Part shown: one piece after another, positions 1 to 64,000 of the stretch
Layout of the letters: every line of letters starts with the position of its first letter
Numbering within the stretch: position 1 is the stretch's first letter
Source: a virus
Taxonomy: Duplodnaviria > Heunggongvirae > Uroviricota > Caudoviricetes
IMG/VR virus record: IMGVR_UViG_651053023_000001
Location: 1 to 64,000 of that record
Strand: one strand, 5' to 3'
DNA: 64,000 nucleotides
Program-made: the position numbers and the translations under genes
The notes under the pieces: generated by a model
Told to the model about the DNA's origin: nothing
What the model saw: only the letters and a program-made list of their open reading frames with translations
The model's database searches: none

Positions 1-17
1 ACATTATACGAAGTTAT
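1..17. other. loxP: partial loxP site (last 4 nt of spacer plus one 13-bp arm), cut by window start
   Basis: Window opens ACATTATACGAAGTTAT, matching the 3' 17 nt of the 34-bp loxP core; cre lies immediately downstream. Confidence 0.85.
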
Positions 18-435
18 CTTAAGGGTTATTGAACATGATTAATTTACCTGTAAATCCATACAGTTCAATGCCTTATCAGGTCAAATAGTGATCACTTGAT
101 CATTTGATCAAGGTTGCGCTACGTAAAATCTGCGAAATGTTGGCAGTGTTAGTGCTCCAGATTTCGCGTAGCGCACTTAGCACCACCAATCAATCAGAGG
201 TGAAAACTGGGATATTCAGCTGCTAAAGTGTCCACTCATCTTGAGCTTGAGAAAAACCGTGGTTACTGGCGGGCAAAATGGTTTGATCGTGATAGTTGCC
301 AACTGTCATTATCGCGCGGTGAAGAGAAAATAGAACGCACGCGCGGTCGCTGGCGTTTCTATGACGAGAACCATAAACAGGTAAAGGCAGAGCCAATCCT
401 GTACACTTTACTTAAAACCATTATCTGAGTGTTAA

Positions 436-1467
436 ATGTCCAATTTACTGACCGTACACCAAAATTTGCCTGCATTACCGGTCGATGCAACGAGTGATGA
501 GGTTCGCAAGAACCTGATGGACATGTTCAGGGATCGCCAGGCGTTTTCTGAGCATACCTGGAAAATGCTTCTGTCCGTTTGCCGGTCGTGGGCGGCATGG
601 TGCAAGTTGAATAACCGGAAATGGTTTCCCGCAGAACCTGAAGATGTTCGCGATTATCTTCTATATCTTCAGGCGCGCGGTCTGGCAGTAAAAACTATCC
701 AGCAACATTTGGGCCAGCTAAACATGCTTCATCGTCGGTCCGGGCTGCCACGACCAAGTGACAGCAATGCTGTTTCACTGGTCATGCGGCGGATCCGAAA
801 AGAAAACGTTGATGCCGGTGAACGTGCAAAACAGGCACTGGCGTTCGAACGCACTGATTTCGACCAGGTTCGTTCACTCATGGAAAATAGCGATCGCTGC
901 CAGGATATACGTAATCTGGCATTTCTGGGGATTGCTTATAACACCCTGTTACGTATAGCCGAAATTTCCAGGATCAGGGTTAAAGATATCTCACGTACTG
1001 ACGGTGGGAGAATGTTAATCCATATTGGCAGAACGAAAACGCTGGTTAGCACCGCTGGTGTAGAGAAGGCACTTAGCCTGGGGGTAACTAAACTGGTTGA
1101 GCGATGGATTTCTGTCTCTGGTGTAGCTGATGATCCGAATAACTACCTGTTTTGCCGCGTCAGAAAAAATGGTGTTGCCGCGCCATCATCCACCAGCCAG
1201 CTATCAACTCGCGCCCTGGAAGGGATTTTTGAAGCAACTCACCGATTGATTTACGGGGCAAAAGATGACTCTGGTCAGCGATACCTGGCCTGGTCTGGAC
1301 ATAGTGCCCGTGTCGGTGCCGCGCGAGATATGGCCCGCGCCGGAGTTTCAATACCGGAGATCATGCAAGCTGGTGGCTGGACCAACGTAAACATTGTCAT
1401 GAACTACATTCGTAACCTGGATAGTGAAACGGGGGCAATGGTGCGCCTGCTGGAAGATGGCGATTAG
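436..1467 (+). CDS. cre: Cre tyrosine site-specific recombinase
   Basis: 343-aa ORF MSNLLTVHQNLPALPVDATSDEVRKNLMDMFRDRQAFSEHTWKML... ending ...MVRLLEDGD, recognised as P1 Cre; adjacent to loxP. Confidence 0.97.
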   Translation: MSNLLTVHQNLPALPVDATSDEVRKNLMDMFRDRQAFSEHTWKMLLSVCRSWAAWCKLNNRKWFPAEPEDVRDYLLYLQARGLAVKTIQQHLGQLNMLHRRSGLPRPSDSNAVSLVMRRIRKENVDAGERAKQALAFERTDFDQVRSLMENSDRCQDIRNLAFLGIAYNTLLRIAEISRIRVKDISRTDGGRMLIHIGRTKTLVSTAGVEKALSLGVTKLVERWISVSGVADDPNNYLFCRVRKNGVAAPSSTSQLSTRALEGIFEATHRLIYGAKDDSGQRYLAWSGHSARVGAARDMARAGVSIPEIMQAGGWTNVNIVMNYIRNLDSETGAMVRLLEDGD

Positions 1468-1517
1468 CCATTAACGCGCAAAGGATTGCTCTGATTCTTT
1501 GATATTTATGGTGACAT

Positions 1518-1829
1518 ATGAGAAAGGATTTCAACATCGACGGAAAATATGTAGTGCTGTCTGTAAGCACTAATATTCAGTCGCCAGCCGTCATTGTCAC
1601 TGTAAAGTTGAGCGACAGGATGCCTGATATTGACTCAATATCCGTTGCGTTCCCTGTCAAAAGTATGCGTAGTGCTGAACATTTCGTGATGAATGCCACC
1701 GAGGAAGAAGCACGGCGCGGTTTTGCTAAAGTGATGTCTGAGTTTGGCGAACTCTTGGGTAAGGTTAACAATGTCCTTTCAATCAGTTCAGCAAGGTCCA
1801 AAGCGTTAACAGCTTCCATGATGAAGTAA
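1518..1829 (+). CDS. hypothetical protein in the position of P1 cra
   Basis: 103-aa ORF directly after cre on the same strand; no recognisable motif; an antisense ORF of equal length overlaps it. Confidence 0.35.
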   Translation: MRKDFNIDGKYVVLSVSTNIQSPAVIVTVKLSDRMPDIDSISVAFPVKSMRSAEHFVMNATEEEARRGFAKVMSEFGELLGKVNNVLSISSARSKALTASMMK

Positions 1830-1961
1830 AAAAAAGCCTGGCAAGGAGCCAGGCTGCACAAAAGAGCGGGTTTGTATTCCGCATCCAATCAATCAAGAAG
1901 GAGTATAGCACACTGGTACTGAAGTGAAAAAATATGATTCGCGATAAACAAAATATCTACC

Positions 1962-1985
1962 ATTGCTCTAATTTATTGCTATAAT
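1962..1985 (+). promoter_or_regulatory. C1 operator-like site (ATTGCTCTAATTTATTG) abutting a TATAAT -10 hexamer
   Basis: Matches P1 C1 operator consensus ATTGCTCTAATAAATTT with 2 mismatches; TATAAT at 1980..1985. Confidence 0.5.
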
Positions 1986-2044
1986 TGAGCCGCGGTTTTT
2001 GTCAACTACGAAGACGAGCCATTACTTAACTCCTTGACATCATT

Positions 2045-2068
2045 GGCGGCCGAAAGGCCGCCTTTTTT
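2045..2068 (+). terminator. rho-independent terminator (GGCGGCCGAAAGGCCGCC + T6)
   Basis: Perfect GC-rich hairpin followed by TTTTTT, immediately 3' of the ant-like copy A stop on the other strand. Confidence 0.6.
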
Positions 2069-2070
2069 AA

Positions 2071-3183
2071 TCATTCAGCCGCCACCGGTTTTAACAAGCC
2101 AGCATCGAGCAGTTTACGCGTCAACCACTGCTGGCCTTTACCCGTTAATTGAGGCGTCAGCCGTATCTGATAGCCATCTTCATCATCCAGCACCACTTCT
2201 TTCACTGTGAAATATCCGGCGTTTATGTACTGCTGAAACGGTACATTTTTACGTCCGCCGGACGCAATCAGGATGCCGTTCTCCCGTAACCAGGCAAACA
2301 GCGCATTTTGCTTAAGTCCAACAACCTTTGCAAAATTCCCAATCAGGATCCCCTTAGCCACTGATACCCGGTCGGCAAAATCGACCTTAGGGGCTGCGGC
2401 CACCAGCTGCTGATTTAGCTGGTGGGCTTTCTGTTCCAGAAGTTGCTTTTGTTCAGCCAGCTCGGCAGCCAGGCGCAGAGCTTCGGGAAGCGTCTGAGGG
2501 ATTGCGACCGGTTGCTGTTCTTTTTGCCGGAAGTAGCTGTCTTCCAGTTTTTCAAAGAATGCCCATGCCTGATCGGTTTCGATCATTTTAGCGTGGCGGG
2601 CTGCGCCGCGTTCCGTCCAGAGAGTGAGGTTTCTGGCGTTCTTACCAACAGAGTTACTAAAAGTAACTCTGTTCTTAAATTCTCTTAATTTTGAACCAGT
2701 TAAAAGAAAGTAGTGTTTACCTTCTTCAAAGCGATCGGAGTTGCAAGACAAATTTTTACGAATATTGCCTTCATCGGTTCCGTACCCCTTAGCAAGAGTT
2801 TCGGTTGTTACGACACGTACTCCCTGCCATTCCAGAACGGGAATTTCATCCGGCTGATTTTGAACAACCACCAGCTCCGATTCCTGAACTGAAGGTGCAT
2901 GAATTTTTTCTGATTTAACGTTAGTTGCTTTCATTCTGTGTGCCTCCTTGCGTGCTTCGGCTGCGACGGTTGCGTAATTCAGATGACCCTGTTCGAGCAG
3001 GTATTCGCGGATATCAGACAACAGGATACGGTGAACCGCGTGTTTGTCCTTTCTCCGGTAAAGTTGTTTGGTGATCATGAAGTAGTTGGCAATAACGCCT
3101 GGTATATCCCTGGTGCTGATACAGGCAGTGTGCTGTTCAATTGCCTCGATCATCTCTTCACGGGTGACTAATGACGTTCTCAT
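2071..3183 (-). CDS. antirepressor-like protein, copy A (ORF6N/Bro-N-like N-terminal region plus KilA-C/ANT C-terminal domain)
   Basis: 370 aa; C-terminal ~150 aa (PQTLPEALRLAAELAEQK...KVDFADRVSVA...GKGQQWLTRKLLDAG) shared with the canonical Ant (47170..48213) and with KilA; preceded by an icd-like ORF overlapping by ATGA. Confidence 0.8.
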   Translation of the reverse strand: MRTSLVTREEMIEAIEQHTACISTRDIPGVIANYFMITKQLYRRKDKHAVHRILLSDIREYLLEQGHLNYATVAAEARKEAHRMKATNVKSEKIHAPSVQESELVVVQNQPDEIPVLEWQGVRVVTTETLAKGYGTDEGNIRKNLSCNSDRFEEGKHYFLLTGSKLREFKNRVTFSNSVGKNARNLTLWTERGAARHAKMIETDQAWAFFEKLEDSYFRQKEQQPVAIPQTLPEALRLAAELAEQKQLLEQKAHQLNQQLVAAAPKVDFADRVSVAKGILIGNFAKVVGLKQNALFAWLRENGILIASGGRKNVPFQQYINAGYFTVKEVVLDDEDGYQIRLTPQLTGKGQQWLTRKLLDAGLLKPVAAE

Positions 3184-3401
3184 AGCCCCTCCTGAGCAGA
3201 AGCGTTAACAGGGAGGCACCAGTAACTGAGAGAATTGCGCAAATCGGTAGAAAAGCGGGCAGAGAAAATACAGGGAGCATCCGGAAGCTGAGAACGTGCC
3301 TCATCTTCTGTTGGTGCGATAACGAAGTGATAGTGACGTTTCTGGCAGGAGTAAAAGCGCCAGATAAATTCAGGGCGTGCGCAAGGATTGGCATTAACCA
3401 T
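3180..3401 (-). CDS. Icd-like small protein, copy A
   Basis: 73-aa ORF MVNANPCARPEFIWRFYSC... overlapping the ant start; same arrangement as icd-ant in the canonical immI copy. Confidence 0.7.
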   Translation of the reverse strand: MVNANPCARPEFIWRFYSCQKRHYHFVIAPTEDEARSQLPDAPCIFSARFSTDLRNSLSYWCLPVNASAQEGL

Positions 3402-3444
3402 AGTTACGGCCTCATGTACAGGTTTAACAACCTGCTACCCGCTG

Positions 3445-3525
3445 CTAAACGGGTGGCAGGACGTGACGGGGTTAGCAGACTGGCGTACATGAAACCAGCA
3501 GGCCGAAGCCTCCCCATCACGCCCC
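3445..3525 (-). ncRNA. c4-like antisense RNA, copy A (approximate bounds)
   Basis: Conserved leader block upstream of icd carrying a 6-nt element (ATGTAC in RNA sense) complementary to GTACAT overlapping the icd ribosome-binding site and to a second GTACAT further upstream. Confidence 0.4.
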
Positions 3526-3702
3526 ACCATAATTCGGGCGTAACGCGGTTTTACGGACATAAAAATACCGCAATATCGGAAATCTGCGGTTGTCCGCATG
3601 TACATTCAGGCTGCTAAACCCGGTCGCAGAATTTGCTACGACGTAGGAACTATAAGCCTGAACAACAGGAAGATCAATAGTCTGGCGTCCAATAGTAGTT
3701 TA

Positions 3703-3735
3703 TTTGCTCTAATAAATCAAATTTATTAGAGCAAT
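3703..3735. promoter_or_regulatory. overlapping head-to-head pair of C1 operator sites
   Basis: TTTGCTCTAATAAATCA on top strand and ATTGCTCTAATAAATTT on bottom strand, forming a palindrome. Confidence 0.65.
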
Positions 3736-3994
3736 AACAATCTAGTTGAATGTTTCCTCTCTGAGGTTGCAATGTGCACACTTAGTGCCTTATTTGTATG
3801 CACTAATAAATATATTATTTTTAACAATAAATAATTGACAACTGACAAGTGACTTCAGTCAGAATCATCACACGCCCGGTACGGATGGATCCCTTTTCAA
3901 ATATTCCATGGACGGCACAGTCTGAGTACCGGGCGCTACCTTAAGTTGTATTGCTAAGCCGCCGCTGGTGGCTTTTCTTTTTTGTAGGGGCGCT

Positions 3995-4636
3995 ATGGAT
4001 AAGAAAATATGCGTTGTTTCGATGAGCGTCGGCAAACCGGCGTCAATGACTGCTGCATGGATCAACAACGAGCTGATAATGGCTGAGCGGACCAGCTACC
4101 CTGAACGCCGCCGCGATATGGAACTCCAGCTGCTGCGCGAATTGCGAGAAAAAGAGGAAAAGGGTTTTATCGTGCTGGTGGAAGAGGAAAACAGCTTTAT
4201 TACTGGTCGAGTTGGCCAGCGTGTAAGGTTGCGCGATCCCTTCATGAACGGCAGGCCGGTACTAATTGAGGCCATGCAGATTTATAAGGAGCTGGAACGC
4301 CAGAAAGCAATCAAGTTACCGCGCAAGGAATCCGGCAAATACATCCTCCACCAAAGCATCTTCGATTCCGAACACGACAAAAAAGGCGATGAATTTTTCA
4401 ACATCAACTGGAGCGAAATAACGACAGAGCATGTTCTGACGTTACTATGTTGCTTTGCGACGGAATACAACAACGTTGCCAGCGCAGACTACATCAGGGC
4501 AATGGCTGGAGAAGTTGAGGCACGCCAGGAACCATCGTTACTAAGCCCTCTGATTAACATAATTCGCGGCACACAGAGACTTGCGGAAAAAAGCGTTCCA
4601 CACGGAATCTTAACTGGGAAGGGAAACTATTTTTAA
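3995..4636 (+). CDS. hypothetical protein (core of the inverted-repeat structure)
   Basis: ORF from ATG at 3995 (track ORF starts 3968) with AGGGG 5 nt upstream; no family recognised by eye. Confidence 0.5.
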   Translation: MDKKICVVSMSVGKPASMTAAWINNELIMAERTSYPERRRDMELQLLRELREKEEKGFIVLVEEENSFITGRVGQRVRLRDPFMNGRPVLIEAMQIYKELERQKAIKLPRKESGKYILHQSIFDSEHDKKGDEFFNINWSEITTEHVLTLLCCFATEYNNVASADYIRAMAGEVEARQEPSLLSPLINIIRGTQRLAEKSVPHGILTGKGNYF

Positions 4637-4669
4637 CATCCCCAAATCCTTTTGGGGAACAACTCATTC

Positions 4670-4987
4670 TTACAATAGCTGCCCCATACATTGTCTCCAG
4701 GCACTCCCCTCATTACCGTTATCAAGAAACGTAGAGGTTGCATAAGGAATGCCTCTGATTTGTGTTGATGTGAATGGACCATCAGACGTCGAAGTTGTGC
4801 GCAGTTTTGATGTAAACTCGTAATTTCCACTGATGCCTTTCTCTGCCAGAGCTTTTGATTTTGTGATAACTAAATCTGCACATTTCTCTGCGGCTACATA
4901 TTGCGGGTCTTTTTCAGCTTTTCCGGCACATGCAGTTATCGTTAAAACGATAGCTGCGGCTAACAAATTACCTAGTTTCATCTGCAT
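4670..4987 (-). CDS. small lipoprotein (signal peptide with lipobox LTITAC)
   Basis: 105 aa; N-terminal MQMKLGNLLAAAIVLTITAC is a typical lipoprotein signal peptide with cysteine; two further Cys in the mature part. Confidence 0.55.
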   Translation of the reverse strand: MQMKLGNLLAAAIVLTITACAGKAEKDPQYVAAEKCADLVITKSKALAEKGISGNYEFTSKLRTTSTSDGPFTSTQIRGIPYATSTFLDNGNEGSAWRQCMGQLL

Positions 4988-5086
4988 ACCTTATTAAGTG
5001 CATTAAAAACAGTAGGTTGCCAAGGTTTTAAACAAATTTCAATTCTCCATGACGCTCAACATGAGCAAAAATAACACACAACCCTC

Positions 5087-5120
5087 ATTGCTCTAATAAA
5101 TTTGATTTATTAGAGCAAAT
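5087..5120. promoter_or_regulatory. overlapping head-to-head pair of C1 operator sites
   Basis: ATTGCTCTAATAAATTT (perfect consensus) at 5087..5103 and its partner ATTTGCTCTAATAAATC on the bottom strand at 5104..5120. Confidence 0.65.
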
Positions 5121-5294
5121 ATCCTACCATTGCGCATAGCCCTATTGATCTCCTTACCGTTCAGGCTTATATTCATGCCGTCGTAGCAAATTCTGCGACC
5201 GGGTTTAGCAGCCTGAATACTTACGCGGACAACCGCAGATATCCGATATTGCGGTATTTTCATGTCCGTATAACCACGTTACGCCCGAATTATG

Positions 5295-5375
5295 GTGGGG
5301 CGTGATGGGGAGGCTTCGGCCTGCTGGTTTCGTAAGTGCCAGTCTGCTAACCCCGTCACGTCCTGCCACCTGTTT
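5295..5375 (+). ncRNA. c4-like antisense RNA, copy B (approximate bounds)
   Basis: Same conserved block as copy A but the 6-nt element is GTAAGT, complementary to ACTTAC at the icd ribosome-binding site (5404..5410) and at 5219..5225. Confidence 0.4.
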
Positions 5376-5420
5376 AGCAGCGGGTCGCAGGTTGTTTTAT
5401 CAACTTACGAGGCCGTAACT

Positions 5421-5642
5421 ATGGTTAATGCCAATCCTTGCGCACGCCCTGAATTTATCTGGCGCTTTTACTCCTGCCAAAAACGTCACTATCACTTCGT
5501 TATTGCACCAACAGAAGATGAGGCCCGCTCTCAGCTTCCTGACGCCCCATGTATTTTCTCTGCCCGCTTTTCTACCGATTCGCGCAATTCTCTCAGTTAC
5601 TGGTGCCTCCCTGTTAACGCTTCTGCTCAGGAGGGGCTATGA
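5421..5642 (+). CDS. Icd-like small protein, copy B
   Basis: 73 aa from ATG 5421 (track ORF 5292..5642 carries an unsupported N-terminal extension); one residue differs from copy A; overlaps the ant start. Confidence 0.7.
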   Translation: MVNANPCARPEFIWRFYSCQKRHYHFVIAPTEDEARSQLPDAPCIFSARFSTDSRNSLSYWCLPVNASAQEGL

Positions 5643-6757
5643 GAACGTCATTAGTCACCCGTGAAGAGATGATCGAGGCAATTGAACAGCACACTGCCTG
5701 TATCAGCACCAGGGATATACCAGGCGTTATTGCCAACTACTTCATGATCACCAAACAACTTTACCGGAGAAAGGACAAACACGCGGTTCACCGTATCCTG
5801 TTGTCTGATATCCGCGAATACCTGCTCGAACAGGGTCATCTGAATTACGCAACCGTCGCAGCCGAAGCACGCAAGGAGGCACACAGAATGAAAGCAACTA
5901 ACGTTAAATCAGAAAAAATTCATGCACCTTCAGTTCAGGAATCGGAGCTGGTGGTTGTTCAAAATCAGCCGGATGAAATTCCCGTTCTGGAATGGCAGGG
6001 AGTGCGTGTAGTGACAACCGAGACTCTTGCTAGAGGGTATGGGACAGAAACAATCCGTATTCGCCAAAATCATCATGAGAACAAAGTACGCTTTGTTGAA
6101 GGGAAGCACTTTTTCAAAGTTGAAGGAGAATCATTGCGCGAGTTGAAGCACAGAGTAGCTTTAAACTACTCTGTAAAAATTGCTCGCAATGTTCGCTCAC
6201 TCACCCTCTGGACAGAACGCGGCGCAGCCCGCCACGCTAAAATGCTCGAAACCGATCAGGCATGGGCATTCTTTGAAAAACTGGAAGACAGCTACTTCCG
6301 GCAAAAAGAACAGCAACCGGTTGCAATCCCCCAGACGCTTCCAGAAGCTCTGCGCCTGGCTGCCGAACTGGCTGAACAAAAGCAGCTTCTGGAACAGAAA
6401 GCCCACCAGCTAAATCAGCAGCTGGTGGCCGCCTCTCCTAAAGTCGATTTTGCCGACCGGGTATCAGTAGCTAAAGGGATCCTGATTGGGAATTTTGCAA
6501 AGGTTGTTGGTCTTAAGCAAAACGCGCTGTTTGCCTGGTTACGGGAGAACGGCATCCTGATAGCGTCCGGTGGACGTAAAAATGTGCCGTTCCAGCAGTA
6601 CATCAATGCGGGATATTTCACGGTGAAAGAAGTGGTGCTGGATGATGAAGATGGCTACCAGATACGGTTGACGCCTCAATTAACGGGTAAAGGCCAGCAG
6701 TGGTTGACGCGTAAACTGCTCGATGCTGGCTTGTTAAAACCGGTGGCGGCTGAATAA
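5639..6757 (+). CDS. antirepressor-like protein, copy B
   Basis: 372 aa; identical to copy A over the first ~131 aa and the C-terminal ANT/KilA-C domain, with a divergent patch between. Confidence 0.8.
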   Translation: MRTSLVTREEMIEAIEQHTACISTRDIPGVIANYFMITKQLYRRKDKHAVHRILLSDIREYLLEQGHLNYATVAAEARKEAHRMKATNVKSEKIHAPSVQESELVVVQNQPDEIPVLEWQGVRVVTTETLARGYGTETIRIRQNHHENKVRFVEGKHFFKVEGESLRELKHRVALNYSVKIARNVRSLTLWTERGAARHAKMLETDQAWAFFEKLEDSYFRQKEQQPVAIPQTLPEALRLAAELAEQKQLLEQKAHQLNQQLVAASPKVDFADRVSVAKGILIGNFAKVVGLKQNALFAWLRENGILIASGGRKNVPFQQYINAGYFTVKEVVLDDEDGYQIRLTPQLTGKGQQWLTRKLLDAGLLKPVAAE

Positions 6758-6764
6758 TGGAAGA

Positions 6765-6790
6765 ATGCCCGGTTGATGCCGGGCATGATT
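6765..6790 (+). terminator. hairpin (ATGCCCGG-ttgat-GCCGGGCAT) after ant copy B; weak terminator
   Basis: Perfect 8-bp stem but poor U-tract. Confidence 0.35.
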
Positions 6791-6904
6791 AAATGTCTCT
6801 TCAGCACATTACCGAAGTTCAATCTTCAACCAAGAAGTGGACTCGCATACGATTATCGCAATAAAATACTTGAAGTTTTATAAACTGTGAGTATCATTAC
6901 CCAT

Positions 6905-7360
6905 ATGAAAACATCCTATTTAACTATATTGGCTTTCCATATTCGCGATTTTCGCGAGAAGCATGGTGTTACTCAATCAGACATTGCATCTGGCCTTGGG
7001 ATAACAAGTGCCGGCTGGGGAAAAATTGAAAATGGTAAGTCCTCTCTCTCTGTAGAGAATATGATGAAATTCTGTAAAATCATTAATATTGATGCAACCA
7101 TACTTCTTGATATTTCCACAAAATCGGCAAAAAACTTAATCAAATGTGGATGGAGTGTATCTTATTCTCCTGTTGAGGATGATAATTTAATAGACGGAAA
7201 AAATATATTTGCTAAAACACATGGAATGAATAACGTTATGAGGAAATTTATAGACGGGAAACTTGGAAGTGTTTTAGACAAAGAATTTGATGATATTATT
7301 ATGAAATATGCAACATTTTATATGGTTGTAGCTAAAAATCTAAGAGATGACTTGATTTAA
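6905..7360 (+). CDS. XRE-family helix-turn-helix protein with C-terminal domain of unknown function
   Basis: HTH signature GVTQSDIASGLGITSAGWGKIENGKSSLSVENMMKF; AT-rich codon usage; start taken at ATG 6905 (track ORF begins at GTG 6887). Confidence 0.6.
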   Translation: MKTSYLTILAFHIRDFREKHGVTQSDIASGLGITSAGWGKIENGKSSLSVENMMKFCKIINIDATILLDISTKSAKNLIKCGWSVSYSPVEDDNLIDGKNIFAKTHGMNNVMRKFIDGKLGSVLDKEFDDIIMKYATFYMVVAKNLRDDLI

Positions 7361-7375
7361 AAATGGAGTGTACAT

Positions 7376-8128
7376 ATGGCATACAGAAAAGACAGCGATC
7401 TTGAATTCCTAGCTAAATGTAGCGACCGTGATCTTGATGATTTAGTTAACCTATTGATTTATGATAACGATGGCAAAAAAAGATGGACTGAAGAGTTATC
7501 TAACAATCGACAATATAAGGAATTTGCACCAAGACATAGCGTATATTGGAGAGAAATTGCTGCTGAAATTCAATGTTATGGTGGAAATACCATAGCAACT
7601 CTCTTGCGTGGTGGTAAAGGGGTCTGCTACAGAGAAATTCTCATTGATGTATGCAATAAGCTAAAGGTTAATTTCAATGCCAAGAGCCGAATAGAGGTTA
7701 TTGAACAAAATCTTCTATTAAAAATTCTCAGCGACTCTCTAGATAACATGTCATCCGAAGATATAAAAGTTTTTGCCATGGAACTTGGATTGGATGAAGT
7801 TACAAGATTTACTCCTGAGGCAGTTCTATCTGCCTTCCAATATATTTTCAGGGCCGGCGGTTTCAGATCTTATCAGGTAACTCTTAAATTTGCGAATCTT
7901 TTACTAAAAATTTTAATTGGACGCGGTTTAACACTCGCAGGTAATCAAATACTCGTAAAAGCATTATCTATTTTAACAGGCCCAATTGGTTGGGCTATAA
8001 CAGCCGCATGGACCATTGTAGATGTGGGAGGAACTGCTTATCGAGTAACAATTCCTGCTGTTATTCAAGTTGCTGTACTAAGGGCGAAAGTCAATAATAA
8101 TATTAAAGACAGCGATATTACCTTGTGA
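7376..8128 (+). CDS. hypothetical 250-aa protein with C-terminal hydrophobic segment; candidate effector of a two-gene accessory cassette
   Basis: ATG with GGAG 7 nt upstream, 15 bp after the HTH gene; hydrophobic stretch LTGPIGWAITAAWTIVDVGG near the C-terminus; AT-rich. Confidence 0.65.
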   Translation: MAYRKDSDLEFLAKCSDRDLDDLVNLLIYDNDGKKRWTEELSNNRQYKEFAPRHSVYWREIAAEIQCYGGNTIATLLRGGKGVCYREILIDVCNKLKVNFNAKSRIEVIEQNLLLKILSDSLDNMSSEDIKVFAMELGLDEVTRFTPEAVLSAFQYIFRAGGFRSYQVTLKFANLLLKILIGRGLTLAGNQILVKALSILTGPIGWAITAAWTIVDVGGTAYRVTIPAVIQVAVLRAKVNNNIKDSDITL

Positions 8129-8149
8129 TATTATAACTCCATCCATCAA

Positions 8150-8180
8150 GGAAGAGGTGCTAATCCTCTTCCTGTAATTC
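8150..8180. terminator. bidirectional terminator hairpin (GGAAGAGG-tgctaat-CCTCTTCC) between convergent genes
   Basis: Perfect 8-bp stem between the + strand cassette and the - strand lxc-like gene. Confidence 0.5.
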
Positions 8181-8203
8181 TATGATTCCTAAATGTTAAT
8201 GAG

Positions 8204-8452
8204 TCAATCAGCATTCAGAAGCAATGCGTTATCTATGATGATCTGCTCCCATTCTTCGAATGCCCGGTCGCGGACGCCCTGGGGAACGCTGTTAGTTTTG
8301 AAATCGACGACCGTACGCCATTTTCCGTCCGGACGGTACATGCGCAGAGCTTTACTTCCCCCTTCCCTGCGCACCTCAACGTTATGCTTGTCAGCAAACT
8401 CTTGTAATGCTCGTAGCGTCCCATGCTTTACTGTGTAGTATCGCTTTTTCAA
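8204..8452 (-). CDS. lxc: Lxc/Bof-like C1 co-repressor modulator (by size and synteny)
   Basis: 82-aa ORF at the end of the darB-ulx transcription unit; size and position match P1 lxc as I recall it. Confidence 0.5.
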   Translation of the reverse strand: MKKRYYTVKHGTLRALQEFADKHNVEVRREGGSKALRMYRPDGKWRTVVDFKTNSVPQGVRDRAFEEWEQIIIDNALLLNAD

Positions 8453-8889
8453 GTTTTCTCTCCAGCCTGTGCCAAGGCTTCAACTTCCAAATCGTAAGAC
8501 TCAAACTCATAGTCCTGGTCGTCAACCTCTTCAGGCACTGGCAGTAAATGCCAGGCTGAGTATATCTGACCATTATCAAAACGCTCCTGGCTGTAGAGCG
8601 TCGCAGCTATGAGCGTCAGCGCCGGGCGGTCATAACGGTAAATTTTGCGAACGTCACGGTCAACGAGACGACCGAAATTACCATAACCGCGCTCCAGTAA
8701 TAATTTTTTAATTTCCGGCCAGTATGGACCATAGCTGCGGTACAGGCGGGGATTTTTCAGTAATCGCCCGCGTAGCCCTGACAGGAAGAAATCAACGTAT
8801 TCGTCTTCTGTCTTTCCTAACAACGCCGTACGCAGTACCGCCTCAAGATATGTTTTATTCGGTTTTATTGTATCAGATAGTGTGGCCAT
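8449..8889 (-). CDS. ulx: Ulx-like protein (upstream of lxc)
   Basis: 146-aa ORF between darB and lxc, overlapping lxc start by 4 nt. Confidence 0.5.
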   Translation of the reverse strand: MATLSDTIKPNKTYLEAVLRTALLGKTEDEYVDFFLSGLRGRLLKNPRLYRSYGPYWPEIKKLLLERGYGNFGRLVDRDVRKIYRYDRPALTLIAATLYSQERFDNGQIYSAWHLLPVPEEVDDQDYEFESYDLEVEALAQAGEKT

Positions 8890-8922
8890 ATTATGCGACG
8901 CCCGGCGAACCGGGCGCTCCTG

Positions 8923-11900
8923 TTATGCGTATTGTTGGATGACGGCCAGAACGTCCGCCACGTTGTGTTTTGTCTCGATAATCCACCAGTTACCCGGGAA
9001 ATCGCTGTTCTTCGCCTTCGCTGGCAGCCAGCGAGCGCCGAATTTCGCCTTGATTGCGTCTTTCGCACGGAAAAGAACGCCTTTCATGCCTGAGGCTTCC
9101 TGAAGCCCAAATACCTCGCCAGCGGCGAATTTTGGTGCGTACATCATCTTCAGGTCGGCGGTGGATACGCGATAATTCAGACCAAGAGACTGAGCTATGC
9201 TGGTGGCATCACCCTGTATTGATGATAACTCTTCTTGTTTCTCGTTTCTGGCGGCAATCTCTTCCTCCGTGATGTTGCCAAGGGCCAGGTTTATCCGATC
9301 AGCGTCGGCCTGTTTCTCTTCATCGGTGCGCCCGGCAAGAACCGTGTTAATTCTCTGCAATATCTCCACATGATTCTTGCGCATGCTGAGCAATTCCGGC
9401 GTAACCTCGTTAAGATCCACCAGCCCAAGGATGGCAAGGTCGGAAAACATTGATACCAGGTTGTAGGTCATGCGATAGCTGAGTTGACCATAGGCTGATG
9501 GCAACTTCACCGCATCCATTTGATAGGCATCCATAAATTTAGAGCCGTCGTTTACGACATCCGCTATTGCAGGTGTGATTTTCCCTGTGGTGGCGGCCTC
9601 CCTGATTGCTGTTACCCACGATTGAGTCAGCGCGGCGACTGCATGATTCAGATTGGCTTCCCGTTCTGCTGCGATGCGCGCGCTTGCTGCGTCCATTGCC
9701 TGCTTGATCTCGGCTTTATTGCTGTAAATGCCAATGGTGCCAAACTGTGCTGTGGTGATCTCATAATCTGACGCCCGGAACTCATGGGTACCGAAAATAG
9801 CATTGGTGACCTCAAGTTCAGAGTCCCCGTTACGAGTAGCCCCCTGGCTTGTTTTCTCCGGCATTTTGGCGATCGAATCCGCTATTTTCTCCTGAAGTGC
9901 TTCAGGGGATAGCGTATCTCCGTATGACGCGATTACATCGCCATAATTGGAGCCAAACAGTTCAGTCAGGAATACTTCTGCCAAACGGACCTGGCGGTTA
10001 TTCCCTTCCGACATCATACCAAGCACCCATTTTGCAATTGACGACTTCAGCGCGCCGTCACGGCGATCCGGGTAAACCGCATGCTTCAGTGGGTCCGTAT
10101 AGGTACCAACAAAATCAATGCTATAGCCTGACTCTGTAGTCTGAACGCCGTATGAGTCAGTGATTTTGATCATGCCGCGCTGCTGGAAACGGTAGAAATC
10201 GTCACAGGAAATGATGTCGTTAATCCCGGCGATGGAGACGCCACCACTGATTTTCTGCATAACAGCATCTTCATCGGGAGTTACATCCACCTGTTTATCC
10301 AGCGTCTTCACATCCCAGTTACCCGATTTGGTGCCTTTGAAGGTAAAGATGATCTCCACGTCTGCGCGCTGGCTGTCGAAGTCCAGCGACTTAATGCGAA
10401 CGATATCACCGGCACAATCGTAGTATTGGCCTACACGCCATGAGCGATCGCCGATAACAAGGAACTCATTCGCATGGTTAACCATGTCAGGATCAATATC
10501 CAGAATGCCTTTATTTATTGCATCCTCCACCAGCGGGCGCAGGCGTTTGATATCCGTCGCGGCCTTCTGAGTACGGTTCAATAATTTCTCATAGCGTGAG
10601 ATGGCCTGAGAGATATTAGCCTTGCGCTGAATGGCGCTTTTCAACGACGCGCGATACTGTGCTAACAACATACGGTCTGTGTGATGGACACTCCCCCAGC
10701 GGGCCTTCCAGTCTGCGTTATCCGCTGCCTTGGCCATTGCCGCCTGTTTGAATTTAGCTACCTCGGCGGTGGTCTTTTCAAGTTCCGCTTTGCTTCGCTC
10801 TAATTCAGCGGTAAGTACCTCCACATCCTCGCCAGCTGCGTGCTGCGCCTTGATGTAGTTCTGAAGGTCGATAGTAGCCTGTTCTTTCTGGCGAGCGCGT
10901 TTCGCAGCTTTCGCCTTATCCATTTGAACCTGCATCATTGCCAGACGTTCGCCGTCATCCTTCGCGGTATACATCTGCATTTCGATCATGTCATTGGCGT
11001 CGGCGTTCTCCATTTCTGACTTATCTGAACGGAGGATATCGGAGATCCAGCCTGCTTTACGCTTCAGCGTCTTCAGTCGGTATTCATCGAAAGACCCCTT
11101 GCCGCAGTAGTAGTGAACGCGAACGCTTGCACGGTTGGAGCCAACTCGTGCACCGCGACCGTTACGTTGTGCGATACTGGCTGGTGTCCACGGCAACGTC
11201 AGGTGGTGGATATCCGTCGTTCCTCGATGCAGGTTGATACCCACCTCTGCCTTTTTGTTGCAGATGATGATCGGAGTCCGGCCCTCCTGGAAGTCGGCTG
11301 CAATCTTTTCCAGACCGCCCAACGACATTTCATTTTGCTGCGCGATATAGGCGTCATACAGAGCCATTTGCTCGTTGTATTTCGCTATCTGTGCATCTGT
11401 TGGTTCATCCGGTAGCTCTTTCGGCGGTTTAACCGCTTTCAGTTTCTTACCGGTTTTACCTGCCTCGGCAACCGTCTGAGCATTCAGGATCCCCACCTTT
11501 GAAGGTTCAAGGTTTAGAGCATTGCAGATAATGCGCTTGAGCTTCTGGTGCTGCGTTTTTTCATCGGTGAAGATGATTTGCTTACCTTCCGGGAAAAACT
11601 CCTTCAGCGTGGCGATCAGCTTCGCGTATTTGGGCGTAACGGGGTGAGTTACGGTCTGTTCGTCAATGCCAAACCTGGCCAGTCGCTTATTCACTTCCTG
11701 CTCGAACGCTTCCGGAACCTGCAACTGAATAAACTCGCCCTTATCTATCAGGGAGTATTGCGATTGCTGCGTGATTGAATCATCACTGTCGTCGTATTCG
11801 CTGGTGGCTTGTTTAGGCAAACTGTCCGCCAGCTGCTGCACCGCATCGGCGTACTCCGGCAGGAAACGATAGGTGATCCGGCGATAGTACAGGTCCATGT

Positions 11901-14900
11901 CAGTACATACGCGGTCCATATCCCTGATTATTGAGAAGATCGGACGGGCTTTCTCGTGCTCAATCACGCCGTCTTCATTGACCGAGGTCGTTACGCCATT
12001 GTTGGCTTTGGCCGCCGCTTCCGCCTGCTGACGCAATTCTTCATACGCCGCCAGTTGTTCTTCAGTAAGTGGTGCATCCTGCTGGTGTTCGTCCAGCTCC
12101 GGGATCTCCACGGTATCCTTAACGTCTTCCGCCGTTTTAAGCGTTACCCAGCGATGGAATATACCGCGCAGCGCATCAAGGTTTTCAAAGCCCACCAGCG
12201 CCATTTTTTCTTCAACTTCACCGCTGATTTTCTGTACCGTTTCCAGCCTGGTCTTGCCGAAGAATTTAACGAAGTCATCAGGACCGTAGATCCCCATGTT
12301 CTGCCAGTATTCCTTCGGCAGAACATGAGAAAGCATGTTGTATGCATCGATCGGGGTGTTAACGACTGGCGTTGCAGTCAGGAGAACCGGCCCGCGCCCG
12401 CCATTCTTTTTCATCAGGTACGCGTTTTTAATTGCCATATCTCGCGCCGATTGCGCCACCGCGCTGGTGGGCAGATAGGCCAGTTGTGACGCTTCGCGAC
12501 CATTTTTATAGCTATTGCGGTAGTTGTGACCTTCGTCAGCGATCACACTATCGAAGCCCATATCCTCAAAGTACGGATACTTCTCTGCTTTTTCGGTGCC
12601 GGTATCTGAATACTCCGACAATACCCGGCGACGCGCGGCCTCTTTGCGGTGGGAGTCGGAGTCCATTGCGCTGGCTACGCGTCCGGCGGCAACGAAGTCA
12701 TAAAGCATATCCTGTGCATGCTCATCTACGGTGTCATCACGTAGCGGAATGCGGGCGTATTGTTCTTTGGTAAACACGACTGCACGGTAATTTGAGTGCG
12801 GGATCGCGTTCATCCGCGCCGTGATAGTGGCTTCATCTGCCAGCTTAAGAGCATCGCGCATAACTGGAGTGCCATCAGTACCAAGAACAGGTTTACCGTT
12901 CTCATCGAGCACCGGCACCTGGCGAATCTGATCGCCATCCATCAGCACATCAAGACCGACGAACAGGTAGTTACTGAATGCCTCTTCACTCAGAAACTCT
13001 TTTGCTTCGTAATACCAGTTTTCCAGCACTGATTTAGGCACTACATACGCAGTACGGGTGGAACGACCGTTCTCATAGTTGAACGCCTCAAGCGCCAGCG
13101 CGGTCGTGGTTTTACCCAGCCCGGTGCCGAAGCCCAGGATGCCGCGCCCATCTTCGGACAGTCGGCGCACCTCGCTATTCTGGTAATCAAATGGCTGGCG
13201 CTTACCGCTTAATCCCTTCAACCCAAGCGGATCGCCAGAGTGTTCATACGGGATATTGCTATTGAACACATCGTTGTATTTGGCAACCAGCTCATCGTAG
13301 CGATCGTGCGTCTTGATCCACTTATTGAACTGGTCCTCAAGCAGTGCCATCTGCTCGCGGTAGCCGTTAGCCGTCGCGCTATCTTTGCCACCGATACGCG
13401 CACCATTGAGATACTTTTCCAGCTGTGCCGGGAACCCGGTCGCGTTTTCACCTGATTTACGGTCCCACTCGTAGCGGATCTCGCCTGTTTCTTTATCCTT
13501 GCGCTGGACGACACCGTATCGGTGCCCGACGAACAGACCATCACCACCGTGATAGGTGTCAGAAACCATTTCGTCGCCTTCAAGCTGCACTGACTGCACA
13601 TAGCGCAGATCCGGATAGCCGTTTTCCTGCAAAAATTCCAGAATGACGGAACGGTCGAACCAACGGCTATTGAGCTTAAACCGGATATTCTCTGCTGGCG
13701 TCTTGATGCGCTTCTCTTCGATCGCTGCCAGCTGATTAAGGACGTTGTTCTTTACTGGACCGTCGGGGAGCGTGGCGAGGAATTCCTGTTTTGGAGCCAC
13801 TATCTCGTTAATGTCGCCGCTGGTGGCGCGGGCGAACGGAACAATCCCGCCATACGGTGAAACCGCAATACCAGGGGTGCTGGCCAATAAATTAAGCAAC
13901 TCTTCATCACTGGCTGGCAGTTCGCCGGTAAACGCAAGGCGGAAATCATCGAGCTGGATTGGATCGCGAGTGAGATCACTGTAGAGATAACGCAGGGTGT
14001 CCTGATAGCTGGTGGAGTCATAACTTGCGCTGGAATCATGCGTAACCAGCTTTCCTGTCAGCTCGTCAGAAATAGTGCCATCCAGCTTAATTGCACCACG
14101 GAAAGCAAACCAGGCGCGCGCACCGCTCCCCGATAATTTCGCTATCGGGCCGCGACCGGGGTTACCAAAACGGTCAATCTCTGCCTGCAAACGGGATACC
14201 AGAGAAAGGCGCTGCTGTTCGATTTGTTCAGCACTATGCCCGGCGGCCTTCATGTCCTGATATTCAATTAACATCCGGCCAATCATCGCCCCGCGATACA
14301 AGCGTTCACGGTATTTTTCAGGCTGGCTGTTAATCCAGTCCACCAGCTGCACCATATCGTCGCTGATTGATGTGGTGTACTTATCGCGGACATTTGCCAT
14401 CTGGGTAAATGTCATGCCGAGACGGCCTTCTGTTGTAGTCAGGTTACGCTGAAGAGCCTCCCAGCTATCCGCGCCATAACTGGCAGCATCGATCTTAAGT
14501 TCCTTCCCGGCATCAGCTTCAATCCAGCGACCACCAGCATATTTTTGCCATACGCCATTAATCAGGCGCATTTCCCCTTCATCAACAACATCTGCGGTCG
14601 GTGACGGTTCAGCCATATCGAGCAAAGACCAGTCGATACGACTTTCGAAACGATGAATCAGCTTCGCTTTAAGAGCCTGGTTATCAATCTGCCCGTCGGC
14701 ACGAACCTCAATACGCCCCTGGAAGCCCTTTTCCTGGGTACCATGAACAAACCGGCGACCGTCCTTTTCAAACCACTTGCCAGAAATAAACGTTGGCCAA
14801 AGCACATTTGCCGATTCAAGAGTGCTTTCATCCACCAGGGGGATTTTCTCAGCCATCTCCGCCGGATGTTTGCGCATCAGCACCACATCAACGACTGTAC

Positions 14901-15690
14901 TGGTCCCGTTTGCGTCAAAAGTACCGGTAGGCAAGCGGTGAGCGCCAAGAAATTCAGCTTTACGGGATAGGCGCAGGCGTAACCGCTTCATGTTTGAACC
15001 TGAAACAATGGACGGCGGCACAATCACGCACATGAATCCGCCTGGCTTTATCTTGTCCAGCATGCGGAGCATGAAGTAAGAACCCATGTCCGTTTCTTCT
15101 GCGTAAGGCTTATCGATGTTGCGTGTGTTATCACGACCACCGAACGGAACGTTACCCACAACATGGTCGAATGAATCGTTAGGCGTGCTTACAGCCAATT
15201 GTTCGAACGGGGAAATCTGTACGCTGTCTTCCGGGTGTAACAGCTGGTTTATACGACCGGAAACACTGCTGATCTCAGTCGCGGTCATCACCGTACCAAC
15301 CGGTTTTGTCTCATTAAAAACGCCGGTTCCCGCCGATGGTTCCAGAGTGTTACCTACGTCCGCGCCGTAGAGCTTCATGATCTCCCAGACGCCTTCAGCG
15401 ATCGGCTTTGGTGTGTAATATTCGGAGACGGACCCGCCAATGCCGCCTTCACCAGTGTACCCGGCCAGGATCTGGCGCTGTTCATCTGTCAGTGTCGCGC
15501 CGTCCACCAGCGAATTAAGCAAATCTATCGCCTTCTGATTCGCCTCCCGGCGCAGTCGGTCATAGCTTTTGCCTTCCACCTTTTCCACGCCGTATTTAAT
15601 CGGCGCTCGGTGAGATGTTATTGCCCTAATGTATTTCAATATTTCGCTGACACTTGAACAGCGAAACACCCCCATAGATAGCTTGTTCAT
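8923..15690 (-). CDS. darB: DarB antirestriction protein (N6-adenine methyltransferase-like plus helicase domains)
   Basis: 2255 aa (P1 DarB length); methyltransferase-like VGNVPFGG motif near the N-terminus; helicase Walker A GFGTGLGKTTTALAL and DEGH box. Confidence 0.9.
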   Translation of the reverse strand: MNKLSMGVFRCSSVSEILKYIRAITSHRAPIKYGVEKVEGKSYDRLRREANQKAIDLLNSLVDGATLTDEQRQILAGYTGEGGIGGSVSEYYTPKPIAEGVWEIMKLYGADVGNTLEPSAGTGVFNETKPVGTVMTATEISSVSGRINQLLHPEDSVQISPFEQLAVSTPNDSFDHVVGNVPFGGRDNTRNIDKPYAEETDMGSYFMLRMLDKIKPGGFMCVIVPPSIVSGSNMKRLRLRLSRKAEFLGAHRLPTGTFDANGTSTVVDVVLMRKHPAEMAEKIPLVDESTLESANVLWPTFISGKWFEKDGRRFVHGTQEKGFQGRIEVRADGQIDNQALKAKLIHRFESRIDWSLLDMAEPSPTADVVDEGEMRLINGVWQKYAGGRWIEADAGKELKIDAASYGADSWEALQRNLTTTEGRLGMTFTQMANVRDKYTTSISDDMVQLVDWINSQPEKYRERLYRGAMIGRMLIEYQDMKAAGHSAEQIEQQRLSLVSRLQAEIDRFGNPGRGPIAKLSGSGARAWFAFRGAIKLDGTISDELTGKLVTHDSSASYDSTSYQDTLRYLYSDLTRDPIQLDDFRLAFTGELPASDEELLNLLASTPGIAVSPYGGIVPFARATSGDINEIVAPKQEFLATLPDGPVKNNVLNQLAAIEEKRIKTPAENIRFKLNSRWFDRSVILEFLQENGYPDLRYVQSVQLEGDEMVSDTYHGGDGLFVGHRYGVVQRKDKETGEIRYEWDRKSGENATGFPAQLEKYLNGARIGGKDSATANGYREQMALLEDQFNKWIKTHDRYDELVAKYNDVFNSNIPYEHSGDPLGLKGLSGKRQPFDYQNSEVRRLSEDGRGILGFGTGLGKTTTALALEAFNYENGRSTRTAYVVPKSVLENWYYEAKEFLSEEAFSNYLFVGLDVLMDGDQIRQVPVLDENGKPVLGTDGTPVMRDALKLADEATITARMNAIPHSNYRAVVFTKEQYARIPLRDDTVDEHAQDMLYDFVAAGRVASAMDSDSHRKEAARRRVLSEYSDTGTEKAEKYPYFEDMGFDSVIADEGHNYRNSYKNGREASQLAYLPTSAVAQSARDMAIKNAYLMKKNGGRGPVLLTATPVVNTPIDAYNMLSHVLPKEYWQNMGIYGPDDFVKFFGKTRLETVQKISGEVEEKMALVGFENLDALRGIFHRWVTLKTAEDVKDTVEIPELDEHQQDAPLTEEQLAAYEELRQQAEAAAKANNGVTTSVNEDGVIEHEKARPIFSIIRDMDRVCTDMDLYYRRITYRFLPEYADAVQQLADSLPKQATSEYDDSDDSITQQSQYSLIDKGEFIQLQVPEAFEQEVNKRLARFGIDEQTVTHPVTPKYAKLIATLKEFFPEGKQIIFTDEKTQHQKLKRIICNALNLEPSKVGILNAQTVAEAGKTGKKLKAVKPPKELPDEPTDAQIAKYNEQMALYDAYIAQQNEMSLGGLEKIAADFQEGRTPIIICNKKAEVGINLHRGTTDIHHLTLPWTPASIAQRNGRGARVGSNRASVRVHYYCGKGSFDEYRLKTLKRKAGWISDILRSDKSEMENADANDMIEMQMYTAKDDGERLAMMQVQMDKAKAAKRARQKEQATIDLQNYIKAQHAAGEDVEVLTAELERSKAELEKTTAEVAKFKQAAMAKAADNADWKARWGSVHHTDRMLLAQYRASLKSAIQRKANISQAISRYEKLLNRTQKAATDIKRLRPLVEDAINKGILDIDPDMVNHANEFLVIGDRSWRVGQYYDCAGDIVRIKSLDFDSQRADVEIIFTFKGTKSGNWDVKTLDKQVDVTPDEDAVMQKISGGVSIAGINDIISCDDFYRFQQRGMIKITDSYGVQTTESGYSIDFVGTYTDPLKHAVYPDRRDGALKSSIAKWVLGMMSEGNNRQVRLAEVFLTELFGSNYGDVIASYGDTLSPEALQEKIADSIAKMPEKTSQGATRNGDSELEVTNAIFGTHEFRASDYEITTAQFGTIGIYSNKAEIKQAMDAASARIAAEREANLNHAVAALTQSWVTAIREAATTGKITPAIADVVNDGSKFMDAYQMDAVKLPSAYGQLSYRMTYNLVSMFSDLAILGLVDLNEVTPELLSMRKNHVEILQRINTVLAGRTDEEKQADADRINLALGNITEEEIAARNEKQEELSSIQGDATSIAQSLGLNYRVSTADLKMMYAPKFAAGEVFGLQEASGMKGVLFRAKDAIKAKFGARWLPAKAKNSDFPGNWWIIETKHNVADVLAVIQQYA

Positions 15691-15756
15691 TGGTAATCCT
15701 TAACAAGTGACTAGTGTTAAATTCCGTTAAAACACGATGCGAATTATTCTAATTAA

Positions 15757-18487
<2,731 letters not shown>

Positions 18488-18500
18488 CCACGAAAAATAA

Positions 18501-18524
18501 CCCCGGCGGATGCCGGGGTTCTCG
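18501..18524. terminator. terminator hairpin (CCCCGGC-ggat-GCCGGGG) after pro
   Basis: GC-rich perfect stem followed by TTCTCG. Confidence 0.5.
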
Positions 18525-18778
18525 TTAACTATTATCGCCTTCGCCTGCGTGCCATATATTTGCGCACCGCGCGGCGTGGACAATCTGAAGCGGTTTCTTT
18601 CTGCTGCATCAATCTTGCAGCCATGCTCAAAAATGTCAAGCACAGCCGAAGCCCAGCATACAATAGCGGTTCCAGTGGCCACGTCTCATTGAGCACATAT
18701 ACCGCCATGAAAATCGAGTCGAAAACTATCGCCGCCAGCGATAACTTCATTGTCGAAAGTCGGCGGAGCTGCCGGAGT

Positions 18779-19336
18779 TTATTCATTGATCAGCCCCGTC
18801 AGGCAAAGCTGGCGTTCTTTTTCACGGCGAATCTTTAAACCTCGCAGGGGCACGCCGTTACTGTTCACAAAATCAGGGAGATGGTTACACATATTCACCC
18901 ATTCCCCTTTCTGCGCCCACTTGTGGATGGACGTTTCGACTCGCATGCCTCGCGCTTTGCTGTAGTAGGTCCGTAAGCTATTGCATCCCATATTGAATGC
19001 CGCGCTTGTCATTGCACTGAAGGCATTATCGGGCATGTCTTTGCCCCGAAAGTGCTGATTAATACAGCGTTCAGCGATCAGGATATTCTTTTCCCAATCA
19101 GCGGCGATTTGCTGGTCGGTTTTTCGCACACCCGGCGTTACCCCGTGTGTATTACCGATCCCGTCAGTCCATACCCCCGCCGGGCACATGTATGGATCAC
19201 GTCGGCAACCTTCAGCGTTACCAATCAGCTCAAGCCCCGCCTGGTTGGTTCGCACATTGCCATTACCCATCACGATGGTAATCATCACCGCGATAGCGCA
19301 AATTGCACCGCCTCCTGCGGCTGTTTTTCCCTTCAT
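18779..19336 (-). CDS. lyz: Lyz SAR-endolysin (T4-lysozyme-type with N-terminal signal-arrest-release segment)
   Basis: 185-aa product from internal ATG: MKGKTAAGGGAICAIAVMITIVMGNGNVRTNQAGLELIGNAEGCRRDPYMCPAGVWTDGIGNTHGVT..., recognised as P1 Lyz; track ORF has a 33-aa upstream extension. Confidence 0.9.
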   Translation of the reverse strand: MKGKTAAGGGAICAIAVMITIVMGNGNVRTNQAGLELIGNAEGCRRDPYMCPAGVWTDGIGNTHGVTPGVRKTDQQIAADWEKNILIAERCINQHFRGKDMPDNAFSAMTSAAFNMGCNSLRTYYSKARGMRVETSIHKWAQKGEWVNMCNHLPDFVNSNGVPLRGLKIRREKERQLCLTGLINE

Positions 19337-19469
19337 AAAGACCTCATAAGCGAATTTTTTACGCTCCAGGACAAACACCCATTCACAGCCAATACCGACT
19401 GACTCGATCCCTTTAGAAGGCACAGGATAATGCAAATCACTTGTTAGCTACGTTTCAAAGATATACATT

Positions 19470-19486
19470 ATTGCTCTAATTAATTT
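19470..19486 (+). promoter_or_regulatory. C1 operator-like site (ATTGCTCTAATTAATTT) between lyz and ssb
   Basis: One mismatch to the C1 operator consensus. Confidence 0.55.
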
Positions 19487-19505
19487 ATTTTATTAGGTAA
19501 GATAA

Positions 19506-19994
19506 GTGGCACAACGCGGTGTAAACAAAGTCATCCTGATTGGCACCCTGGGGCAAGACCCGGAGATCAGGTATATACCAAATGGCGGCGCGGTCGGAAG
19601 ACTCAGCATCGCAACGAATGAATCATGGCGCGACAAGCAAACGGGCCAACAGAAAGAGCAAACAGAATGGCATAAAGTCGTTTTGTTCGGAAAACTTGCT
19701 GAAATTGCGAGTGAGTATTTGCGAAAAGGTTCTCAGGTCTACATCGAAGGGAAACTTAAAACCCGTAAGTGGGCAGATGACGCCGGTGTAGAACGTTACA
19801 CGACGGAAATTATCGTCAGCCAGGGCGGCACCATGCAAATGATCGGCGCTCGCCGTGACGATTCACAGTCCTCAAATGGCTGGGGGCAATCAAACCAACC
19901 TCAAAACCACCAGCAATACAGTGGTGGCGGTAAACCTCAGAGCAACGCCAATAACGAACCTCCAATGGACTTTGACGACGATATTCCGTTTTGA
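19506..19994 (+). CDS. ssb: single-stranded DNA-binding protein
   Basis: GTG start; typical SSB N-terminus ([25 protein letters not shown]...[16 protein letters not shown]...) and acidic C-terminal tail MDFDDDIPF. Confidence 0.92.
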
Positions 19995-20191
19995 ATGTGT
20001 AAAAAACGACTGAAAGAAAAGCGGTGGTCCAGACGCCGACAAAAGCACGAACTCGCTCAAAAACGCCAAAGTTGGCAATGGCACGCGCTTTTAACGAATA
20101 GAACACCCCGAGATATTGCTTTCGCTGGTGGGAAAACATTCCTAACCAACCTGAAGGCGCAATACATCAGTTTTTAAGCAGAGAAAAGACT

Positions 20192-20986
20192 ATGACAGCA
20201 CAAAATACTAAAACCATTCAATACCGCCTACGTAATGGCCAGAGTGTCGAAGTGACCATCAATAACGAGGGAGTGCCAGGCGAAAAGGTTTCTATCTCTG
20301 ATCTGGCTATCGAAAAAACCATCATGTGCCACCTTGGCTTTACTGAAGAAGTGAGCAAAAAGCATGGTGTAGCTATCTGGCGCACAATGGATACTGGAAT
20401 GCGCAGATTCATTACTGCTCGTACCCCTGGTATGACCATGATGGACCTCATGCAGATTGCGCCGCTGTTTGAGTGTGAACCTCTGGATGTATTCAGTAAT
20501 CCAGTTATCTGCCAGCAGTTATATGGTGAGATGAAACTCGCGGTTACCCCCATCGTGCTGCATGAAGGATCGCTTGCTGGCGTATGGAAAGTAGAGCGAA
20601 TTTCAAGCTACATGCCCTTCCACGTCCATGTCAACGGCGTAATCACAGGTGAAAATCAACCTGTTTCAGTTACAAAGTCAGACCTCAAGCGTGCAATTCT
20701 TGAAGCAAGTTGTCGAGTTATCGGCCTGGGCAAACAGTCTTATGTTTGCTTCCCCGCAGGCCCAGAAGGCCAGGCTGAAATACTGGCGATGGATGCCGAT
20801 CTGCTCTGGCAAATAGAGTTTATGATAGGGAAAAGCATCATCCGAGCTGAAGAACTCGATCAGTACATTACCTGCACAATGACGGATGAGGTAAAAAGTG
20901 TGGCTATAGCCAAAGCCCGGAACCTGTGTCGTGCTGCATTAACAGAACTGCGAGAAAACACCACGGAAGAGGTGGAAAGTGATTAA
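20192..20986 (+). CDS. hypothetical protein
   Basis: 264-aa ORF, overlaps next ORF by 8 nt (operon). Confidence 0.55.
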   Translation: MTAQNTKTIQYRLRNGQSVEVTINNEGVPGEKVSISDLAIEKTIMCHLGFTEEVSKKHGVAIWRTMDTGMRRFITARTPGMTMMDLMQIAPLFECEPLDVFSNPVICQQLYGEMKLAVTPIVLHEGSLAGVWKVERISSYMPFHVHVNGVITGENQPVSVTKSDLKRAILEASCRVIGLGKQSYVCFPAGPEGQAEILAMDADLLWQIEFMIGKSIIRAEELDQYITCTMTDEVKSVAIAKARNLCRAALTELRENTTEEVESD

Positions 20987-22073
20987 TCGTATACAGAATG
21001 AATCTGCCTGGTTAGCACTGATAGAACAGTATAAAGACAATTGGGAACTGGCAGCGAAAGAGTTGCTTGATATTGAGTTAACACCTCATCAAGCAAAAAT
21101 TATTAACGCGATAAAGAACACCGGAGCCAAAGTCACTGCCACCACACCACATGGTATTGGGGAAACCTCTATTGTGGCAGTGATTAGCATCCTGCAAACA
21201 ATACTGTATTCGTGTTCCCGTACAGTGGTTGTTTCTCCTGCTATTAACGATAGTCGAAAAACAATAATTGACTATATGTTCCGTTATTGGGAGCGAGTTA
21301 CCCAAAAACACCCTTTTCTTGGCAATCATTTCAGAATGCACCCTGACAAAGGGTTGGTGCATATCAGTGAAACATGGGGATGCGTCTATATAACCTATTG
21401 TCTGAATAACGAAGTGTCTCTGGCTGGTTTTACTGGACCGCACGATCTTTTCATCGTTATTAACTCGGCGGAAATCAGCGATCGCGCTCATGCAGTGATA
21501 ACTGGCAATTTAACCAATTATGACTCGCGCCTGCTGTTGCTGTCGAAACCATCGGAACGCGAGAAAGGGTACTTTTATGATTCGCATCACCGGTTGGCCC
21601 ATAGTAAAAACAATCCTGCTGGTTTTTTCACGGCGATAACTCTAAACACAGAGGATTCGCCTCTCGTTTCTGAAGCATATCTTGAATTCAAAGCCAAAGA
21701 GTTTGGTGGGCGCAATAGCGATGAATATCGCCGATTGATCTTGGGGAAATTTCCCGGGATTCGGGAGTTGATGGAAAAGTCATCTGTTCCCCGTAATATG
21801 CACTTCACAATGACTGACGGTAGTAAATGGGTAGTGCCTACGATCGTGATCGCCAAACACCATGCGAAACATCACGCTCAAAAACACAACTCCAGCACAT
21901 TAGACTGGCTGAAGGCCTATACAATACCGTTATTCTCGGCAAACCATAACGCTATAGCTGAATGGGCTAAACAAATCCCCTGGCAGGATGTGGCTGAAGA
22001 GGCATTTGTCGAAAAACCTCCGAGAGATTTGCACGAGCACTGTTGGCTGACATCAGAAAAGAGCTTCTCGTGA
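20979..22073 (+). CDS. hypothetical protein with weak resemblance to a degenerate terminase-type ATPase fold
   Basis: 364 aa; segment TPHQAKIINAIKNTGAKVTATTPHGIGETS...LFIVINSAEIS loosely resembles terminase ATPase Walker A/B regions but lacks the canonical lysine. Confidence 0.5.
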   Translation: MINRIQNESAWLALIEQYKDNWELAAKELLDIELTPHQAKIINAIKNTGAKVTATTPHGIGETSIVAVISILQTILYSCSRTVVVSPAINDSRKTIIDYMFRYWERVTQKHPFLGNHFRMHPDKGLVHISETWGCVYITYCLNNEVSLAGFTGPHDLFIVINSAEISDRAHAVITGNLTNYDSRLLLLSKPSEREKGYFYDSHHRLAHSKNNPAGFFTAITLNTEDSPLVSEAYLEFKAKEFGGRNSDEYRRLILGKFPGIRELMEKSSVPRNMHFTMTDGSKWVVPTIVIAKHHAKHHAQKHNSSTLDWLKAYTIPLFSANHNAIAEWAKQIPWQDVAEEAFVEKPPRDLHEHCWLTSEKSFS

Positions 22074-22076
22074 GGT

Positions 22077-22105
22077 AAAAATCCCGCCGATTGGCGGGAT
22101 TTCTT
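22077..22105. terminator. bidirectional terminator (AAAATCCCGCC-gatt-GGCGGGATTTCTTT)
   Basis: Perfect stem flanked by an A-run and a T-run, between convergent transcription units. Confidence 0.6.
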
Positions 22106-22413
22106 TAATATATGATCTGGTCTATATGATCACCAAAATCATCGTCGTCGTCCTCATCGCCACCATCTACTGCTGGCCAATCAACAAACCAGCCAGCGTA
22201 AAGATGCAGCGTTCGGAGAACATCACTTGCGGGAGCATCAAGGGTGTTAACGAATCCCATATAGCTATTGGGATTTGCCCCAGCTATGGCTTCAGCGATC
22301 ATGTCCTCGGTAATGTCACCGGAGATAATGCTTAAACGCCCGGAAACTTCTTCATTATCATCAAATTCGATAATGGCATCTCCGCCTAATGGCGCTGCGA
22401 TTTTAATCTGCAT
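22105..22413 (-). CDS. small highly acidic protein at the 3' end of the dar operon
   Basis: 102 aa with acidic C-terminal tail GGDEDDDDDFGDHIDQIIY; overlaps ddrB stop. Confidence 0.5.
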   Translation of the reverse strand: MQIKIAAPLGGDAIIEFDDNEEVSGRLSIISGDITEDMIAEAIAGANPNSYMGFVNTLDAPASDVLRTLHLYAGWFVDWPAVDGGDEDDDDDFGDHIDQIIY

Positions 22414-25390
22414 TATTTAGCTCCTTTGCCACACCTAATAACAGTTCCAGCAATCCGTCACCATTCATCAGTGATGCGGCAGCGGCCTCTTTGTCATGAT
22501 ACAACTGAAGAGCCATAGAGAATACTTCCGTTGCTGACGTTTTGGAAATAGTCGGGGATTTCTGCCGAATTTTCCCAGTGTTACTTACTGAGGCTGGCGG
22601 GTATACCTTCGCCATATAAATATTACTCAATCGAGATCTGAAGCACCATTCAGGCTTGCCACGCCCACCGATATTAACGAAAGATGGCTTATCCCCTTCA
22701 ACATTGGCCTTCAGGAATGACCGGGCTTTCTCTAACAAACCAGGGTTACTGTACTCAAGATGATGACCCAGCTCGTGCCACAGTGCACTTGCATTTTCAT
22801 CGTTCAAATTGACAGCAACAACACCATTAAGATTTGCATATGCCCTTCCCTTGTGGTGAACCACCTTTGATAAGGTCGAAATTTTACCGCCGGTCAGGCG
22901 ATAAATATCAGCAAGTTCCTTGCGCAGGTCTATCCCACCATTCTGTCCAGCGCGGGCTTCTTCCACTTCTTCCGTGATAAAAGAGTCGGCCCACTCAAGA
23001 GCTTTTTCTTCAGATACGGATGAGTTTGCGATCGCACTGTTCATGGCAGATAACACTTTCTCGTGGACCGAACCCATACTTCGCTGATTCATTTGCCAGC
23101 GTGTCTGCGGGTTGTATGAGAATCGCTTAAGTAGTTGGTCAAGCTGCTCAAGTTCTTCTTCACTGACATACTTTTTAGCCTCACCAATAATGCCAGGGAG
23201 AATATTGCCGTTAGGATTAAACGCTCGCGAAAGGAAGAGTTTCAGCGCCCCCATGCCCTCCGATGCTTCAATATCACCAATAACCCGGTTAACAATGGCC
23301 GCACTCTTCGGATTAGCATCCGCCAACGCCCTGGCTACAATTTGCAGGGACGATACGACCTCACGCTGCATATCAGTCCTGATCTCATCAATAAACTCTG
23401 GCGTTATGCCGTGCTCTTTAAGGATATCCCTGCCTTCCGCCGTTACCCCATCGATATCACCGACATGTTTATTAACCTGACTTTGCAATGCCTTAAATGC
23501 CTTCAGAATTCCACGGGCATCATCAGCTTTACTAACGGCCTTCCTGAATGCTGGCAAGAAGTCTGAGTTAACCTCATTTTGTTGATCGGCCCACTGAATG
23601 GAGGCTTCTTTCATCTCGTCCAGAGTCAGATCACCCAACGCGGTATGGTCTGTGAATATGAGCGACAACCTCTGAACCATTTCTGCCAATGGTGATGCCG
23701 AATGCGCCGCGCTAAGGAATGCTTTCACCCTGGTTGGGCGAATGGAAAACCAGTCAATAGCTGGTGGCATATCTCCGTTTTTTATCGCCTGCGCTATCTC
23801 GTCAAAGCCATCGCGCCCAAGGGAGGATGCGTGATTTAACAAGCCGCGAAGTAACGAATTGCTGATACCGAATAATCGGCACCATTTTTTCACGTCGGCA
23901 ACAGGCATTCGAACAAAATGCGCAAGCACTTGTACAAGCTGTTCATCCTGGGGATCTGTGCGGGAAAGCAGCCTGATCAGATGAATAATGTCTTTGATGC
24001 CGGATGCCCGATGTAATAGCAAACTGGTATACGGAGCAACACCGTTGTAACTACCGCCGGAAACGGACTCGAAAAGACCGCCGGATATCCCTTGCATGCC
24101 TTCGTATTCCAGTTCCTGAGACACCTGGCGAAGGATATCCTGTAACGACACATCGCCGCCGCCAAACATATCCCCGAGCGCCTGGCCCTGGTGCTGTAAC
24201 TCATCATTGATACGTTGCGCCATCAACTTAAAGGCGGTGGCCATACGCTTCGCGCTACGGTTATTCGCGACGATGAACAACGCGAGTGCTTTCACTTCCG
24301 GGGCCGTTTCGCTGAACATATCCCCCTGAGCAATAACATCGGTAATATGCTGGCCTGACTCCTTCGATTGCCTTACCAGGTCTACCGCATCTTTCAATGC
24401 CGCCAGCGCCTTTTTATCGAGGCTATCCGCTGTCTCAATGCCATCAACAATAGTTGTCACAGCCTGCTTGTGCGCTTCTCCTGATAAAGCCTGCATCTGG
24501 ACAAAATCATTGGCTGCCGCATTAAGCGCCGTCAGAACATTACGCATATCCGGATCAGGTTCTTCTGCAACCATCCTTACCAGGCGCGCATCCTTATATG
24601 CCTTGGCAAAGATCGCGTTTTGTATACGGTCAACAAGTTGCCGTGTTGGTCGCCCATCTTCAGTTACAAGGCCAGCCGCCTGTGTGGCACCAACTTGCGT
24701 CATGAATCCGCGAATAAACGCGTCATTACTGCGGCTAAGCAGATCTCCGCTTTCTGACGGGTTAAACAACGCCATCATCGCCGGTGTTATGCTGTCGGCA
24801 TCAACAAAAGCCTTTTCACTGGCTGCCATTTCCTGGAGATCAGAAATATTTGAGTCCTTGGCAAACTGAACACGGTCAACCTTCGTTAACCGGCGGCGCA
24901 CCAGTACCGGAGCCGTCATTGATTCAACCTTTTCAGGCCGTATGCCGAATTCGGTCGCATGTTCAATCAGGTACTCCCGATACCGATCCGCATTACCGTC
25001 CTGATAGGCTTTGATGATCCCCATGGTCCGTCCATTACCTGACTCAACGGCATTGTCCTCACCAATTATCGGCGCGCCATGGCTGGATAAACCGGAATCA
25101 GTAAGCTGAGCAGGCCGCAAATCTTTGGATATCTGGTTAACCTGAAGAAGGCTGGATGCGCGGGTCCGGTCGCGCGGCTGAAGTTCCTGGGGATAGTCAG
25201 GATTAATTTTCCCATCCAGAGTATTGGATACCAAAAGAGCTGAGGCATCGACGATATCAAACGCTGTTTTTACCTCGTCTCCCTTCGCTGTCACCACATA
25301 CGAAACCCGCCCATAATCGGGCAGGTTCTTTAGCAGCTCGATCAGCGTTTCTATGCTGGTGGCCATTACCACCTGATCGCTTAAGCTCAT
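22403..25390 (-). CDS. ddrB: DdrB-like large Dar-system protein
   Basis: 995-aa ORF downstream of darA/ddrA in the same operon; assignment by size and synteny. Confidence 0.6.
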   Translation of the reverse strand: MSLSDQVVMATSIETLIELLKNLPDYGRVSYVVTAKGDEVKTAFDIVDASALLVSNTLDGKINPDYPQELQPRDRTRASSLLQVNQISKDLRPAQLTDSGLSSHGAPIIGEDNAVESGNGRTMGIIKAYQDGNADRYREYLIEHATEFGIRPEKVESMTAPVLVRRRLTKVDRVQFAKDSNISDLQEMAASEKAFVDADSITPAMMALFNPSESGDLLSRSNDAFIRGFMTQVGATQAAGLVTEDGRPTRQLVDRIQNAIFAKAYKDARLVRMVAEEPDPDMRNVLTALNAAANDFVQMQALSGEAHKQAVTTIVDGIETADSLDKKALAALKDAVDLVRQSKESGQHITDVIAQGDMFSETAPEVKALALFIVANNRSAKRMATAFKLMAQRINDELQHQGQALGDMFGGGDVSLQDILRQVSQELEYEGMQGISGGLFESVSGGSYNGVAPYTSLLLHRASGIKDIIHLIRLLSRTDPQDEQLVQVLAHFVRMPVADVKKWCRLFGISNSLLRGLLNHASSLGRDGFDEIAQAIKNGDMPPAIDWFSIRPTRVKAFLSAAHSASPLAEMVQRLSLIFTDHTALGDLTLDEMKEASIQWADQQNEVNSDFLPAFRKAVSKADDARGILKAFKALQSQVNKHVGDIDGVTAEGRDILKEHGITPEFIDEIRTDMQREVVSSLQIVARALADANPKSAAIVNRVIGDIEASEGMGALKLFLSRAFNPNGNILPGIIGEAKKYVSEEELEQLDQLLKRFSYNPQTRWQMNQRSMGSVHEKVLSAMNSAIANSSVSEEKALEWADSFITEEVEEARAGQNGGIDLRKELADIYRLTGGKISTLSKVVHHKGRAYANLNGVVAVNLNDENASALWHELGHHLEYSNPGLLEKARSFLKANVEGDKPSFVNIGGRGKPEWCFRSRLSNIYMAKVYPPASVSNTGKIRQKSPTISKTSATEVFSMALQLYHDKEAAAASLMNGDGLLELLLGVAKELNNAD

Positions 25391-25402
25391 CCCTGTTACG
25401 CC

Positions 25403-25768
25403 TTATGCTGCCTCTTTAATGTTGGCGGCTATCCATGCCGCCGTGTGCTGTTTAACCTGGTCCAGGTCGATGTATGTGCCAACATATTGACTCAAGTCCT
25501 GCAAGGTACCGATAAATGCATCTGTGCTCTGATCGACGAATTTATCAGCCAGGAAATCAGCAACCAGTTTTGGCACACCATCATGTTCCGAAGGTTGTTT
25601 TTCATCGCCACTACCACCGCCGGACGCGCCGTACCCCATCTGTTGCATGATCTGGTCAATTTCATCGCTGATATCCAGCAACTCCATGCCACTCGCGGTG
25701 GCCGCTTTGGACATCAGAGCATCCAACTTATCGCTGAGATCCATTAACTCAATAGCTGATAGTGTCAT
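25403..25768 (-). CDS. ddrA: DdrA-like protein
   Basis: 121-aa acidic ORF between darA and ddrB. Confidence 0.55.
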   Translation of the reverse strand: MTLSAIELMDLSDKLDALMSKAATASGMELLDISDEIDQIMQQMGYGASGGGSGDEKQPSEHDGVPKLVADFLADKFVDQSTDAFIGTLQDLSQYVGTYIDLDQVKQHTAAWIAANIKEAA

Positions 25769-27684
25769 GCCGCTACCCCCGCTTTCTGGATTGCTACCAA
25801 CAGATCAGCCAGGTGGCGAGCTGCGCCGTTAACCAGCTCTTCGTTTTCCTCAAAACGTCCGGCAGCCTGAAGGGCTGCAATCGCTTCCCGGACATTGCCC
25901 CGGGCGTTACGGATCTCCGCCATGTCAGTGCTTTGCATATCCATTACGTTATTGAGATATTCAATGGCTTTATTAGCCTCTGCATCTGCTTCGCTAACCG
26001 TTTCATCTGGCTGTGCCGGGGCCGGTTCTGGCTGAGTAATCTCACCGACTTCGGCCTGCAATGCATTGATCATGCTCTGCACCATTTTCTCGGTGCCAGC
26101 GCCCCCAGGAAACGCAATATTGGGGAAAGTTTTTTGAAACTGAGTTTTCAGCATTACGCGGAACTCGTCTGGTGAGCTGGTGGCCAGCTCCAGAGCTTTT
26201 TGTGCATATTTGCCAAACGGACCATTAGTAAGTGTCTTCGCCAGGAAGTCGAAAGAATCCTCGCGAGGCAATAACTTCAGGTCGTACTCACTCATTTGCT
26301 GATCAGAAAGCGGGGTATCGTAAGTAGCAATGCCGTAGCGTGCATATTCATAATACGGGTCACCTTCATCAGGGCGCGGCAGAATCGCTTTGTTACCTTC
26401 AGGTATTGCGCCAGGGGCCGCCGGACGCATTTGCAGGGCATATCGATATGCACCTACAGAGACTTCTGGTTCAGGCGAAGAGCTACCGGTATCCTCCGCT
26501 GGTTCAGGTTCGACGTTTTCCGGTTTATGTTCTTCTGGTTGGACCAGATATTCCGATACATTACCCGCTTTATAGGCTTTAAACAGCTTGCCGATCGCAT
26601 CTGCCATGTCCACACCCTGTATGGATTTAGCCTTGATCATGTATACGCTGCCATCCGGATCGGTTAACTGGATATACCCTTCGCCATCCCCAATGAATTG
26701 CTTCATTGATGCACCATTACTGAGCGTCGCTTCCCCGTCCATATGCATACGATTTTTGATACTGGCAAGGCGATCCGTCAGCGCGCGAGAGTGCCCACCA
26801 GTCATCCCCGCTGGAGCAATGGTATCGCGCCCACCAGTGCGATTGAGCTGATCAATCTCCGTCTGCAAACGCTCATTCTCTTCATAAAGAGAATCCGCTT
26901 CCGATGCAACAGCGTTAATTTTCTGCTCCAGATCTGCCTTCTGCCCTTCTACCGCTGCCACCTGATCCGCGAGGTCGCTCATGGCATCCTCTTTCTGGTC
27001 ACTGTCAGCCTGTAGTTGGGTTATTTCATCAACAAGGGCTTTTTTCTTCTTCTGCGCACGCTGGAATTTTGCCGAGTTTTTCTCTGCAAGGTTGGCAAGT
27101 TTCATGGTGACCTGCGCCAGCGTCATATCACGTCCACTCATCGGAGCAACGGTGTGAGTAACGTCTTTTTTATTCAGTAAGAACTGGAAAGCAACCAGCG
27201 TATCGCTATTGGTGATCCGGTTTTCCGCTGTCGGGCTATGAAACAGAATGCTGATAGTCTGACCATCACTGAGCGGAATAATGGCTGGCAAGACCGGCAG
27301 CCCGTTAACGTTACGTGCCCGGCCAATTTCAGCGCCGCCGATCGCGCGCGCGCCGCTCTGGGCCACATCCCCCGTTTTATCACTCCCCGCAGAGATTCCG
27401 GTACCATTCAGCTTCTGGTTCAATGCCCGGACAAATGCCTGCATGGTCCGGTGTAACTGCAAACGAGTAGAACTAATCGCCTCCAGTAAATCCGTAGCAC
27501 ACCAGTGGATCGGCGTGTCATAGAAGAACGTAGCCTCGATTTCCTCCAGGGTGTTGGATTCCGTCATCAGATAGCGGTCCTCACCGGCCATTAATGCGCG
27601 ATATTCATCATCAGTCACTGGCGGGGGAAGCACGTCAAGCCCAGGCTTGAGCGTCACCCCTTTATTGATATTGAACTGTTCCAT
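25765..27684 (-). CDS. darA: DarA-like internal head/antirestriction protein
   Basis: 639-aa ORF (P1 DarA size) in an hdf-darA-ddrA-ddrB order. Confidence 0.65.
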   Translation of the reverse strand: MEQFNINKGVTLKPGLDVLPPPVTDDEYRALMAGEDRYLMTESNTLEEIEATFFYDTPIHWCATDLLEAISSTRLQLHRTMQAFVRALNQKLNGTGISAGSDKTGDVAQSGARAIGGAEIGRARNVNGLPVLPAIIPLSDGQTISILFHSPTAENRITNSDTLVAFQFLLNKKDVTHTVAPMSGRDMTLAQVTMKLANLAEKNSAKFQRAQKKKKALVDEITQLQADSDQKEDAMSDLADQVAAVEGQKADLEQKINAVASEADSLYEENERLQTEIDQLNRTGGRDTIAPAGMTGGHSRALTDRLASIKNRMHMDGEATLSNGASMKQFIGDGEGYIQLTDPDGSVYMIKAKSIQGVDMADAIGKLFKAYKAGNVSEYLVQPEEHKPENVEPEPAEDTGSSSPEPEVSVGAYRYALQMRPAAPGAIPEGNKAILPRPDEGDPYYEYARYGIATYDTPLSDQQMSEYDLKLLPREDSFDFLAKTLTNGPFGKYAQKALELATSSPDEFRVMLKTQFQKTFPNIAFPGGAGTEKMVQSMINALQAEVGEITQPEPAPAQPDETVSEADAEANKAIEYLNNVMDMQSTDMAEIRNARGNVREAIAALQAAGRFEENEELVNGAARHLADLLVAIQKAGVAA

Positions 27685-27685
27685 G

Positions 27686-28297
27686 TTAATTTCCTGCTTT
27701 CAGTTGCTTAAGACGACGTTTGAGTTCGCCATTCCGTGCCTTTTCGTTATTGAGTCGGCCCGTCTCCTTATCCAGCTTCGCCCGCAAATCAGTGATCTGC
27801 TGTTGATTGAAAGACACCGAATTCTGCGCGGACTTATAAGCGGCAACCACCTGAGCATTCCGCTGTTTTGCTTCTTGCAGGCGCTGAAAGTTGGATTTAA
27901 CTGCCGGTTTCTTGTCTACCGGATTGGCAACACGCTTCGCTTTGGCGATCAGTGATTTCTGGAATTTTGCGGAGTTTTTGCGGGCCGCCTGTCCCATGAC
28001 GGTACCAAGCGTCTTGATATCCGGCGACTGAGCGTTAGGAATAGCTTTTCCATTCAGTTTCACAGACGATATATCGCCAGTATCGTTTACCTGTATGGCA
28101 AGAATTTGTCCGTCGTTAAGAACCAGCTTTGCGGTTTTAACTTTAACGCCATCTTTCGTTGTTGCGCGGTTGCTGGAGTCAACCTCAATTACCGTAACCC
28201 CGGTTTTATTGATCGCCGCGATAAGGGATTTCAGCCCCTTTTCATTAACCTGGTCAAAATCGACCGTTGCATACTTATTTTTCGTCATCTGACACAT
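27686..28297 (-). CDS. hdf: Hdf-like protein
   Basis: 203-aa ORF immediately upstream of darA. Confidence 0.5.
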   Translation of the reverse strand: MCQMTKNKYATVDFDQVNEKGLKSLIAAINKTGVTVIEVDSSNRATTKDGVKVKTAKLVLNDGQILAIQVNDTGDISSVKLNGKAIPNAQSPDIKTLGTVMGQAARKNSAKFQKSLIAKAKRVANPVDKKPAVKSNFQRLQEAKQRNAQVVAAYKSAQNSVSFNQQQITDLRAKLDKETGRLNNEKARNGELKRRLKQLKAGN

Positions 28298-28718
28298 CCT
28301 GTGCGAGATTTATTACGTAACTTCTGCGGATTTGCTGAGTAACAGGGAAAATCCGATACAACGGGTTAATGAACGAGTCGCCATGCGTAACCATGACGTT
28401 GAAATGCCACAGTCGCTCTCCTTTACCCATATATTCAGTGGGTATGTACAACCATTCACTGTTTTCGCCCTGTTCAGCCGACGTCAGACAACGTTGTTCG
28501 CCTTCAATCACTGTCGTCGGCTTCTGAACATCGCGGATCCAATATCTGACCGTTGCGCCGCGCAAAAACGGGAATTTAGACCGGTATTTGAACGGCACCC
28601 GGATGAAACCCGGTTTAATTTCCACATCACCAAGTTCTAAGTGCGTGATGTCCTTGCGTTTTAGCAAATAGCGATCGGCTAAGGCTAACGCAAGAACGCA
28701 TACACCCCAGCCAATCAT
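28275..28718 (-). CDS. LydB-like antiholin (by position)
   Basis: 147-aa ORF directly downstream of a holin-like gene, 4-nt overlap. Confidence 0.45.
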   Translation of the reverse strand: MIGWGVCVLALALADRYLLKRKDITHLELGDVEIKPGFIRVPFKYRSKFPFLRGATVRYWIRDVQKPTTVIEGEQRCLTSAEQGENSEWLYIPTEYMGKGERLWHFNVMVTHGDSFINPLYRIFPVTQQIRRSYVINLAQDVSDDEK

Positions 28719-29044
28719 TTCCCGCCTCCCTTTTTCACCAAACTTGTAAGAACATTCAGAATGCTATCGATATTCACTCGTTTCATCCCTGAAATCACCT
28801 CATGACCGTTATTGCTGGCTATCGTTACCATTAAGTACGTAATTGATAACTCCCAGCCCTCGTGTTGCCCCAATAGGTACGCCACCGCGCCAGCTGTCAC
28901 TGCAACAAAGATCTCCGTAACCAATCCTAACAAATTGCCAGACTGGCGACCGTCTCGGACATCCATCAGGAACGTGCCTATCCCACCAATTACTGAAAGC
29001 AGGAGCGCAATAGCAACTGGAGCTAATTCCTGTGTGTCAAGCAC
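28715..29044 (-). CDS. holin-like membrane protein (LydA-like)
   Basis: 109 aa with three hydrophobic transmembrane segments and a charged C-terminus. Confidence 0.5.
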   Translation of the reverse strand: MLDTQELAPVAIALLLSVIGGIGTFLMDVRDGRQSGNLLGLVTEIFVAVTAGAVAYLLGQHEGWELSITYLMVTIASNNGHEVISGMKRVNIDSILNVLTSLVKKGGGK

Positions 29045-29111
29045 AAGTTCCCTCCTACGTTGTCAGGAGGTAATGGTATGCAAAGTAACTTCTCAACCGG
29101 TCATTTGTTGC

Positions 29112-29393
29112 TTAAGAGGCATTTCTATTGAGGTGCGAATCGATAATCCTTTGTAACTTTTCAAGAATGAGCCTGTTATTGATGCTGCAAATAATAGTCA
29201 CGCAATTCTGAAGACTTTCATCCATACCCTTATATTCCGCGAAATACATGCCTATAAAGCCTGCAAGTACGGCAGCAATACACTCGGCCATCAATTGCCT
29301 GCATGACGCTTCGTAACGTTTTTCACGAACCCCATTCAGAAACGAATGCACCCCGCCAAGGATGGAGAGGAGCATTATTGTGAAATCACACAT
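29112..29393 (-). CDS. small membrane protein, holin-like
   Basis: 93 aa with two hydrophobic segments, upstream of the lyd-like genes. Confidence 0.4.
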   Translation of the reverse strand: MCDFTIMLLSILGGVHSFLNGVREKRYEASCRQLMAECIAAVLAGFIGMYFAEYKGMDESLQNCVTIICSINNRLILEKLQRIIDSHLNRNAS

Positions 29394-29520
29394 AACTATT
29401 TCCTTAATAGTGAATTAAATATCATTGGGAAACGGTATGTACTTTGTGATTTCCACACATACTGGTTTTTGTTAATTAAAATCCGCAGCTTGCTATAAAT
29501 AACGATAGTGAGCAGAAAAT

Positions 29521-30081
29521 ATGCTAATAGGCTATGTACGCGTATCAACAAATGAACAAAACACTGCTTTACAACGAAACGCTCTTGAAAGCGCAGGATG
29601 TGAGCTAATTTTTGAGGACAAGGCGAGCGGCAAAAAGGCTGAACGCCCTGGGTTAAAAAAGGTTCTCCGTATGCTTTCCAGAGGTGACACCCTAGTCGTA
29701 TGGAAGTTAGATCGTCTTGGGCGCAGCATGCGTCACTTAGTTGTGCTGGTGGAAGAGCTGCGTGACAGAGGCATTAACTTCCGGAGTCTCACTGACTCCA
29801 TCGACACCAGTACACCAATGGGGCGCTTTTTCTTTCACGTAATGGGGGCGCTGGCTGAAATGGAACGTGAGCTTATCGTTGAACGTACACGCGCTGGACT
29901 TGATGCAGCTCGCGCAGAAGGTCGTATAGGTGGACGTCGGCCTAAATACCAAGAAGAAACATGGCAGCAAATGCGGCGATTGCTCGAGAAGGGCATCCCC
30001 CGTAAGCAGGTTGCAATCATCTATGATGTGGCTGTTTCCACGCTTTATAAGAAGTTTCCGGCGTCATCATTTCAATCCTAA
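29521..30081 (+). CDS. cin: Cin serine DNA invertase
   Basis: 186 aa; serine recombinase N-terminus MLIGYVRVSTNEQN...; abuts a cix site and the invertible segment. Confidence 0.92.
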   Translation: MLIGYVRVSTNEQNTALQRNALESAGCELIFEDKASGKKAERPGLKKVLRMLSRGDTLVVWKLDRLGRSMRHLVVLVEELRDRGINFRSLTDSIDTSTPMGRFFFHVMGALAEMERELIVERTRAGLDAARAEGRIGGRRPKYQEETWQQMRRLLEKGIPRKQVAIIYDVAVSTLYKKFPASSFQS

Positions 30082-30098
30082 ACCTTGGTTTAAGAGAA
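30073..30098 (-). other. cixL crossover site
   Basis: Bottom strand reads TTCTCTTAAACCAAGGTTTAGGATTG, a 26-bp site of the hix/gix/cix type with central AA. Confidence 0.75.
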
Positions 30099-30940
30099 CT
30101 CGGTACCAGCGGTGAAAAGATCCCCCTGTTGAGCACGGCTAACACATGGAGTTCACGCCAGACTTTCAACGGCGGGATCACCGGGGCGCTGGCAGGGAAT
30201 GCCGACACCGCGACGAAATTGAAAACAGCACGCTCGATTGGCGGTGTGGCATTTGATGGCTCGGCCAATATCAATCTTCCAGGTGTAAATACAACAGGTA
30301 ACCAGAACACCACGGGGAATGCTGCTACCGCGACGAAACTTGCGACGGCAAGAAACATCAACGGTGTTAAATTTGATGGTTCTGTGGACATTTCGATACC
30401 AACAATTACGTCCAGAGGGCGTGTTACTGCGCTCACCGGTACAACACAAGGTGCTGCTACTGGATTGCAAATGTATGAGGCGTACAACAACGGCTATCCT
30501 TCTGCTTACGGGAATGTGCTTCATCTTAAGGGCGCAACGGCAGTTGGTGAAGGTGAGTTGTTCATAGGTTGGAGCGGTACAAGTGGCGCTCATGCACCTG
30601 TACATGTACGTTCGCGACGAGATACTGATACAGCCAGTTGGTCAGAGTGGGCGCAGGTCTACACATCGAAGGATTCCATCCCTGGTGTAAATACCACGGG
30701 CAACCAGAACACAACCGGAAACGCGGCGTCTGCAACGAAATTACAAACGGCAAGAACTATTGGTGGTGTTTCATTTAATGGCACCGCAAACATCGACCTG
30801 CCGGGCGTGAATAAAACAGGTAATCAGAACACAACCGGTAATGCAGCGACAGCGACCAAGTTACAAACCGCTCGAACTATAAATGGGGTCTCGTTTGATG
30901 GTTCTAAAAATATTGAGCTAACGGCTGAAAATTTAAATCT
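30084..30940. repeat. left inverted repeat of the invertible C segment (~0.85 kb)
   Basis: Reverse complement of 33971..34827; identical translated ORFs on opposite strands (30153..30605 vs 34306..34758). Confidence 0.85.
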
Positions 30941-31097
30941 TGAGCGAACAGTAGAATTAGCCGCTGGGTCATTGCAGAAAAATCAGAACGGCGCGGATAT
31001 TCCTGGAAAGATACCTTCACTAAAAATATTGGTGCATGTCGCGCTTTTCACAGTTCTATTAGTACAGGTGCAGGGAACTGGACAACGGCACAATTGA
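30129..31097 (+). CDS. alternative tail-fibre variable segment Sv', N-terminal part (promoterless until inversion); apparently frameshifted near 31005
   Basis: Shares the IR-encoded repeat-rich region with S; after the IR the reading frame degenerates and stops. Confidence 0.5.
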   Translation: MSTANTWSSRQTFNGGITGALAGNADTATKLKTARSIGGVAFDGSANINLPGVNTTGNQNTTGNAATATKLATARNINGVKFDGSVDISIPTITSRGRVTALTGTTQGAATGLQMYEAYNNGYPSAYGNVLHLKGATAVGEGELFIGWSGTSGAHAPVHVRSRRDTDTASWSEWAQVYTSKDSIPGVNTTGNQNTTGNAASATKLQTARTIGGVSFNGTANIDLPGVNKTGNQNTTGNAATATKLQTARTINGVSFDGSKNIELTAENLNLERTVELAAGSLQKNQNGADIPGKIPSLKILVHVALFTVLLVQVQGTGQRHN

Positions 31098-31813
31098 TTG
31101 AATGGCTGGATTCTCAAGGGGCATTCAATCACCCATACTGGATGTGCAAATGTTCATGGTCGTACGGCAATAATAAAATTATAACCGATACTGGCTGTGG
31201 AACTATTCATCTTGCAGGTTGCGTTATTGAGGTTATGGGTAATAAAGGTGCCATGACCATCCGTGTAACAACACCAAGCACTTCCAGCGGTGGCGGAATC
31301 ACTAATGCTCAATTCACTTATATTAATCATGGTGATGCTTACGCTCCTGGCTGGCGACGAGACTACAACACGAAAAACCAGCAGCCTGCATTTGCTTTAG
31401 GGCAAACAGGACGCAGGGTCGCAAATGATAAAGCTGTTGGCTGGAACTGGAATAGCGGTGTTTATGATGCAGATATCAGTGGTGCATCGACATTAATCCT
31501 CCACTTCAATATGAATGCGGGGAGTTGCCCTGCTGTACAGTTCCGCGTGAATTACAGGAACGGCGGTATTTTTTATCGTTCAGCGCGTGATGGTTATGGC
31601 TTTGAAGCTAACTGGTCAGAGTTTTACACCACAACACGCAAACCCTCTGCGGGAGATGTTGGTGCATATACGCAGGCAGAATGTAACTCAAGGTTATTAC
31701 AGGTATTCGCCTTGGCGGTCTGTCATCTGTTAAGACATGGAATGGTCCCGGCTGGTCTGACAGGTCAGGTTATGTCGTTACAGGTTCAGTTAACGGAAAC
31801 CGTGATGAATTAA
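31094..31813 (+). CDS. Sv' tail-fibre C-terminal part (frame continues from ~30956)
   Basis: This frame is open from 30956 and encodes tail-fibre-like sequence ...KNIGACRAFHSSISTGAGNWTTAQLIEWLDSQGAF...; it overlaps the upstream frame for ~140 nt. Confidence 0.5.
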   Translation: MIEWLDSQGAFNHPYWMCKCSWSYGNNKIITDTGCGTIHLAGCVIEVMGNKGAMTIRVTTPSTSSGGGITNAQFTYINHGDAYAPGWRRDYNTKNQQPAFALGQTGRRVANDKAVGWNWNSGVYDADISGASTLILHFNMNAGSCPAVQFRVNYRNGGIFYRSARDGYGFEANWSEFYTTTRKPSAGDVGAYTQAECNSRLLQVFALAVCHLLRHGMVPAGLTGQVMSLQVQLTETVMN

Positions 31814-31886
31814 TTGATACAACTCAGGCAAGGCCAATTCAGTATTGCATTAATGGAACGTGGTATAACGCGGGGAGTATTTAATT

Positions 31887-32420
31887 ATGATGCACTTAAA
31901 AAATATTACTGCTGGCAACCCTAAAACAAAAGAGCAATACCAGCTAACGAAACAATTTAACATCAAATGGCTTTATACAGAGGATGGGAAAAACTGGTAT
32001 GAGGAACAAAAGAACTTTCAGCCTGATACGTTGAAAATGGTCTATGACCACAACAACGTTATTATTTGTATTGAAAAGGATGTTTCAGCAATTAATCCAG
32101 AAGGCGCAAGCGTCGTTGAGGTTCCTGATATTACAGCAAATCGCCGGGCTGATATTTCTGGTAAATGGATGTTCAAAGATGGCGTAGTGATAAAGCGAAC
32201 TTATACCGAGGAGGAACAGAGGCAGCAGGCAGAGAATGAAAAGCAAAGCCTGTTGCAACTTGTCAGGGATAAAACCCAGCTATGGGACTCACAGCTACGG
32301 CTGGGCATCATTTCCGACAAGAATAAACAAAAATTAACCGAGTGGATGCTCTATGCGCAGAAAGTCGAATCTACAGACACCTCCAGCCTGCCAGTAACAT
32401 TTCCCGAACAACCTGAATGA
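31887..32420 (+). CDS. tail-fibre assembly chaperone U'
   Basis: 177 aa, paralogous to the oppositely oriented U (shared [22 protein letters not shown]...ANRRAD...GKWMFKDG). Confidence 0.75.
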   Translation: MMHLKNITAGNPKTKEQYQLTKQFNIKWLYTEDGKNWYEEQKNFQPDTLKMVYDHNNVIICIEKDVSAINPEGASVVEVPDITANRRADISGKWMFKDGVVIKRTYTEEEQRQQAENEKQSLLQLVRDKTQLWDSQLRLGIISDKNKQKLTEWMLYAQKVESTDTSSLPVTFPEQPE

Positions 32421-32448
32421 GACAAGGCCCGATAGCGGGCCTTAATTT

Positions 32449-32976
32449 TTATTCAGGCTTTTGTGGCCATTCAGGATTTGCCGTATCCACACGGCTGACC
32501 AGAACACTGTAGCGTTCCCATGCTTCCAGTCGTGTGCGTTCCTCGTCTGTTGCCATATTCAACCTGACAGCGCGTTCCAGCGGCTGGATGACTGATTCAG
32601 CTTCGGAAAGCAATGCGGCCTTTTGTGATTCGGCTTGTTGTTGCTGTTCGTCTGCCGTATAAATCCGTTTAACTACAGATCCATCCTTAAACATCCACTT
32701 CCCTGAATCATCGGCACGACGATTGGCTGTTATATCTGGAATCTCAACGACACTAAAGCCTTCGGGATTAAGCGTTGAGGCATCTTTGGTTATGGCAACA
32801 ATAATATTATTTTCGTCGTATACAATCTTTATGGTGTCGTCCTGAAAGTTATTTACTTCCTCATACCAGTTTTTACCGTCTTCGGACCATAACCAGATAA
32901 CATCAAAATTCTTTGTTAGCTGATATTGTTCTTTCGTTTTAGGATTTCCAGACTTAATATTTTTTAAATGCTGCAT
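32449..32976 (-). CDS. tail-fibre assembly chaperone U
   Basis: 175-aa paralogue of U' directly downstream of S. Confidence 0.75.
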
Positions 32977-32979
32977 AAT

Positions 32980-35900
32980 TTACACCTGTGCTACGTTATA
33001 CCATGTGCCATTGATGTATTTTTGTATTGGTCTGAAGATGGCTTCATCATCGCCATCTACTTCACCAATGATTCTTAATCCGGTAATTGCGTGTCCGGCT
33101 TTTTCATAACGACCACCACGCGCCATCAATTGAACAACACGCGTACCCAGGCGAACATCTTTCACATAGCGTGAGTCAAAATTGCCATAATTTCCGGGAA
33201 TAATTTGCGCACCGCAAAGCCAGTTACCGTTATTGTCCATGTACGCCTGACCATCGGTGCCATTGGCTGTCCTTGAGTTATTAATCATGTAGATGCCAAA
33301 TTGCTTATTTCCCAGACCGCCAATCATAAATTTGCGGTCGGCATGGTCCTGACGGAGCAAGGCCTGAGCACCATCAGTGGATACCGCATTACGTCCCATA
33401 ATAACGTTCTGGTCACGCATATTAATCCACATGCCTGTACTGCTGTTAATAGCAAAACGGTCTGAAAGTGTCTCCCCTGAAACATTAAGGCCACGCCCCA
33501 TCGAAACAGCGCCAGTAGCGTTATTAATCCATAATGGCCTTAATCCGTTATAAGTCCCCATGTTGTCACCGGAGTTTGTCAACATGAAGTATGTATTTGA
33601 ACCATCATTACGAATAAAGAATCCGTAATTACCATAAGCAATACGTAGGCCGTTTGCTGATTTTGATATGACTTCGCCATTTACAATGGCATTGACAAGA
33701 ACATACAAAGCATCCCATTTAAGATTCATCAGGTCTTTTGTTGTGGTGCTTTGTTTGCTTCTCCATTTGAAATATTCATTGCCGTTGTCGCCTGTTTCAA
33801 ACCACATGTATGAATCAGTGTCACCATCAGCATCATTTTTAAATCCAATCTTCGCCCAGTCAGTATTTCGAATCCAGGCAAGGATTGAGTCATTTTTAAA
33901 AGTAAGCCCACCGGACAAAGTATCGCCTGAACGCTGAACGGCATTATTTGCTTTATTAATAAATTCCTGTAGATTTAAATCTTCCGCCGTTAGCTCAATA
34001 TTTTTAGAACCATCAAACGAGACCCCATTTATAGTTCGAGCGGTTTGTAACTTGGTCGCTGTCGCTGCATTACCGGTTGTGTTCTGATTACCTGTTTTAT
34101 TCACGCCCGGCAGGTCGATGTTTGCGGTGCCATTAAATGAAACACCACCAATAGTTCTTGCCGTTTGTAATTTCGTTGCAGACGCCGCGTTTCCGGTTGT
34201 GTTCTGGTTGCCCGTGGTATTTACACCAGGGATGGAATCCTTCGATGTGTAGACCTGCGCCCACTCTGACCAACTGGCTGTATCAGTATCTCGTCGCGAA
34301 CGTACATGTACAGGTGCATGAGCGCCACTTGTACCGCTCCAACCTATGAACAACTCACCTTCACCAACTGCCGTTGCGCCCTTAAGATGAAGCACATTCC
34401 CGTAAGCAGAAGGATAGCCGTTGTTGTACGCCTCATACATTTGCAATCCAGTAGCAGCACCTTGTGTTGTACCGGTGAGCGCAGTAACACGCCCTCTGGA
34501 CGTAATTGTTGGTATCGAAATGTCCACAGAACCATCAAATTTAACACCGTTGATGTTTCTTGCCGTCGCAAGTTTCGTCGCGGTAGCAGCATTCCCCGTG
34601 GTGTTCTGGTTACCTGTTGTATTTACACCTGGAAGATTGATATTGGCCGAGCCATCAAATGCCACACCGCCAATCGAGCGTGCTGTTTTCAATTTCGTCG
34701 CGGTGTCGGCATTCCCTGCCAGCGCCCCGGTGATCCCGCCGTTGAAAGTCTGGCGTGAACTCCATGTGTTAGCCGTGCTCAACAGGGGGATCTTTTCACC
34801 GCTGGTACCGAGTTCTCTTAAACCAAGGTATTGGATAACAGCAAGAACGCTTGTTTTGGCCAGAATATCGCGACCAACTGACGTTAAGTCAGTCTGAGAA
34901 ACAGTGTCTGTACCGGTAAAGTACGGCAATTTATTTGCGCCTGTCGCAAGACCAGCAAGCGCGGTTAAAGTTGCATCAAGTGGCTGTTTCCCTGCCAGCG
35001 CATTTGTCATTGTTGTCGCAAAGTTCGGGTCATTGCCCAGTGCTGCTGCAAGCTCATTCAGGGTATCAAGAGCTTCAGGTGATGAGCCGACCAATGCAGA
35101 GATAGCAGCCCGTACGTAAGCAGTCGTAGCGATCTGCGTATTGTTTGTGCCCTGTGCAGCCGTAGGCGCAGTAGGGACACCCGTTAATGCAGGGCTTGCC
35201 AAAGGCGCTTTGAGAGCCAAGGCATTGTTGATAGTTGTGCTGTAATTCGGGTCGTTATTGATCGCAGCCGCTATTTCTTTCAGCGTATCCAGTGTGCCAG
35301 GCGCACCGTTGATAAGTGCAGTTATAGCTGCCTTAACAAAGGCTGTATTTGCGATCTGCGTGCTGTTTGTACCTTGCGCTGCCGTCGGCGCTGTTGGCGT
35401 TCCTGTCAGACTCGGGCTTTCTATTGGCGCTTTGGTATCAGCCAGATCTTTTATAGACTTAACAGCTTTAGGGGTAGCCGCCATTGTTTCGCTGTCGCTG
35501 TTAGTTGCGCTACTGAGCTGAACTAATCCCTTTTGCGTTGTGCTTGCATCCTGCGCCGTATACTTGCTTTTCGCCAGATCGTAGGCTTTTTTAACTGCCA
35601 GCGAACTTGCCGCAACATCACTTCTGGTACTGGTTACAGAGTCTGAAATATCAATGCCGATAGTGCGGTTGATACGCTCTGATGTATCAATCATCTCTTG
35701 GGTAATGGCAGATACACCAGCAGGAATATTCACCGTACAAACAAGCAGCTCTCCATCTCCTAACTGATATGAATCGGTATAGGTTCTGGCAATAAATTCA
35801 GCCGCATGAATATGTGACGCTGTATTAACCTGATAGGTATCTTCTCCAAGGAGGTATCTTCCCTTCAGCACAATTGCATATTTCTTGCCTGCACTAAGTG

Positions 35901-36186
35901 CAAGAGAAATATCCTTACGGTGCTGAATAGTTACCTGGTAGAATTCACCAATATCCACCGACGCCGCGCCTGCGGTTTTATCACCATCCACTGAGGTGAT
36001 TAACAGGTTCATCCCACCGCCAGGCTTAGGTAAGAAACCGGCATAAAATCCCGGGTCAACAATCCCCCTGAATTTTCGGTTTAGCGCGGCTGACAGATAT
36101 GGTTCGTGGTATTGCACATCAGCCACCAGAGCCAACGACTCGGGTGATGGGTAAGTAACTGATGTAACAACTGTAACGTCATTCAT
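32980..36186 (-). CDS. tail-fibre protein S (constant Sc part fused to variable Sv in this orientation)
   Basis: Start set at ATG 36186 (AAGGA upstream; track ORF starts 36273); repeated PGVNTTGNQNTTGNAATATKL motifs; spans cixR. Confidence 0.8.
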   Translation of the reverse strand: MNDVTVVTSVTYPSPESLALVADVQYHEPYLSAALNRKFRGIVDPGFYAGFLPKPGGGMNLLITSVDGDKTAGAASVDIGEFYQVTIQHRKDISLALSAGKKYAIVLKGRYLLGEDTYQVNTASHIHAAEFIARTYTDSYQLGDGELLVCTVNIPAGVSAITQEMIDTSERINRTIGIDISDSVTSTRSDVAASSLAVKKAYDLAKSKYTAQDASTTQKGLVQLSSATNSDSETMAATPKAVKSIKDLADTKAPIESPSLTGTPTAPTAAQGTNSTQIANTAFVKAAITALINGAPGTLDTLKEIAAAINNDPNYSTTINNALALKAPLASPALTGVPTAPTAAQGTNNTQIATTAYVRAAISALVGSSPEALDTLNELAAALGNDPNFATTMTNALAGKQPLDATLTALAGLATGANKLPYFTGTDTVSQTDLTSVGRDILAKTSVLAVIQYLGLRELGTSGEKIPLLSTANTWSSRQTFNGGITGALAGNADTATKLKTARSIGGVAFDGSANINLPGVNTTGNQNTTGNAATATKLATARNINGVKFDGSVDISIPTITSRGRVTALTGTTQGAATGLQMYEAYNNGYPSAYGNVLHLKGATAVGEGELFIGWSGTSGAHAPVHVRSRRDTDTASWSEWAQVYTSKDSIPGVNTTGNQNTTGNAASATKLQTARTIGGVSFNGTANIDLPGVNKTGNQNTTGNAATATKLQTARTINGVSFDGSKNIELTAEDLNLQEFINKANNAVQRSGDTLSGGLTFKNDSILAWIRNTDWAKIGFKNDADGDTDSYMWFETGDNGNEYFKWRSKQSTTTKDLMNLKWDALYVLVNAIVNGEVISKSANGLRIAYGNYGFFIRNDGSNTYFMLTNSGDNMGTYNGLRPLWINNATGAVSMGRGLNVSGETLSDRFAINSSTGMWINMRDQNVIMGRNAVSTDGAQALLRQDHADRKFMIGGLGNKQFGIYMINNSRTANGTDGQAYMDNNGNWLCGAQIIPGNYGNFDSRYVKDVRLGTRVVQLMARGGRYEKAGHAITGLRIIGEVDGDDEAIFRPIQKYINGTWYNVAQV
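33971..34827. repeat. right inverted repeat of the invertible C segment
   Basis: Reverse complement of 30084..30940. Confidence 0.85.
34813..34838 (+). other. cixR crossover site
   Basis: TTCTCTTAAACCAAGGTATTGGATAA on top strand, inverted relative to cixL, inside the S gene at the Sc/Sv junction. Confidence 0.75.
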
Positions 36187-36197
36187 CAAGCATATCC

Positions 36198-36632
36198 TTA
36201 TGCTGTTGTCGTGTTTATGGCCATAACTGCGGTATATGTTTTGCCCACATACAGCGAGTCTTCCTGGACACAAATAATGGCGATTGGCTTGTTCTCGTTA
36301 TCCAGAACAACCAGAGTGTTGAATGGGTAGTTTTTCCCTTCCTGCAACTGGCTTTGATCAAGGTCCATTCGGACAGTAATTATCCCGCCTGAGTAGGTTG
36401 GGACGAGGTTGATGGTGCAAAATTGACTGGTCAGTTCTGCCAGATCGAAAACCTTTGGCAGTTCTCCAATCTCATAAGTGCCATCTCCTTTCTTAGTAAC
36501 CAGTGAACTGGTACCGAAAACGGCCTTGCTGATTAAAAATCGAGAGCCTTTGTTAATGGACGATTCAGCGCGCCGCTGATAGTAATAGTCCAACAACTGA
36601 CTCTTATAGAGGTTTGTTGAGACGTCAGACAT
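36198..36632 (-). CDS. tail protein R-like (by synteny upstream of S)
   Basis: 144-aa ORF immediately upstream of S on the same strand. Confidence 0.5.
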   Translation of the reverse strand: MSDVSTNLYKSQLLDYYYQRRAESSINKGSRFLISKAVFGTSSLVTKKGDGTYEIGELPKVFDLAELTSQFCTINLVPTYSGGIITVRMDLDQSQLQEGKNYPFNTLVVLDNENKPIAIICVQEDSLYVGKTYTAVMAINTTTA

Positions 36633-36710
36633 GATTTTCCCTAATCAATGTTGTGAAGCCTCATTGTAAGAGAAGTAACTTGTCACCCCGCCCTGCGGAC
36701 GGGGTGATTG

Positions 36711-37550
36711 TCAGGCGTCGCTATCCAGCAACAAATCATCTGCGCGTGTGCGATCAAACGTAGGTGTCGCTTTCACAATAGTGCCACCAGGCGTTGCGGT
36801 GATCGGGGCGCTAATCGACGTAACTCCAGTAAGCGAAGTTGTATCCGAAGTTTCAAACCAGCAGAATGCTTTTTCGGTATCAGAAATCTCGTTCAAAGTG
36901 ATCATGTCGGCCTGTTCATTTACAACAACCGACAAATAGAGCGTAAGCCCATCAAACACTATATGCAGTGGCAGTAGAGGCTTTACGAACTGATTAAACT
37001 TTCTGAGAATTTCTTCTGTAATTGCGGACTGATCTATCGTGCCAGTAATCCCCATTGTCCGGGCCAGGTCGTTTATGGGAATACTGATCATCCCTCTGGA
37101 AGTCAGAAACATCTCGCCGAATGTGCCGCCGGTAGTCTCCAGTGTGCTTTCTGGTATTAGAACCGTGCCATAGGGATGACGCTCAAGGTCCACCGGTGCA
37201 TATATCGGATCCCATAAAACAGAAATACCGTTAAATTCGCGGTAAATTGTCTGGTTTATAGGGCGTTCAGTCCCCTTAAAGTGAATCTCATCAAGACGCT
37301 GTTGTAACAACATCGGAACGGAAGATGAGTTCGACGTTCTGATAGTAAAGAACTGGCCAAGTTCATTTGTCCTGGTCTCCAGATCCTCCTTGCTCATGGA
37401 AAAAATAGACTTCCGGTTGGTAATTCGCTCCAACCATGGGTCAACAAAGGTATCCATCATTGACTGAACCAAATCAGCCAATGATTTATAGAGCAATGAC
37501 TTTTGCTTAGCTGATGTAAGCCGGTTATTAAACCAGGAACGCTGCATCAC
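36711..37550 (-). CDS. baseplate protein (gene 16-like, by synteny)
   Basis: 279-aa ORF in the tail/baseplate block, overlapping the next gene by 4 nt. Confidence 0.45.
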   Translation of the reverse strand: MMQRSWFNNRLTSAKQKSLLYKSLADLVQSMMDTFVDPWLERITNRKSIFSMSKEDLETRTNELGQFFTIRTSNSSSVPMLLQQRLDEIHFKGTERPINQTIYREFNGISVLWDPIYAPVDLERHPYGTVLIPESTLETTGGTFGEMFLTSRGMISIPINDLARTMGITGTIDQSAITEEILRKFNQFVKPLLPLHIVFDGLTLYLSVVVNEQADMITLNEISDTEKAFCWFETSDTTSLTGVTSISAPITATPGGTIVKATPTFDRTRADDLLLDSDA

Positions 37551-38980
37551 TCCTCCTCATACGAAATATTAAAGGTGGAGTTTTCTGTATCCAGATAAAC
37601 GAAATCGTAAAAGCCGTTGGACTCATTCCACTCGACAAATTCCAGATAAAAGTCGCGGAAATAACCCAGCGTTTCGATAAATGCCCAAACGTCTTTTTTC
37701 TTGATTAGGATGTACTTGCCGACACGGTTCGGATCAAAGAAAGTTGAGTCACGCCCAAATTTTGTTTCCAGTGCCGACTTCAGCTCATCAGTCACGTTCT
37801 CAATGGTCAGGCTTGCCGATATCCGCCCGGTGATGGTGATCTTAAAGGGTAGTTTTCTGACCTCTTTATACGAGAATTTCTTGTTCAACTCATTCGGCAC
37901 CTTCTTAAAGGCAGCCAGGATCATTTCTTCAAGCTCTGACTGGCTTTTGTTTGGATGCCATCCTGAAATAAATATCTTATTGATATTCCGAACATTATAA
38001 GCACCATCTAATTTCTCTTGCTGGCCTTCGCCCCATGCCTTTACCCAGGACAGTCCCGGGATGTTACGCACCAGAAAATACGTATAGTCCCCGCCCCATA
38101 CGACCTGATCATCATAGGCAAGGTAATATTGTGCACGATTACGTGTGATCTCCGTTGTTTCGGCATCGGTACCTGCGGTTATGGGTGTCGTTGTCTTAAC
38201 TGAAATCAAATTAGCTAAATTAGCCGCAGAATCGACAGGCGTCAGATTTTGGCCAGCAACCAAGGTTATATCTCCGTTGGTGCACCATACCTTAAGTGTA
38301 ATGGTCGAGCCTTCTGGCGGTATTTGCCCAATTAGCCCATCACCGAATCGAACCCCCAACTGCTCGGATGGTTTATAAAACTCAACGTAGACCTGGCTTT
38401 TACTACCGGCTAACCGGAACATAGTGCTGGAAGACCACTGCGTGGTCTTACCATCGGTCGTCACGAATACTTCCAGCTTATAGCAGACAGCAGTGAGAGC
38501 CTTTGATAACACGACTTCCAGAAATTCTTTGGCAGCCGTAACGGTATATGTCACCTCCTGGATTTCCAACTGTGCCACTTCTACCGTACCGGTGCCGTCA
38601 ACCAACCTGCATACATCCATAGTCATGTAAGGGTACTGGTCGTCAGATATTAAAGGCATGTTTTTGGGGATTACCGCTGGGGCATCTTCACTTGTGGCGG
38701 TGATCTCAATCATCCCCGATGACGGTGTTGGCTTGGTACCAACGTAACTATTCGTTTCTGCCGCTGCCAGGATAGAGGAACGCCGCGTCGCGGTCGATAT
38801 AAAGCCTTCAGCCAGCGCCGCATCGGCATACTGAAAGCACCTGTAGACAATCTGGGTAATAAACAATGTCAGCATCGAGACAAATTGAGAGCCGACAAAC
38901 TTCGACCAGAATGAATCTTTCTCGACAAGCTCTTCAAACTCTGCACGAATACTGTCTTTAGTCGGTGTTGTTTTACTCAT
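37547..38980 (-). CDS. baseplate protein (BplA-like, by synteny)
   Basis: 477-aa ORF, translationally coupled to neighbours. Confidence 0.45.
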   Translation of the reverse strand: MSKTTPTKDSIRAEFEELVEKDSFWSKFVGSQFVSMLTLFITQIVYRCFQYADAALAEGFISTATRRSSILAAAETNSYVGTKPTPSSGMIEITATSEDAPAVIPKNMPLISDDQYPYMTMDVCRLVDGTGTVEVAQLEIQEVTYTVTAAKEFLEVVLSKALTAVCYKLEVFVTTDGKTTQWSSSTMFRLAGSKSQVYVEFYKPSEQLGVRFGDGLIGQIPPEGSTITLKVWCTNGDITLVAGQNLTPVDSAANLANLISVKTTTPITAGTDAETTEITRNRAQYYLAYDDQVVWGGDYTYFLVRNIPGLSWVKAWGEGQQEKLDGAYNVRNINKIFISGWHPNKSQSELEEMILAAFKKVPNELNKKFSYKEVRKLPFKITITGRISASLTIENVTDELKSALETKFGRDSTFFDPNRVGKYILIKKKDVWAFIETLGYFRDFYLEFVEWNESNGFYDFVYLDTENSTFNISYEEE

Positions 38981-39336
38981 AGCACCACGTCCTGTGTGAT
39001 AGTTATATCCCTGATACGAATGGATATTTTCAACTTATCAAAAGCATCTCCCTCGGCTACTGACAAGCCAGAAATCGGTATGTCAGGTAAATCTACCGTC
39101 AGTTTTTGCAACAGCATTGCCTCAACCGCAATTTGAACATGCGACAAGTTGGTCGGTTCGTGTTTAAACTGCGGTAAAACATTGCCCCATGACGGATCCC
39201 CGTATACCTCACCCTGATAAGTGTTTAGCCACTCATATAAACGAGCGCCCCAGGCCTCCTCTTGGGACTCATACGTTTTTACGCCGGATAACTCCAGCGT
39301 CAGCAAAGGATCAATTTCGTTATTGTTGGCCATCAA
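38977..39336 (-). CDS. small tail morphogenesis protein
   Basis: 119-aa ORF between the sit-like and baseplate genes. Confidence 0.4.
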   Translation of the reverse strand: MMANNNEIDPLLTLELSGVKTYESQEEAWGARLYEWLNTYQGEVYGDPSWGNVLPQFKHEPTNLSHVQIAVEAMLLQKLTVDLPDIPISGLSVAEGDAFDKLKISIRIRDITITQDVVL

Positions 39337-42300
39337 TCAACTCTCGCGTAGTCATTCATCAACGGATCATCAATTGACAGTGGCACCGTGCGCATAACGC
39401 CCGGTTGAGGCGTGCTGACCTTTACGACAGTTCCCTGGCCTTTCGCCGAGTCTTTAGTGTGCTCTTCAATCCTGGCAAGCAATGAGGTCATCTGCGCAAA
39501 CAGCCGCTTCGTTTCACCATCAAGTGAAACGGTATTATCAGCCAACTGCATTGTCGGCTTGGCACCGGAGCCGCCAAGGTCACTAATAACCTGTCCGTCT
39601 ATCTGCATACGACCGGTTGGTTGCTGCAAATCGTTGGCGGCAGTCGTCACCTGGGACGTGGAGGCTGGTTCAGGCGCATTATTTTTCCGCATCCCCGGCG
39701 AGTTGCGGAGTTTATCGAATAGTCCATCAATCCCCATTTGTGCGCCGAGCTGGTCAAAGTAACTTGAGTTGTTGGCCACCGGACGCGCCTCTTCAACTGG
39801 CATCGGGGTATCAACATACACATTGCCAGCTGCTGTTGCGGTCCCCTTCCCTCGTGCACGTTCTTCGAGCGTTCCCTGAACGACTTCCCGACGCATACCC
39901 CGGCCATTCATGAATTTGTTGACCAGATCGTTAACGCCAACAGCATTGCCGATTTTGTCTACCAGACCGCCTTTCTCAAACGGGCTATCACCAGGGGTAA
40001 ACGCCAAGCCAGTAGACTGATCGATAACAGCGTTATCAGGCAGTGGTCCCCTCACTCCATATTGCGCCCCACCCTGTGCTCCTGCTCCAGGTGTATAGAT
40101 TTCACCACCTAAATAGCGAGCACGATGAGTATTGACCTTGATCGCGTACTCACGGTTTTCTTTCGATAAGTCACCTGTGCCTTTTTTCCACTTATTGATA
40201 GTGCCAAACCCAGCGTTATATGCAGTGATGGCCTCGTTTAAGTCTCCATTGGCTTGCTTCAGATACTTGCTCATGAGAAGAGCCGCAGCTTCTGCCGATT
40301 TCACAGGATCAAACGATTCACCTTCAGCTAAGCCAGTCTCTTCACGAGCAATCCCCGTGAACTGAAACATTCCCAGAGCACCGGTTTGGGATTTTGCATA
40401 CGGATTACCACCAGATTCAGTTGCAGCAATCGCGTAAAGAGTGCCTTCTGGAAGACCGTATTTATTCTCTAGTTCGGCAAAATACGGAGCCAACTTATCG
40501 AGATTTGCCTTACCTTCAGCGCCAAGACTTCCGACTTTTACATCTAAGTTGCCATTGTTGTAAGTATCCGCAGCTTTCTGAATGTCATTCCTGGTGCCAG
40601 TAGTATTAAGCGACGATGATGATGAGCTATTTTGACCAATAGCATTATCAATTTTCTGCAACGCGCTATTGCCCGTTTCTACGGCATTTGCATTGATAAT
40701 CTGATTGGCAGTTTCTTTAACTGTTTTATTGCTATCTTTCGCCGTATCTAGGGATGCATTTACAACACGAGTGACAATATTAGCCTTTTTAGGGGTATAT
40801 TCAGTCTTAGGAGCATTGTCCTCCTGACTTTCTTTAGCTGGTGTTTTTAATTCAGGTGTAACCTCTTTCGCATCCGCTTTGTTGACTAGCTTTGATGCAA
40901 CCCAGGCCACAGGGGTGCTCTGAACAGCGGCATCTGCAACCTCACCTGAAAGCTCTTTTGCGGCACTCCATAGATTACTGCCAGCTTCTTTAATGTATTT
41001 CCCTGGGTTCTTAATGAAATCAATTGCACTATCAATTGCATCACTGAAAACCTGTTTCAGGTTATCGACAGTAAAGAAGTTTTTGATGGCGTCTAATTTT
41101 TCGTTCAGGTTCTTTGTTGTGTCACTGAACCATGCTGAAATAGCATCACCAATCTTTGCAGTATAATCACTAAATGTCGTGGATATAGTATCACCAAGGT
41201 TAGAAATATATGTTTCTAAATTGGTAATCCCACTATCAATGGCCTGGGCAATACTTTCCGTCGAAAATGATTGCAACATATTGCCGATATCCTCAAATCC
41301 AAGTGATTTGAGAACGCCGCCAATGGCACTGCTAATACCAGATACCAGTCCTCCCATATCGAGAACGTTAGCCAGTGTATAAGCCGCTTTTTGCTGAAAA
41401 GATGGATCTTCCCCATCCTTAAGCCCAAAGGTCCGACGTTGTGCTTCTGTATCATTCCAACCGGTTACCGCATCATAGATACCTCCAGCCACCGTGCCGA
41501 CTAGCGGAATTGCGCGTAAAGCCCCCTTTGCAAGAGCCTTAACACCTAGTTTCCCCAATCCCTTAGTTGCAAGTTTTCCGGCACCGCGAGTAGCCAATTC
41601 GCCAGCTTCTTTGGCAGCAGCTTTTTTCCCACCAAAGCCCAATAAGCTTGCAACTTTTTTTATACCTAAAGCGCCTAGTGCCATCGAGCCAACTTTCTTT
41701 AGTACCCCACGGCCAAAAATAAGGGAAGCAATACCACCGGCCCCCTTCCCTAACAGGCTAAATAGTTTGGACAGCAAGCCGCCCTTCTTTTTCCCGGTGT
41801 TTTTGGCTATCTGATCAAGGGCGCTGAGAATCTTGTCATTGCCCTCTTTAATTTCGCTGGTCTGCTCCTGAAGTTCCTGAACCGTCCGTTTTTGGGTGTT
41901 AACCTGAACGACATCGGCACTATTTTGCGATTTACGCCTAAAAAAACCTTTTCTACGGCTGTTATCGTCATTGCCACGAATCACATCGGCAATAGACTTT
42001 CTGGCACCATTAAGCGATCCACCAACTTCTTTTGATATCCCGCCAAGCTCCTTCCCTGCTGCCCACAATGGACCAGCAACGGCATAACCTAACGCATCGA
42101 CGGCACGAGTCTCTGAAGGGTTACCTATGCCTTCAGCTACTTTTGACAGTTTTTTTAATAAACCTGATTCAGCATTTAGACGCTCATCATCCTCTTTGCG
42201 CCTGGCCTTTTCAGCACGTTCAGCACGGGCATCTTCCGCTGCGGCCTTACTCCCTGACTTTCCAATAAAACGACCACGCGCATCGCGTTGGTTTTGGCTT

Positions 42301-43028
42301 TTTTGCGCACCGCCTTTTTGATCGAACATTTTGCGAGCGTGTTCGGCTGCTTCGGTCCGTTGTGCCTTTATATCCTCTGGTATAGCCTTCCTGCGTCGTT
42401 TTTTACCCTTTGGTGTAGTTGATTTGGCCTGCTGTTCCTGTTGAGCAATGCCCTCCTGAACTACACGAGAAACGTCCCCTAAATTAAGCCGTTTCATTGC
42501 ATCAACAATAGGGTCTACTGATGGCGCATTGGCCACAAAGTCTGGCCGGGAATTTTCGATTGTTCGATTTAATGCCGACACACTGCGAGATACTGGGTCA
42601 ACCGTTGCAACGCGTTCCCCTTTCAAATCACGATCGAGTTTGACCGTTTCTAACCGCTGTGCTTTAACATCCTCTGTTATTGCCTCTCTTCGTCTATTTG
42701 GGGGATTGTGCGCTGTTGGTGCAGCCTGCTGTTCACGGTTAGTGACTTTGTCCTCCCGTATACGAGAAACGTCCCCTAAATTAAGCCGTTTCATTGCGTC
42801 AACAATAGAGTCCACTGATGGCGCATTGGTCACAAAGTCAGGACGTGAATTTTCGATTGTGCGATTTAATGCCGACACACTGCGAGAGACAGGATCAACA
42901 GTTGCAACTCGTTCCCCTTTCAAATCTTCAACAGCTTCCCGAATACCTGCAAGCTCTTCCAGCTCTTTCGCGCTGGCGGTTTCAACTGTCCTTATAACAT
43001 CGTCAATATTGGCGTTTTTTCTTTCCAT
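39333..43028 (-). CDS. sit: Sit-like tape-measure/injection protein with lytic transglycosylase domain
   Basis: 1231 aa; SLT-type motif ...ATESGGNPYAKSQTGALGMFQF...; Gly/Ala/Lys-rich central region; internal tandem duplication. Confidence 0.8.
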   Translation of the reverse strand: MERKNANIDDVIRTVETASAKELEELAGIREAVEDLKGERVATVDPVSRSVSALNRTIENSRPDFVTNAPSVDSIVDAMKRLNLGDVSRIREDKVTNREQQAAPTAHNPPNRRREAITEDVKAQRLETVKLDRDLKGERVATVDPVSRSVSALNRTIENSRPDFVANAPSVDPIVDAMKRLNLGDVSRVVQEGIAQQEQQAKSTTPKGKKRRRKAIPEDIKAQRTEAAEHARKMFDQKGGAQKSQNQRDARGRFIGKSGSKAAAEDARAERAEKARRKEDDERLNAESGLLKKLSKVAEGIGNPSETRAVDALGYAVAGPLWAAGKELGGISKEVGGSLNGARKSIADVIRGNDDNSRRKGFFRRKSQNSADVVQVNTQKRTVQELQEQTSEIKEGNDKILSALDQIAKNTGKKKGGLLSKLFSLLGKGAGGIASLIFGRGVLKKVGSMALGALGIKKVASLLGFGGKKAAAKEAGELATRGAGKLATKGLGKLGVKALAKGALRAIPLVGTVAGGIYDAVTGWNDTEAQRRTFGLKDGEDPSFQQKAAYTLANVLDMGGLVSGISSAIGGVLKSLGFEDIGNMLQSFSTESIAQAIDSGITNLETYISNLGDTISTTFSDYTAKIGDAISAWFSDTTKNLNEKLDAIKNFFTVDNLKQVFSDAIDSAIDFIKNPGKYIKEAGSNLWSAAKELSGEVADAAVQSTPVAWVASKLVNKADAKEVTPELKTPAKESQEDNAPKTEYTPKKANIVTRVVNASLDTAKDSNKTVKETANQIINANAVETGNSALQKIDNAIGQNSSSSSSLNTTGTRNDIQKAADTYNNGNLDVKVGSLGAEGKANLDKLAPYFAELENKYGLPEGTLYAIAATESGGNPYAKSQTGALGMFQFTGIAREETGLAEGESFDPVKSAEAAALLMSKYLKQANGDLNEAITAYNAGFGTINKWKKGTGDLSKENREYAIKVNTHRARYLGGEIYTPGAGAQGGAQYGVRGPLPDNAVIDQSTGLAFTPGDSPFEKGGLVDKIGNAVGVNDLVNKFMNGRGMRREVVQGTLEERARGKGTATAAGNVYVDTPMPVEEARPVANNSSYFDQLGAQMGIDGLFDKLRNSPGMRKNNAPEPASTSQVTTAANDLQQPTGRMQIDGQVISDLGGSGAKPTMQLADNTVSLDGETKRLFAQMTSLLARIEEHTKDSAKGQGTVVKVSTPQPGVMRTVPLSIDDPLMNDYARVD
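42470..42940. repeat. tandem duplication (~297-bp period) inside the sit 5' region
   Basis: Protein repeat DLKGERVATVDPVSRSVSALNRTIENSRPDFV.NAPSVD.IVDAMKRLNLGDVSR occurs twice ~97 aa apart; mirrored in the antisense ORF 42529..43056. Confidence 0.6.
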
Positions 43029-43109
43029 GATCTTATCGCCTACCGTTTCGGTTTAAGTTTTTCTTCCAGTTTCTCCAACAGGAAAAACGCATAGGATTCA
43101 GTAAGCCTT

Positions 43110-43991
43110 TCAGCGTCCTGAATCGGTATACCCCCATACAAAACCAGGTTGGACACTAAGGTCTGATAGCTTTTCAATCCCCACCTGTGGAATGAAGTCG
43201 GTAGCCCGAAAGGGCACCCACAGACGGGTATATGCACCCTCTGTGGACTCCTTTTTATCCTGATTTGGGCATTTATGCGGCGGGAGACGAAGACGCATTT
43301 CACCTTTATCGATGTAGCACGGTAAACCATGTTCGAGCTTTTCATGAGCCAGTCGGATGTGTGCCGCCAGCTTCATAAATTCAGTATCAATGGCCATCCG
43401 TTTAATCGTTTCATAACGACGCTCAGCCTGATCTTCACGAGTACCGCTAACATCGTTATAAAGCTCACACTGATAAGCGAATTCCCAAAAACGCAAATCA
43501 ACGATCGCTTCTTTGAATTCCGCGTCGTCTTCAGGTGGCAATGCTGCACGGCGCATCTCCAGCATTTCCATTGCCCAACCATCAAGCGGCACGATACGCC
43601 ATTGATAAGGTACTCCCTCTACAGACACCTCAATATCGTCAATGAAAGGTTCCACTTCCAGGACCTGGATATCTTCAGCCAGAGCATTCATATCGCAATC
43701 GTAATAATGCTCTTTACCGCAATGTTTACAGGTGTAGGTGAATGTCTCGACCGGTGTTTCACGGGAGCCGGTAAATATCCACCATAACGCGGTAATCCGG
43801 TCCTGCGCCGTCCATGTCAGGGGATCATGTTTCGCGGGTTCAGCAAGCAAGGCTTTTAAATACGCCGTTGTCTGTTGTTCTTGTTCCTCCGGTGTTATCG
43901 AGTTGAAACGCATCGCATCAGCAATATTTGGCTGACGGAACTGGATCAATTCAGTTGGCCGCGATGGTAGCGGGAAAAGAGGTAAAAGCAT
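43110..43991 (-). CDS. hypothetical morphogenesis protein
   Basis: 293-aa ORF upstream of sit. Confidence 0.45.
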   Translation of the reverse strand: MLLPLFPLPSRPTELIQFRQPNIADAMRFNSITPEEQEQQTTAYLKALLAEPAKHDPLTWTAQDRITALWWIFTGSRETPVETFTYTCKHCGKEHYYDCDMNALAEDIQVLEVEPFIDDIEVSVEGVPYQWRIVPLDGWAMEMLEMRRAALPPEDDAEFKEAIVDLRFWEFAYQCELYNDVSGTREDQAERRYETIKRMAIDTEFMKLAAHIRLAHEKLEHGLPCYIDKGEMRLRLPPHKCPNQDKKESTEGAYTRLWVPFRATDFIPQVGIEKLSDLSVQPGFVWGYTDSGR

Positions 43992-44005
43992 CCTTGCTCC
44001 TTAAT

Positions 44006-44617
44006 TCAAAGAGAAAAGCTAAAGCCCAGAAGGGAAGCCAAAGAACTTGAGGATTGGTTAAACGTGCTGTGCAATGCGAAGGTCATTGGGAATGACTTAA
44101 ATTCAGTAACCTGATCTCGCGCATAGGTGACATCGCCGGTAGTGACCGGGAATACCGTCATCTCATTTTCCAGTTTGGTTAAGCCGGAAGACAGCAACCG
44201 ATAAATACGCACATTGAGCAAATATTTAGACGGTATATTCCCGGTACCGTCCGGATTGATCACCCGACTTTTTGCCGTCTTAAACCAGTCCAAAACGAGG
44301 CCATCAACGGTATCCCTGACCATCATTGTTATCTGCCCAGGCGAACGCTCCGTTGGTTGAAGGATATTCCCTCCGCCGATTTTAATCGTTTCATATTCGA
44401 TGCTGTAATCGTGGTAGGTAATGTCTTTGGCAAAGAAGTCTGCCCCCTCCAGTCCATCAACTTCGACAGAGAACTGCCATCCTTGCGCGAACAGCATTTT
44501 GTTCATGATGATTGACGTCAGCTTACCAACTTCCCGCTCACCAACGCCGGAGCCAAATAATGTCGTCGTTAATGCCGAAGATACATAAGACTTTACTGAA
44601 GCAACATTAAGCCCCAT
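44006..44617 (-). CDS. hypothetical tail protein
   Basis: 203-aa ORF in the tail block. Confidence 0.45.
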   Translation of the reverse strand: MGLNVASVKSYVSSALTTTLFGSGVGEREVGKLTSIIMNKMLFAQGWQFSVEVDGLEGADFFAKDITYHDYSIEYETIKIGGGNILQPTERSPGQITMMVRDTVDGLVLDWFKTAKSRVINPDGTGNIPSKYLLNVRIYRLLSSGLTKLENEMTVFPVTTGDVTYARDQVTEFKSFPMTFALHSTFNQSSSSLASLLGFSFSL

Positions 44618-44627
44618 ATCAGCCCCC

Positions 44628-45218
<591 letters not shown>

Positions 45219-45274
45219 TTAACAGATTCTACGAGTTGTCATTTGTGACAGTATGCTCGCAATCGTAGTGATTA

Positions 45275-45814
45275 CTACCACCAACTGCTAGCTTTCTTCT
45301 CTCTAGCTTTTCCTTCGCTTTGCAGTAAATCTTTACTTCCTGTAGAAATATTTCTATTTGCATCAGCCTCAGACTGAATTACATCTGTCTTAGCTGCTCT
45401 CTCCTTCAACTCCTGCTCTATAAAATCGTTTTCTCGCTGGACACGAGCCGCTTTTGCTTGCAGTTCGAGTTTCATGCTTTCGAGTTGCAGCTTGCGAAGC
45501 TCATCCTCATAAGCTTGATCTCGCTTCTTGTCATTTGCTAGCTCGGCTTCTCGTTTCGCTCTACGTTCATTTTCTGCAGCAACACGCTGTTTTTCGCGTG
45601 CAGCAGCGGCAGATGCTGCTTTTTCTCTTCTAATACGTTCAGCTTGTGCTTGTTGGCGAATAAGTTCTTTTCTGGCATCCTCAGCTTGCTGCTCTTTAGC
45701 TCGCCCTTCATTTTCCGCTTGAGCAATAGCAGCAATTTGACTTTGCAACGAGTTAGCCAAGGCAGTGCCTACACTAAACGTAGAAAAGATTAGAAATAAA
45801 ATAATTTTATTCAT
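45275..45814 (-). CDS. secreted charged coiled-coil protein (TolA domain II-like Ala/Glu/Lys/Arg repeats)
   Basis: N-terminal signal peptide MNKIILFLIFSTFSVGTALA followed by ~140 aa of highly charged helical repeat; AT-rich. Confidence 0.55.
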   Translation of the reverse strand: MNKIILFLIFSTFSVGTALANSLQSQIAAIAQAENEGRAKEQQAEDARKELIRQQAQAERIRREKAASAAAAREKQRVAAENERRAKREAELANDKKRDQAYEDELRKLQLESMKLELQAKAARVQRENDFIEQELKERAAKTDVIQSEADANRNISTGSKDLLQSEGKAREKKASSWW

Positions 45815-45817
45815 AAA

Positions 45818-46339
45818 TTATTTCTTTTCTGGACAAGTAGCATTTGGCTGAATTCGAGTTTCATTATCTTTAGTTGAAATAAGCACAGCAAGCCCCGTTG
45901 TAAACTGGCATGCTTTACCAACTTGAGTTGAAGTGAACACCTTAGTTCCTTCTTTATAAGTCAGTGAAACACCTTCAACAATTGTTTTATCACTAACCAA
46001 AGAACCAGCCGCTGCACCAAGAGCCGCACCACCAGTACCGCCAGCTACAGCACCCAGTGTCGATGTGCCTTTAACATTATAACCGGCAACGCCCCCAGCA
46101 ACAGCTCCCAGTACCGCACCAAATGTCTGTGCCGCTTCTTTATTAGCTTTATTATCAACTTTCACTTTAGCTGGAAGCACAGAGATAATATTGACTGTCT
46201 TTGTTTCCTGCTTCGAATTCAATTGAGCGGTATCATAAACATCGGCAGCATAATCAGCACCGCTAGATTGACACCCAGAAAGAAGAATTGCAGATACAAC
46301 AAGAGCGCATAAAGTATACTTTTTAGACATAAGAATCAT
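45818..46339 (-). CDS. glycine-zipper lipoprotein (SlyB/Pcp-like)
   Basis: Lipobox ILLSGC; glycine-zipper GAVLGAVAGGVAGYNV...GAVAGGTGGAALGAAAGSL; AT-rich. Confidence 0.55.
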   Translation of the reverse strand: MILMSKKYTLCALVVSAILLSGCQSSGADYAADVYDTAQLNSKQETKTVNIISVLPAKVKVDNKANKEAAQTFGAVLGAVAGGVAGYNVKGTSTLGAVAGGTGGAALGAAAGSLVSDKTIVEGVSLTYKEGTKVFTSTQVGKACQFTTGLAVLISTKDNETRIQPNATCPEKK

Positions 46340-46620
46340 CCCAGAAAAACAAAAACCGGCGAGAAGTTACCACGAGAACGGAAAGTAAACAAGAATACTC
46401 CCATTGACTTATATCAATTAATCAACTTTTTATAAGCTATCCCTAACTTATTGTGTATAGCTGAAAAGTCAGAGACAAGTTCACCATCTGCATTATTTCT
46501 TAAGTTAATAGTTTATTGCTAACTTAATTTATGCATCGACTATTGATATCCATCTTAAAGTTACAATATCCCTCTGCATTATTTTTCATCACAAATAATA
46601 TATCTATTGCACGACACTAA

Positions 46621-46637
46621 CCTGCTCTAATAAATTT
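46621..46637 (+). promoter_or_regulatory. C1 operator-like site upstream of the canonical immI module
   Basis: CCTGCTCTAATAAATTT, 2 mismatches to consensus. Confidence 0.5.
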
Positions 46638-46824
46638 GTATTTTTAAGTCGCGAATGCTATCTTTTCGCATCATATTGACCTTTTAATCGTTCAGGCTTA
46701 TAGTTTCGCCGTCGTAGCAAATTCTGCGACCGGGTTTAGCAGCCTGAATGATTGTGCGGACAGCCGCAGATATCCGATATTGCGGTATTTTTGTGTCCGT
46801 AAAACCGCGTTACGCCCAAATTAT

Positions 46825-46905
46825 GGTGGGGCGTGATGGGGAGGCTTCGGCCTGCTGGTTTCACAATCGCCAGTCTGCTAACCCCGTCACGTCCTGCCAC
46901 CTGTT
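46825..46905 (+). ncRNA. c4: c4 antisense RNA of the canonical immI region (approximate bounds)
   Basis: Conserved leader block with element ACAATC complementary to GATTGT at the icd ribosome-binding site (46933..46939) and at 46750..46756. Confidence 0.45.
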
Positions 46906-46951
46906 TAGCAGCGGGTAGCAGGTTGTTAAACCTGATTGTGAGGCCGTAACT

Positions 46952-47173
46952 ATGGTTAATGCCAATCCTTGCGCACGCCAAGAATTCATCTGGCGTTTCT
47001 ATTCCTGCAAAAAACACCACTATCACTTCGTCATCGCAGCAACAGAAGACGAAGCACGCTCTCAATTGCCTGATGGCCCCTGCATTTTTACTGCCCGTTT
47101 TTCAACTAACTCGCGCAATTCACTTAGTTACTGGAACCTCCCCTTCTCTGCCGACGTTCAGGGGGGTTTATGA
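46952..47173 (+). CDS. icd: Icd (interference with cell division) small protein
   Basis: 73-aa ORF MVNANPCARQEFIWRFYSC... overlapping the ant start, downstream of the c4 leader. Confidence 0.75.
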   Translation: MVNANPCARQEFIWRFYSCKKHHYHFVIAATEDEARSQLPDGPCIFTARFSTNSRNSLSYWNLPFSADVQGGL

Positions 47174-48213
47174 AAAAACCTCTCGTCACCCGTAATGAAA
47201 TAGCCGAAGCGATCGCCCTGCATACAACCTGTATGCCGACACGGGAGATCCCCGGCGCAATTGCCAACTATTTCATGATAACCAGGCGTTTTTATACCCG
47301 AACAGATAAGGCTGTGATCAACAAGCTACTGATAGCCGAGATCAGGGATTATTTGATTGAACAAGGACGTCTACGTTACGCAACAGTGGCAGCAGAAATA
47401 AGAAAGGAGGCACATAGAATGACCGGTAATAATTTGAATGTTGAAAAAACAGCACCTGTTACGTCAGCTACGCCAGCACCAGCCGTGAATATCATCCCCA
47501 ACACCGGAGACACAATCGACAGCCAAACATTGTTGAAGATGGTCAATGAGGCACGCAAGTTATGTGGAGAACCAGAGGTTAGAAACAATAAATTCATCGA
47601 AAAAATACTCGATGAACTTGAAGGTGAATTTTACACAAAAAGTGCAAAATCCCATGGCACAAGGGCTGGGCGCTCTTTTGAGGTCATCACCATGACCTAC
47701 AAACAAGCCCTGCGAGTTGCCGCGCGCGAGTCAAAAGCGGTCCGCCGTTCGCTGATCGACAAACTGGAAGAATTACAGCAGGCAAACTCCCCTACCCCAT
47801 CGATCCCCCAGACATTACCAGAAGCCCTACGCCTGGCTGCCGAGTTAGCAGAACAGAAAATGCAGTTGGAACAACAGCTGGTGGCCGCAGCCCCTAAAGT
47901 CGATTTTGCCGACCGGGTATCAGTGGCCAATGGAATCCTGATCGGGAACTTTGCAAAGGTCGTTGGACTTAAGCAAAACGCCCTTTTCTCATGGTTGCGC
48001 CAGAATGGCATTCTCATGGCTTTTGGAGCGCGCAAAAACGTACCGCGCCAACAGTACATCAACGCCGGGTATTTCACGGTGAAAGAAGTGGTGCTGGATG
48101 ATGAAAATGGCTACCAGATACGGCTGACGCCCCAATTAACGGGTAAAGGCCAGCAGTGGTTAACTCGCAAGCTACTTGATGCTGGTTTGTTAAAACCAGT
48201 AGCAATAGGTTAA
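47170..48213 (+). CDS. ant: Ant antirepressor (canonical immI copy)
   Basis: 347 aa with KilA-C/ANT C-terminal domain; followed by kilA-repL as in P1. Confidence 0.85.
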   Translation: MKKPLVTRNEIAEAIALHTTCMPTREIPGAIANYFMITRRFYTRTDKAVINKLLIAEIRDYLIEQGRLRYATVAAEIRKEAHRMTGNNLNVEKTAPVTSATPAPAVNIIPNTGDTIDSQTLLKMVNEARKLCGEPEVRNNKFIEKILDELEGEFYTKSAKSHGTRAGRSFEVITMTYKQALRVAARESKAVRRSLIDKLEELQQANSPTPSIPQTLPEALRLAAELAEQKMQLEQQLVAAAPKVDFADRVSVANGILIGNFAKVVGLKQNALFSWLRQNGILMAFGARKNVPRQQYINAGYFTVKEVVLDDENGYQIRLTPQLTGKGQQWLTRKLLDAGLLKPVAIG

Positions 48214-48226
48214 CAAAAGAAAAAAA

Positions 48227-48252
48227 CCTGCCAGCAAACTGGCAGGTTTCTG
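48227..48252 (+). terminator. rho-independent terminator after ant (CCTGCCAG-caaa-CTGGCAGG + TTTC)
   Basis: Perfect 8-bp stem and downstream T-rich tract. Confidence 0.6.
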
Positions 48253-48291
48253 AGCAGATCGTCCAACCCGATCTGGATCGAGTCAGAAAAA

Positions 48292-48308
48292 TTTGCTCTA
48301 ATAAATTT
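48292..48308 (+). promoter_or_regulatory. C1 operator at the kilA-repL promoter
   Basis: TTTGCTCTAATAAATTT, one mismatch to consensus, ~70 bp upstream of kilA. Confidence 0.65.
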
Positions 48309-48377
48309 CGTTTTCTAAGTGCAAAGAATCACCATTTCGAGCTGGTGATTGAAGGTTGATGCAAATTTGGAGAAAAA

Positions 48378-49178
48378 ATGCAACAAACATTCAATGCGGA
48401 TATGAATATATCAAACCTTCATCAAAATGTCGATCCTTCAACCACTCTGCCCGTTATTTGTGGTGTTGAAATTACGACCGACCGCGCTGGCCGTTACAAC
48501 CTTAATGCTCTACACAGAGCGAGCGGACTCGGTGCCCATAAAGCGCCAGCTCAATGGCTAAGAACGCTGTCAGCTAAACAGCTCATCGAAGAGCTTGAAA
48601 AAGAAACTATGCAGAATTGCATAGTTTCGTTCGAAGGCCGTGGCGGCGGCACTTTTGCCCATGAATTGCTCGCAGTGGAGTACGCTGGTTGGATTTCTCC
48701 CGCGTTTCGGCTGAAGGTAAACCAGACATTTATCGACTATCGAGCCGGAAGATTACAACCTGCTATTCCGCAGAGTCTCCCTGAAGCTCTCCGTTTGGCT
48801 GCCGACCTGGCAGAGCAAAAGCAACGGCTGGAACAAAAAATGCTTATGGATGCACCTAAAGTCGAATTCGCCGAACGCGTTGCTACCGCCAGCGGGGTTC
48901 TAATCGGCAACTATGCCAAAGTGCTCGGTCTGGGCCAAAACTATCTCTTCACCTGGTTGCGTGATAACGGAATTCTGATCGCAACCGGTGAACGCAGGAA
49001 CGTCCCCAAACAAGAATACATATCCCGTGGGTATTTCACCCTTAAAGAAACCGTGATCGATACAAGCAATGGAATCAGGATTTCTTTCACGACTCGTATA
49101 ACCGGCAAAGGTCAGCAGTGGCTGATGAAGCGATTGCTTGATACTGGTGTGCTGGTACCTGTCGCGGCAACGCGCTAA
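48378..49178 (+). CDS. kilA: KilA (KilA-N plus KilA-C domains)
   Basis: 266 aa; C-terminal domain shares PQSLPEALRLAADLAEQK...GKGQQWL with the Ant proteins; precedes repL. Confidence 0.88.
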   Translation: MQQTFNADMNISNLHQNVDPSTTLPVICGVEITTDRAGRYNLNALHRASGLGAHKAPAQWLRTLSAKQLIEELEKETMQNCIVSFEGRGGGTFAHELLAVEYAGWISPAFRLKVNQTFIDYRAGRLQPAIPQSLPEALRLAADLAEQKQRLEQKMLMDAPKVEFAERVATASGVLIGNYAKVLGLGQNYLFTWLRDNGILIATGERRNVPKQEYISRGYFTLKETVIDTSNGIRISFTTRITGKGQQWLMKRLLDTGVLVPVAATR

Positions 49179-49207
49179 CAGACGTAGTAAGAACCACCAG
49201 CATTGTA

Positions 49208-50053
49208 ATGCTGGCTAAAGTCACTTTCCTGAGCTGTATAACGATGAGCGATTTTACTTTTTCTGGCTATGAATTGGCCTGCTTTGTAACACACTCCGGT
49301 CTATCCCGTAGCGCCGGGCATATCCTGTCGCAATGTGCAAATCTAGCGGCAACAACCAGTGAATACTTCATTCACAAGCCTCACCGCCTGATCGCGGCAG
49401 AAACTGGTTATAGCCAATCAACCGTCGTTCGTGCATTCCGTGAAGCTGTAAACAAAGGAATTCTGTCTGTAGAGATTGTTATCGGCGATCACCGTGAACG
49501 TCGCGCTAACCTGTACCGGTTTACACCATCCTTTTTGGCCTTCGCACAACAAGCCAAAAATGCGCTGATTGAAAGCAAATTAAAGATCTCTTCAGCGGCA
49601 ACCAAGGTTAAAGCTGTTCTCGCTAAGACATTGGCTTTATTTAATTTTTTATCCACACCCCCATGTCAAAATGATACCCCCTCCCCCTGTCAGGATGACG
49701 TGGCAATAAAGAATAAGAAGTCACAAGTTAAAAAAACAGAAAGATCAGTTTCCGGCGGTGCCGGAACGACCAGGCTCAAAAATTTGACTTCCTGGATCGC
49801 TGAGGCAAAAGCAAAGGCTGACAATCTGCGGTTATCCAAAAAACGCGCTCAAAAACATGAGTTCAAGCAGAAAGTAGAGGCGGCAGCGCGGAAATATGCT
49901 TACCTGAAGAACAAGCGTTCTCCTGATATTGGCGGGGTATCAAACTTCGATAATCTGCCGCATTGCATGACGGTAAACGAAGCTCTTAATGCGGTTTTAG
50001 CCAAAAATAAAGATAACGAACAATGGGGTATACCGGCAGGATTCAGAGGGTGA
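49208..50053 (+). CDS. repL: RepL lytic replication initiator
   Basis: 281-aa ORF immediately after kilA, matching the P1 lytic replicon arrangement and size. Confidence 0.85.
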   Translation: MLAKVTFLSCITMSDFTFSGYELACFVTHSGLSRSAGHILSQCANLAATTSEYFIHKPHRLIAAETGYSQSTVVRAFREAVNKGILSVEIVIGDHRERRANLYRFTPSFLAFAQQAKNALIESKLKISSAATKVKAVLAKTLALFNFLSTPPCQNDTPSPCQDDVAIKNKKSQVKKTERSVSGGAGTTRLKNLTSWIAEAKAKADNLRLSKKRAQKHEFKQKVEAAARKYAYLKNKRSPDIGGVSNFDNLPHCMTVNEALNAVLAKNKDNEQWGIPAGFRG

Positions 50054-50103
50054 TAGATTGCTCTAATCTGGAGTCACCTGGCGTTTTCAGTTTGAGGTCG
50101 GAG

Positions 50104-50349
50104 ATGCAATCTGATTTTTTACAGTTAGCGATCGCTTTTGCAGGATATGTTTGTATTGGCTTCTGTGTATACATGATCAGCCGAAAAATGCTTGTCGATA
50201 TCGACCGCAAAGAACAAGCAGAGGAGATCTTAGAATGGATTTTCTTTGGCGCGGTCTGGCCATTAGGGATCATGTTTGCTGCAACATTTCTTCTGATGTG
50301 GATATTCACCCTTCCAGGTGATTTCTATAGAAAAAAAGCCAGACATTGA
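50104..50349 (+). CDS. small membrane protein (rlf-region gene by position)
   Basis: ORF from internal Met of track ORF 50023..50349; two hydrophobic segments. Confidence 0.35.
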   Translation: MQSDFLQLAIAFAGYVCIGFCVYMISRKMLVDIDRKEQAEEILEWIFFGAVWPLGIMFAATFLLMWIFTLPGDFYRKKARH

Positions 50350-50429
50350 TACAATCGTTGCGGGTGCTTGAGGCTATCAGCTTCAGGCATTACCCGAAAA
50401 GCAGATAGAAGAAAGCCCCAGATAACATT

Positions 50430-50500
50430 ACGCGTCCTGCAAGACGCTTAACATTAATCTGAGGCAATATCTATGCTTAGCATACGTAGATTAGCCTCTT
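50430..50500 (-). ncRNA. putative Sok-like antisense RNA (position inferred)
   Basis: Inferred only from hok/mok architecture, where the antitoxin RNA is antisense to the mok start region; not delimited from sequence. Confidence 0.25.
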
Positions 50501-50679
50501 ACCGACCAAAAGGTCAAGGAGTAGCAGGCTATGAAGCAGCAAAAAGCGATGTTAATCGCTCTGATCGTCATCTGTTTAACCGTCATTGTGACGGCACTGG
50601 TAACGAGGAAAGACCTCTGCGAGGTACGAATCCGAACCGCCCAGACGGAGGTCACTGTCTTCACAGCCTACGAATCTGA
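50473..50679 (+). CDS. mok: Mok-like overlapping reading frame
   Basis: 68-aa ORF overlapping nearly all of hok in another frame, as in hok/sok loci. Confidence 0.5.
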   Translation: MLSIRRLASYRPKGQGVAGYEAAKSDVNRSDRHLFNRHCDGTGNEERPLRGTNPNRPDGGHCLHSLRI

Positions 50680-50686
50680 AAGGTAA
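50531..50686 (+). CDS. hok: Hok/Gef-family type I toxin (51 aa); not in the supplied ORF track
   Basis: Translation MKQQKAMLIALIVICLTVIVTALVTRKDLCEVRIRTAQTEVTVFTAYESER matches the Hok pattern (single TM helix, LTRK.LCE.R.R....EV..F.AYES). Confidence 0.85.
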   Translation: MKQQKAMLIALIVICLTVIVTALVTRKDLCEVRIRTAQTEVTVFTAYESER

Positions 50687-50759
50687 GAGACCTGGCGGGG
50701 AGAGATCCTCGCCACTCTTCGTGTGTCAGGTATCCTCAATGCACCCTTTCCTCTCCAAA

Positions 50760-50787
50760 TAAAAAAGCTCCCGAAGGAGCTTTAAAA
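50760..50787. terminator. bidirectional terminator (AAAAAAGCTCC-cgaa-GGAGCTTTAAAA)
   Basis: Perfect stem flanked by A- and T-tracts between hok and the convergent tail-gene block. Confidence 0.6.
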
Positions 50788-50802
50788 TACAAGGGATGAC
50801 TC

Positions 50803-51312
50803 TTAATCCCACTCAATCCAGTTGTAGACGATACGAAGTGACGGGCGCACAGCGGCAGTCACATCTTCGGTACTAAAGTCGATTGCATCACTGTAGATTT
50901 TGCAGTCCAACATTTCAATTGTTGTAGCAGCTTTTGTCACAGCGTTAACCCCGGAAGATTTGGATTCAGGGGTCGCAGCCATCGTGATATCAACATAGTC
51001 CTTCGCCGCAATGCGATCTTTAATGAACTGAAGAATATCGCCTTCGATAGTCTCCACGCACTGGACCTGGATTTCCCCAGAGTTTCGAATTGGACCGTGC
51101 TGGTTGAACTTCACACCATTCGGACCATAGTCCTCCACATCCTCGCGGGTCATTTCAGGAATTTGCGACGTGCGAACCAGTACGCTGATATCTTCATGGC
51201 CTGCAAAAGTGAGCTGGAATTCAGAAGATACCAGTCGTTCGCCTTTGGCCGCGTTGGCAGTATAGCGGCCCTTAATAAATTTACGGTTTCCCTTAGTGTT
51301 ATTGTGCCCCAT
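50803..51312 (-). CDS. hypothetical structural protein
   Basis: 169-aa ORF at the end of the sheath/tube/head block. Confidence 0.45.
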   Translation of the reverse strand: MGHNNTKGNRKFIKGRYTANAAKGERLVSSEFQLTFAGHEDISVLVRTSQIPEMTREDVEDYGPNGVKFNQHGPIRNSGEIQVQCVETIEGDILQFIKDRIAAKDYVDITMAATPESKSSGVNAVTKAATTIEMLDCKIYSDAIDFSTEDVTAAVRPSLRIVYNWIEWD

Positions 51313-51323
51313 ATAAAATCCTT

Positions 51324-51905
51324 TTACTGGAACGCCCGAACAATATCGGAGCTGTTATATATCGAAGAACCGGTCAACTGGAGGTTGACGGTGTTTTTCA
51401 GGAAATGCCCATTGCTGTCCCTGGGCGCATCGAGATCGAAACTTATGTCCTGGATAGCGACATCAATGATGTTGATCCGGCGACCAATGTTTAGCGTCAC
51501 ACGCTCCGGGATTCGACCACCAATGCTGGCATCTTTAAGTTCCGGGCTAATCATCGCTGACAATGCGGCGATAGCTCCTGAAACCTCCGTGAATGGGTCA
51601 AACAAAGCGATGAAAGTTACTGGCAGCGTGAAAGTCGGCGGTGTTCCCCCCTCCCAAACCATTAAGCTGTTCCAACGGGCCACCGACGTTGTTTCAGTAC
51701 CAACCTGCGCAAAACCACTGAAAGCACCAGCAACAGACCCCATGGACATACCGGTAAACGGCGCTTCCCAATTCTGGGCCATGTTCATTGCTGCCCCCTG
51801 GCTGATATATCCGGTAACCTGGTACTGAGAGTTCGTTAAAGTAACTTTCAGAAATGGCGATACACCGTCAGCCTGGCTGTAAACCCCATAAGGTATAGGT
51901 GCCAT
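51324..51905 (-). CDS. putative tail tube protein (by size and position next to sheath)
   Basis: 193-aa ORF downstream of the sheath-like gene. Confidence 0.45.
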   Translation of the reverse strand: MAPIPYGVYSQADGVSPFLKVTLTNSQYQVTGYISQGAAMNMAQNWEAPFTGMSMGSVAGAFSGFAQVGTETTSVARWNSLMVWEGGTPPTFTLPVTFIALFDPFTEVSGAIAALSAMISPELKDASIGGRIPERVTLNIGRRINIIDVAIQDISFDLDAPRDSNGHFLKNTVNLQLTGSSIYNSSDIVRAFQ

Positions 51906-51940
51906 TCAAGTTAAAGGCCGGAGTTCTCCGGCCTCCTCCT

Positions 51941-52756
51941 TTAGCCAAGGCGCTTACGGCGCAGTTTCATTGACTTTTTGCGGGCAAGTTTTGCCGCGCC
52001 GGTCTGGGCTTTTCGACGCGCTTTTTTCAGCGCCGATTTTTGAGCCGCAGTCAGACGTTTTTTACGCAGGCGTTTACGGATGAGTTTGATCTCACCATTA
52101 CGAACAACCTTCTTAAATGCTTCAGTCAGCATTTCATCAGAAGTGCCAGCAACAACAAACGCCGCTTCCAGTTCGTCGCGGTCGTCGCTATCTAAACCAG
52201 CGATAGAGGCACCAACATCAGCAGCTGCGTCGTCGTCTTCATCGTCAGCCAGTGCTTCGATCAGGTCATCATCTACACCGCATGCTGCGAGGAAGTCAGC
52301 AACATTTGCCCATGCTTCGTTATAGGCATCGTCCTGTTCTTCTGTAACTTCGGAGTCGTCGTCATCAGAGATACCAGCGATAGCCTGAACGAAACCATCA
52401 AGGGAGTCGAAAGTCAGATCACCGCTATCAGCCCAGGCGAAAACGGCGTCGGCCGCATCACTCAACGCATTCTGCATAGCACTTCGATTTGCAGCTTCCA
52501 GAATCATCTGGTGCGCCTGTTCGACGGTCCATTCTTTACCGTCTTTCCCTTCCAGGATTTGCTCAGGAGCCGGGGCAGATGGAACGTTATCGTTAGTCTG
52601 TGCCGCCGGTTCCGGATTATTATTAATAACCGGATCTGTTGGCGGTTCAGCGCTTGCTCGGGCAGACTCCATCAGCTGCACAGGATCAGAGTTCAAAGCG
52701 AAACGGGACAGTCCATTCCCCAAAAATGCCCCGGATTGAAAAAAGTTTTTGCTCAT
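51941..52756 (-). CDS. acidic hypothetical protein
   Basis: 271-aa ORF with strongly acidic central region and basic C-terminus. Confidence 0.45.
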   Translation of the reverse strand: MSKNFFQSGAFLGNGLSRFALNSDPVQLMESARASAEPPTDPVINNNPEPAAQTNDNVPSAPAPEQILEGKDGKEWTVEQAHQMILEAANRSAMQNALSDAADAVFAWADSGDLTFDSLDGFVQAIAGISDDDDSEVTEEQDDAYNEAWANVADFLAACGVDDDLIEALADDEDDDAAADVGASIAGLDSDDRDELEAAFVVAGTSDEMLTEAFKKVVRNGEIKLIRKRLRKKRLTAAQKSALKKARRKAQTGAAKLARKKSMKLRRKRLG

Positions 52757-52765
52757 TGTATTTCC

Positions 52766-54355
52766 TTACTTAATAAGCAGCGGTACGCCCTGGATACGAC
52801 GGGCTACGCCAGTCGGGCAGCAGGCCCAGACTACTTCCCATTTATCGAATTCCGCCTGCGTAACTTTCAGCACATACGGTTCTGTACCGTCAGCATCAGG
52901 ATCACGAGGAGCCACCAGAGCGCCGGAGGCGACAAAGCGATCCAAAAGTTTGGTCATCCCTTTAGTCAGGCCAGACTCAGTAATGCCGTCCGGGTTATGC
53001 TTCATCTGTCGGGCTAACTGGACAAAGAAACGGCTGATTGCATTCATCAGGGATGGGACGTGCTGGAAATGCAGATAGTTGTCCTGCGTGCAGCAAGTTA
53101 AAGCATCATCGATGATCATCTGGCCCGAAGTACCTACAGATACTTTATTGAGTCGGCCCTTGACCATAGCTTCTTCGTCCGGGGTGTCTTCCGGATACAG
53201 CGGTTGAAGTGATGCACGAGCAATGACGGCACGTTCTTCACCAGCCGGTGAGTAATGCCAACCGCCGACATCGGAGTTTTTCTTGACGCCACGAGCTTTC
53301 GCCGCATACGCCGCGCCAGACAGACCGAAGACCACGCGGGATTGGGTCCATTTGTCTTTGCAGGAGAACGGGAAATGATAGACAGCACAGCTTACATAAT
53401 CGGTACCAAGTAAACCGGTATCTTCAACAGCAGAGATCGCTTCCGTGTACGTCAATGTCGGTTTGACATCAAAGAAGCCATCAATCAGGCGATCTGCACA
53501 GATTTTACCTAATGCGGTGATAGCCGCATTGTCATAGCAGCCCAAGCCAAGAACAGCGGTGTACATGTACGGCGCATTATTCAGCACTTTAACCGCACGC
53601 AGGTACGCAGCGGTTGAGATTTTCGACTGATCGCCGTTGGTACCGCCAGTGAACGCCAACGATTTTTTGTTTGTTACTTTCGCTGTCGAAATCAGCTCTT
53701 CATTAACAACCGCGCGCAGATATTTAGAACGGGCTTCCAGAGCCGTAGGCAGATAACACAAGCGGCCCATGTCATCTTTCGCTTCTTCCGCCAAAGACAC
53801 AGTGTGTGTCTCCAGGGTCGTTACCACGCCGAGCGAAGTCGTCTGGGTCAGTTTTAAGAGGAAGCGTTCATTACCCGCGCTGTCCGCTGTTGCCGTTTCG
53901 ATGGTTAACTCACGGGTAGGTGAAATACACGGATCACCATCATCAACGTAGATAGCAAAGGCTTCGCCGCTATCAAGTTCAATTTCAGAACCGTATGGCA
54001 ACGCACTGTTAGCCGGTTCGCCTGATTCATCGAACATAATAATCGGGAACTTCGCATCATCCGGAACAGCACGGACAACATAACCAGACGTTTGCTGAAT
54101 AGCTTCGTACACATGGCGAATTGGTTCAAACTGTGAGCCGGAAGACGGCTTCAGCGGTTCGCCAAGAACATCTTCGTAATTGGACTCAGTAACCGCAAGA
54201 ACAGTAAACGGCTTGCCACGCGCAAATACGCCAATACCAGCCCACAAGCTGCTATTTAATGCAACACCGGTAGATAACGTCGCATCGGCATTGATCGGGC
54301 TAACCGCGACGCCGGATGCATTACCTAATGACTGTTGAATTGAATATTGAGACAT
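52766..54355 (-). CDS. putative contractile tail sheath protein
   Basis: 529 aa; AGGGAAAG ribosome-binding site; size and position match the P1 sheath gene upstream of the major head gene. Confidence 0.55.
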   Translation of the reverse strand: MSQYSIQQSLGNASGVAVSPINADATLSTGVALNSSLWAGIGVFARGKPFTVLAVTESNYEDVLGEPLKPSSGSQFEPIRHVYEAIQQTSGYVVRAVPDDAKFPIIMFDESGEPANSALPYGSEIELDSGEAFAIYVDDGDPCISPTRELTIETATADSAGNERFLLKLTQTTSLGVVTTLETHTVSLAEEAKDDMGRLCYLPTALEARSKYLRAVVNEELISTAKVTNKKSLAFTGGTNGDQSKISTAAYLRAVKVLNNAPYMYTAVLGLGCYDNAAITALGKICADRLIDGFFDVKPTLTYTEAISAVEDTGLLGTDYVSCAVYHFPFSCKDKWTQSRVVFGLSGAAYAAKARGVKKNSDVGGWHYSPAGEERAVIARASLQPLYPEDTPDEEAMVKGRLNKVSVGTSGQMIIDDALTCCTQDNYLHFQHVPSLMNAISRFFVQLARQMKHNPDGITESGLTKGMTKLLDRFVASGALVAPRDPDADGTEPYVLKVTQAEFDKWEVVWACCPTGVARRIQGVPLLIK

Positions 54356-54415
54356 AACTTTCCCTGTTATGCGCCCCGCACGGGGGCGCTATGTTAAACG
54401 GAGAACTTCCCCTGA

Positions 54416-56122
54416 TTACTCAGAGTCACCGGCATCAATCGTGTCGCCGCTAATGAAGTTAAGCCCGCCTTTTTTGGCCATTGTCAGCGTTACACGAGTG
54501 AAGTAATCAGCGCCGTTGCGTGGGTGCATATCGTTGATAGCCGAACCCCACAGTGTGGTACGGTTGACCAGCGCCGGAGTGGTCGGATGCTGGAACGGGA
54601 TAGCCGGGACAGCATCACCAGTCACGAAGCCTGCTTTACCCGGATTTTCATCACGGACGTAGCACAGCACATCCATCGAGCTGAACTGAATGTTCTCTGT
54701 CGTTAAGTTCTTACAAATACCAGCAGGTACTTCGTACACTTTCACGTTACCGAACAGGGTACCGATGTAGTGAACATACGGAGTCTGGATATAGTCTTCG
54801 GCTGGCTGGAAGAAATCCTTCGGCAACTGTTTGAAGAAAGATGCTGCATCAGCACCAGCAAACATCCCCATCGCACCAGAAGATTTAACGCGCTCAATAA
54901 TGTCGCGATATACAGTCTGGAATTTGCCACGAATGATGGTTGCCCATACACCAAAGGACTGGTTAACCGGCAGAGCGATGTCAAAGGTGTCGGTCGCAAG
55001 AGTACGCCAGATCATGATGCGAAGACGCAGCATATCCTGTTCATGAGACAGGTATTCCTTCAGGGTGCGGAACTGTAGGGAACCCAGGTCCAGACCAAAT
55101 TCACGCTGTGCTTCATACGCTGCCTGTACCGTGTGCTCAGCCGCGATAACGAACTGACTTGGGAACAGGGTGTATTTCTTCATTTCGTGGTTGATCAGCG
55201 GGATCAGCTCAGGAGCGGCTTCAATATTGATTTCCGTCTCAATTGCGATCTCAGTGCCTTTATCCGGCGCTTTGGAGAACGACAGGGCAATCTGACCAAT
55301 GTTGTAGTTCAGAGAGCAGGTAACAGTGATTTGCTCACCAGCAGCATTAGTAAACGAGTGAAGTAGGCTGCCGGAACCGTTATCAACAACAGACTTAATA
55401 CGGTTAACGTAGATGTTAGTGCGACCTTTTCGGATTGGTACATTCTGGCCTTCGAAGTCTTCCATCTTGAAGGTTGCGGTTTTGCTAGTGCCATCGGAGC
55501 TTGCCACCAGCACATAGCGGCGACGTAACTGGCTGTACACACCGACGGATTGCATGTCCAGAACATCACCAGCAGCATAAGAACCAAAAGAGGAACCTGC
55601 CACGTTAAAGACTTCATAGATGTCGGACTGGTCACGCGTAACCGGAATGAAGGTACACGCATCAGCGGTAGCTGCCCCCAACTGAACAGGCAGGATCATC
55701 GCGAGGAATAAAGGCAGACGCATAACACCGTCAGAAACGCTCATCATCTCTGCTGCGACGGATTCCAGCATCGCTTTATTAGTGGCATCCATGCTATTGC
55801 GGGTGGACTCTATCAGGCAGTTTTCCAGCGTCTGGTGGCAGGAGGCCAGAATTTCCGGACGCGGCATAGATTTATGTGCTGCGGCGTAGTCAGCCAGTGC
55901 ACTTGCCCACGCTGTAGCGATTTGAGCGGTGGCATTATCAGAGATACCCGCAAAAACCGGGTCTTTACGTGCAGCTTCAAGGATAGATGCGGCACGCGCG
56001 GCATCATCTTTAATGAATTGGTTATCAGTACCGAACTGCGCAGTGCTTGCCCAGCCAAGCACAGCTTTAGAGCGTTTTGCGATATCTGCAATACGATTCT
56101 GGTATTCGCGTAAGTTACTCAA
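54416..56122 (-). CDS. putative major head (capsid) protein
   Basis: Start placed at TTG 56122 with AAGGAAGAG upstream (track ORF starts 56143); adjacent to parS as P1 gene 23 is. Confidence 0.5.
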   Translation of the reverse strand: MSNLREYQNRIADIAKRSKAVLGWASTAQFGTDNQFIKDDAARAASILEAARKDPVFAGISDNATAQIATAWASALADYAAAHKSMPRPEILASCHQTLENCLIESTRNSMDATNKAMLESVAAEMMSVSDGVMRLPLFLAMILPVQLGAATADACTFIPVTRDQSDIYEVFNVAGSSFGSYAAGDVLDMQSVGVYSQLRRRYVLVASSDGTSKTATFKMEDFEGQNVPIRKGRTNIYVNRIKSVVDNGSGSLLHSFTNAAGEQITVTCSLNYNIGQIALSFSKAPDKGTEIAIETEINIEAAPELIPLINHEMKKYTLFPSQFVIAAEHTVQAAYEAQREFGLDLGSLQFRTLKEYLSHEQDMLRLRIMIWRTLATDTFDIALPVNQSFGVWATIIRGKFQTVYRDIIERVKSSGAMGMFAGADAASFFKQLPKDFFQPAEDYIQTPYVHYIGTLFGNVKVYEVPAGICKNLTTENIQFSSMDVLCYVRDENPGKAGFVTGDAVPAIPFQHPTTPALVNRTTLWGSAINDMHPRNGADYFTRVTLTMAKKGGLNFISGDTIDAGDSE

Positions 56123-56254
56123 TTTACTCTTCCTTAAACACAAGGCACTTGTGTGAATCCCTTTTCGGAAGAGATTTTATTGAAAGTCACTTGTTGACTT
56201 TCTCGTGACAAGCAAATTTTTATTTTTTTCGGGAGGAGGGGAGGAAGGTAAAAT

Positions 56255-56345
56255 CCAAGGTGAAATCGTGGCGATTTCACCTTGAAATTTTAGAGCAATT
56301 TACTTTAAAAACAGTCAGTTAATAGTGAAATTTGAATGGCGAAAG
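56255..56345. other. parS: parS partition site
   Basis: Immediately downstream of parB; inverted ATTTCAC heptamers flanking a TCGCCA-type hexamer (GTGAAATCGTGGCGATTTCAC) plus an AT-rich putative IHF region. Confidence 0.65.
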
Positions 56346-56346
56346 T

Positions 56347-57348
56347 TTAAGGCTTCGGCTTTTTATCGAGGCTCTTTCTAAGGATATGCCCAATCATCCT
56401 GTCGAGTTCTTCCTGTAACTCTTTTGAGAGTCGATTAAACTCATAAGAAAATGCACGGCCTTTCACGCGCTTCCTTGCAAAGCGATCCTTGTCCTCAAAT
56501 TTCCATAATTCAGTAACTACGGACTTATCTTTAGAACCTTTATCCGTGAGTAGTGAGGCTTCCTTTGTTATCAAGCGCAGGATTTTATTTTTAACTTCAT
56601 CTTCGGCCATTTCTTCAATGGATAAGATGTCGTTTATTTCCGGGGATATGTTTTGAATAAGCTGATCAAACTCTAAATTCTTGTTCCCCATTTCGTCGCC
56701 AACAGCACAAAGCGTTTTGTAGTCCGAAAAGGTTAATTCCGACTGCACAGGGAAAAGGGCGACTAATTCTTCCGGAGCACTCGCTGCCTGGAGAGCACGC
56801 GTGACCTTCGCCTGAGACAGCCCTTCTTTGGCTGCAATATCCTTCTGACTCATCCCATCATTTTTCATTCGCATCAAACGCAGACCTATTTCTCGAATGC
56901 TGTGCTGCAATGCTGTCTGAACGTCTTTCGCTAAATTTTGCGCTTCCTGAACGCTGATCTCCTGGTCCGTGACTAAAACCCGCAATCCTACGTTCTCTAA
57001 GATGGCAGAAGCTCGACGCCGGGAACCATCCAAAATTTCAATTTTCCCTGTAGCCCGTCTAACACCTATTGCAGGGTAAAATTGCTGATGCTTAATAGTG
57101 CTTCGGATACTTTTTAATGATTTTGGCGTAAGAGATGCCTGGTCACGCCCGTTGTTATGCTGATCAACAAAGGTATCGCTTTCTACCTGGTTCGGAGGAA
57201 TTACCTCCTCGATAAATGTGGCCTGGCGACCAGTAGATAACTTGAATACCTGCTCGACTCGATCGCCAGAGGCTGAAGAACTATCAAATCCGCTTAATAT
57301 TGAAGGATTAAGGGTTCGCCCAATTGTTGGTCTGTTTTTCTTTGACAT
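56347..57348 (-). CDS. parB: ParB partition protein
   Basis: 333-aa ORF MSKKNRPTIGRTLNPSILSGFDSS... recognised as P1 ParB; downstream of parA. Confidence 0.93.
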   Translation of the reverse strand: MSKKNRPTIGRTLNPSILSGFDSSSASGDRVEQVFKLSTGRQATFIEEVIPPNQVESDTFVDQHNNGRDQASLTPKSLKSIRSTIKHQQFYPAIGVRRATGKIEILDGSRRRASAILENVGLRVLVTDQEISVQEAQNLAKDVQTALQHSIREIGLRLMRMKNDGMSQKDIAAKEGLSQAKVTRALQAASAPEELVALFPVQSELTFSDYKTLCAVGDEMGNKNLEFDQLIQNISPEINDILSIEEMAEDEVKNKILRLITKEASLLTDKGSKDKSVVTELWKFEDKDRFARKRVKGRAFSYEFNRLSKELQEELDRMIGHILRKSLDKKPKP

Positions 57349-57364
57349 GGGGGTTTCTTACTCC

Positions 57365-58561
57365 TCAGTTAGATCTGATAAATTCAATACGGTCAAAAAC
57401 TGCTTTAGCAAAATCTTCCGCGGCAATTCGCGCGTTCTTCAATGCATCAGCACTACCAACATACGTTGCCGGGTTAGCTGAAATAACAGTGTCAAAAGAC
57501 TCGCCGCAACGTTCAAAACCGTCAAGGCGAGGGAGGACGACATCGAGCATATCCCCACCGAACACTTCTTTAGCCAAGCTATGGCAATACTTATGATCTG
57601 CCTTGTTACTCAACTTGGACATAAAACCAATGTTAGTCGCAAGCTGGCACTCGCAGCCTTCATCAGAAATGAGTTTCACCAACTCAGGAAGGCGGGCAAC
57701 GTATTTAAGCGATGAGTGGAAATCGACAGTTGCTGGCGGCAGAGGTGTAAACAGTATATTGGCCGAGGCCAAAGCATTTTTCAGGAAGGCGTCAAGGTGA
57801 GGACCACTATCAACGAGGATAAAGTCATAATCGCTCTTCAGCTTATCAATCACATTTTCTTTCAGGACTGCATGGATGTTCTGACCCGGTAGATGCTCAT
57901 TGCACAGCTCTCTCCAATCGGATGCAATAAAGGCATCGTCAATCGACGCAGGCATAACGTCAACCCCAGGTACAACAGAAGGAACAATAAACTCCTCTAA
58001 CAGCTCTTCACGGCTTACATTCTGCAACATAGCCTGTGCAGATGTTGCGTTTACGATACCAATAGAGTGTTTATGGCTTAAAAACATCGTTGCTGAAGAT
58101 TGCGGATCAAGGTCAATAACCAGAATTCTTAAATCTTCCATCAGAAGATGAGGGTGGGCACGCATTGCATGCGCCAGAGAAACCGTCGATACAGTTTTTG
58201 ACACACCGCCTTTAAGATTGGAGATGAAAATCACATACGCTTCGCTGTAGCGATCCCGGTATTTTGGCACTCCGCGATGTTCATATATGTCAATGATGTT
58301 CTGAATTGACATCGCATATTTCATTGAAGAGCCAGCAGGGCGTTTATCGAAAACATAACCCTTTTCTTCCATTTCACTTACGGCATAGTCAACGTTCGCT
58401 CGAGTCAGTAGAGGCAATTTTGCCAGTGCCGCTTTCGCATAGACCTGGTAAAACTCGTTCGCGTGTAGCTCATCCTTTTGCAACTGTACTTGTTCAGTCA
58501 GAACATTGAGCATTCTGTTTGCTCTTTGAGCAACCTTGTGAAGCTGGCTGGAATCACTCAT
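57365..58561 (-). CDS. parA: ParA partition ATPase
   Basis: 398-aa ORF with deviant Walker A NLKGGVSKT; N-terminus MSDSSQLHKVAQRANRMLNVLTEQ... recognised as P1 ParA. Confidence 0.95.
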   Translation of the reverse strand: MSDSSQLHKVAQRANRMLNVLTEQVQLQKDELHANEFYQVYAKAALAKLPLLTRANVDYAVSEMEEKGYVFDKRPAGSSMKYAMSIQNIIDIYEHRGVPKYRDRYSEAYVIFISNLKGGVSKTVSTVSLAHAMRAHPHLLMEDLRILVIDLDPQSSATMFLSHKHSIGIVNATSAQAMLQNVSREELLEEFIVPSVVPGVDVMPASIDDAFIASDWRELCNEHLPGQNIHAVLKENVIDKLKSDYDFILVDSGPHLDAFLKNALASANILFTPLPPATVDFHSSLKYVARLPELVKLISDEGCECQLATNIGFMSKLSNKADHKYCHSLAKEVFGGDMLDVVLPRLDGFERCGESFDTVISANPATYVGSADALKNARIAAEDFAKAVFDRIEFIRSN

Positions 58562-58834
58562 CGAAAGTCATCCTTTATGCTGTATTTTTGAATTTAATTA
58601 AAAATGCTGCATAAAATAATAATGTATGCGTAGATGCTTGTACATAGCGTTCTCTGCATGTTTACTCCTTTGCCAAGTGTGTCACAACATGCTTTGGCAT
58701 CCTCCACGCATAAACGAAGCGGATTTCTTCTACGTTCAGGTTGTAGCCTGAATCATTTTGGTGATTTCCTGCTTCAACGGGCAGCAAGGCTTCACTCTCT
58801 ATCAACTAGTGAGAACGGCTTGCCCGGCAGCATC

Positions 58835-59120
58835 GATGTGTGCTGGAGGGAGAATAAAAGTCTAAGATGTGCGATAGAGGGAAGTCGCATTGAATTATGT
58901 GCTGTGGAGGGATCGCTGGTATCAAATATGTGTGCTGGAGGGAAAGGCAGATAATTACATGTGCACTGGAGGGAAAAACGGATGGACAGATGTGTGCTGG
59001 AGGGAAAGTCTGGGCAAACTGCGGGGCGTCCCCCTCCAGCGCACATCAAAAACGGGAAATTAGACAAGCCTTCCCGGCAGCACACATTTTTTTAATGCAG
59101 CTGCCCTCCAGCACACACTT
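58835..59120. repeat. incA iteron array (about nine ~19-bp RepA-binding repeats)
   Basis: Repeats of GATGTGTGCTGGAGGGAAA and variants in both orientations, downstream of repA. Confidence 0.85.
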
Positions 59121-59979
59121 ATTCGGGGAGTTTCAGCTTTGGATTGCGAGAATGGACGATTACAAAACTTTCCCGGCCTTTCTTCTCAATTGAACAGTCG
59201 AGATAGCCGATTGTTTTAAGCTGTTCTATCGCTTTCTTAATGATACGGTTTTGCTCGCCAACAGCCGACTGCAAAGCCAGGCGCTCACGGATTCGCGCGA
59301 ACGATAGCGGCAACGGGTTCTGCGGAAGGCTTTCGATAAAAGTGTAAATGGCTTGTGCTGCTTCTTTCTTCGGAAGGGCACGCAAGGCGTGGTGCTGCAA
59401 CAGGACGCGATAATCAAGCTGGAACAGCTCCCACAGCTTCGAGTCGGCTTCCAGCTCGATCAGATCGAGGTCAGCATCGAAACGTCCGACCTTCAACAGA
59501 CCAGTCTGGTAGCCACCTTTAGCATCTTTACCACGCTTAAAAGCGATACCCTTGTTACGCAAGCGCCCAAGTGATTCATGAATGGTTAAACGCAGTTTCG
59601 CATCCAGACGTTTTGAGGGGAAACCACAGGCTTTAGCGAATTCCTGAAACGATAACTGGATGGTGTTTGAGGACAAGCCGTATTTGCTGAACGCGTAGAT
59701 AACACCGATCCACGTTTTGAAATCAGTATCCATATCGAGTCGAGGACCGGTGATTTTAATGTCATCGTAACCTTCTGCTTTAGCTATCTCCAGCTGGGAA
59801 AACGCTTTGGTGGCATCAATCTCTTTACTTTCTCCTTTGCTCTTTGATGGCTTCGGCACGAATACCCCCAAGCGCATCAACGCTACAGGCTGCACAGTGT
59901 TGTTTGAATTAACTGTTAGTTCTTTTGCCTTACTTTCAATGTCTGCGTAAAGAATATCGGAGATAAAAGATTGATTCAT
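59119..59979 (-). CDS. repA: RepA plasmid replication initiator
   Basis: 286-aa ORF MNQSFISDILYADIESKAKELTVNSNN... recognised as P1 RepA; flanked by incC and incA iterons. Confidence 0.95.
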   Translation of the reverse strand: MNQSFISDILYADIESKAKELTVNSNNTVQPVALMRLGVFVPKPSKSKGESKEIDATKAFSQLEIAKAEGYDDIKITGPRLDMDTDFKTWIGVIYAFSKYGLSSNTIQLSFQEFAKACGFPSKRLDAKLRLTIHESLGRLRNKGIAFKRGKDAKGGYQTGLLKVGRFDADLDLIELEADSKLWELFQLDYRVLLQHHALRALPKKEAAQAIYTFIESLPQNPLPLSFARIRERLALQSAVGEQNRIIKKAIEQLKTIGYLDCSIEKKGRESFVIVHSRNPKLKLPE

Positions 59980-60038
59980 ATTACTTTTTCCGAATTGTGT
60001 GGATAGTTTTTATAAGTGGTGATAACTACCCAGGCTTT

Positions 60039-60260
60039 CCCGTCAGCACACATCCTATATCCCGCCAGCACACATTAGCAACCCGTCAGCACACATTTTT
60101 ATCCCTCCAGCACACATCGTTTTCCCTCCAGCACACATCGCGATACACTTCTAAGCCAGACGTGGCGCGGCCTGCAACGATCAGGGATCTATATGGATCT
60201 AATTGGGATCTGTATGGACCTAATTATTGGATCTACCCAGTGGATAATGTGGATAAGTGA
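60039..60260. other. oriR plasmid origin: five incC iterons, GATC cluster, DnaA boxes
   Basis: Five CC(C/T)(G/T)(T/C)CAGCACACAT iterons (60039..60140), four GATC sites (60186..60234), tandem TGGATAA DnaA-box-like sequences (60241..60258). Confidence 0.85.
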
Positions 60261-60296
60261 AAAACCGGCCAACATAGCCGGTTGGAAGGAAGGGTA

Positions 60297-60689
60297 TTAT
60301 TCTACGCTTTCGATAAGAAGACCATGTTCATAACATTTAAGCTCATCGCCTTCGTACAGGAATTGGTATCCAATACCACCATTTTCATGGACATTAGGGA
60401 ATAACTCATAACTCACTGAAGAGCAAATCACACCAATGCAACGCTCAACGCCTTCTCGTTCTTCAGTGCTGAAAAAATCCTCTTCGGTAAGAACATGAGT
60501 ACATTGCTCATCAGCATAGGTCGGAAATACATGCTCGATGCAATCCGGGTGTTTTAAACCAAGCTGATCGGCAAGCTCGAAAGCATGACGGTATTGTTCA
60601 GATCCTGGCTTGCCAACAGTGATGTGCTCAATTTTGTAGATTGAAGTCGCTTTGTTGATAGTTTGCTTTACTGTTACTTTATCAGACAT
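60297..60689 (-). CDS. hypothetical protein downstream of the replicon (upfA position)
   Basis: 130-aa ORF. Confidence 0.5.
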   Translation of the reverse strand: MSDKVTVKQTINKATSIYKIEHITVGKPGSEQYRHAFELADQLGLKHPDCIEHVFPTYADEQCTHVLTEEDFFSTEEREGVERCIGVICSSVSYELFPNVHENGGIGYQFLYEGDELKCYEHGLLIESVE

Positions 60690-60700
60690 AAAAATCCCTT

Positions 60701-61033
60701 TTAGTTACCGCTGATAGCGCGGTTGTAATCATTAACGTTGCGATTCTTCCTGTTAATCCCCATCAGCATCGTTTCTGTATCGAGGATATACGCTGGCAGA
60801 TCATCAAAATATTCACTGCTAAACTCTGGCATCCTGCACATAAATGCACTTTTTGGGGCAGGGTGGTTAACCTTTGTCGGCGTCGGCGTTAAATTCGCTG
60901 ATCGACTCCCGGAGCAACCGCTGAGTGTCAGCAGGAATACGCTGGCGAACATTACCCGCCGCAACAAGTTGTTTCTGAACTTCAGCTTTTCGTTCCATTT
61001 GCCTGTCAGCATACTTGGCTTGTTCTGATTCAT
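60701..61033 (-). CDS. lipoprotein (lipobox LTLSGC) with proline-rich mature N-terminus
   Basis: Signal peptide and lipobox within track ORF; real start probably the internal Met; begins inside the 3' part of the upstream gene in another frame. Confidence 0.5.
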   Translation of the reverse strand: MNQNKPSMLTGKWNEKLKFRNNLLRRVMFASVFLLTLSGCSGSRSANLTPTPTKVNHPAPKSAFMCRMPEFSSEYFDDLPAYILDTETMLMGINRKNRNVNDYNRAISGN

Positions 61034-61316
61034 TTTTCACTTCCTGGCTGTGAAAATGTTGCTCTGCTTTGTTCATCGTCTCAATGGTCTGGTTAAGATC
61101 CATTATTGACTTATCACGTTCCTTAACAGCCTGATCAAGACTGCCAATTTTCTCCATGGCTTGCTTTAGCTGATGACGTTCCCACGCAAACCCAGCACCA
61201 ACAAGTGCGCAAATCAGAACAAGAACACCAGTAGCAGCAAGTTTCTCCTTCAAAGACAAAGCTGTTTTTAACGTAGAAAAGAATGACATGTCTTCCTCCT
61301 GAAGAAAAATTATCAA
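60867..61316 (-). CDS. membrane-anchored coiled-coil protein
   Basis: N-terminal hydrophobic anchor ATGVLVLICALVGAGFAW followed by charged helical region; 3' end overlaps the lipoprotein gene. Confidence 0.5.
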   Translation of the reverse strand: MIIFLQEEDMSFFSTLKTALSLKEKLAATGVLVLICALVGAGFAWERHQLKQAMEKIGSLDQAVKERDKSIMDLNQTIETMNKAEQHFHSQEVKNESEQAKYADRQMERKAEVQKQLVAAGNVRQRIPADTQRLLRESISEFNADADKG

Positions 61317-61328
61317 TGAAGTCCTTTG

Positions 61329-61682
61329 TTACCGTGCCGCTTTGTTTAATTCATCAAGAACAGAATCAGGAACCAAAGCGGCGACTGCGCTGGCTGTGCT
61401 GGCCTTATTTGCTGATGCTTCCGCAAGCGCGGTACCGATAGCATGGTTATAAGCAGTTATGGCTACGTTGGCGCTTTCATTCGCTCGTTCATACTGCTGT
61501 TGTAACGCAGTTGTGAGTGCTGTTGTCTGGTTGAAAACAACCCCAAACTGTTCAGTTGCTACTTTCAGAGATTCAATTTGCTCTTCTGTTAGTGCTGGTG
61601 GGGGAGTGGCAGTGCCGCCGCCTGAACCAGAGCCTGACGAGCTTCCTGAGCCAGTGTTAAGGGTCTGGTTAATCTCCCCCAT
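61329..61682 (-). CDS. hypothetical Gly/Ser-rich protein
   Basis: 117-aa ORF with N-terminal GSGSSSGSGSGGG tract. Confidence 0.45.
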   Translation of the reverse strand: MGEINQTLNTGSGSSSGSGSGGGTATPPPALTEEQIESLKVATEQFGVVFNQTTALTTALQQQYERANESANVAITAYNHAIGTALAEASANKASTASAVAALVPDSVLDELNKAAR

Positions 61683-61795
61683 AGCAGCGACTAAACTTGA
61701 TCGATAGGAATTTAAATCCCCAAAAGACTAAAAAAGCACCACAAAACGGATGTTTCTTCAACACCCCTTGTGCACCATATGAGCGGAAACGACTA

Positions 61796-63169
61796 TTAAA
61801 CAGGATGACACTGATTGATACAGGGTATGAATGGCGGTTTTTTGCTCCGTTTCCGGTAAAATGGACGCAACTTCCCCTCTGCGGCTCTCAGCCGCACACC
61901 TGCTGTCGTGCCAAGTCGCTCATGCATCAGGACCAGCTCTGCCAGTCGGTAACCCCGCTTCAGCCCCGTAAAACGCATCTGACTTCCGCACAGAATGCAC
62001 TTCAGCGGGTCAACCTTCAGTAACCTCTGATACATCCCTCTCCACCTGATTTGCATCGCCGTTTTTCTCACCGTCTCCGTTATGACGTACACAACTTCTT
62101 CCAGTAACCGGCGCTTCACCGGACTCAGGAAACCGTAGTACCTCACCATACGGAACCCCTTATCTGCTACATGCCAGGAGAACCTTTCCATGAACTCATC
62201 TCCACTCATCAACAGGTATTCTTCCCGTTTTGTACGGTGACTGTTGTAACGCAGACCGATTTCATCCTGACCGGCATAATGCTCCAGCCGACTCATCGGC
62301 ACCGGTGGCTTTTTCAGGTAAGAGCCGAAGTACACCGCCACATGTGTGGCGTTATCCATCACCCTGGATATGTTGACATTCCAGCCGCGGCGGTAATGCG
62401 TGTCCAGGAAGCAATTCCAGTCCCGTTTGCTGTTTCCTTCCACTGCCAGTTCATCCGGTATCACCAGCTCCGGGTATTTCCGGGACAGTAGCCGCGTTAT
62501 CCGGTAACGCCACATGCTCATCACCTTACGGGCGTAAAAATGAAGATTTTTCCAGGTGTGGCCCGACGTCACACCACCGGCAGTTGTCGATAAATGGATA
62601 TGCGGATGCCACTGCTGGTCACGCCCCCATGTGTGGATCACCGTGAATATCCCCGGCTCCACATCTGTCTGATGGCAGATTTCCAGTATCACATCCGCTG
62701 CAATGCGGCTCATCTCTGCCAGTAACCACCGGTTGTGGAACACCAGGGACCAGTACTGGCAGGGAAGTGTGAACACAATATGCTGCCACGGGCAGTCGGG
62801 GACCAGGCTCAGCAGATACTGTATCCACTGTGCGCCAGCCTTCACCCCGCAGTGCGGACAGGAGCGGCTTTTACACCGGAAGCAGACCTTTTTGGTGTGG
62901 CAACAGTCCGGTGACGAACAGCACCATTGCGTGTAGCCCATCAGCGTGGTCCCGCATGCCATGATTTTTGTCACTGACTCAGTCACCACCGGACGCACTG
63001 AACCTTCCGGCTGTTTCTCCAGCCAGTTAAGCCAGCGGTTACCCTGCTGAAAAATGTCGGCAAAACGGGGAAGCATCAGAAGGCGGGGGGACTCCGTCCG
63101 GCCAGTGAACCGTGCCACACTCCGGGCAGTACATGCCGCCGGCGCTGATACCGGCAAGAATGGTCGCAA
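61796..63169 (-). CDS. tnpA: IS91-family (Y2 HUH, rolling-circle) transposase
   Basis: 457 aa; N-terminal Cys-rich zinc-binding region (CCSSPDCCHTKKVCFRCKSRSCPHCG), HUH motif HPHIH, conserved RYYGFL block; true start may be internal. Confidence 0.75.
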   Translation of the reverse strand: MRPFLPVSAPAACTARSVARFTGRTESPRLLMLPRFADIFQQGNRWLNWLEKQPEGSVRPVVTESVTKIMACGTTLMGYTQWCCSSPDCCHTKKVCFRCKSRSCPHCGVKAGAQWIQYLLSLVPDCPWQHIVFTLPCQYWSLVFHNRWLLAEMSRIAADVILEICHQTDVEPGIFTVIHTWGRDQQWHPHIHLSTTAGGVTSGHTWKNLHFYARKVMSMWRYRITRLLSRKYPELVIPDELAVEGNSKRDWNCFLDTHYRRGWNVNISRVMDNATHVAVYFGSYLKKPPVPMSRLEHYAGQDEIGLRYNSHRTKREEYLLMSGDEFMERFSWHVADKGFRMVRYYGFLSPVKRRLLEEVVYVITETVRKTAMQIRWRGMYQRLLKVDPLKCILCGSQMRFTGLKRGYRLAELVLMHERLGTTAGVRLRAAEGKLRPFYRKRSKKPPFIPCINQCHPV

Positions 63170-63440
63170 ACTCCCGCTCCGTGCAGCGGGCTATTTCAGG
63201 ATACCCTTCGTCATCGACACGAACAAACCAGAAGACCAGCTTTTTGTTTCCGGCATCCACAAAGAAGGGAATATTCAGGTCTGCGCAGCACTCAACGGCA
63301 TCGTCAAAATTATCAAAGCGCAGAGCTTCTGCGTCTTCTTCGTCAAAGAAGTCATCGTCGTGAAGCTTCACGACATAGCGGGGAAGTTTGCTTCTTTGAG
63401 GGGCAGGTTTTCGTTTACGGGGTTTAGCTGAACGGGACAT
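63039..63440 (-). CDS. small ORF upstream of and overlapping the IS91-family transposase gene
   Basis: 133-aa basic/acidic ORF with CxxC pair; position matches the small accessory ORF of IS91-type elements. Confidence 0.4.
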   Translation of the reverse strand: MSRSAKPRKRKPAPQRSKLPRYVVKLHDDDFFDEEDAEALRFDNFDDAVECCADLNIPFFVDAGNKKLVFWFVRVDDEGYPEIARCTEREFATILAGISAGGMYCPECGTVHWPDGVPPPSDASPFCRHFSAG

Positions 63441-63946
63441 ATAACTACCTGAAAGACAATGATATTGTCTGTTTTTATAACGGTAATTTCAGGCCATGAC
63501 AAGCCGCAGCCGCCAGGCTGCCTACTCGATGTATTAAGCGCGTTTACAGCGTCCTCAAGCGATTTAGTAATAGTCACATCACCAATGGCAATAGAGATCG
63601 GCAGTTCTGATACTTCTCGCTCATTAGCACGGCAGTAAACATCCCAACCAATATCGAGTTGAAGCAGCATTGACAGATCTGCATAACCAGCCAACAGGTC
63701 CGCGTGCTTAGTTGCCAGTTCTCCAATGTTCGTTAAGCCGGTTGTGGTTGTTCTGATCGTTGAAACATAGCTGGTAATAGTGTCGGGATAGACAATTGTA
63801 TCCAGAATTAATCCGGTCAATTCTTCTGCAAGCAGTTTTGCTGTGTTAGCACTGTTTCGTGCCGATGTTATGGCACCAGGTGTTTTCATCCCACCGGCGG
63901 CGGCCAATTTTTTATATGCGGATAACTGGTAGTCTTTTTCCAGCAT
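63368..63946 (-). CDS. hypothetical protein, possibly 3'-disrupted by the IS91-family insertion
   Basis: 192-aa ORF whose 3' portion runs into the presumed IS end and overlaps the IS-internal ORF. Confidence 0.35.
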   Translation of the reverse strand: MLEKDYQLSAYKKLAAAGGMKTPGAITSARNSANTAKLLAEELTGLILDTIVYPDTITSYVSTIRTTTTGLTNIGELATKHADLLAGYADLSMLLQLDIGWDVYCRANEREVSELPISIAIGDVTITKSLEDAVNALNTSSRQPGGCGLSWPEITVIKTDNIIVFQVVICPVQLNPVNENLPLKEANFPAMS

Positions 63947-64000
63947 GATATCTCCTAACTTACCTGAACCAGGCCGTCTCCGGACGCTACGGTAGATCCG

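Follow-up and report, generated by a model that had tools for sequence, protein, structure and literature searches.

Does the pair of antirepressor modules around mat in a P1-like phage-plasmid represent one immunity region copied in place, or separate cassettes that each bring a specificity of their own? The stretch of DNA analysed here (the window, 64,000 nucleotides) is plasmid pUMNF18_103, a P1-like phage-plasmid, and it contains three complete immI-type operons, two flanking mat and one at the canonical immI site. We consider it probable that the two added cassettes and immI make up three self-repressing immunity specificities, which would be stacked rather than simply duplicated.

Three immI-type operons in pUMNF18_103

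The modules were compared with P1 and P7 in a common alignment frame; the P1 record annotates the a and b sites. The left module was mapped as follows:

2071-3735, minus: immI-type unit from operator to ant stop (self-alignment)
3703..3735, minus: bivalent palindromic C1 operator; 17-mer ATTGCTCTAATAAATTT at 3719-3735 (minus), overlapping 14/17 copy at 3703-3719 (plus)
3649..3677, minus: sigma-70 promoter-like site TTGATC-17-TATAGT at the position of P1 P1c4 (former P51b), aligned with the annotated P1 promoter
3597..3655, minus: a1 and b1 target sites; a1 TTTAGCAG at 3611-3618, b1 GTACATG at 3597-3603
3603-3655, minus: Rfam c4-a1b1 (RF03163) match, 53.2 bits (gathering score 46.7)
3449..3534, minus: C4 antisense RNA (RF01695), 71.7 bits; b' CAUGUAC at 3485-3491, a' CUGCUAA at 3472-3478
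3412..3449, minus: a2 and b2 sites; a2 at 3442-3449, b2 GTACATG at 3413-3419, abutting or overlapping the icd Shine-Dalgarno GAGG
3180..3401, minus: icd, 73 aa, Icd-like by PGAP; phrog_1426, 4.8e-46
2071..3183, minus: ant, 370 aa; phrog_63, 1.9e-135; ORF6N at residues 116-200, KilAC/ANT at 258-359

The core around mat contains:

3798..3815, plus: sequence identical to P1 Omat, the C1 operator of mat; P1 backbone homology resumes here
3995..4636, plus: mat homologue, a P1 backbone gene, 213 aa by PGAP, the ORF extending to 3968; phrog_1837
4670..4981, minus: ORF of 103/105 aa with a lipoprotein-like signal, absent from P1 and travelling with the right cassette; phrog_16031

The right module comprises:

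5087-6757, plus: immI-type unit from operator to ant stop (self-alignment)
5087..5119, plus: bivalent C1 operator; 17-mer ATTGCTCTAATAAATTT at 5087-5103 (plus), 14/17 copy at 5103-5119 (minus)
5145..5173, plus: promoter-like site TTGATC-17-TATATT at the P51b position
5167..5225, plus: a1 and b1 sites; a1 at 5204-5211, b1 ACTTACG at 5219-5225
5167-5219, plus: Rfam c4-a1b1 (RF03163) match, 54.6 bits
5288..5373, plus: C4 antisense RNA (RF01695), 70.8 bits; b' CGUAAGU at 5331-5337, a' CUGCUAA at 5344-5350
5373..5410, plus: a2 and b2 sites; a2 at 5373-5380, b2 ACTTACG at 5403-5409, adjoining the icd Shine-Dalgarno
5421..5642, plus: icd, 73 aa, one residue off the left Icd and about 82% identical to the immI Icd
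5639..6757, plus: ant, 372 aa, architecture as in the left Ant, with a divergent ORF6N patch; internal ATG at 5888-5890

The canonical region comprises:

46621..48213, plus: immI, P7-type, followed by kilA and repL
46621-46637, plus: monovalent C1 operator (17-mer operator search)
46698-46750, plus: a1b1 (RF03163)
46819-46904, plus: C4, RF01695 at 69.6 bits; b' CACAAUC
46952-47173, plus: icd (ORF)
47170-48213, plus: ant1, 347 aa, no ORF6N domain

All three C4 matches score above the RF01695 gathering score of 45, those of the two arms covering the full-length model, and the c4-a1b1 motif (RF03163) is found three times in the window. C1 operator matches number nine in the window against 0.23 expected by chance. 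In each arm the perfect 17-mer overlaps an oppositely oriented 14/17 copy by 1 nt and faces the direction of transcription, and the P1 annotation places Oc4 at the corresponding position. In both arms, the stop codon of icd and the start codon of ant overlap in the sequence ATGA. The initial annotation had proposed two antirepressor modules beyond a normal immI at 46.6-48.2 kb, each transcribed outward and carrying a palindromic pair of C1 operators, a c4-like leader, a 73-aa Icd-like ORF and an antirepressor of about 370 aa. Our map bears this out on every count, down to the diverging ant genes (2071-3183 on the minus strand, 5639-6757 on the plus strand). The outer ends it gave for the arms also hold, but the inner ends, placed at 3660 and 5150, have to be moved, as the homologous unit reaches slightly further inward, to 3735 and 5087.

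In P1 the corresponding site reads c8-ref-Omat-mat-res-mod, and the extra modules are absent. In the window, the left cassette occupies the ref site of P1, and the right cassette together with the small lipoprotein-like ORF occupies the res/mod site. The extra modules lie at c8-mat and mat-lxc and not in the setting sim/lipoprotein genes-kilA-repL, the canonical position, which is held only by the 46.6-48.2 kb copy. They resemble P1/P7 immI (Op51/Oc4, P51a/b, c4, icd, ant1/ant2) in the order of parts, the RF01695 and RF03163 matches, the a1/b1-a2/b2 logic, the position of b2 by the ribosome site of icd, an icd of 73 aa that overlaps ant and the nested Ant2-like start, at a DNA identity of 82-84%. 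In contrast to P1/P7 immI, they sit at other sites, their operator is bivalent and palindromic rather than monovalent, their b' heptamers (CAUGUAC and CGUAAGU) are new, their Ants have 370-372 aa with ORF6N rather than 347 aa, and three modules share one genome.

Extra icd-ant copies are already mentioned in the literature, and the three-code stack with an inverted pair is a further variant. C4 belongs to Rfam clan CL00128 (C4/IsrK/P4 CI-type immunity RNAs). RNAs of this clan are small processed antisense RNAs with short complementary sites that control downstream lytic or antirepressor genes, and the other members have different downstream genes and belong to different phage families. Among P1-like plasmids, the right cassette (orf105, operator, c4, icd, ant, HTH, DUF3944) recurs at 98% identity in pSvP1 (MN510446) and ETEC1731, where it replaces res/mod as in the window, but these two plasmids keep ref on the left and have no inverted pair. 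Venturini et al. 2019 listed the icd-ant1/2 homologues in region RD-1 of pSvP1 as putative immunity genes only and did not discuss c4 or specificity (PMC6906374). Many P1-like plasmids, RCS47 and pTZ20_1P among them, also have an icd-ant module in the interval from pacB to c1 (PMC6906374). This pacB-c1 module, which is absent from pUMNF18_103, resembles those of the window in its own C1 operator, its C4-like RNA with matching a/b sites and its icd-ant genes, 98% identical to those of the right arm, but differs in position and in a strongly divergent C4 leader (loop CCUUGGAC). For the D6-like plasmid prophage pYU39_89, a second region with homology to the antisense RNA and to icd is reported (PMC6799933); unlike the window it is of the D6 lineage, and its published description includes no antirepressor pair, inverted layout or specificity analysis (PMC6799933).

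C4 recognition codes and antirepressor targets

The b' loop heptamers of the three C4 RNAs differ (CAUGUAC in the left arm, CGUAAGU in the right, CACAAUC in immI), each being exactly complementary to b1 and b2 of its module, and the a' element is common to all three. In both arms, a1, b1, a2 and b2 are exact complements of their own C4's a' and b', and b2 (3413-3419/5403-5409) lies directly 5' of GAGG, which stands 8 nt before the icd ATG. One predicted fold is common to the three C4 RNAs, b' being placed in the loop of a hairpin and a' left unpaired, and the duplex between loop and b2 has a predicted energy of -16.9 to -17.8 kcal/mol for cognate pairs against -6.7 to -11.2 kcal/mol for non-cognate ones. 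Since every b' has exact partners in the b1 and b2 of the same module, we infer that a C4 of the window would act chiefly against the module that encodes it, so that one genome would hold three immunity specificities. As a' is common to the three, some cross-repression through a'/a2 is possible.

Across the family, the leaders comprise two a' and eight b' alleles in 13 combinations (64 distinct leaders from 204 loci on related contigs), and a1, b1, a2 and b2 are perfectly complementary in 64/64 distinct leaders. Co-resident P1-type modules differ in a' and/or b' in 20/20 pairs from nine genomes or contigs. This always-different pattern is only suggestive, as the genomes are related and a naive estimate, with a random pair identical in 12% of cases, already gives a chance of about 0.08 for it. 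The two tandem C4s of pacB-c1 type on one IMG/VR contig are identical. The left and right modules of plasmid TUM1886 agree in b' and differ only in a', so either a' or b' may be the element that suffices for specificity.

In P1/P7, Ant1 and Ant2 bind and inactivate the C1 repressor, and C4, processed to 77 nt, represses icd and ant. Ant1/Ant2 is described as an antirepressor whose synthesis is repressed by c4 RNA (PMC8546580). The Ants of the extra modules are 60% identical overall to Ant1 of the window and match phrog_63 over their full length (1e-131 to 1e-135), their central third being the ORF6N domain, which is absent from Ant1. The left Ant has an Ant1-like N-terminus and a conserved internal ATG, M84 (2932-2934), with AAGGAGG just 5' as for Ant2. 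M84 is invariant with AAGGAGG 5' in all three Ants of the window, indicative at the sequence level of an Ant2-like nested start.

C1 is the presumable target of the ORF6N-containing Ants. Alternatively, modules regulated like immI might encode Ants acting on something else, such as a repressor from an unrelated prophage or a different factor of host or phage origin. We consider this unlikely. It would fit the ORF6N domain, which is missing in Ant1, replaces the central third and differs between the arms; the C-terminal KilAC domain, which is also present in KilA, not an antirepressor; and the pacB-c1 site, where a 98% identical icd-ant body follows a quite different C4 leader. Yet the full-length match to phrog_63 suggests homology to Ant1 throughout, the N-terminal 100 aa and the internal Ant2 start are conserved, and C1 operators control the modules.

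Origin and arrangement of the arms

The arms flanking mat are inverted, as the initial annotation stated, but they are not near-identical as it also claimed: in a gapped alignment they share 89.5% identity over 1703 columns, in a mosaic ranging from 54 to 100%. Self-alignment yielded inverted-repeat blocks of 929 nt (2752-3680/5142-6070, 93% identity), 590 nt (2039-2628/6200-6789, 93% identity) and 46 nt (3690-3735/5087-5132). A patch of 54-72% identity lies inside ant (about 2629-2810/6012-6199), and a run of 422 nt is exactly the same in both arms (2819-3240/5582-6003).

Closer relatives of each arm are found elsewhere. Across its entire 1665 nt, the left arm shares 99.94% identity with the module of the left-only contig L033, and right arms from other loci are 98.3-99.3% identical to that of the window (99.3% for L085/L086, 98.3% for the right-only L003/L014). 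The two arms of the window are thus not each other's closest relatives, single-arm counterparts being closer, and these identities already indicate that arms cluster according to position rather than genome. Layouts with the left arm alone and layouts with the right arm alone are each common; of 5426 complete E. coli genomes, 54 contain the left junction, 15 the right junction and 5 the double-arm layout. Given the closer relatives elsewhere, the common single-arm layouts and the different C4 codes, the arms are two independently circulating cassettes combined around mat. Within the 422-nt tract, the right arm agrees with the left arm and not with its own closest relatives at about 10 positions, which indicates gene conversion between the arms.

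The mirror-image duplication originally proposed for this locus is therefore not upheld, each arm being closer to single arms of other plasmids and carrying its own C4 code. The alternative that one immI-like module was recently duplicated in place, in inverted orientation, with redundant copies drifting apart, would agree with the same gene order in both arms, the 422-nt exact tract and the two Icd proteins one residue apart. We judge it very improbable, because identity between the arms is no more than 89.5% and drops to 54-72% in one patch, single-arm genomes hold a 98-99.9% identical counterpart of each arm, and about half of the leader mismatches (~17/36) concern b1, b' and b2, where the changes are coordinated and complementary. 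Moreover, in the other double-arm plasmids the two arms share only 74% identity, with a different middle domain of ant.

The combination of separate cassettes also has to be set beside the suggestion that the mat/orf105 core is an invertible segment, flipped by RecA between the inverted repeats with regulatory consequences. Inverted arms of about 1.65 kb with a 422-nt exact tract, which have exchanged sequence at the ~10 allelic sites, speak in its favour. The inverted orientation was, however, not found in the complete double-arm plasmids, where mat is co-oriented with c8 in 5/5 (a small sample, representing three distinct lineages by arm alleles and C4 types), nor at any fetched locus having both genes. 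Furthermore, the operator and promoter region of mat lies inside the core, so inversion would not rewire mat and would do no more than exchange the outer portions of the arms. Core flipping thus finds no support in these plasmids, and we regard it as very improbable. An artefact of shotgun assembly is effectively already refuted: although the source record NZ_AGTD01000005.1 carries a whole genome shotgun label, more than 170 positions differ between the arms, which are hence not collapsed or mis-joined repeats, and four other, independently closed plasmids share the double-arm layout.

Proposed mechanism and consequences for immunity

Ribosome-site occlusion, icd-ant coupling and P1/P7 heteroimmunity were reportedly described by Citron & Schuster (1990/1992), Biere et al. 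(1992) and Heinrich et al. (1994-95). By analogy with P1/P7, a C1-controlled operator and a constitutive promoter would drive a transcript containing a1/b1, C4, a2/b2, icd and ant in each module. The processed C4 would pair through a'/b' with a2/b2 and cover the icd ribosome-binding site. Because ant expression would depend on icd translation, blocked by C4 pairing, the antirepressor would be kept off in the lysogen.

As a prophage, pUMNF18_103 would then silence incoming relatives with an ant module of any one of its three types. When itself invading, it would escape a resident relative unless the resident makes all three C4 types. We infer this ecological role for the three-module stack, together with orthogonality of the RNAs in vivo.

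More tentatively, P1-family phage-plasmids may share a multi-allelic, barcode-like antisense immunity in which up to five differently coded cassettes per genome form a combinatorial lock, the cassettes being traded and then homogenised or reshuffled by recombination. This broader proposal, which builds on at least two a' and eight b' C4 alleles plus the divergent pacB-c1 class, seems to us possible rather than probable. If it is correct, a resident would have to make every C4 type of an invader to keep the invader's antirepressors silent, and the trading and reshuffling of cassettes would be part of the competition between related phage-plasmids.

Two additional immI-type modules in a P1-like backbone

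From coordinate 1, the window is 100% identical to the E. coli UMNF18 plasmid pUMNF18_103 (NZ_AGTD01000005.1) and begins at the lox/cre region of a P1-like phage-plasmid. The features around the two inverted modules, hereafter the left and right arms, are as follows.

Features of the window at the site of the arms
436-1467: cre
1518-1829: c8
2071-3735, minus strand: left arm
4670-4987, minus strand: orf105, an ORF of 103/105 aa
5087-6757, plus strand: right arm
6887/6905-7360, plus strand: HTH_3 protein, at the EcoP1I res/mod site of P1
7376-8128, plus strand: DUF3944 protein, directly after the HTH_3 gene (PADLOC match to JukA, 3.2e-66)
8204-8452, minus strand: lxc
8923-15690, minus strand: darB

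The gene order of P1 at this site is c8, Oref, ref, Omat, mat, res, mod. In the window, P1 homology ends after c8/Oref and restarts exactly at the Omat sequence (3798-3815), which argues that the left module sits in place of ref; the Oref operator itself is kept at 1962-1978 (14/17) without ref. A GC-rich hairpin with a T-run at 2045-2062, terminator-like for c8, lies between Oref and the 3' end of the left ant, and any Oref-controlled transcription would run antisense into this gene. On the other side of mat, the right module, orf105, the HTH gene and the DUF3944 gene replace res/mod. What the initial annotation called a "1.5-kb core" thus comprises the backbone gene mat and its own operator, together with a single ORF carried as cargo by the right cassette. 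This ORF, orf105, is not found in P1 and constantly accompanies the right cassette, whose bivalent operator is ~100 nt away; read from sequence, its signal appears lipoprotein-like (MQMKLGNLLAAAIVLTITAC...). Pfam gave no domain in Icd, Mat or orf105, PADLOC gave no match for Mat or orf105, and no JukB-like partner was identified for the JukA-matching DUF3944 protein.

In each arm, the C1 operator is a perfect 17-mer that points toward the operon and is overlapped by an inverted 14/17 copy (nine operator matches in the window vs 0.23 expected). Each arm also has a promoter-like site (TTGATC-17-TATAGT or TATATT) at the P1c4/P51b position of P1 and Rfam matches to the c4-a1b1 motif and, over its full length, to C4 RNA (71.7 and 70.8 bits vs a gathering score of 45). 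Next come icd, 73 aa long and with its stop overlapping the start of ant, and an ant of 370 or 372 aa (phrog_63, 1e-131 to 1e-135; Pfam ANT/KilAC and ORF6N). The canonical immI is a third module, at 46.6-48.2 kb and ahead of kilA and repL. The proposal of two inverted immI-type modules additional to it is borne out by the operator, C4, icd and ant present in each arm. Just 3' of repL (49208-50053), Rfam also finds a sok antitoxin RNA (50362-50536, plus strand, 109.7 bits), which implies a hok/sok-type toxin-antitoxin locus downstream of repL.

The left and right Ants are 92% identical, and each is 60% identical to the window's Ant1. Common to all three are ~100 N-terminal aa, the KilAC domain at the C-terminus and, as for Ant2, an internal start at M84 with AAGGAGG. 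Residues 116-200 of the extra Ants form an ORF6N domain, within which the two differ most and where Ant1 has unrelated sequence. The Icd proteins of the arms are one residue apart, with ~82% identity to the immI Icd.

Origin of the arms and recombination between them

An inverted repeat search paired 2752-3680 with 5142-6070 (929 nt, 93%), 2039-2628 with 6200-6789 (590 nt, 93%) and 3690-3735 with 5087-5132. By gapped alignment, the operator (at 3735 and 5087) and the ant stop codon (at 2071 and 6757) bound the homologous unit, and the arms are 89.5% identical over 1703 columns. The arms are mosaic in identity: the leaders are 78-96% identical, an exact 422-nt run is common to both (2819-3240 / 5582-6003), a patch within ant drops to 54-72%, and the 3' part of ant reaches 86-100%. 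The arms had been called near-identical, a description that this self-alignment does not sustain.

They had also been read as a mirror-image duplication. We classified gene order at 78 IMG/VR loci with a gene for a relative of the right Ant, and two single-arm layouts recurred among the fetched loci. The left-only layout runs cre and c8, then ant, icd and c4 on the minus strand, then mat and lxc; the right-only layout runs ref, mat and orf105, then c4, icd and ant, then HTH and DUF3944. A left-only contig (L033) matches the left arm at 99.94% identity over 1665 nt, and the right arm is 98.3% identical to two right-only plasmids (L003, L014) and 99.3% identical to the right arm of two O111:H11 plasmids. 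Each arm thus matches single-arm genomes better than it matches the other arm, and local mirror duplication was rejected. The left junction occurs in 54 of 5426 complete E. coli genomes, the right junction in 15 and the full double-arm layout in five (UMNF18, 88.0502, 88-19539, TUM1886 and LH50-c). An assembly artefact was rejected given the same layout in four closed plasmids. Arm-to-arm identity is only 74% in the other double-arm plasmids, whose ant middle region is different. Together with the closer single-arm relatives, this argues that the arms are two independently circulating cassettes, with distinct antisense codes, combined around mat.

Within the 422-nt tract, the right arm has the left-arm allele at ~10 sites where its closest relatives (L003 and the NZ_CP077568.1 locus L086) differ, and outside the tract it matches the right-arm type. 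This pattern is evidently that of gene conversion with the left arm as donor and the right as recipient, and the confinement of left-type alleles to the exact tract argues that the arms do recombine. Flipping of the core, which the initial annotation had suggested the inverted repeats would allow, is possible, yet it is unobserved and unsupported: the core has the same orientation in 5/5 double-arm plasmids, and wherever a fetched locus has both genes, mat points the same way as c8. Nor would inversion of the core rewire mat, because mat keeps its own control region.

C4 pairing codes and their stacking in single genomes

We aligned both arms with the immI of the window, P1 and P7, taking a1, b1, a2 and b2 as annotated in the P1 record. 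The modules diverge chiefly in the C4 b' loop and in its targets b1 and b2; in each module, b2 directly abuts the GAGG of the icd ribosome-binding site.

C4 elements (a', b') and b targets of the aligned modules
P1: a' CUGUCAA; b' CACUAAC; b1 = b2 GTTAGTG
P7 and window immI: a' CUGCUAA; b' CACAAUC; b1 = b2 GATTGTG
Left arm: a' CUGCUAA; b' CAUGUAC; b1 = b2 GTACATG
Right arm: a' CUGCUAA; b' CGUAAGU; b1 = b2 ACTTACG

The predicted fold is the same for the window's three C4 RNAs, placing b' in the loop of a hairpin and leaving a' unpaired. The predicted loop-b2 duplexes have energies of -16.9 to -17.8 kcal/mol for cognate pairs vs -6.7 to -11.2 kcal/mol for non-cognate pairs; these refer to loop-b2 only, since whole-molecule C4-target duplex energies are blind to intramolecular structure and were set aside. 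A survey of the leaders in all fetched loci (n=204; 64 distinct sequences) yielded two a' alleles, eight b' alleles and 13 combinations, with exact complementarity of all four targets in 64/64 distinct leaders. The alleles are not position-bound; CGUAAGU, for example, occurs at immI, left and right sites. A C4 pattern scan of genome contigs gave three matches only, and hence no useful cross-species survey. A 2.9-kb contig labelled as a Bacillota MAG (JAFAFU010000019.1) carries an exact P1-type C4, CGUAAGU/CUGCUAA, with matching targets, and is probably mis-binned enterobacterial phage-plasmid DNA.

P1-type c4 leaders occur at 665 places in 550 records of the E. coli collection, with a median of one and a maximum of five per genome. 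A fourth kind of module, with its own C1 operator, lies between pacB and c1 in many relatives (L086 2600-4310, L006 and ~45 other IMG/VR loci) and is absent from pUMNF18_103. Its C4 is strongly divergent (loop CCUUGGAC), its a/b targets match if G-U pairs are allowed, and its icd-ant is 98% identical to that of the window's right arm. The 97-kb record IMGVR_UViG_2703718869_000013 (loci L021, L079, L101, L139 and L186) holds five C4 modules, namely four of P1 type with four different a'/b' combinations and one of the pacB-c1 type. The three double-arm lineages carry three P1-type modules each, all pairwise different; in TUM1886 the arms are alike in b' and distinct in a' only. Co-resident P1-type pairs differed in 20/20 cases from nine genomes or contigs. 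That co-resident modules are always differently coded is only suggestive, because the naive chance of 20/20 is ~0.08 (random-pair identity ~12% from allele frequencies) and the genomes are related.

Immunity specificity in P1-like phage-plasmids

P1-like phage-plasmids are common carriers of resistance genes in E. coli, and P1/P7 heteroimmunity is the textbook case of phage immunity defined by an antisense RNA, usually pictured as two alleles at one locus. C4 reportedly arises by processing of the operon leader, its pairing with a2/b2 is said to block icd translation and hence ant expression, and P1 and P7 are said to be heteroimmune because their c4/target sequences differ (Citron & Schuster 1990/1992, Biere et al. 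1992, Heinrich et al. 1994-95). Ant1/Ant2 of P1 is an antirepressor whose synthesis is repressed by c4 RNA (PMC8546580). Read against this background, the arms most likely represent two additional self-repressing immunity specificities, which would also be under C1 operator control; we infer both that the RNAs are orthogonal in vivo and that the ORF6N Ants act against C1.

Related copies have been recorded: "homologs of P1 icd-ant1/2" in RD-1 of pSvP1 and an ant between pacB and c1 in pTZ20_1P and RCS47 (Venturini et al. 2019, PMC6906374), and a second c4-icd region in a D6-like plasmid (PMC6799933). The pSvP1 homologs are the same right cassette as the window's. Full-text searches, chiefly of literature open without subscription, gave no account of the inverted pair, the allelic b' code or stacking, and an earlier description may exist. 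The modules are correctly identified and the feature is real, as a combination of two cassettes.

In the window and its relatives, specificity alleles form a pool in which the three sites covary perfectly, and several modules with different codes are stacked within single genomes, at fixed insertion points beside C1 operators. If the codes are not orthogonal in vivo, the region is merely a recombination-prone set of redundant antirepressor cassettes. If they are, they would explain mutual exclusion or invasion among closely related P1-like phage-plasmids and would constitute a naturally occurring collection of small, mutually orthogonal RNA repressor/target pairs.

Follow-up and report, generated by a model that had tools for sequence, protein, structure and literature searches.

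The window analysed here, the whole 64,000-nucleotide stretch at positions 1 to 64,000 of IMG/VR record IMGVR_UViG_651053023_000001, is a P1-like phage-plasmid in which cre, cra and darB are present. Within it, mat is flanked by two inverted c4-icd-ant cassettes, which we call arm A (left) and arm B (right), and whose features are listed in Table 1. The arms are complete 1.7-kb cassettes, 85-100% identical to one another, and not short crossover sites. Related plasmids annotate the icd homologue of arm A as Icd-like, and in antA an in-frame Ant2-like start lies at codon 84 (M84), preceded by AAGGAGG as at codon 84 of P1 ant2. A third cassette in the window, the canonical ImmI operon, serves as a comparator; its Ant has a P1-type central region and lacks ORF6N. 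The cassettes stand in the same orientation as in the window in all three two-arm plasmids inspected, and the annotation of this locus in related plasmids includes no invertase. The neighbouring genes are mat and an HTH/DUF3944 pair. In single-arm plasmids, the ORF of 105 aa that lies between mat and arm B accompanies arm B.

Table 1. Features of the two-arm locus and of the canonical ImmI operon (positions in the window)
Feature	Position	Strand	Remarks
antA	2071..3183	-	ORF6N-type antirepressor homologue, 370 aa; Ant1 start at 3183
antA Pfam matches			PF10543, 70.9 bits, residues 116-200; PF03374, 112.2 bits, residues 258-359
Divergent block, arm A	2615..2818	-	GC 37% against 48-53% in flanks
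Identical tract, arm A side	2819..3240	-	422 nt exactly equal to 5582-6003; icd 3' end and ant codons 1-121; putative donor side of conversion
icd homologue, arm A	3180..3401	-	73 aa; stop overlaps ant start at 3183
b2 target, arm A (GTACAT)	3414..3419	-	Directly upstream of icd ribosome-binding site
C4 antisense RNA, arm A	3449..3534	-	RF01695, 71.7 bits; b' = ATGTAC 3490-3485; a' = CTGCTAA 3478-3472
a1/b1 target element, arm A	3603..3655	-	RF03163, 53.2 bits; b1 = GTACAT 3603-3598
Perfect C1 operator (predicted) ATTGCTCTAATAAATTT, head of arm A	3719..3735	-	Member of near-palindromic pair
mat (maturation control)	3968..4636	+	Unique segment between arms; so annotated in related plasmids
105-aa ORF	4670..4987	-	Unique segment; lipoprotein-like N-terminus
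Perfect C1 operator (predicted) ATTGCTCTAATAAATTT, head of arm B	5087..5103	+	
a1/b1 target element, arm B	5167..5219	+	RF03163, 54.6 bits; b1 = ACTTAC 5219-5224
C4 antisense RNA, arm B	5288..5373	+	RF01695, 70.8 bits; b' = GTAAGT 5332-5337
icd homologue, arm B	5421..5642	+	73 aa; end overlaps ant start at 5639; b2 = ACTTAC 5403-5408 upstream
Putative conversion tract, recipient side	5582..6003	+	Arm B equals arm A and pTA13-2 at 10 sites differing in pSvP1
antB	5639..6757	+	ORF6N-type antirepressor homologue, 372 aa; PF10543, 70.0 bits; PF03374, 108.7 bits
Divergent block, arm B	6004..6213	+	GC 41.5% against 48-53% in flanks
Canonical ImmI operon (a1b1, C4, icd, ant1/2)	46698..48213	+	Comparator; P7-type a and b elements

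A divergent patch between similar flanks

Pairwise protein alignment showed that AntA and AntB are identical over residues 1-131, diverge from K132/R132 to about residue 186 (AntA) or 188 (AntB) with a 2-aa indel, and are then ~99% identical after residue 188, with two substitutions, where I201 and A264 of AntA (alignment columns 203 and 266) correspond to L and S in AntB. The codons that diverge at the amino acid level are 132-186 of antA (2626-2790) and 132-188 of antB (6032-6202), close to the limits of 2628-2781 and ~6041-6205 given in an initial annotation of this DNA, whose description of ~131 identical N-terminal residues and a 2-aa length difference is also borne out. That annotation considered the copies to be otherwise identical, which is nearly so for the proteins but does not hold for the DNA. 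Along ant, nucleotide identity passes from 100% to 56% in the patch and to 95.3% in the 3' 184 codons, where there are 24 synonymous differences, and the arms share 88.7% identity in the c4/icd part that precedes the identical tract (85% in the c4 region). The only truly identical DNA is thus the tract of 422 nt (3240-2819 and 5582-6003). Differences affect 82 of 210 positions in the divergent block and 25 of 541 in the 3' part (Fisher p = 3e-30), as against 0 of 422 in the 5' part (p = 9e-7 relative to the 3' part). For the 5' part, the patch and the 3' part, respectively, dS is 0, ~1.85 and 0.21, and dN is 0, 0.51 and 0.005. The patch is therefore a substituted, homologous segment and a true mosaic, as had been proposed; its indel of 6 nt is in frame and both ant reading frames are open.

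Predicted control of each cassette by C1 and C4

The C1 operator 17-mer has five matches in the window, where 0.02 would be expected, and promoter-like hexamers lie just downstream of the predicted operators at the heads of both arms (3719-3735 and 5087-5103). Both C4 matches in the arms lie above the RF01695 gathering score of 45. The target positions of a' and b' coincide with the sites annotated in P1 (AF234172), and the annotated b1, b' and b2 are precisely where the variable hexamers lie. Each cassette is internally complementary: in arm A, b1 and b2 (GTACAT) are the complement of b' (ATGTAC), and in arm B, ACTTAC is that of b' (GTAAGT). The P7-type a element is common to all three cassettes of the window, which are distinguished by b alone. 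From these pairings, each cassette would be insulated by its own compensated b'/b1/b2 hexamers, although the shared a element means that cross-talk through C4 may be only reduced, not abolished. As each cassette has its own hexamers and a perfect C1 operator, the Ants are expected to be repressed in a lysogen and to be released independently.

The patch is the hypervariable core of an ORF6N domain

The placement of the patch in an ORF6N segment was upheld by domain prediction, which matched Pfam PF10543. Both alleles cover positions 3-86 of the 86 in this profile with scores far above its cutoff of 27.8 bits, and both C-terminal PF03374 (ANT/KilAC) matches likewise exceed their cutoff of 25.3 bits (Table 1). 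A and B agree at residues Y134, N144, N148, F152, G155, H157, G163 and L166, each of which reaches at least 90% conservation in an alignment of 40 family members. Since both patches belong to full ORF6N domains that keep all the family-conserved residues, the variation is allelic and is not the swap of domain types that had been suggested for these copies. A true swap of that kind, between ORF6N and the P1-type central domain, does occur at the same locus elsewhere, for example in p88_19539-1.

A search for ORF6N homologues yielded 2597 representatives at E <= 0.001, and across the whole family no part varies more than the patch region. An AlphaFold model of the domain, built from 40 diverse homologues, reached a pLDDT of 79 and a pTM of 0.70; a full-length model from 16 close relatives had a pLDDT of 30-40 in the ORF6N region and was not used. 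The predicted fold resembles a MerR-like winged helix, in which the patch would take in the recognition helix (the second of the helix-turn-helix), the wing and the third helix, together with a variable loop, and would cover the parts that are the likeliest to make contacts. When the PDB was searched by sequence, neither the protein nor the family profile retrieved a significant match.

Among 43 distinct ORF6N Ants from P1-like contigs, entropy is 0.91 bits in the patch and 0.08 elsewhere (a ratio of ~11), and at least seven classes of patch allele can be distinguished, including recombinants within the patch. In nine allele pairs, dS in the patch is 1.8- to 14-fold above the larger of the two flank values, the tenth pair being saturated, and dN/dS in the patch is 0.14-0.33. 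As this ratio is below one throughout, there is no direct signal of positive selection. The divergent residues of A and B have 49% amino acid identity, and in a comparison of the patches with unrelated ORF6N representatives A and B lie further from each other (45.6% identity) than each does from such a representative (61% and 68%); the patches appear to have been imported from the wider ORF6N pool. No linkage was found between the patch allele and the C4 b type, which points to free reassortment, with the limit that pattern matching missed b' in many loci. Patch alleles reassort with genomic positions too.

What the patch may recognize

Ant of P1 is annotated as acting via a complex of Ant1, Ant2 and C1, and the initial annotation raised the possibility that the target specificity of each copy is altered. 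The idea of different repressor targets is weakened by the C1 repressor, which is 96.8-100% identical across contigs with at least seven patch alleles. Given this near-invariance across the alleles, the C1 of the element itself is probably not the partner that varies, and we regard C1 as an unlikely variable target. Co-variation between the patch allele and the neighbouring C1 was rejected on the same identity values. Instead, the patch would most likely set what the ORF6N head recognizes, either DNA or a partner protein, and the generic activity of Ant would reside in the KilAC domain and in the first 130 residues, which are conserved. This functional reading leans on the predicted fold and we advance it as a tentative proposal.

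A simpler possibility is that the ORF6N core is tolerant of change, that its alleles drift and recombine, and that the difference between A and B has no phenotype. Such neutrality agrees with a dN/dS below one in every comparison, with the variability of the same region across the ORF6N family and with the free reassortment of patch alleles with C4 types and genomic positions; furthermore, deep ancestry alone could arise by neutral import. However, discrete old allele classes persist on a near-invariant background, fold-determining residues are strictly kept, and the variable positions are those predicted to form the recognition helix, wing and third helix, not a linker. Similarly, dS is raised in the patch together with dN, so that relaxed constraint is not a sufficient explanation. 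With these points taken together, we think neutrality rather unlikely.

Another explanation is an arms race, in which the patch is the surface seen by a host defence sensor or by a competitor's anti-Ant factor and is diversified by frequency-dependent selection, the target of Ant being unchanged. The maintenance of many allele classes, the frequent presence on one plasmid of several Ant cassettes with different patches, the apparent import of patches from the wider ORF6N pool and the invariance of C1 could all be accommodated in this way, but no candidate sensor or inhibitor came to light and dN/dS is below one. We consider an arms race improbable.

Origin of the two arms

Arm A is 100% identical over the whole module to the cassette of the single-arm plasmid pTA13-2, and arm B matches pSvP1 at 100% in both the c4 region and the patch, with 99.3% identity in the 3' part. 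At 10 sites, at module positions 545-890, arm B agrees with arm A rather than with pSvP1. Since arm A equals pTA13-2, and arm B equals pSvP1 except in this tract, the identity between the arms is derived and the patch is ancestral. The values of dS lead to the same view, because ~1.85 in the patch, as against 0.21 and 0 on its two sides, marks it as an old allelic difference beside a derived identity. These comparisons indicate that a tract of 346-422 nt was copied from arm A to arm B, ending just before the patch.

We propose that two P1-like plasmid lineages were combined, with a left arm of the pTA13-2 type in the position of ref and a right arm of the pSvP1 type, which would account for the inverted cassettes around mat. 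Later gene conversion from A to B, spanning the 3' end of icd and ant up to codon 121, would have halted where identity falls away. The locus is then a case of ordinary phage mosaicism, because the copies are old alleles of different plasmid lineages that were later partly homogenized. We hold this evolutionary part, old alleles combined and then partly homogenized by conversion, with considerable confidence. Two reference plasmids, pTA13-2 and pSvP1, are the basis for the direction of conversion, and as the icd of pSvP1 is a mosaic too (module positions 399-498), the history of exchanges between plasmids may have been more complex.

The initial annotation had instead seen a replacement inside a long identical repeat. 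Under that scenario, an inverted duplication would have been followed by a local replacement in one of two identical Ant copies, changing the repressor that it inactivates. The identity of the proteins on both sides of the patch does resemble that of a recent duplicate, the substitution in the patch is genuine and homologous, and the annotated complex of P1 Ant with C1 would offer a target. Nevertheless, the 3' half has 24 synonymous differences (dS 0.21) and the c4 regions are only 85% identical, each arm is identical or nearly so to a cassette that stands alone in another plasmid, and the sole truly identical stretch is the conversion tract. With C1 at 96.8-100% identity across contigs with different patch alleles as a further difficulty, duplication followed by replacement seems quite improbable to us. 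Positive selection in situ after a duplication was also considered and rejected, since dS rises with dN and each arm equals a cassette occurring alone elsewhere.

Two remaining explanations have a negligible chance of being correct. An artefact, be it a compensating pair of frameshifts, a sequencing error or a mis-assembled collapsed repeat, would draw on the general risk of assembling inverted repeats of 1.7 kb, but nucleotide alignment shows 82 differences spread over the 210-nt block with an in-frame indel of 6 nt, the ORF6N profile is matched along its whole length by both alleles, independent complete plasmids also have the two-arm locus, with alleles and architecture found again in IMG/VR contigs, and frameshifts or sequencing errors are excluded because each allele recurs at >=99% identity in other plasmids (A in 10 other records, B in 83). 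Targeted hypermutation, for example by a diversity-generating retroelement with one arm as template, would explain a variable stretch between identical sequences, which superficially resembles a template and variable repeat pair, but the substitutions are not adenine-specific in either direction (the base in A at differing sites is A at 31, T at 21, C at 15 and G at 9, and every substitution type is present), there is a 6-nt indel, and many plasmids have these alleles in fixed form, at >=99% identity.

Taking history and function together, we lean towards a polymorphic ORF6N core carried by two allelic ImmI-like cassettes, each of which would comprise a C1 operator, promoter, a1b1, C4 RNA, a2b2, icd and ant1/2. 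A more speculative extension, which we think has little chance of being right as a whole, is that the ORF6N core is a swappable specificity cassette which, with the independently reassorting b code of C4, would give a plasmid several combinatorial antirepressor modules at a time, all of them under C1 repression, insulated by antisense RNA and each directed at a different target, for example the repressors or operators of competing prophages. Recombination between the 422-nt tracts, which lie between the C4 region and the patch, would then invert the mat segment and exchange the pairing of C4 with Ant head, so that new combinations of regulator and effector would arise in a single step.

Relation to known systems and significance

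The arms share much with ImmI of P1 and P7, namely an upstream C1 operator (predicted here), a C4 RNA with a' and b' complementary to a1/b1 and a2/b2, an icd that overlaps the ant start, the nested in-frame Ant2 start at codon 84, and an Ant with a conserved N-terminal region and a C-terminal KilAC domain. Unlike in P1 ImmI Ant, the central ~100 residues of AntA and AntB are an ORF6N domain, matched at residues 116-200; the P1-type region has no Pfam match and no alignment to them. Furthermore, the arms adjoin cre/cra/mat and not the sim-kilA region, and the operator of each arm is a perfect near-palindromic pair, not a single site. P1 and P7 are reportedly heteroimmune because C4 and its targets have changed in a compensated way. 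Between those phages the a and the b elements both differ, whereas the three cassettes here differ in b only. The b elements of the arms, GTACAT and ACTTAC, are neither of P1 type (GTTAGT) nor of P7 type (GATTGT), and, unlike in P1/P7, three predicted specificities would co-reside on one plasmid.

Modular KilAC (ANT) proteins are said to carry alternating N-terminal heads. The proteins of the window fit this plan, with a C-terminal KilAC domain and an exchangeable head predicted to bind DNA: KilA has KilA-N, the canonical Ant has the P1-type region, and AntA and AntB have ORF6N. However, the variation seen here is mostly allelic within one head family, with breakpoints inside the domain, and there is an extra Ant1-specific N-terminal region of ~100 residues. 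In AriS-like proteins, such as AriS of Listeria phage phi10403S, KilAC provides a generic activity and an alternating AntA/B, Bro-N or pRha head provides phage-specific regulation (PMC9043618). Lemire et al. (2011; PMC3121763) describe trans-acting antirepressors of the Gifsy prophages of Salmonella; the likeness is in having several antirepressor genes per cell, and cross-talk between prophages that share a cell is a plausible reason for antirepressors to vary.

Extra icd-ant genes in P1-like plasmids are already known, both in RD-1 of pSvP1 and as an ant between pacB and c1 in RCS47 and pTZ20_1P (Venturini et al., 2019; PMC6906374), and D6-like plasmids have a second c4-icd region (PMC6799933). 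Arm B is the RD-1 cassette of pSvP1, at 100% identity in the c4 region and the patch. The former report lists genes, without the hypervariable ORF6N core, the C4 b types or the two-arm inverted loci. Our literature search found no account of a hypervariable ORF6N core, although an earlier description may exist.

The lysis-lysogeny switch of P1-like elements runs through C1, C4 and Ant. If the core sets the recognition of the extra Ants, one could predict from its allele and the C4 b type which co-resident or incoming P1-like elements and prophages induce or resist one another, and also why plasmids gather between two and four Ant cassettes. Should the core play no such part, the locus would be a clean textbook case of phage mosaicism, with old alleles, a conversion tract that ends at the boundary of divergence, and reassorting modules. 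P1-like phage-plasmids are common in E. coli and disseminate resistance genes. The locus is matched in 927 of 5426 complete E. coli genomes, and genomes with any match to the 5.9-kb two-arm query have a median of three matching places.

Two additional ImmI-like cassettes

The window belongs to a P1-like phage-plasmid in which two inverted repeats, each a complete ImmI-like cassette (arms A and B; Table), lie between cra and the lxc/ulx/darB block. Both repeats end at the stop codons of ant, and a separate terminator-like hairpin is present in each. The arms match the ImmI operon of P1/P7 in every sequence-level criterion except homology in the central region of Ant, and are predicted to work in the same way. 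Extra icd-ant homologues at this position (region RD-1 of pSvP1) and between pacB and c1 have been described (Venturini et al., 2019; PMC6906374), as has a second c4-icd region in D6-like plasmids (PMC6799933).

Table. Features of the two-arm locus, the canonical ImmI operon and the modelled part of AntA (nucleotide positions in the window unless AntA residues are indicated)
Feature	Position	Strand	Remarks
Cre	436-1467		
cra	1518-1829		
Arm A, ant	2071-3183	minus	
Arm A, icd	3180-3401	minus	
Arm A, C4 RNA	3449-3534	minus	
Arm A, a1b1	3603-3655	minus	
Arm A, C1 operator	3719-3735	minus	perfect
Arm A, b element (b2; b'; b1)	3414-3419; 3485-3490; 3598-3603		GTACAT, b' ATGTAC
mat	3968-4636		unique segment separating arms A and B
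105-aa ORF	4670-4987	minus	unique segment between arms, adjoins mat
Arm B, C1 operator	5087-5103	plus	
Arm B, a1b1	5167-5219	plus	
Arm B, C4 RNA	5288-5373	plus	
Arm B, icd	5421-5642	plus	
Arm B, ant	5639-6757	plus	
Arm B, b element (b1; b'; b2)	5219-5224; 5332-5337; 5403-5408		ACTTAC, b' GTAAGT
darB	8923-15690	minus	
Canonical ImmI operon and kilA	46.7-49.2 kb		
Canonical ImmI, b element	46750-46755; 46863-46868; 46934-46939		GATTGT, b' ACAATC; P7 type
Two short strands	AntA 117-126		modelled
Helices	AntA 127-134, 138-147		modelled
Strand	AntA 158-162		modelled
Helix	AntA 163-171		modelled
Loop	AntA 172-184		modelled, low confidence
Strand	AntA 185-189		modelled
Helices	AntA 191-201, 204-223		modelled

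A well-delimited divergent patch

The divergent patch within the ORF6N domain of the two Ant proteins is real and well delimited. AntA and AntB are identical over residues 1-131. Divergence then extends from residue 132 to 186 in A and to 188 in B, a length difference of 2 aa, and beyond it just two positions differ. At the DNA level the arms fall into four zones: the c4/icd region upstream of the identical tract, with 88.7% identity; an exact identity of 422 nt (3240-2819 and 5582-6003); a divergent block of about 205 nt (2615-2818 in A, 6004-6213 in B), whose 55 divergent codons share 56% nucleotide and 49% amino acid identity; and the 3' 184 codons of ant, with 95.3% identity and differences that are nearly all synonymous. 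In the three coding zones (5', patch and 3'), dS is 0, 1.85 and 0.21 and dN is 0, 0.51 and 0.005 (Nei-Gojobori), and the boundaries between zones are far from random (Fisher p = 3e-30 and 9e-7). The GC content of the patch is 37% (A) and 41.5% (B), as against 48-53% in the flanks. Protein alignment and DNA zones thus bear out the position of the patch and the 2-aa difference noted in the initial annotation, which had called the copies otherwise identical; that description holds for the proteins but not for the DNA of the 3' and c4/icd zones. Just past the patch there is a second, small variable block (AntA 198-207, about 2563-2592, with equivalents in the collected loci; HAKMIETDQ vs MSKIVDTNE), which accompanies some patch alleles (classes A' and F) but not others.

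A simple frameshift pair is rejected since the indel is 6 nt and both reading frames are open, and a sequencing error is ruled out by recurrence of the alleles in other plasmids; a diversity-generating retroelement is excluded by a substitution spectrum lacking adenine specificity. Plasmid records matching at 99% identity or more number 10 for allele A and 83 for allele B, and the two-arm locus itself is present in the independent complete plasmids pMTY1886, LH50-c and p88_19539-1. Furthermore, AntA and AntB align with essentially the whole ORF6N profile (positions 3-86 of 86), scoring 70.9 and 70.0 bits, and both match the KilAC profile as well.

Patch alleles in the population

Among the Ant genes sampled (79 IMG/VR loci, the window and the two-arm plasmid pMTY1886), the central ORF6N part forms at least seven discrete allele classes. 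Some of these arose by recombination within the patch itself: one couples the first half of B to a D-like second half, and protein P0004 couples A to A'. Residues 132-186 have a mean column entropy of 0.91 bits across 43 distinct full-length ORF6N Ants, compared with 0.08 bits elsewhere. Patch dS exceeds the higher of the two flank dS values 1.8- to 14-fold in nine allele pairs and is saturated in a tenth; in the nine pairs with finite dS, dN/dS of the patch is 0.14-0.33. Alleles A and B share 45.6% identity in the patch, compared with 61% and 68% to unrelated ORF6N representatives, whereas their flanks are 98% identical to each other and only about 61% identical to the same representatives. 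Taken together, these measurements mark the patch alleles as old lineages drawn from a wide ORF6N pool (2597 representatives at E <= 0.001), with a backbone held homogeneous by recombination.

In p88_19539-1 the left Ant of the same two-arm locus (354 aa; L085 2072-3136) has a P1-type central region in place of ORF6N, and its cassette has ACTTGT as another b type. In this plasmid the domain type at the locus has truly been exchanged, as it has not in the window. Domain shuffling around KilAC is reportedly a classic observation, made by Iyer et al. in 2002. Many other P1-like contigs have an ORF6N-type Ant cassette between pacB and c1 (L025 2518-4119; also L003, L008, L009, L021, L024, L039 and L044), where an isrK-like RNA (RF01394) and a C4 RNA lie upstream and replace the a1b1 element; this site is a third genomic position of the family, with a different leader.

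Origin of the two arms

Most P1-like plasmids have a single arm only. In pTA13-2 and pE2865-1 the order is cre, cra, left cassette (ant, icd, c4; minus strand) and mat, the cassette occupying the position that ref has in other plasmids; in pSvP1 and p321-pO111 it is cre, cra, ref, mat, 105-aa ORF, c4, icd, ant, HTH and DUF3944. Arm A is 100% identical to the pTA13-2 cassette across the whole of its approximately 1.7 kb. Arm B shows no difference from the pSvP1 cassette in the c4 region, codons 122-131 or the patch (100% identity), and the two share 99.3% identity in the 3' part. At 10 sites (module positions 545-890), however, arm B has the base of arm A and pTA13-2 where pSvP1 differs. The simplest reading is that two diverged alleles of different lineages were combined onto one plasmid, and that gene conversion of 346-422 nt then ran from arm A to arm B, its tract ending at 2819/6003, where identity collapses. 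Since the icd of pSvP1 is a mosaic too (module positions 399-498), further exchanges probably took place. The initial annotation had proposed that a segment was replaced within identical copies; comparison with pTA13-2 and pSvP1 inverts that order, the identity being derived and the patch ancestral. Allelic mosaicism in a modular phage regulator describes the finding best, and its history runs opposite to the one first suggested. In the searchable literature, which leaves out older key papers where an earlier description is possible, we found no description of a hypervariable discrete ORF6N core, of the conversion tract or of such a set of b types on one plasmid.

C4 circuits and C1 operators

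The annotation of AF234172 supplied the sites for an alignment of the three C4 regions of the window with those of P1 and P7. All three cassettes have a P7-type a element (TTAGCAG, a' CTGCTAA), and their b elements differ, each change being matched in b1, b' and b2 within its cassette. The b element of P1 itself is GTTAGT, other contigs add ACGAAT and ACTTGT, and b types reassort with patch alleles and Ant head types. The three circuits are predicted to show mutual heteroimmunity or at least some insulation from each other, and, because b2 adjoins the icd ribosome-binding site, the cassettes should be largely independently controlled, with some cross-talk possible through the shared a element. 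Each extra cassette starts with a perfect C1 operator (ATTGCTCTAATAAATTT) in a near-palindromic pair (3690-3735 and 5087-5132), whereas the canonical ImmI operator (46621-46637) is single and has two mismatches. This points to the extra Ant cassettes being more tightly controlled by C1, and both are expected to be silent in a lysogen. The C4 specificity elements and the patch lie on either side of the 422-nt identical tract, and a crossover within this tract would invert the mat segment and swap which C4 controls which Ant head, a speculative route to the reassortment found in the population.

What the patch may do

A usable structural model was obtained for residues 100-225 (from 40 diverse homologues; pLDDT 79, pTM 0.70). 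On this model the patch covers the end of helix 1, a turn, helix 2, the wing, helix 3 and the variable loop, and helix 2 would correspond to the recognition helix of MerR-type folds. Because A and B agree at the residues with a family conservation of at least 90% (Y134, N144, N148, F152, G155, H157, G163 and L166), we infer that both alleles fold into working domains and that their differences fall on elements likely to make contacts.

The role of the patch is likewise inferred. The initial annotation had suggested that it could alter the repressor target of each Ant, the most obvious version of which concerns the element's own C1; in 51 contigs where c1 adjoins an Ant cassette, C1 is 96.8-100% identical regardless of patch allele and so does not co-vary with the patch. 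Neutral polymorphism and escape from a hostile factor are both live explanations of the variation, and direct evidence of positive selection in the patch was not found, dN/dS being below 1 in nine allele pairs. We favour a model in which the ORF6N core would determine what the head recognises, whether DNA or a protein other than resident C1, while the conserved parts would carry the common Ant function. This specificity model draws on the near-invariance of C1, on the N-terminal region and KilAC domain that AntA and AntB have in common with canonical P1/P7 Ant, and on the analogy with Listeria AriS-like proteins, in which a conserved KilAC provides generic activity and an alternating N-terminal head provides phage-specific regulation (PMC9043618).

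Neighbouring genes

The 105-aa ORF between the arms, which has no Pfam match, encodes a lipoprotein-like signal sequence (MQMKLGNLLAAAIVLTITAC...) and is kept in plasmids with the right-hand cassette. At the site of res/mod in P1 lies a gene pair (6887-7360 and 7376-8128) for a helix-turn-helix protein (157 aa) and a DUF3944 protein (250 aa), which is also found in region RD-1 of pSvP1 and could be a defence or addiction module. Finally, a sok antitoxin RNA (RF01794, 109.7 bits) at 50362-50536, downstream of repL, implies a hok/sok addiction module.

Follow-up and report, generated by a model that had tools for sequence, protein, structure and literature searches.

We found three c4-icd-ant modules in the window, i.e. 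the whole stretch of 64,000 nucleotides that was analysed, and it is likely that the plasmid prophage carries in them three independent switches of the P1/P7 immI kind, each with its own address. The window corresponds to the initial 64 kb of pUMNF18_103, a plasmid prophage of the P1-like kind that comes from a pig E. coli, and the modules are called here copy A (minus strand), copy B (plus strand) and the canonical immI copy (plus strand). The mechanism itself is already known from the heteroimmunity of P1 and P7. For the modules of the window we computed family membership, fold, complementarity, covariation, intactness of genes and signals, and the predicted orthogonality of the b elements.

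Only the copy at 46.6-48.2 kb occupies the canonical immI position, between the tail-tube/sim-side genes and kilA-repL, and encodes P1-type Ant1/Ant2. Its C1 operator (46621..46637, plus strand), the equivalent of Op51/Oc4 according to the P1 and P7 annotation, has two mismatches to the consensus; its icd (46952..47173, plus strand) encodes 73 aa and its ant1/ant2 (47170..48213, plus strand) 347 aa with the KilAC domain only, followed by kilA (48378-49178) and then repL (49208-50053). Copies A and B are located between c8 and lxc. The sequence-only reading had regarded all three copies as immI modules, which has to be given up for these two, as they are not immI duplicates but sit at the ref and res-mod positions of P1 and encode an Ant bearing ORF6N. 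A fuzzy core-pattern search of the remaining 64-103 kb of the plasmid did not find a fourth P1-type c4. The plasmid also contains IS elements and an enterotoxin insertion, because of which it may be non-functional as a phage.

All three modules exceeded the Rfam gathering cut-offs of both families concerned: C4 (RF01695, cut-off 45 bits) was matched at full length (1-87 of 87) with 69.6-71.7 bits, and c4-a1b1 (RF03163, cut-off 46.7 bits) with 53.2-54.6 bits. The c4-a1b1 leader and the c4 antisense RNA are at 3598..3655 (53.2 bits) and 3449..3534 (71.7 bits; fold -45.4 kcal/mol) on the minus strand in copy A, and on the plus strand at 5167..5224 (54.6 bits) and 5288..5373 (70.8 bits, supported also by the fold) in copy B and at 46698..46755 (54.6 bits) and 46819..46904 (69.6 bits) in the canonical copy. 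Minimum-free-energy folds of the three c4 RNAs were identical (-45.4 to -46.2 kcal/mol) and agree with the Rfam structure line. The predicted fold has a long closing stem and two hairpins, with b' in the 9-nt loop of the second hairpin and a' in the 7-nt single-stranded junction that follows it in all three copies, and the folding check suggested by the sequence-only reading thus came out in its favour. The c4 stem and the 3' GCCACC are kept in every copy. In P1, the primary transcript is cut to the 77-nt c4 RNA by RNase P.

The elements b1, b' and b2, and likewise a1, a' and a2, are exactly complementary in every copy. In copy A (minus strand), a1 TTAGCAG (3611-3617) and b1 GTACAT (3598-3603) precede b' ATGTAC (3485-3490) and a' CTGCTAA (3472-3478) of the c4 RNA, and a2 (3442-3448) and b2 GTACAT (3414-3419) lie in the target region, the icd leader (3410..3448). 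In copy B (plus strand) the same elements are a1 TTAGCAG (5205-5211), b1 ACTTAC (5219-5224), b' GTAAGT (5332-5337) and a' CTGCTAA (5344-5350), with a2 (5374-5380) and b2 ACTTAC (5403-5408) in the target region (5374..5412). The canonical copy (plus strand) has a1 TTAGCAG (46736-46742), b1 GATTGT (46750-46755), b' ACAATC (46863-46868) and a' CTGCTAA (46875-46881), with a2 (46905-46911) and b2 GATTGT (46934-46939) in its target region (46905..46943). Pairing extends over 7 bp at a and, counting constant flanking bases, 8 bp at b, and b2 lies directly 5' of the GAGG of the ribosome-binding site. The earlier claim of three modules, each with a 6-nt c4 element exactly complementary to an icd-side and an upstream copy, is therefore borne out by the Rfam matches and the exact reverse complements, and the hexamer pairs ATGTAC/GTACAT, GTAAGT/ACTTAC and ACAATC/GATTGT were given correctly. 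The span given for the canonical copy (46750..46939) was also exact, but the outer limits 3405 and 5411 miss the outermost hexamers by 3-9 bases.

These elements lie among control signals and genes that appear intact. An exact ATTGCTCTAATAAATTT 17-mer, by sequence match a putative C1 operator, is found upstream of copy A (3719..3735, minus strand, no mismatches) and copy B (5087..5103, plus strand), and the canonical copy differs from it by two mismatches. In copy A the operator forms half of a palindrome, the opposite half of which faces mat, and the operator of copy B also lies within a palindrome. Sigma-70 promoter-like sites are present upstream of both copies: TTGATC-17-TATAGT in copy A (3649..3677, minus strand), which aligns with the P1 promoter P1c4 (former P51b), and TTGATC-17-TATATT in copy B (5145..5173, plus strand). 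In all three modules the icd and ant frames are open, and icd encodes 73 aa and overlaps ant by ATGA. The icd homologues of copies A (3180..3401, minus strand) and B (5421..5642, plus strand) lead into the anti-repressors AntA (2071..3183, minus strand, 370 aa), with an Ant1-like N-terminus, ORF6N and KilAC (ANT), and AntB (5639..6757, plus strand, 372 aa), with ORF6N and KilAC domains. The Pfam ANT/KilAC domain was detected in all three Ants (E 1e-30 to 2e-32). AntA and AntB are 92% identical, their differences clustering in the ORF6N domain; they are 58% identical to Ant1 and have in addition the ORF6N domain, which is absent from the canonical Ant1. An action of AntA and AntB on C1 is putative, and their middle domain (ORF6N) is unlike that of P1 Ant1.

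It could be argued that copies A and B have no present function and are inert remnants of recombination with other P1-like elements, their matched hexamers having come as complete sets from a donor phage. Their cassettes do occur as canonical immI types elsewhere (GTAAGT in SJ46 and D6, ATGTAC beside a canonical-type Ant), address type and Ant type are shuffled among modules, which implies frequent recombination, and in one 5-module plasmid ant has an internal stop. However, copies A and B have exact operators, intact promoters and preserved c4 folds, and their reading frames are open for icd (73 aa) as well as for ant (370 and 372 aa), with the start/stop overlap conserved. In addition, other plasmids retain the inverted arrangement of A and B while the address at the A position differs, which argues for turnover under selection and against decay. 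We consider inert leftovers improbable, and favour copies A and B as working switches.

Between the three copies it is the b element alone that varies, a' CTGCTAA and a1/a2 TTAGCAG being common to all of them. Comparison of the copies over the 262 nt between the promoter and the start of icd gave 12-15 differences in the 18 cassette positions versus 8-16 in the 244 positions elsewhere (3-7%; Fisher p 1e-9 to 2e-13). Alignment of the leaders thus agrees with the sequence-only reading both in that the variable hexamers pair and in that the surrounding sequence is conserved, with the differences concentrated in the cassettes. The same pattern extends to the 139 related modules of a full IMG/VR enumeration, where exact complements were found at b1 (136/136), a1 (136/136), b2 (137/138) and a2 (138/138). 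Among 54 distinct related sequences, every one of the 810 cells between c4 and a2/b2 and of the 756 cells between a1/b1 and c4 is Watson-Crick, and eight pairs have changed on both sides and none on one side only; when the 3' partner was shifted by 1-3 columns as a control, only 27-48% of the cells paired. The one module that is not complementary at b2, L043 (b' ATTCGT versus b2 GTTAGT), may represent a short-read assembly join, because it lies exactly 127 nt from the contig end, as is the case in the sister contig L074, and no conclusion was based on it. The frame itself is fixed and accommodates at least eight b' types and three a' types, with two or more base differences separating any pair of b' types. 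No b' hexamer beginning with AA or AG turned up in a scan for such types. The genome scan gave a Pedobacter match that was rejected as spurious, as it sits in unrelated sequence.

The earlier argument that the covariation speaks for functional RNA-RNA pairing is strongly supported by these data, and the paired elements match the annotated a1/b1/c4/a2/b2 sites of P1. The b1/a1 covariation also provides comparative support for sites that are still called "putative" in the annotation of P1. It has to be considered whether the covariation is mainly intramolecular, so that b1 with b' and a1 with a' would steer the folding or processing of c4 in cis and contribute little to discrimination between phages. 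Such a role would fit two observations: the covariation of c4 is as perfect with b1 and a1 (136/136) as with b2 and a2, and the P1 annotation labels a1 and b1 as putative targets only. It nevertheless leaves unexplained the equal covariation of b2 at the ribosome-binding site and the non-repeating addresses within genomes. Steering in cis is also compatible with discrimination by address and not exclusive of it, and as the main cause of the covariation we find it very unlikely.

For pairing with the icd leader, the c4 mechanism as summarised in PMC8198154 and PMC12197685 would operate as follows. Each module would be transcribed from a promoter downstream of the operator for the C1 repressor, and the transcript would include the c4 RNA. 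The b' element in the hairpin loop and a' in the junction would pair with b2 and a2, just upstream of and into the ribosome-binding site of icd, and pairing of c4 at a2/b2 would block the translation of icd; because icd and ant overlap by ATGA, the synthesis of the anti-repressor would also stop. The address would consist of the six variable bases of b' and, in the wider family, of two further variable bases in a'; whether in cis or in trans, a given c4 would silence only those operons whose address matches its own. We carry over RNA processing, translational repression and the action of the anti-repressor on C1 by analogy from the published biology of P1, and we infer expression in pUMNF18_103, real orthogonality, targets for the ORF6N-type Ants and a selective advantage. 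The addresses in the window are ACAATC/CT (that of P7), GTAAGT/CT (that of Salmonella phage SJ46) and ATGTAC/CT. A lysogen would shut off the anti-repressors of any incoming relative whose address is one of the three, and as an infecting phage the element would escape a resident prophage lacking even one of them. The three modules probably confer immunity to several related phages and also the ability to overcome them.

How separate the three controls are depends on the shared a element. The predicted loop-target duplexes are -11 to -12 kcal/mol for cognate and -1.5 to -3.2 kcal/mol for non-cognate combinations in the window, and about -5 kcal/mol for P1 versus P7, a pair that is heteroimmune according to the literature. 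The earlier claim of three non-cross-reacting controls fits these energies and the lack of address repeats within the sampled genomes, but full orthogonality is only predicted and partial cross-talk is possible, because the a' element is common to all three modules. Taken further, the controls could be real and non-orthogonal, each c4 partly repressing all three operons and the set functioning as redundant, dosage-boosted immunity. With a' CTGCTAA and a1/a2 TTAGCAG identical in all three modules, seven a-pairs form in every combination, and P1 and P7, the sole heteroimmune pair in the literature covered, differ in both a and b, so that their precedent does not isolate b. A study by Citron and Schuster from 1990 reportedly bears on whether repression is lost when only b is mismatched. 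On the other hand, it is b2 and not a2 that abuts the ribosome-binding site, the non-cognate b duplexes are predicted to be far weaker than the cognate ones, and b covaries perfectly at six positions in nature, which a dispensable b would not keep. Furthermore, in pMTY1886 and in contig 2703718869_000013 some modules differ in a only, which suggests that either element may define a distinct address. Non-orthogonal control is in our view unlikely, and address-specific control by each c4 the better account.

Stacking of modules is not restricted to pUMNF18_103. The elements stack 2-5 modules, and no address is repeated within any sampled genome. Of the 28 pairs of IMG/VR modules that share a genome, none had the same (b',a') combination, compared to about 13% per pair expected by chance (permutation P = 0.02, a modest value obtained from phylogenetically non-independent genomes), and there is no address repeat in pMTY1886 or in the pUMNF18_103 window. 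In p88_19539-1, Rfam detects five C4 genes, from which four P1-type modules were parsed, all with different addresses. Related plasmids also contain a divergent C4 gene with an isrK-type leader. In the searchable literature on c4 RNA, P1-like elements, phage-plasmids, heteroimmunity and SJ46 we did not find elements described as having more than one c4 address, nor the at least eight b' and three a' types in a fixed frame or non-repeating stacks of 2-5 modules. We tentatively propose, as a possibility somewhat short of an even chance, that P1-like phage-plasmids run a combinatorial antisense address system, in which stacked addresses do not coincide, address and anti-repressor types are reshuffled by recombination, and the number and identity of the c4 modules set which relatives are excluded and which are overcome. 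If this is true, a multi-locus arms race of immunity and anti-immunity is encoded in 6-8 bases per module.

Among complete E. coli genomes, approximately 10% contain P1-like phage-plasmids, and the cargo of these elements includes resistance and toxin genes. Their superinfection immunity is usually described as being of two types, P1 and P7. Our data point to a larger set of addresses, recognisable from sequence, and to many elements that have more than one of them. Provided that the addresses function as predicted, coexistence, exclusion and induction could be read from the 6-8 bases of each module, and such readable compatibility would bear on the spread of the cargo genes carried. The modules would then also offer a ready-made natural set of orthogonal small-RNA translational switches.

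The closest known system is immI of P1 and P7, which has the same order of C1 operator, promoter, a1/b1, c4, a2/b2, icd and ant, 85-89% identity over the 291-nt query from copy B, the same predicted fold and the same placement of b2. The sequence-only reading had suggested a comparison with the P1 and P7 c4 elements, and the P1 and P7 annotation of these sites bears out their identity; the canonical a' and b' are of the P7 type. In contrast, P1 and P7 have one module each and pUMNF18_103 three, and copies A and B occupy the ref and res-mod positions, not the one beside kilA-repL, and encode an Ant with ORF6N. The b' element is ACTAAC in P1, whose address is ACTAAC/TC, and ACAATC in P7, compared to ATGTAC and GTAAGT in copies A and B. 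A second c4 copy in the sim region of P1 was considered and rejected; P1, P7, D6 and SJ46 each have a single module. The immI address of SJ46 (GTAAGT/CT) is identical to that of copy B, and that of D6 is GTAAGT/TC, but in these phages it belongs to the only detected module, at the canonical position, and D6 pairs the module with a Roi-type anti-repressor. Plasmid pSvP1 (MN510446), whose match to the window is at 98% and covers 69% of a 5.5-kb query, has extra icd-ant1/2 homologues in the variable region RD-1, replacing res-mod, with the same gene content (Venturini et al. 2019, PMC6906374). Where that paper deals with immI, icd, ant1 and heteroimmunity, only the protein genes are mentioned; the word "antisense" is absent from its text, and no analysis of specificity elements was seen.

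In sar/ant of P22 and IsrK/AntQ of Gifsy-1, a small RNA likewise restrains a phage anti-repressor or anti-terminator. However, sar is cis-encoded and fully complementary to its target, whereas c4 is encoded in the transcript of its own target and makes two short, addressable contacts. In plasmids, ColE1 RNA I, R1 CopA and hok/sok control replication or post-segregational killing; short loops set their specificity, a few base changes are enough to produce a new non-interacting group, and there is typically one system per replicon. Compared to these plasmid antisense systems, P1-like elements carry up to five addressed anti-repressor switches each.

Each of the three c4-icd-ant modules in the window, namely copy A (minus strand), copy B and the canonical immI copy (both plus strand), carries a C4 antisense RNA (Rfam RF01695) and a c4-a1b1 leader (RF03163), all above the curated cut-offs: at 3449-3534 and 3603-3655 in copy A, at 5288-5373 and 5167-5219 in copy B, and at 46819-46904 and 46698-46750 in the canonical copy. 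When the three regions were aligned they were 91% identical overall, and three hexamers were the sole blocks that differed in all three copies. The middle hexamer (b') is in every copy the exact reverse complement of an upstream one (b1) and of b2, which immediately precedes GAGG, the icd ribosome-binding site: ATGTAC with GTACAT in copy A, GTAAGT with ACTTAC in copy B and ACAATC with GATTGT in the canonical copy. The alignment thus confirmed the pairs proposed in the sequence-only reading, the range of which was exact for the canonical copy and a few bases off at the outer limits for A and B. From the promoter to the icd start, any two copies differ at 12-15 of the 18 cassette positions versus 8-16 of 244 elsewhere (Fisher p 1e-9 to 2e-13). 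The predicted c4 folds are identical: a long stem encloses a UUCG hairpin and another hairpin with b' in its 9-nt loop, and a single-stranded junction of 7 nt contains a', which belongs to a second pairing element (a1, a', a2). The icd gene that follows has 73 codons in every module, and its stop overlaps the anti-repressor gene start; upstream of both A and B there is an exact C1 operator 17-mer within a palindrome and a promoter-like site that aligns with the P1 promoter P1c4. The b1 of copy A lies within the 8-nt palindrome ATGTACAT (3598-3605) and its hexamer holds the self-complementary GTAC, so that copy A c4 loops, or their targets, could self-pair.

That the pairing is functional had been argued from three copies, and related modules now strengthen this argument considerably. 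A scan of IMG/VR with a constant c4 core and a free hexamer, split by its first bases, gave 139 modules with seven b' hexamers (ACAATC, GTAAGT, ACTAAC, ATTCGT, ATGTAC, ACAAGT and TTGAAC) and two a' types (CT or TC at the variable bases) in 12 combinations, referred to here as addresses. Exact complements of c4 were found for b1 and a1 in 136/136 modules each, for a2 in 138/138 and for b2 in 137/138. Among the 54 distinct sequences both proposed pairings are Watson-Crick in every cell, with eight pairs altered on both sides and none on one side alone, and slid-partner controls paired at 27-48%. The single mismatched module of the 139 (IMGVR_UViG_2565956613_000015) has b' ATTCGT and b1 ACGAAT with a b2, GTTAGT, that fits the c4 (ACTAAC/CT) on the other contig of the same isolate, and each of the two contigs stops exactly 127 nt 5' of c4; it may be an assembly join or artefact, or a natural recombinant whose operon answers in trans to the other module. 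In Aeromonas rivuli DSM 22539 (2870-2895 of the extracted locus) the same constant frame holds an eighth b' (TTTGTC; its b1 and b2 are both GACAAA) together with a third type of a element (CTGCAAA with TTTGCAG), all sites being matched, and the addressable frame therefore reaches beyond Enterobacteriaceae. The b' types are without exception at least two bases apart pairwise (the Aeromonas type by inspection).

The sequence-only reading had taken copies A and B for immI modules, but they are not duplicates of that region. Together they make up the two arms of an inverted repeat (929 nt, 93% identity), at positions where P1 has ref (copy A) and res-mod (copy B). Their anti-repressors, AntA and AntB, are 92% identical to each other and each only 58% identical to the canonical Ant1; they retain its N-terminus, KilAC domain and internal Ant2 start. 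An ORF6N domain, absent from canonical Ant1, occupies their middle, and it is here that AntA and AntB diverge most. Judged by these domains, they are putative anti-repressors of the ORF6N type. One paper (PMC6906374) records additional homologues of icd and ant in place of res-mod on the related plasmid pSvP1; its passages on immI, icd, ant1 and heteroimmunity contain no analysis of their c4 RNAs. The repeat encloses a mat-like gene and, between mat and copy B, an unannotated lipoprotein-like ORF of 105 aa (within 4670-4987); an Xre-type HTH regulator and a DUF3944 protein, likewise unannotated, lie within 6887-8128 at the EcoP1 res-mod position of P1. The annotated N-terminal extension of P1 Mat is interrupted by a stop in the window, so the mat-like gene here probably starts with the ATG at position 3995. 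Between the copy A operator and this gene (3838-3995), a strong hairpin precedes a terminator-like stem (3956-3974) and its T run, just 5' of that ATG (fold -48.1 kcal/mol, z-score -2.2), and the structure may serve as a leader or attenuator or be a small RNA.

The element is a P1-like (Punavirus) plasmid prophage that, like P1, starts with cre, and the window corresponds without any difference to bases 1-64000 of pUMNF18_103 (NZ_AGTD01000005.1, 103,130 bp) from the porcine enterotoxigenic E. coli strain UMNF18. Outside the window, in the stretch 82806-87585, this plasmid has the heat-stable enterotoxin gene sta1, flanked by IS3-family and IS21-family elements, and the phage-plasmid therefore carries a virulence gene. 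A sok antitoxin RNA match just 3' of repL (50362-50536; RF01794, 109.7 bits) indicates a hok/sok-type post-segregational killing locus. Inverted repeats of 866 nt, 100% identical (30075-30940 and 33971-34836), flank about 3 kb with 120-nt repeats inside and resemble the C-segment, the invertible tail-fibre region, of P1-like phages; a 212-nt direct repeat occurs at 42418-42926 in two copies, 84% identical and 297 nt apart.

Reference phages mostly have one module (28 places in 26 records). At least one was found in 537 of 5426 complete E. coli genomes (665 places; median 1, maximum 5 per genome), and PLSDB held 682 places in 571 records. Twelve IMG/VR isolates have two to four modules each, and none of their 28 within-genome pairs shares an address (permutation P = 0.02, a modest value from related genomes). 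Plasmid p88_19539-1 has five Rfam C4 genes, four of them P1-type with four different addresses. The fifth (4611-4800 of the extracted locus, next to c1) is divergent, scoring 75.9 bits, and is preceded by an isrK-family leader (RF01394); as in phage vB_EcoM-673R5, it lies upstream of another icd and anti-repressor pair, and in that phage (832-919) the pairing of its own a and b elements with their targets includes G-U wobbles. Thus, a count of P1-type c4 understates the modules per element. Two other plasmids have the inverted A/B architecture at 95-97% identity but differ from the window in the A address, which is ACAAGT/TC in one and GTAAGT/TC, facing GTAAGT/CT at B, in the other. As Ant type and address type are also unlinked among the IMG/VR modules, sequence comparison indicates that addresses are moved or replaced while the frame around them is conserved.

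In P1, c4 RNA prevents synthesis of the anti-repressor by pairing with icd-ant mRNA in the region of the ribosome-binding site, and this underlies the heteroimmunity of P1 and P7 (PMC8198154, PMC12197685). The window hexamers align with the variable cores of the P1-annotated b1, c4 loop and b2, and the a1/a'/a2 element adjoins them. The a' and b' elements of the canonical copy are identical to those of P7, from which P1 differs in two b bases (ACTAAC) and two a bases (CTGTCAA vs CTGCTAA). All three copies have the P7-type a element and therefore differ from each other in b only. Each module would be a self-contained switch in which c4 recognises its own address alone and, as in P1, would block anti-repressor synthesis by pairing around the icd ribosome-binding site. 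The shared a element could give cross-repression among the modules; cognate loop-b2 duplexes are predicted at -11 to -12 kcal/mol and non-cognate ones within the plasmid at -1.5 to -3.2, a wider separation than between P1 and P7 (non-cognate about -5 kcal/mol). If each c4 does act on its own address alone, silencing of all three anti-repressors would require a cell that supplies all three c4 RNAs. Since the immI of phage SJ46 has the address of copy B and P7 that of the canonical copy, the plasmid should silence the anti-repressors of such phages in trans. Searches of the accessible literature, which leaves out older key papers and the one on the D6 genome where such a description may exist, turned up no account of additional c4 specificities or of an element carrying more than one. 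The mechanism is established, as is the idea that a few c4 bases set immunity specificity, and both RNA motifs are curated Rfam families; the switch is a familiar one, with addresses new to that literature, stacked three in the window and up to five elsewhere, and joined at the extra loci to a different anti-repressor.

Follow-up and report, generated by a model that had tools for sequence, protein, structure and literature searches.

A P1-type mat gene and an accessory lipoprotein gene between two outward-reading immI-type modules

Genes and operators of the core

The window analyzed here is the whole 64,000-nucleotide stretch, positions 1 to 64,000 of the IMG/VR virus record IMGVR_UViG_651053023_000001, and the locus of interest is a short unique core near its beginning. 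As the earlier note had described, the core holds two convergent open reading frames (ORFs), one of 213 amino acids on the plus strand (positions 3995 to 4636), treated below as mat, and one of 105 amino acids on the minus strand (4670 to 4987), a lipoprotein gene. Between the convergent stop codons, a reading of the sequence shows a hairpin (CCCCAAA-TCCT-TTTGGGG, 4640 to 4657) that is kept in a copy of this region in the F plasmid. The hairpin lacks a U-run on either strand and would be a weak bidirectional terminator at best.

The window was scanned for C1 operators with the consensus ATTGCTCTAATAAATTT, allowing up to three mismatches, and gave 9 matches where 0.23 were expected. Two perfect 17-mers lie at 3719 to 3735 (minus strand) and 5087 to 5103 (plus strand), and each is overlapped by a partner with three mismatches, at 3703 to 3719 (plus strand) and 5103 to 5119 (minus strand), respectively. 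The overlapping pairs constitute two perfect palindromes of 14 + 14 nucleotides each, and the palindromic, near-consensus operator pairs that had been reported on both sides of the core are thus indeed present. Both bracketing operators align with the canonical immI operator at 46621 to 46637 (∼46.6 kb). An inverted repeat of ∼1.7 kb with 93% identity flanks the core, its blocks being 2039 to 2628 with 6200 to 6789, 2752 to 3680 with 5142 to 6070, and 3690 to 3735 with 5087 to 5132. The operator palindromes are the inner ends of this repeat, and the unique core is therefore 3736 to 5086.

On the basis of the palindromes, the operator scan, and the alignment with the canonical immI operator, each palindrome was read as a bivalent C1 operator (3703 to 3735 on the left and 5087 to 5119 on the right) at the head of an extra immI module. 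Moving outward from either one, the a1b1 targets, C4, icd, and ant are encountered. The left module is on the minus strand, with c4 at 3449 to 3534, icd at 3180 to 3401, and ant at 2071 to 3183, and its Rfam matches to C4 and a1b1 lie directly downstream of the left operator pair on that strand. The right module, assigned from Rfam matches and the operator alignment, is on the plus strand, with c4 at 5288 to 5373, icd at 5421 to 5642, and ant at 5639 to 6757. The two modules point in opposite directions, each away from mat. A sigma-70 scan revealed no inward promoter-like site adjoining the bracketing operators.

The mat gene, its promoters, and its leader

The 213-amino-acid ORF was identified as mat, the P1 particle-maturation control gene, from its DNA match to P1, its PHROG, and named protein clusters. 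Window positions 3798 to 4637 align with P1 positions 2629 to 3469 at 96.1% DNA identity, the ORF matches phrog_1837 over residues 1 to 213 (3e-112), and 70 protein clusters with the name "maturation control protein" show 95 to 100% amino acid identity. The likeness to P1 mat takes in the DNA from Omat to the stop codon (96% identical), the −35/−22/−10 promoter layout, and the position after c8/ref, and the equivalent positions of the P1 record carry the annotations Omat, Pmat, LPmat, and mat. Moreover, mat was found in every P1-like locus fetched. By these sequence comparisons, the ORF is P1 Mat, a conserved backbone gene and not cargo. The earlier note had left this protein hypothetical and had named a match to a known P1 core gene of unrelated function as a finding that would count against its proposal; for the protein, that is what was found.

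The P1 record (P1_gp006, NC_005856) annotates Mat with 250 amino acids, compared to 213 here. P1 has one extra G (GGGGG versus GGGG) just upstream of the conserved mat ATG, and among related loci the length of this G-run varies (3, 4, or 5). In the window, the frame upstream of the ATG is closed by a TAA. Together, these features indicate that the 213-amino-acid form is the conserved Mat and that the P1 reference annotation is probably 37 residues too long. The neighborhoods of the gene differ as well. In P1, ref precedes mat and res-mod follows it, whereas in the window an inverted c4-icd-ant module stands in the place of ref, and mat is followed by the lipoprotein gene, the second immI module, an HTH gene, and a JukA-like gene. 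No family was found for Mat in Pfam or NCBIfam, a profile search of the PDB gave only chance-level NusG matches (E value of 0.27), and the AlphaFold2 model, built from a 13-sequence alignment, was poor (pLDDT of 48.4).

In 2001, Lehnherr et al. reportedly assigned P1 mat a role in the control of particle maturation. One passage in the literature lists mat as essential, with Lehnherr et al. cited (PMC10695390). CRISPR interference (CRISPRi) knock-down of P1 mat lowered plating only to 0.28 (efficiency of plating), and in light of this value the essentiality of mat is debated. In relatives at 40 to 75% identity, the genes that follow mat in the same direction are homologous to baseplate and tail genes of P1, gp25 among them, as identified with a phage collection and PHROGs. 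In these distant relatives, mat would head a baseplate/tail operon; the downstream genes have no homologue within the 64-kb window.

The control elements of P1 mat could be placed in the window with an offset of 1169 in the 96% alignment. In P1, mat is controlled by a monovalent C1 operator, Omat, which is annotated at 2628 to 2645; in the window, this operator falls at 3797 to 3814 (plus strand). Its sequence, ATGCACTAATAAATATA, is identical in P1, the window, and pMTY1886, and it was absent from our operator scan because it has four mismatches to the consensus where three were allowed. The sigma-70 promoter Pmat (3835 to 3865, plus strand; P1 2666 to 2696) has a −35 element TTGACA and a −10 element CAGAAT, and it is overlapped by the Lpa-dependent late promoter LPmat (3847 to 3865, plus strand; P1 2678 to 2696) with its −22 inverted repeat TGACTTCAGTCA. 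Positions 3797 to 3814 and 3835 to 3865 are identical or near-identical to the annotated P1 elements, and Pmat/LPmat has one exact site in the window and is conserved in relatives. The earlier note had overlooked Omat and Pmat/LPmat inside the core. The mat unit would thus consist, in order, of Omat, Pmat/LPmat, a structured leader with an intrinsic terminator, and the 213-amino-acid ORF, and the left operator pair at 3703 to 3735 is outside it. In a lysogen, C1 bound at Omat would silence mat. Transcription of mat, both early and late, would follow induction or infection, with Lpa turning the sigma-70 promoter Pmat into the late promoter LPmat, and Mat would act in particle maturation.

The structured leader (3872 to 3994, plus strand) was delineated by folding, a terminator scan, an alignment of relatives, and a covariance model. 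Its 5′ stem consists of 10 bp, pairs 3873 to 3882 with 3926 to 3935, and encloses an invariant GATGG...GGACGGCAC. Downstream, an intrinsic terminator-like hairpin and U-run (3956 to 3985) ends ∼10 nucleotides before the ribosome binding site and ATG of mat. Folding gave a minimum free energy of −47.9 kcal/mol (z score of −2.2). In the alignment of relatives, 96% of cells were paired, versus 32 to 44% when the alignment was slid, and compensatory changes were seen at 3 pairs of the 5′ stem and at 4 of the 20 pairs overall. The covariance model scored 125.8 bits at its own site and 17.8 bits at the next best site, and this search found no second copy of the leader within the window. An Rfam scan of positions 1 to 9000 in E-value mode gave nothing in 3740 to 3995 at E values up to 1. 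The leader is a conserved, structured, un-catalogued element of ∼115 nucleotides between the late promoter and mat.

Terminators commonly separate transcription units, and in P1 the hairpin-terminator is ∼150 nucleotides downstream of ref, so the element might be merely the terminator of the upstream gene and no leader of mat at all. We consider this rather unlikely. The hairpin-terminator lies downstream, not upstream, of Pmat/LPmat, the 5′ stem begins a few nucleotides from the expected transcription start site, and the leader stays with mat in relatives that have unrelated genes upstream. In the most divergent relatives, moreover, conservation is visibly higher in the leader than in the Mat protein (57 to 61% amino acid identity). 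The order of late promoter, terminator, and gene is one for which a simple model of mat control offers no explanation.

The lipoprotein gene and its family

The small lipoprotein gene on the minus strand, a member of phrog_16031, was defined from its ORF, the family alignment, and the ratio of nonsynonymous to synonymous substitutions (dN/dS). Initiation at the ATG at 4987 would give 105 amino acids, and a second ATG at 4981 would give 103. An AAGG lies 7 nucleotides upstream of the latter, most database copies start there, and 4670 to 4981 is the likelier extent. The N terminus has a lysine-containing n-region, a hydrophobic h-region, the lipobox I-T-A-C, and alanine at +2. A rule-based test showed that MKLGNLLAAAIVLTITA/C fits the lipobox pattern [LVI][ASTVI][GAS]C, in accord with the earlier description of a lipoprotein. 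Across 21 homologues, the lipobox cysteine is kept in most, two cysteines are conserved, and the C-terminal motif IPYxxSTxLDNGxPGSAWRxCM is a family feature. With dN/dS at 0.24 to 0.41, the gene is, as judged from these features, genuine and under purifying selection. The lipoprotein would be exported by Sec and lipidated at Cys18 (in the numbering of the 103-residue form). The alanine at +2 would direct it to the outer membrane, and one disulfide would stabilize it.

Searches with the lipoprotein returned no family from Pfam at E values up to 0.1 or from NCBIfam. With the 21 homologues as queries at E values up to 1, Pfam gave neither TraT (PF05818) nor any accepted family. Matches to EexN (0.015) and TraV (4e-5, in one member) among the homologues were at the level of the signal peptide and were discarded as lipobox noise. 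The family profile found nothing relevant among all PDB chain sequences at E values up to 10, and the AlphaFold2 model from an 8-sequence alignment was poor (pLDDT of 39.5).

The region upstream of the gene (4982 to 5066, minus strand) is included in the F-plasmid homology, which covers window positions 4548 to 5065, and a gap of 20 bp separates it from the C1 operators. A promoter belonging to the gene itself probably lies here, since the region was co-inherited with the gene in F and is kept as a remnant in IncF plasmids. A simple sigma-70 scan with manual reading identified no convincing sigma-70 promoter in 4982 to 5086. The right operator pair lies nearby, 106 to 138 bp upstream of the lipoprotein ATG, and could conceivably control the gene. 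In the mechanism that we propose, expression would be C1 independent, from a promoter in the gene's own 85 bp of upstream sequence.

Homologues of the lipoprotein gene are found in a variety of contexts. In P1-like elements the gene occupies the res/mod slot together with the right-hand module, and we propose that it belongs to that insertion. More distant homologues are found in moron-type slots of plasmids and prophages. In Salmonella F-like plasmids, they lie 52 to 55 nucleotides after traT and are co-directional with traS/traT. Homologues in two prophages adjoin terminase genes, one prophage homologue being between terminase and lysis genes, and others adjoin filamentous prophages. One homologue, from Dickeya, is in a chromosomal housekeeping neighborhood. 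A tblastn search of 50,697 isolate phage genomes with the lipoprotein gave no match. Barring the Dickeya homologue, phrog_16031 is a small unnamed family occupying accessory slots of mobile elements, and its member here would be a moron-type envelope factor.

The classical F plasmid carries a relative as an ORF between finO::IS3 and srnB (WP_000802277.1, F128), the encoded protein being 88% identical. The F fragment comprises the lipoprotein gene, the terminator hairpin, and 85 bp of upstream sequence at 89.6% DNA identity, in a setting without adjoining C1 operators, and it includes the last ∼90 nucleotides of mat as a dead remnant. The mat remnant indicates that the fragment was captured from a P1-like element. 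Hundreds of IncF plasmids carry a remnant of the region, and most keep only ∼100 bp of its upstream end.

The function of the lipoprotein was considered by comparison with known mobile-element lipoproteins, and an exclusion or envelope role is possible by analogy. Taken by itself, the protein might be a superinfection or entry exclusion factor of the Cor, Llp, or TraT kind, expressed constitutively from the prophage-plasmid, in which case an outer membrane lipoprotein would inactivate or mask some part of the envelope that incoming phages or conjugative DNA make use of. Its small size, its predicted outer membrane location and disulfide, the purifying selection on its gene, and the moron-slot placements (adjacent to traT, adjacent to terminase genes, near filamentous prophages, and in P1 res/mod) are in keeping with such a role. 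However, the earlier assignment to the Cor type found no counterpart in homology. In hhalign comparisons, the 21-homologue family profile reached only 12.4% probability with HK022 Cor over 16 signal-peptide columns and 17.8% with lambda Bor over 14 signal-peptide columns. The likeness to Cor (HK022, φ80, and N15) and Llp (T5) is one of kind only, all being small accessory lipoproteins of temperate or virulent phages with a lipobox and an outer membrane sorting signal. No homology to Cor was detectable, and PHROGs places the window lipoprotein in an unannotated family; for Llp, the comparison covers the profile search of PDB chains, which may or may not include it. We know of no link between the lipoprotein and FhuA. 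With lambda Bor/Iss and F TraT it shares the character of a mobile-element lipoprotein in a moron slot, the slot of lambda bor between terminase and lysis genes being the one occupied by the prophage homologue mentioned above. For TraT, a surface exclusion lipoprotein, with no PF05818 domain in the lipoprotein studied here, the sole link is the traT adjacency in Salmonella plasmids. The lack of any other Pfam domain or PDB relative, the failed structure prediction, and the housekeeping context of the Dickeya homologue also speak against exclusion, and we consider it unlikely.

An alternative is that the lipoprotein benefits the host at the envelope in a way that is not directed against phages, such as serum or complement resistance like that of Bor/Iss, protection from a toxin or lysin that acts in the periplasm, or adhesion or biofilm formation. 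The moron-type distribution suits this role as it does exclusion, the conserved C-terminal motif is suggestive of a specific binding surface, and the classical F plasmid has retained the gene. Nothing homologous to Bor/Iss, to lysozyme inhibitors, or to immunity proteins came from Pfam, NCBIfam, or the PDB, and the argument is one from analogy, so we hold a host-benefiting role to be possible but doubtful.

Origin of the bracketing and meaning of the core

The arrangement around mat was compared across fetched P1-like loci, 80 from IMG/VR and a few others. The order cre-c8-ref-mat-lxc was found in 48 of them and ref-mat-res, as in P1, in 9. At least 7 have the left module alone, and 3 have the right module with the lipoprotein gene and keep ref. 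Both modules occur together in the window and in pMTY1886. Used as a query, the stretch from 3600 to 5300 had matches in 848 of 5,426 complete Escherichia coli genomes, and the complete double bracket, a rare arrangement, was found in 4. A Tn1721 insertion was also found between ref and mat. RD-1 of P1-like plasmids and the c8-mat junction are published insertion hot spots (PMC6906374 for RD-1). Plasmid pSvP1 (NZ_MN510446.1), whose RD-1 was described with icd-ant homologues (Venturini et al. 2019, PMC6906374), covers 77% of window positions 1500 to 9000 (query positions 1 to 7501) at 98.3% identity. It has the same right-hand module, including the lipoprotein gene, which gets no separate mention in that paper, and it retains ref (a "Ref family protein") on the left, where the window has the inverted immI module instead.

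Because the modules occur singly, jointly, or not at all in relatives, the bracketing is best read as two separate insertions. One extra c4-icd-ant module would have entered the ref slot to the left of mat, and another, independently, the res/mod slot (RD-1) to its right. The bivalent C1 operators of these outward-reading modules would then face the core, giving it the appearance of being bracketed.

The flanking 1.7-kb repeats, at 93% identity, would suffice for RecA-dependent inversion, and the core could in principle be a switch in which recombination flips mat and the lipoprotein gene. A synthetic query consisting of c8, the left repeat, and the reversed core was searched against 72,556 plasmids, and 0 of them span c8 through the flipped core. 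The best places for this query, at 82 to 84% coverage, were the right repeat plus the core on the other strand, whereas the natural order was present in three records. Furthermore, mat was co-oriented with cre in every fetched locus having both genes, and no site-specific recombinase site was seen. Very few elements carry both repeats, so this sample is small; we nonetheless regard inversion as very unlikely.

The earlier note had interpreted the core as a two-gene exclusion or defense cassette that is controlled through the flanking operators by the prophage repressor and expressed during lysogeny. Near-consensus operators do flank the segment, and the lipoprotein gene is accessory. However, mat is a morphogenesis gene of the backbone that has an operator and a late promoter of its own, and the flanking operators head outward c4-icd-ant modules, with none directed inward, and occur singly in other elements. 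Binding of C1 represses and does not activate, so that genes under C1 operators are expected to be repressed in the lysogen, contrary to the lysogenic expression that had been proposed. The idea of defense cargo survives only in that the lipoprotein gene is real accessory cargo; Mat is backbone, and PADLOC-DB 2.0 at E values up to 0.01 returned 0 families for either protein. We find the cassette scarcely credible. The earlier proposal is thus partly supported, its sequence features being real and correctly placed and its interpretation of an operator-bracketed core mostly failing.

With a probability of about 0.85, the core is conserved P1 backbone rather than a cargo island with operators of its own at either end. 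Apart from one orphan accessory gene, it is ordinary backbone. Public plasmid records already contain similar arrangements, which have been described in part, and the segment as a bracketed cassette matters little.

Modest value attaches to four points: the length of Mat in the P1 annotation, the mat leader, the orphan lipoprotein family, and the fragment in the F plasmid. A tentative joint reading is that at least one of the following holds: phrog_16031 is a new family of mobile-element exclusion lipoproteins of the outer membrane, or the mat leader is a new cis-regulatory or small RNA; we consider this joint reading rather improbable. In the first case, the family would be common to F-like plasmids, P1-like phage-plasmids, and tailed and filamentous prophages and unrelated to Cor, Bor, and TraT. 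In the second, termination and read-through at the leader could control a late morphogenesis gene, and the leader might be the target of the long-postulated P1 antiterminator. The orphan lipoprotein family, which recurs in accessory slots of very different mobile elements, could be put through an exclusion or envelope screen at little cost. The P1-derived mat′-lipoprotein fragment of the classical F plasmid is a concrete record of genes passing from a phage-plasmid into a conjugative one, and the mat leader bears on the control of late transcription in P1 and on the existence of a P1 antiterminator.

The core segment and the identity of its longer gene

The core at 3740-5085 is the unique segment between the arms of an inverted repeat of ~1.7 kb in a P1-like phage-plasmid, in which cre (436-1467) and c8 (1518-1829) share P1's coordinates and darB lies at 8923-15690. 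The repeat is made of paired blocks (2039-2628 with 6200-6789, 2752-3680 with 5142-6070, and 3690-3735 with 5087-5132), all at 93% identity. A 64-kb scan with the C1 operator consensus, ATTGCTCTAATAAATTT, gave 9 matches at three or fewer mismatches, against 0.23 expected. Perfect copies at 3719-3735 (minus strand) and 5087-5103 (plus strand) bracket the core, each overlapping a three-mismatch partner to form a 14+14 perfect palindrome; the two palindromes make up the repeat's inner tips. Between them lie two convergent open reading frames, at 3995-4636 (plus strand, 213 aa) and 4670-4987 (minus strand, 105 aa), the latter a lipoprotein by sequence, with a textbook lipobox (MQMKLGNLLAAAIVLTITA followed by CAGK). 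All the features that the earlier note had described are present, and its description was accurate. It read them as a possible operator-controlled two-gene cargo expressed in lysogeny, which is wrong both for the longer gene and for the operators.

By megablast against phages, window positions 3798-4637 match P1 2629-3469 at 96.1% identity. The P1 record has four annotated features here: a C1 operator, Omat (2628-2645); a sigma-70 promoter, Pmat (2666-2696); an Lpa-dependent late promoter, LPmat (2678-2696); and the mat gene, described as "maturation control." At an offset of 1169, the window equivalents are Omat 3797-3814, Pmat 3835-3865, and LPmat 3847-3865, with sequences identical or nearly so to those of P1. 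Lehnherr and coworkers are said to have found that this -35/-10 pair functions as a sigma-70 promoter that C1 represses and Lpa turns into a late promoter. The 213-aa protein matches phrog_1837 at 3e-112 and 70 protein clusters, the majority labeled "maturation control protein." The supposed hypothetical cargo protein is thus P1 mat, a known core gene with an unrelated function and its own Omat and LPmat. A CRISPRi knock-down of mat gave an EOP of 0.28, and the gene is counted as essential in the literature (PMC10695390, citing Lehnherr et al.). In relatives whose Mat is 40 to 75% identical, the genes that follow mat in the same direction are homologous to baseplate and tail genes of P1 (PHROGs names: baseplate wedge subunit, tail protein, tail protein, and baseplate protein), and one of them encodes a 405-aa protein ~73% identical to P1 gp25. 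This gene order supports a late morphogenetic role for mat.

The mat start codon and leader

Mat is 250 aa in the P1 annotation, a length that hinges on a single additional G in the run of G's right before the conserved ATG; the stretch concerned is P1 2716-2826, or window 3883-3994. In the window, the frame upstream of the ATG is closed by TAA, and across 96 leader sequences (31 distinct) from P1-like loci the run is GGG, GGGG, or GGGGG. Because of that stop codon and the variation from 3 to 5 G's, the N-terminal extension is not conserved coding sequence. The conserved mat open reading frame is 213 aa, which is also the RefSeq call.

From past the LPmat -10 element (3860-3865) to the ATG runs a leader of 123 nt (3872-3994) that folds into two parts on the plus strand: a stem of 10 bp (3873-3882 paired with 3926-3935) around an invariant GATGG...GGACGGCAC, and a GC-rich hairpin and U-run (3956-3985) that make up an intrinsic terminator. 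The leader accompanies mat in E. coli, Salmonella/Citrobacter-type, and Pantoea elements despite differing upstream genes, and its terminator is still recognizable in relatives at 40% protein identity. In a 12-sequence alignment, 96.4% of cells fit the pairing, against 32 to 44% with the partners slid, and compensatory changes occur at pairs 11-77 and 12-76 (UA/CG, GC/AU); this covariation, at low sequence diversity, is suggestive of a conserved structure. The leader has no Rfam match. With a covariance model run across the window, its own site was the sole match, at 125.8 bits versus 17.8 for the next best. The order of late promoter, terminator, and essential late gene suggests one of three mechanisms: a small RNA together with read-through, attenuation, or the need for an antiterminator.

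Operators, immI modules, and independent insertions

The bracketing operators had been taken as placing the core under repressor control. Immediately outside each palindrome, Rfam models identify C4 antisense RNA and its a1/b1 target elements reading outward: C4 at 3449-3534 and targets at 3603-3655 on the left (minus strand), targets at 5167-5219 and C4 at 5288-5373 on the right (plus strand). Beyond them lie icd-like open reading frames (NCBIfam phage_ICD_like) and then antirepressors with ORF6N and KilAC domains. A third, canonical immI (the c4-icd-ant module) lies at 46.6-46.9 kb, and in a three-way alignment the palindromes take the position of its operator. The operators therefore belong not to the core but to the heads of two outward-reading immI modules.

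The three modules (3400-3740, minus; 5082-5422, plus; 46616-46960, plus) each have a distinct C4 loop with matching compensatory changes at both target sites: CAUGUAC/GUACAUG on the left, CGUAAGU/ACUUACG on the right, and CACAAUC/GAUUGUG in the canonical copy. Such distinct pairs point to three antisense immunity specificities, apparently orthogonal to one another, within a single genome. Operators are bivalent and palindromic in the two extra modules and single in the canonical one. The extra Ant proteins (2071-3183, minus; 5639-6757, plus) have near-identical ends and a sharply divergent central ORF6N/BRO-type domain (~residues 130 to 190). This divergence accounts for the break in the inverted repeat between the 2039-2628 and 2752-3680 blocks. 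Although the inverted left module replaces ref, the Oref operator (1962-1978) and sequence to ~2040 are kept, and Oref now faces the ant 3' end.

We typed gene order around mat in P1-like loci, 80 of them from IMG/VR and a few more from plasmids and genomes. The order cre-c8-ref-mat-lxc was found in 48 loci and a P1-like order with res after mat in 9. In 7 or more, the left module stands in place of ref and the right side is empty, and 3 keep ref and carry lipoprotein-immI(-HTH-DUF3944) on the right; only the window and pMTY1886 have both modules. The lipoprotein gene was found solely alongside the right-hand module. Among 5,426 complete E. coli genomes, the stretch 3600-5300 was matched in 848, over at least 80% of its length in 13, and end to end in 4. 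The res/mod slot corresponds to RD-1, a variable region already published and described in pSvP1 with icd-ant homologues (Venturini et al. 2019, PMC6906374), the c8-mat junction near Oref is another described insertion site, and Tn1721 is inserted between ref and mat. Since the modules occur singly in relatives and both slots are known insertion sites, these comparisons argue for two independent insertions in hot spots flanking a conserved gene, with the operator bracketing as their by-product. The core itself consists of ordinary P1 backbone and a single orphan accessory gene within a known hot spot.

In relatives, the ref-mat junction holds other cargo, which confirms it as a hot spot for accessory genes. 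Salmonella-type elements, for example, have HigB-HTH toxin-antitoxin pairs and a protein with a Sequestin domain there (2006-2733 in loci L098 and L099), and another relative has a Tad2-like (anti-Thoeris) protein (2011-2526 in locus L100). Between the right immI and lxc, the window carries an HTH_3 protein (6887-7360, plus) and a DUF3944 protein (7376-8128, plus) that matches PADLOC JukA models at 3e-66; 6887-8128 is probably Juk-like defense cargo in the res/mod slot. A sok antitoxin RNA at 50362-50536 (plus strand; Rfam RF01794, 109.7 bits) indicates a hok/sok-type addiction module on this P1-like element.

The 1.7-kb inverted repeat could also flip the core as a switch. With a synthetic flipped query (c8, left repeat, and reversed core), none of 72,556 plasmids spanned c8 through the flipped core; its 82 to 84% matches were the right repeat and core read off the opposite strand, whereas the natural order was covered from 1 to 3582 in three records. 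Those plasmids, few of which carry both repeats, gave no evidence for an inversion switch.

The lipoprotein family and its spread

An AAGG Shine-Dalgarno sequence suits the second ATG of the lipoprotein gene (4981, 103 aa), the start used by most database copies. Pfam, NCBIfam, and PADLOC gave no match for the protein, which belongs to phrog_16031, a PHROG family without annotated function, to which 21 of 21 aligned homologues are also assigned. A word-indexed search of 5.8 billion proteins matched 11 clusters in total, all E. coli where named, and exhaustive HMMER against 1.84 billion representatives gave 23 proteins at E ≤1e-3, mostly of 100 to 130 aa and 27 to 61% identical. The alignment shows a conserved lipobox, a C-terminal motif (IPYxxSTxLDNGxPGSAWRxCM), and two invariant cysteines that likely form a disulfide. 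A dN/dS of 0.24 to 0.41 between P1-type and F-type copies argues that the gene is functional. The gene was absent from all 50,697 isolate phage genomes searched, a profile search found no related PDB chain, and the AlphaFold model is poor (pLDDT 39.5). Profile alignments to HK022 Cor (12% probability) and lambda Bor (18%) cover the signal peptide alone.

Two tailed prophages have a homologue adjoining their terminase genes; in the Providencia one it lies between the lysis cassette and terminase, a position comparable to that of lambda bor. Others adjoin filamentous (Zot/secretin) prophages in Pectobacterium and one metagenome, and one is at a chromosomal site in Dickeya. In Salmonella F-like plasmids, the homologue lies 52 to 55 nt 3' of traT, co-directional with traG, a traS-position open reading frame, and traT; there it is inside the tra operon (5001-5342 in loci L089, L090, L109, and L110), separated from traD by a ccdAB pair in reversed orientation. 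The protein behaves like a moron-type envelope lipoprotein that these searches placed in no named exclusion family, and the earlier suggestion of exclusion cargo would survive for the lipoprotein alone, as an analogy.

The classical F plasmid (F128, NZ_CP014271.1) carries at 4909-5427, between IS3/finO and srnB, a fragment 89.6% identical to window 4548-5065. Its homology ends 20 bp short of the C1 operators, so the lipoprotein gene most likely has its own promoter within 4982-5066, independent of C1; a scan upstream of the gene gave no convincing sigma-70 match. The fragment contains the last ~90 nt of mat (dead), the hairpin, and the lipoprotein gene with 85 bp of its upstream sequence, and hundreds of IncF plasmids, mostly conjugative, keep a ~100-bp upstream remnant alone. 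The dead mat 3' end implies that F captured the fragment from a P1-like element, a sign that genes have moved from a phage-plasmid into a conjugative one.
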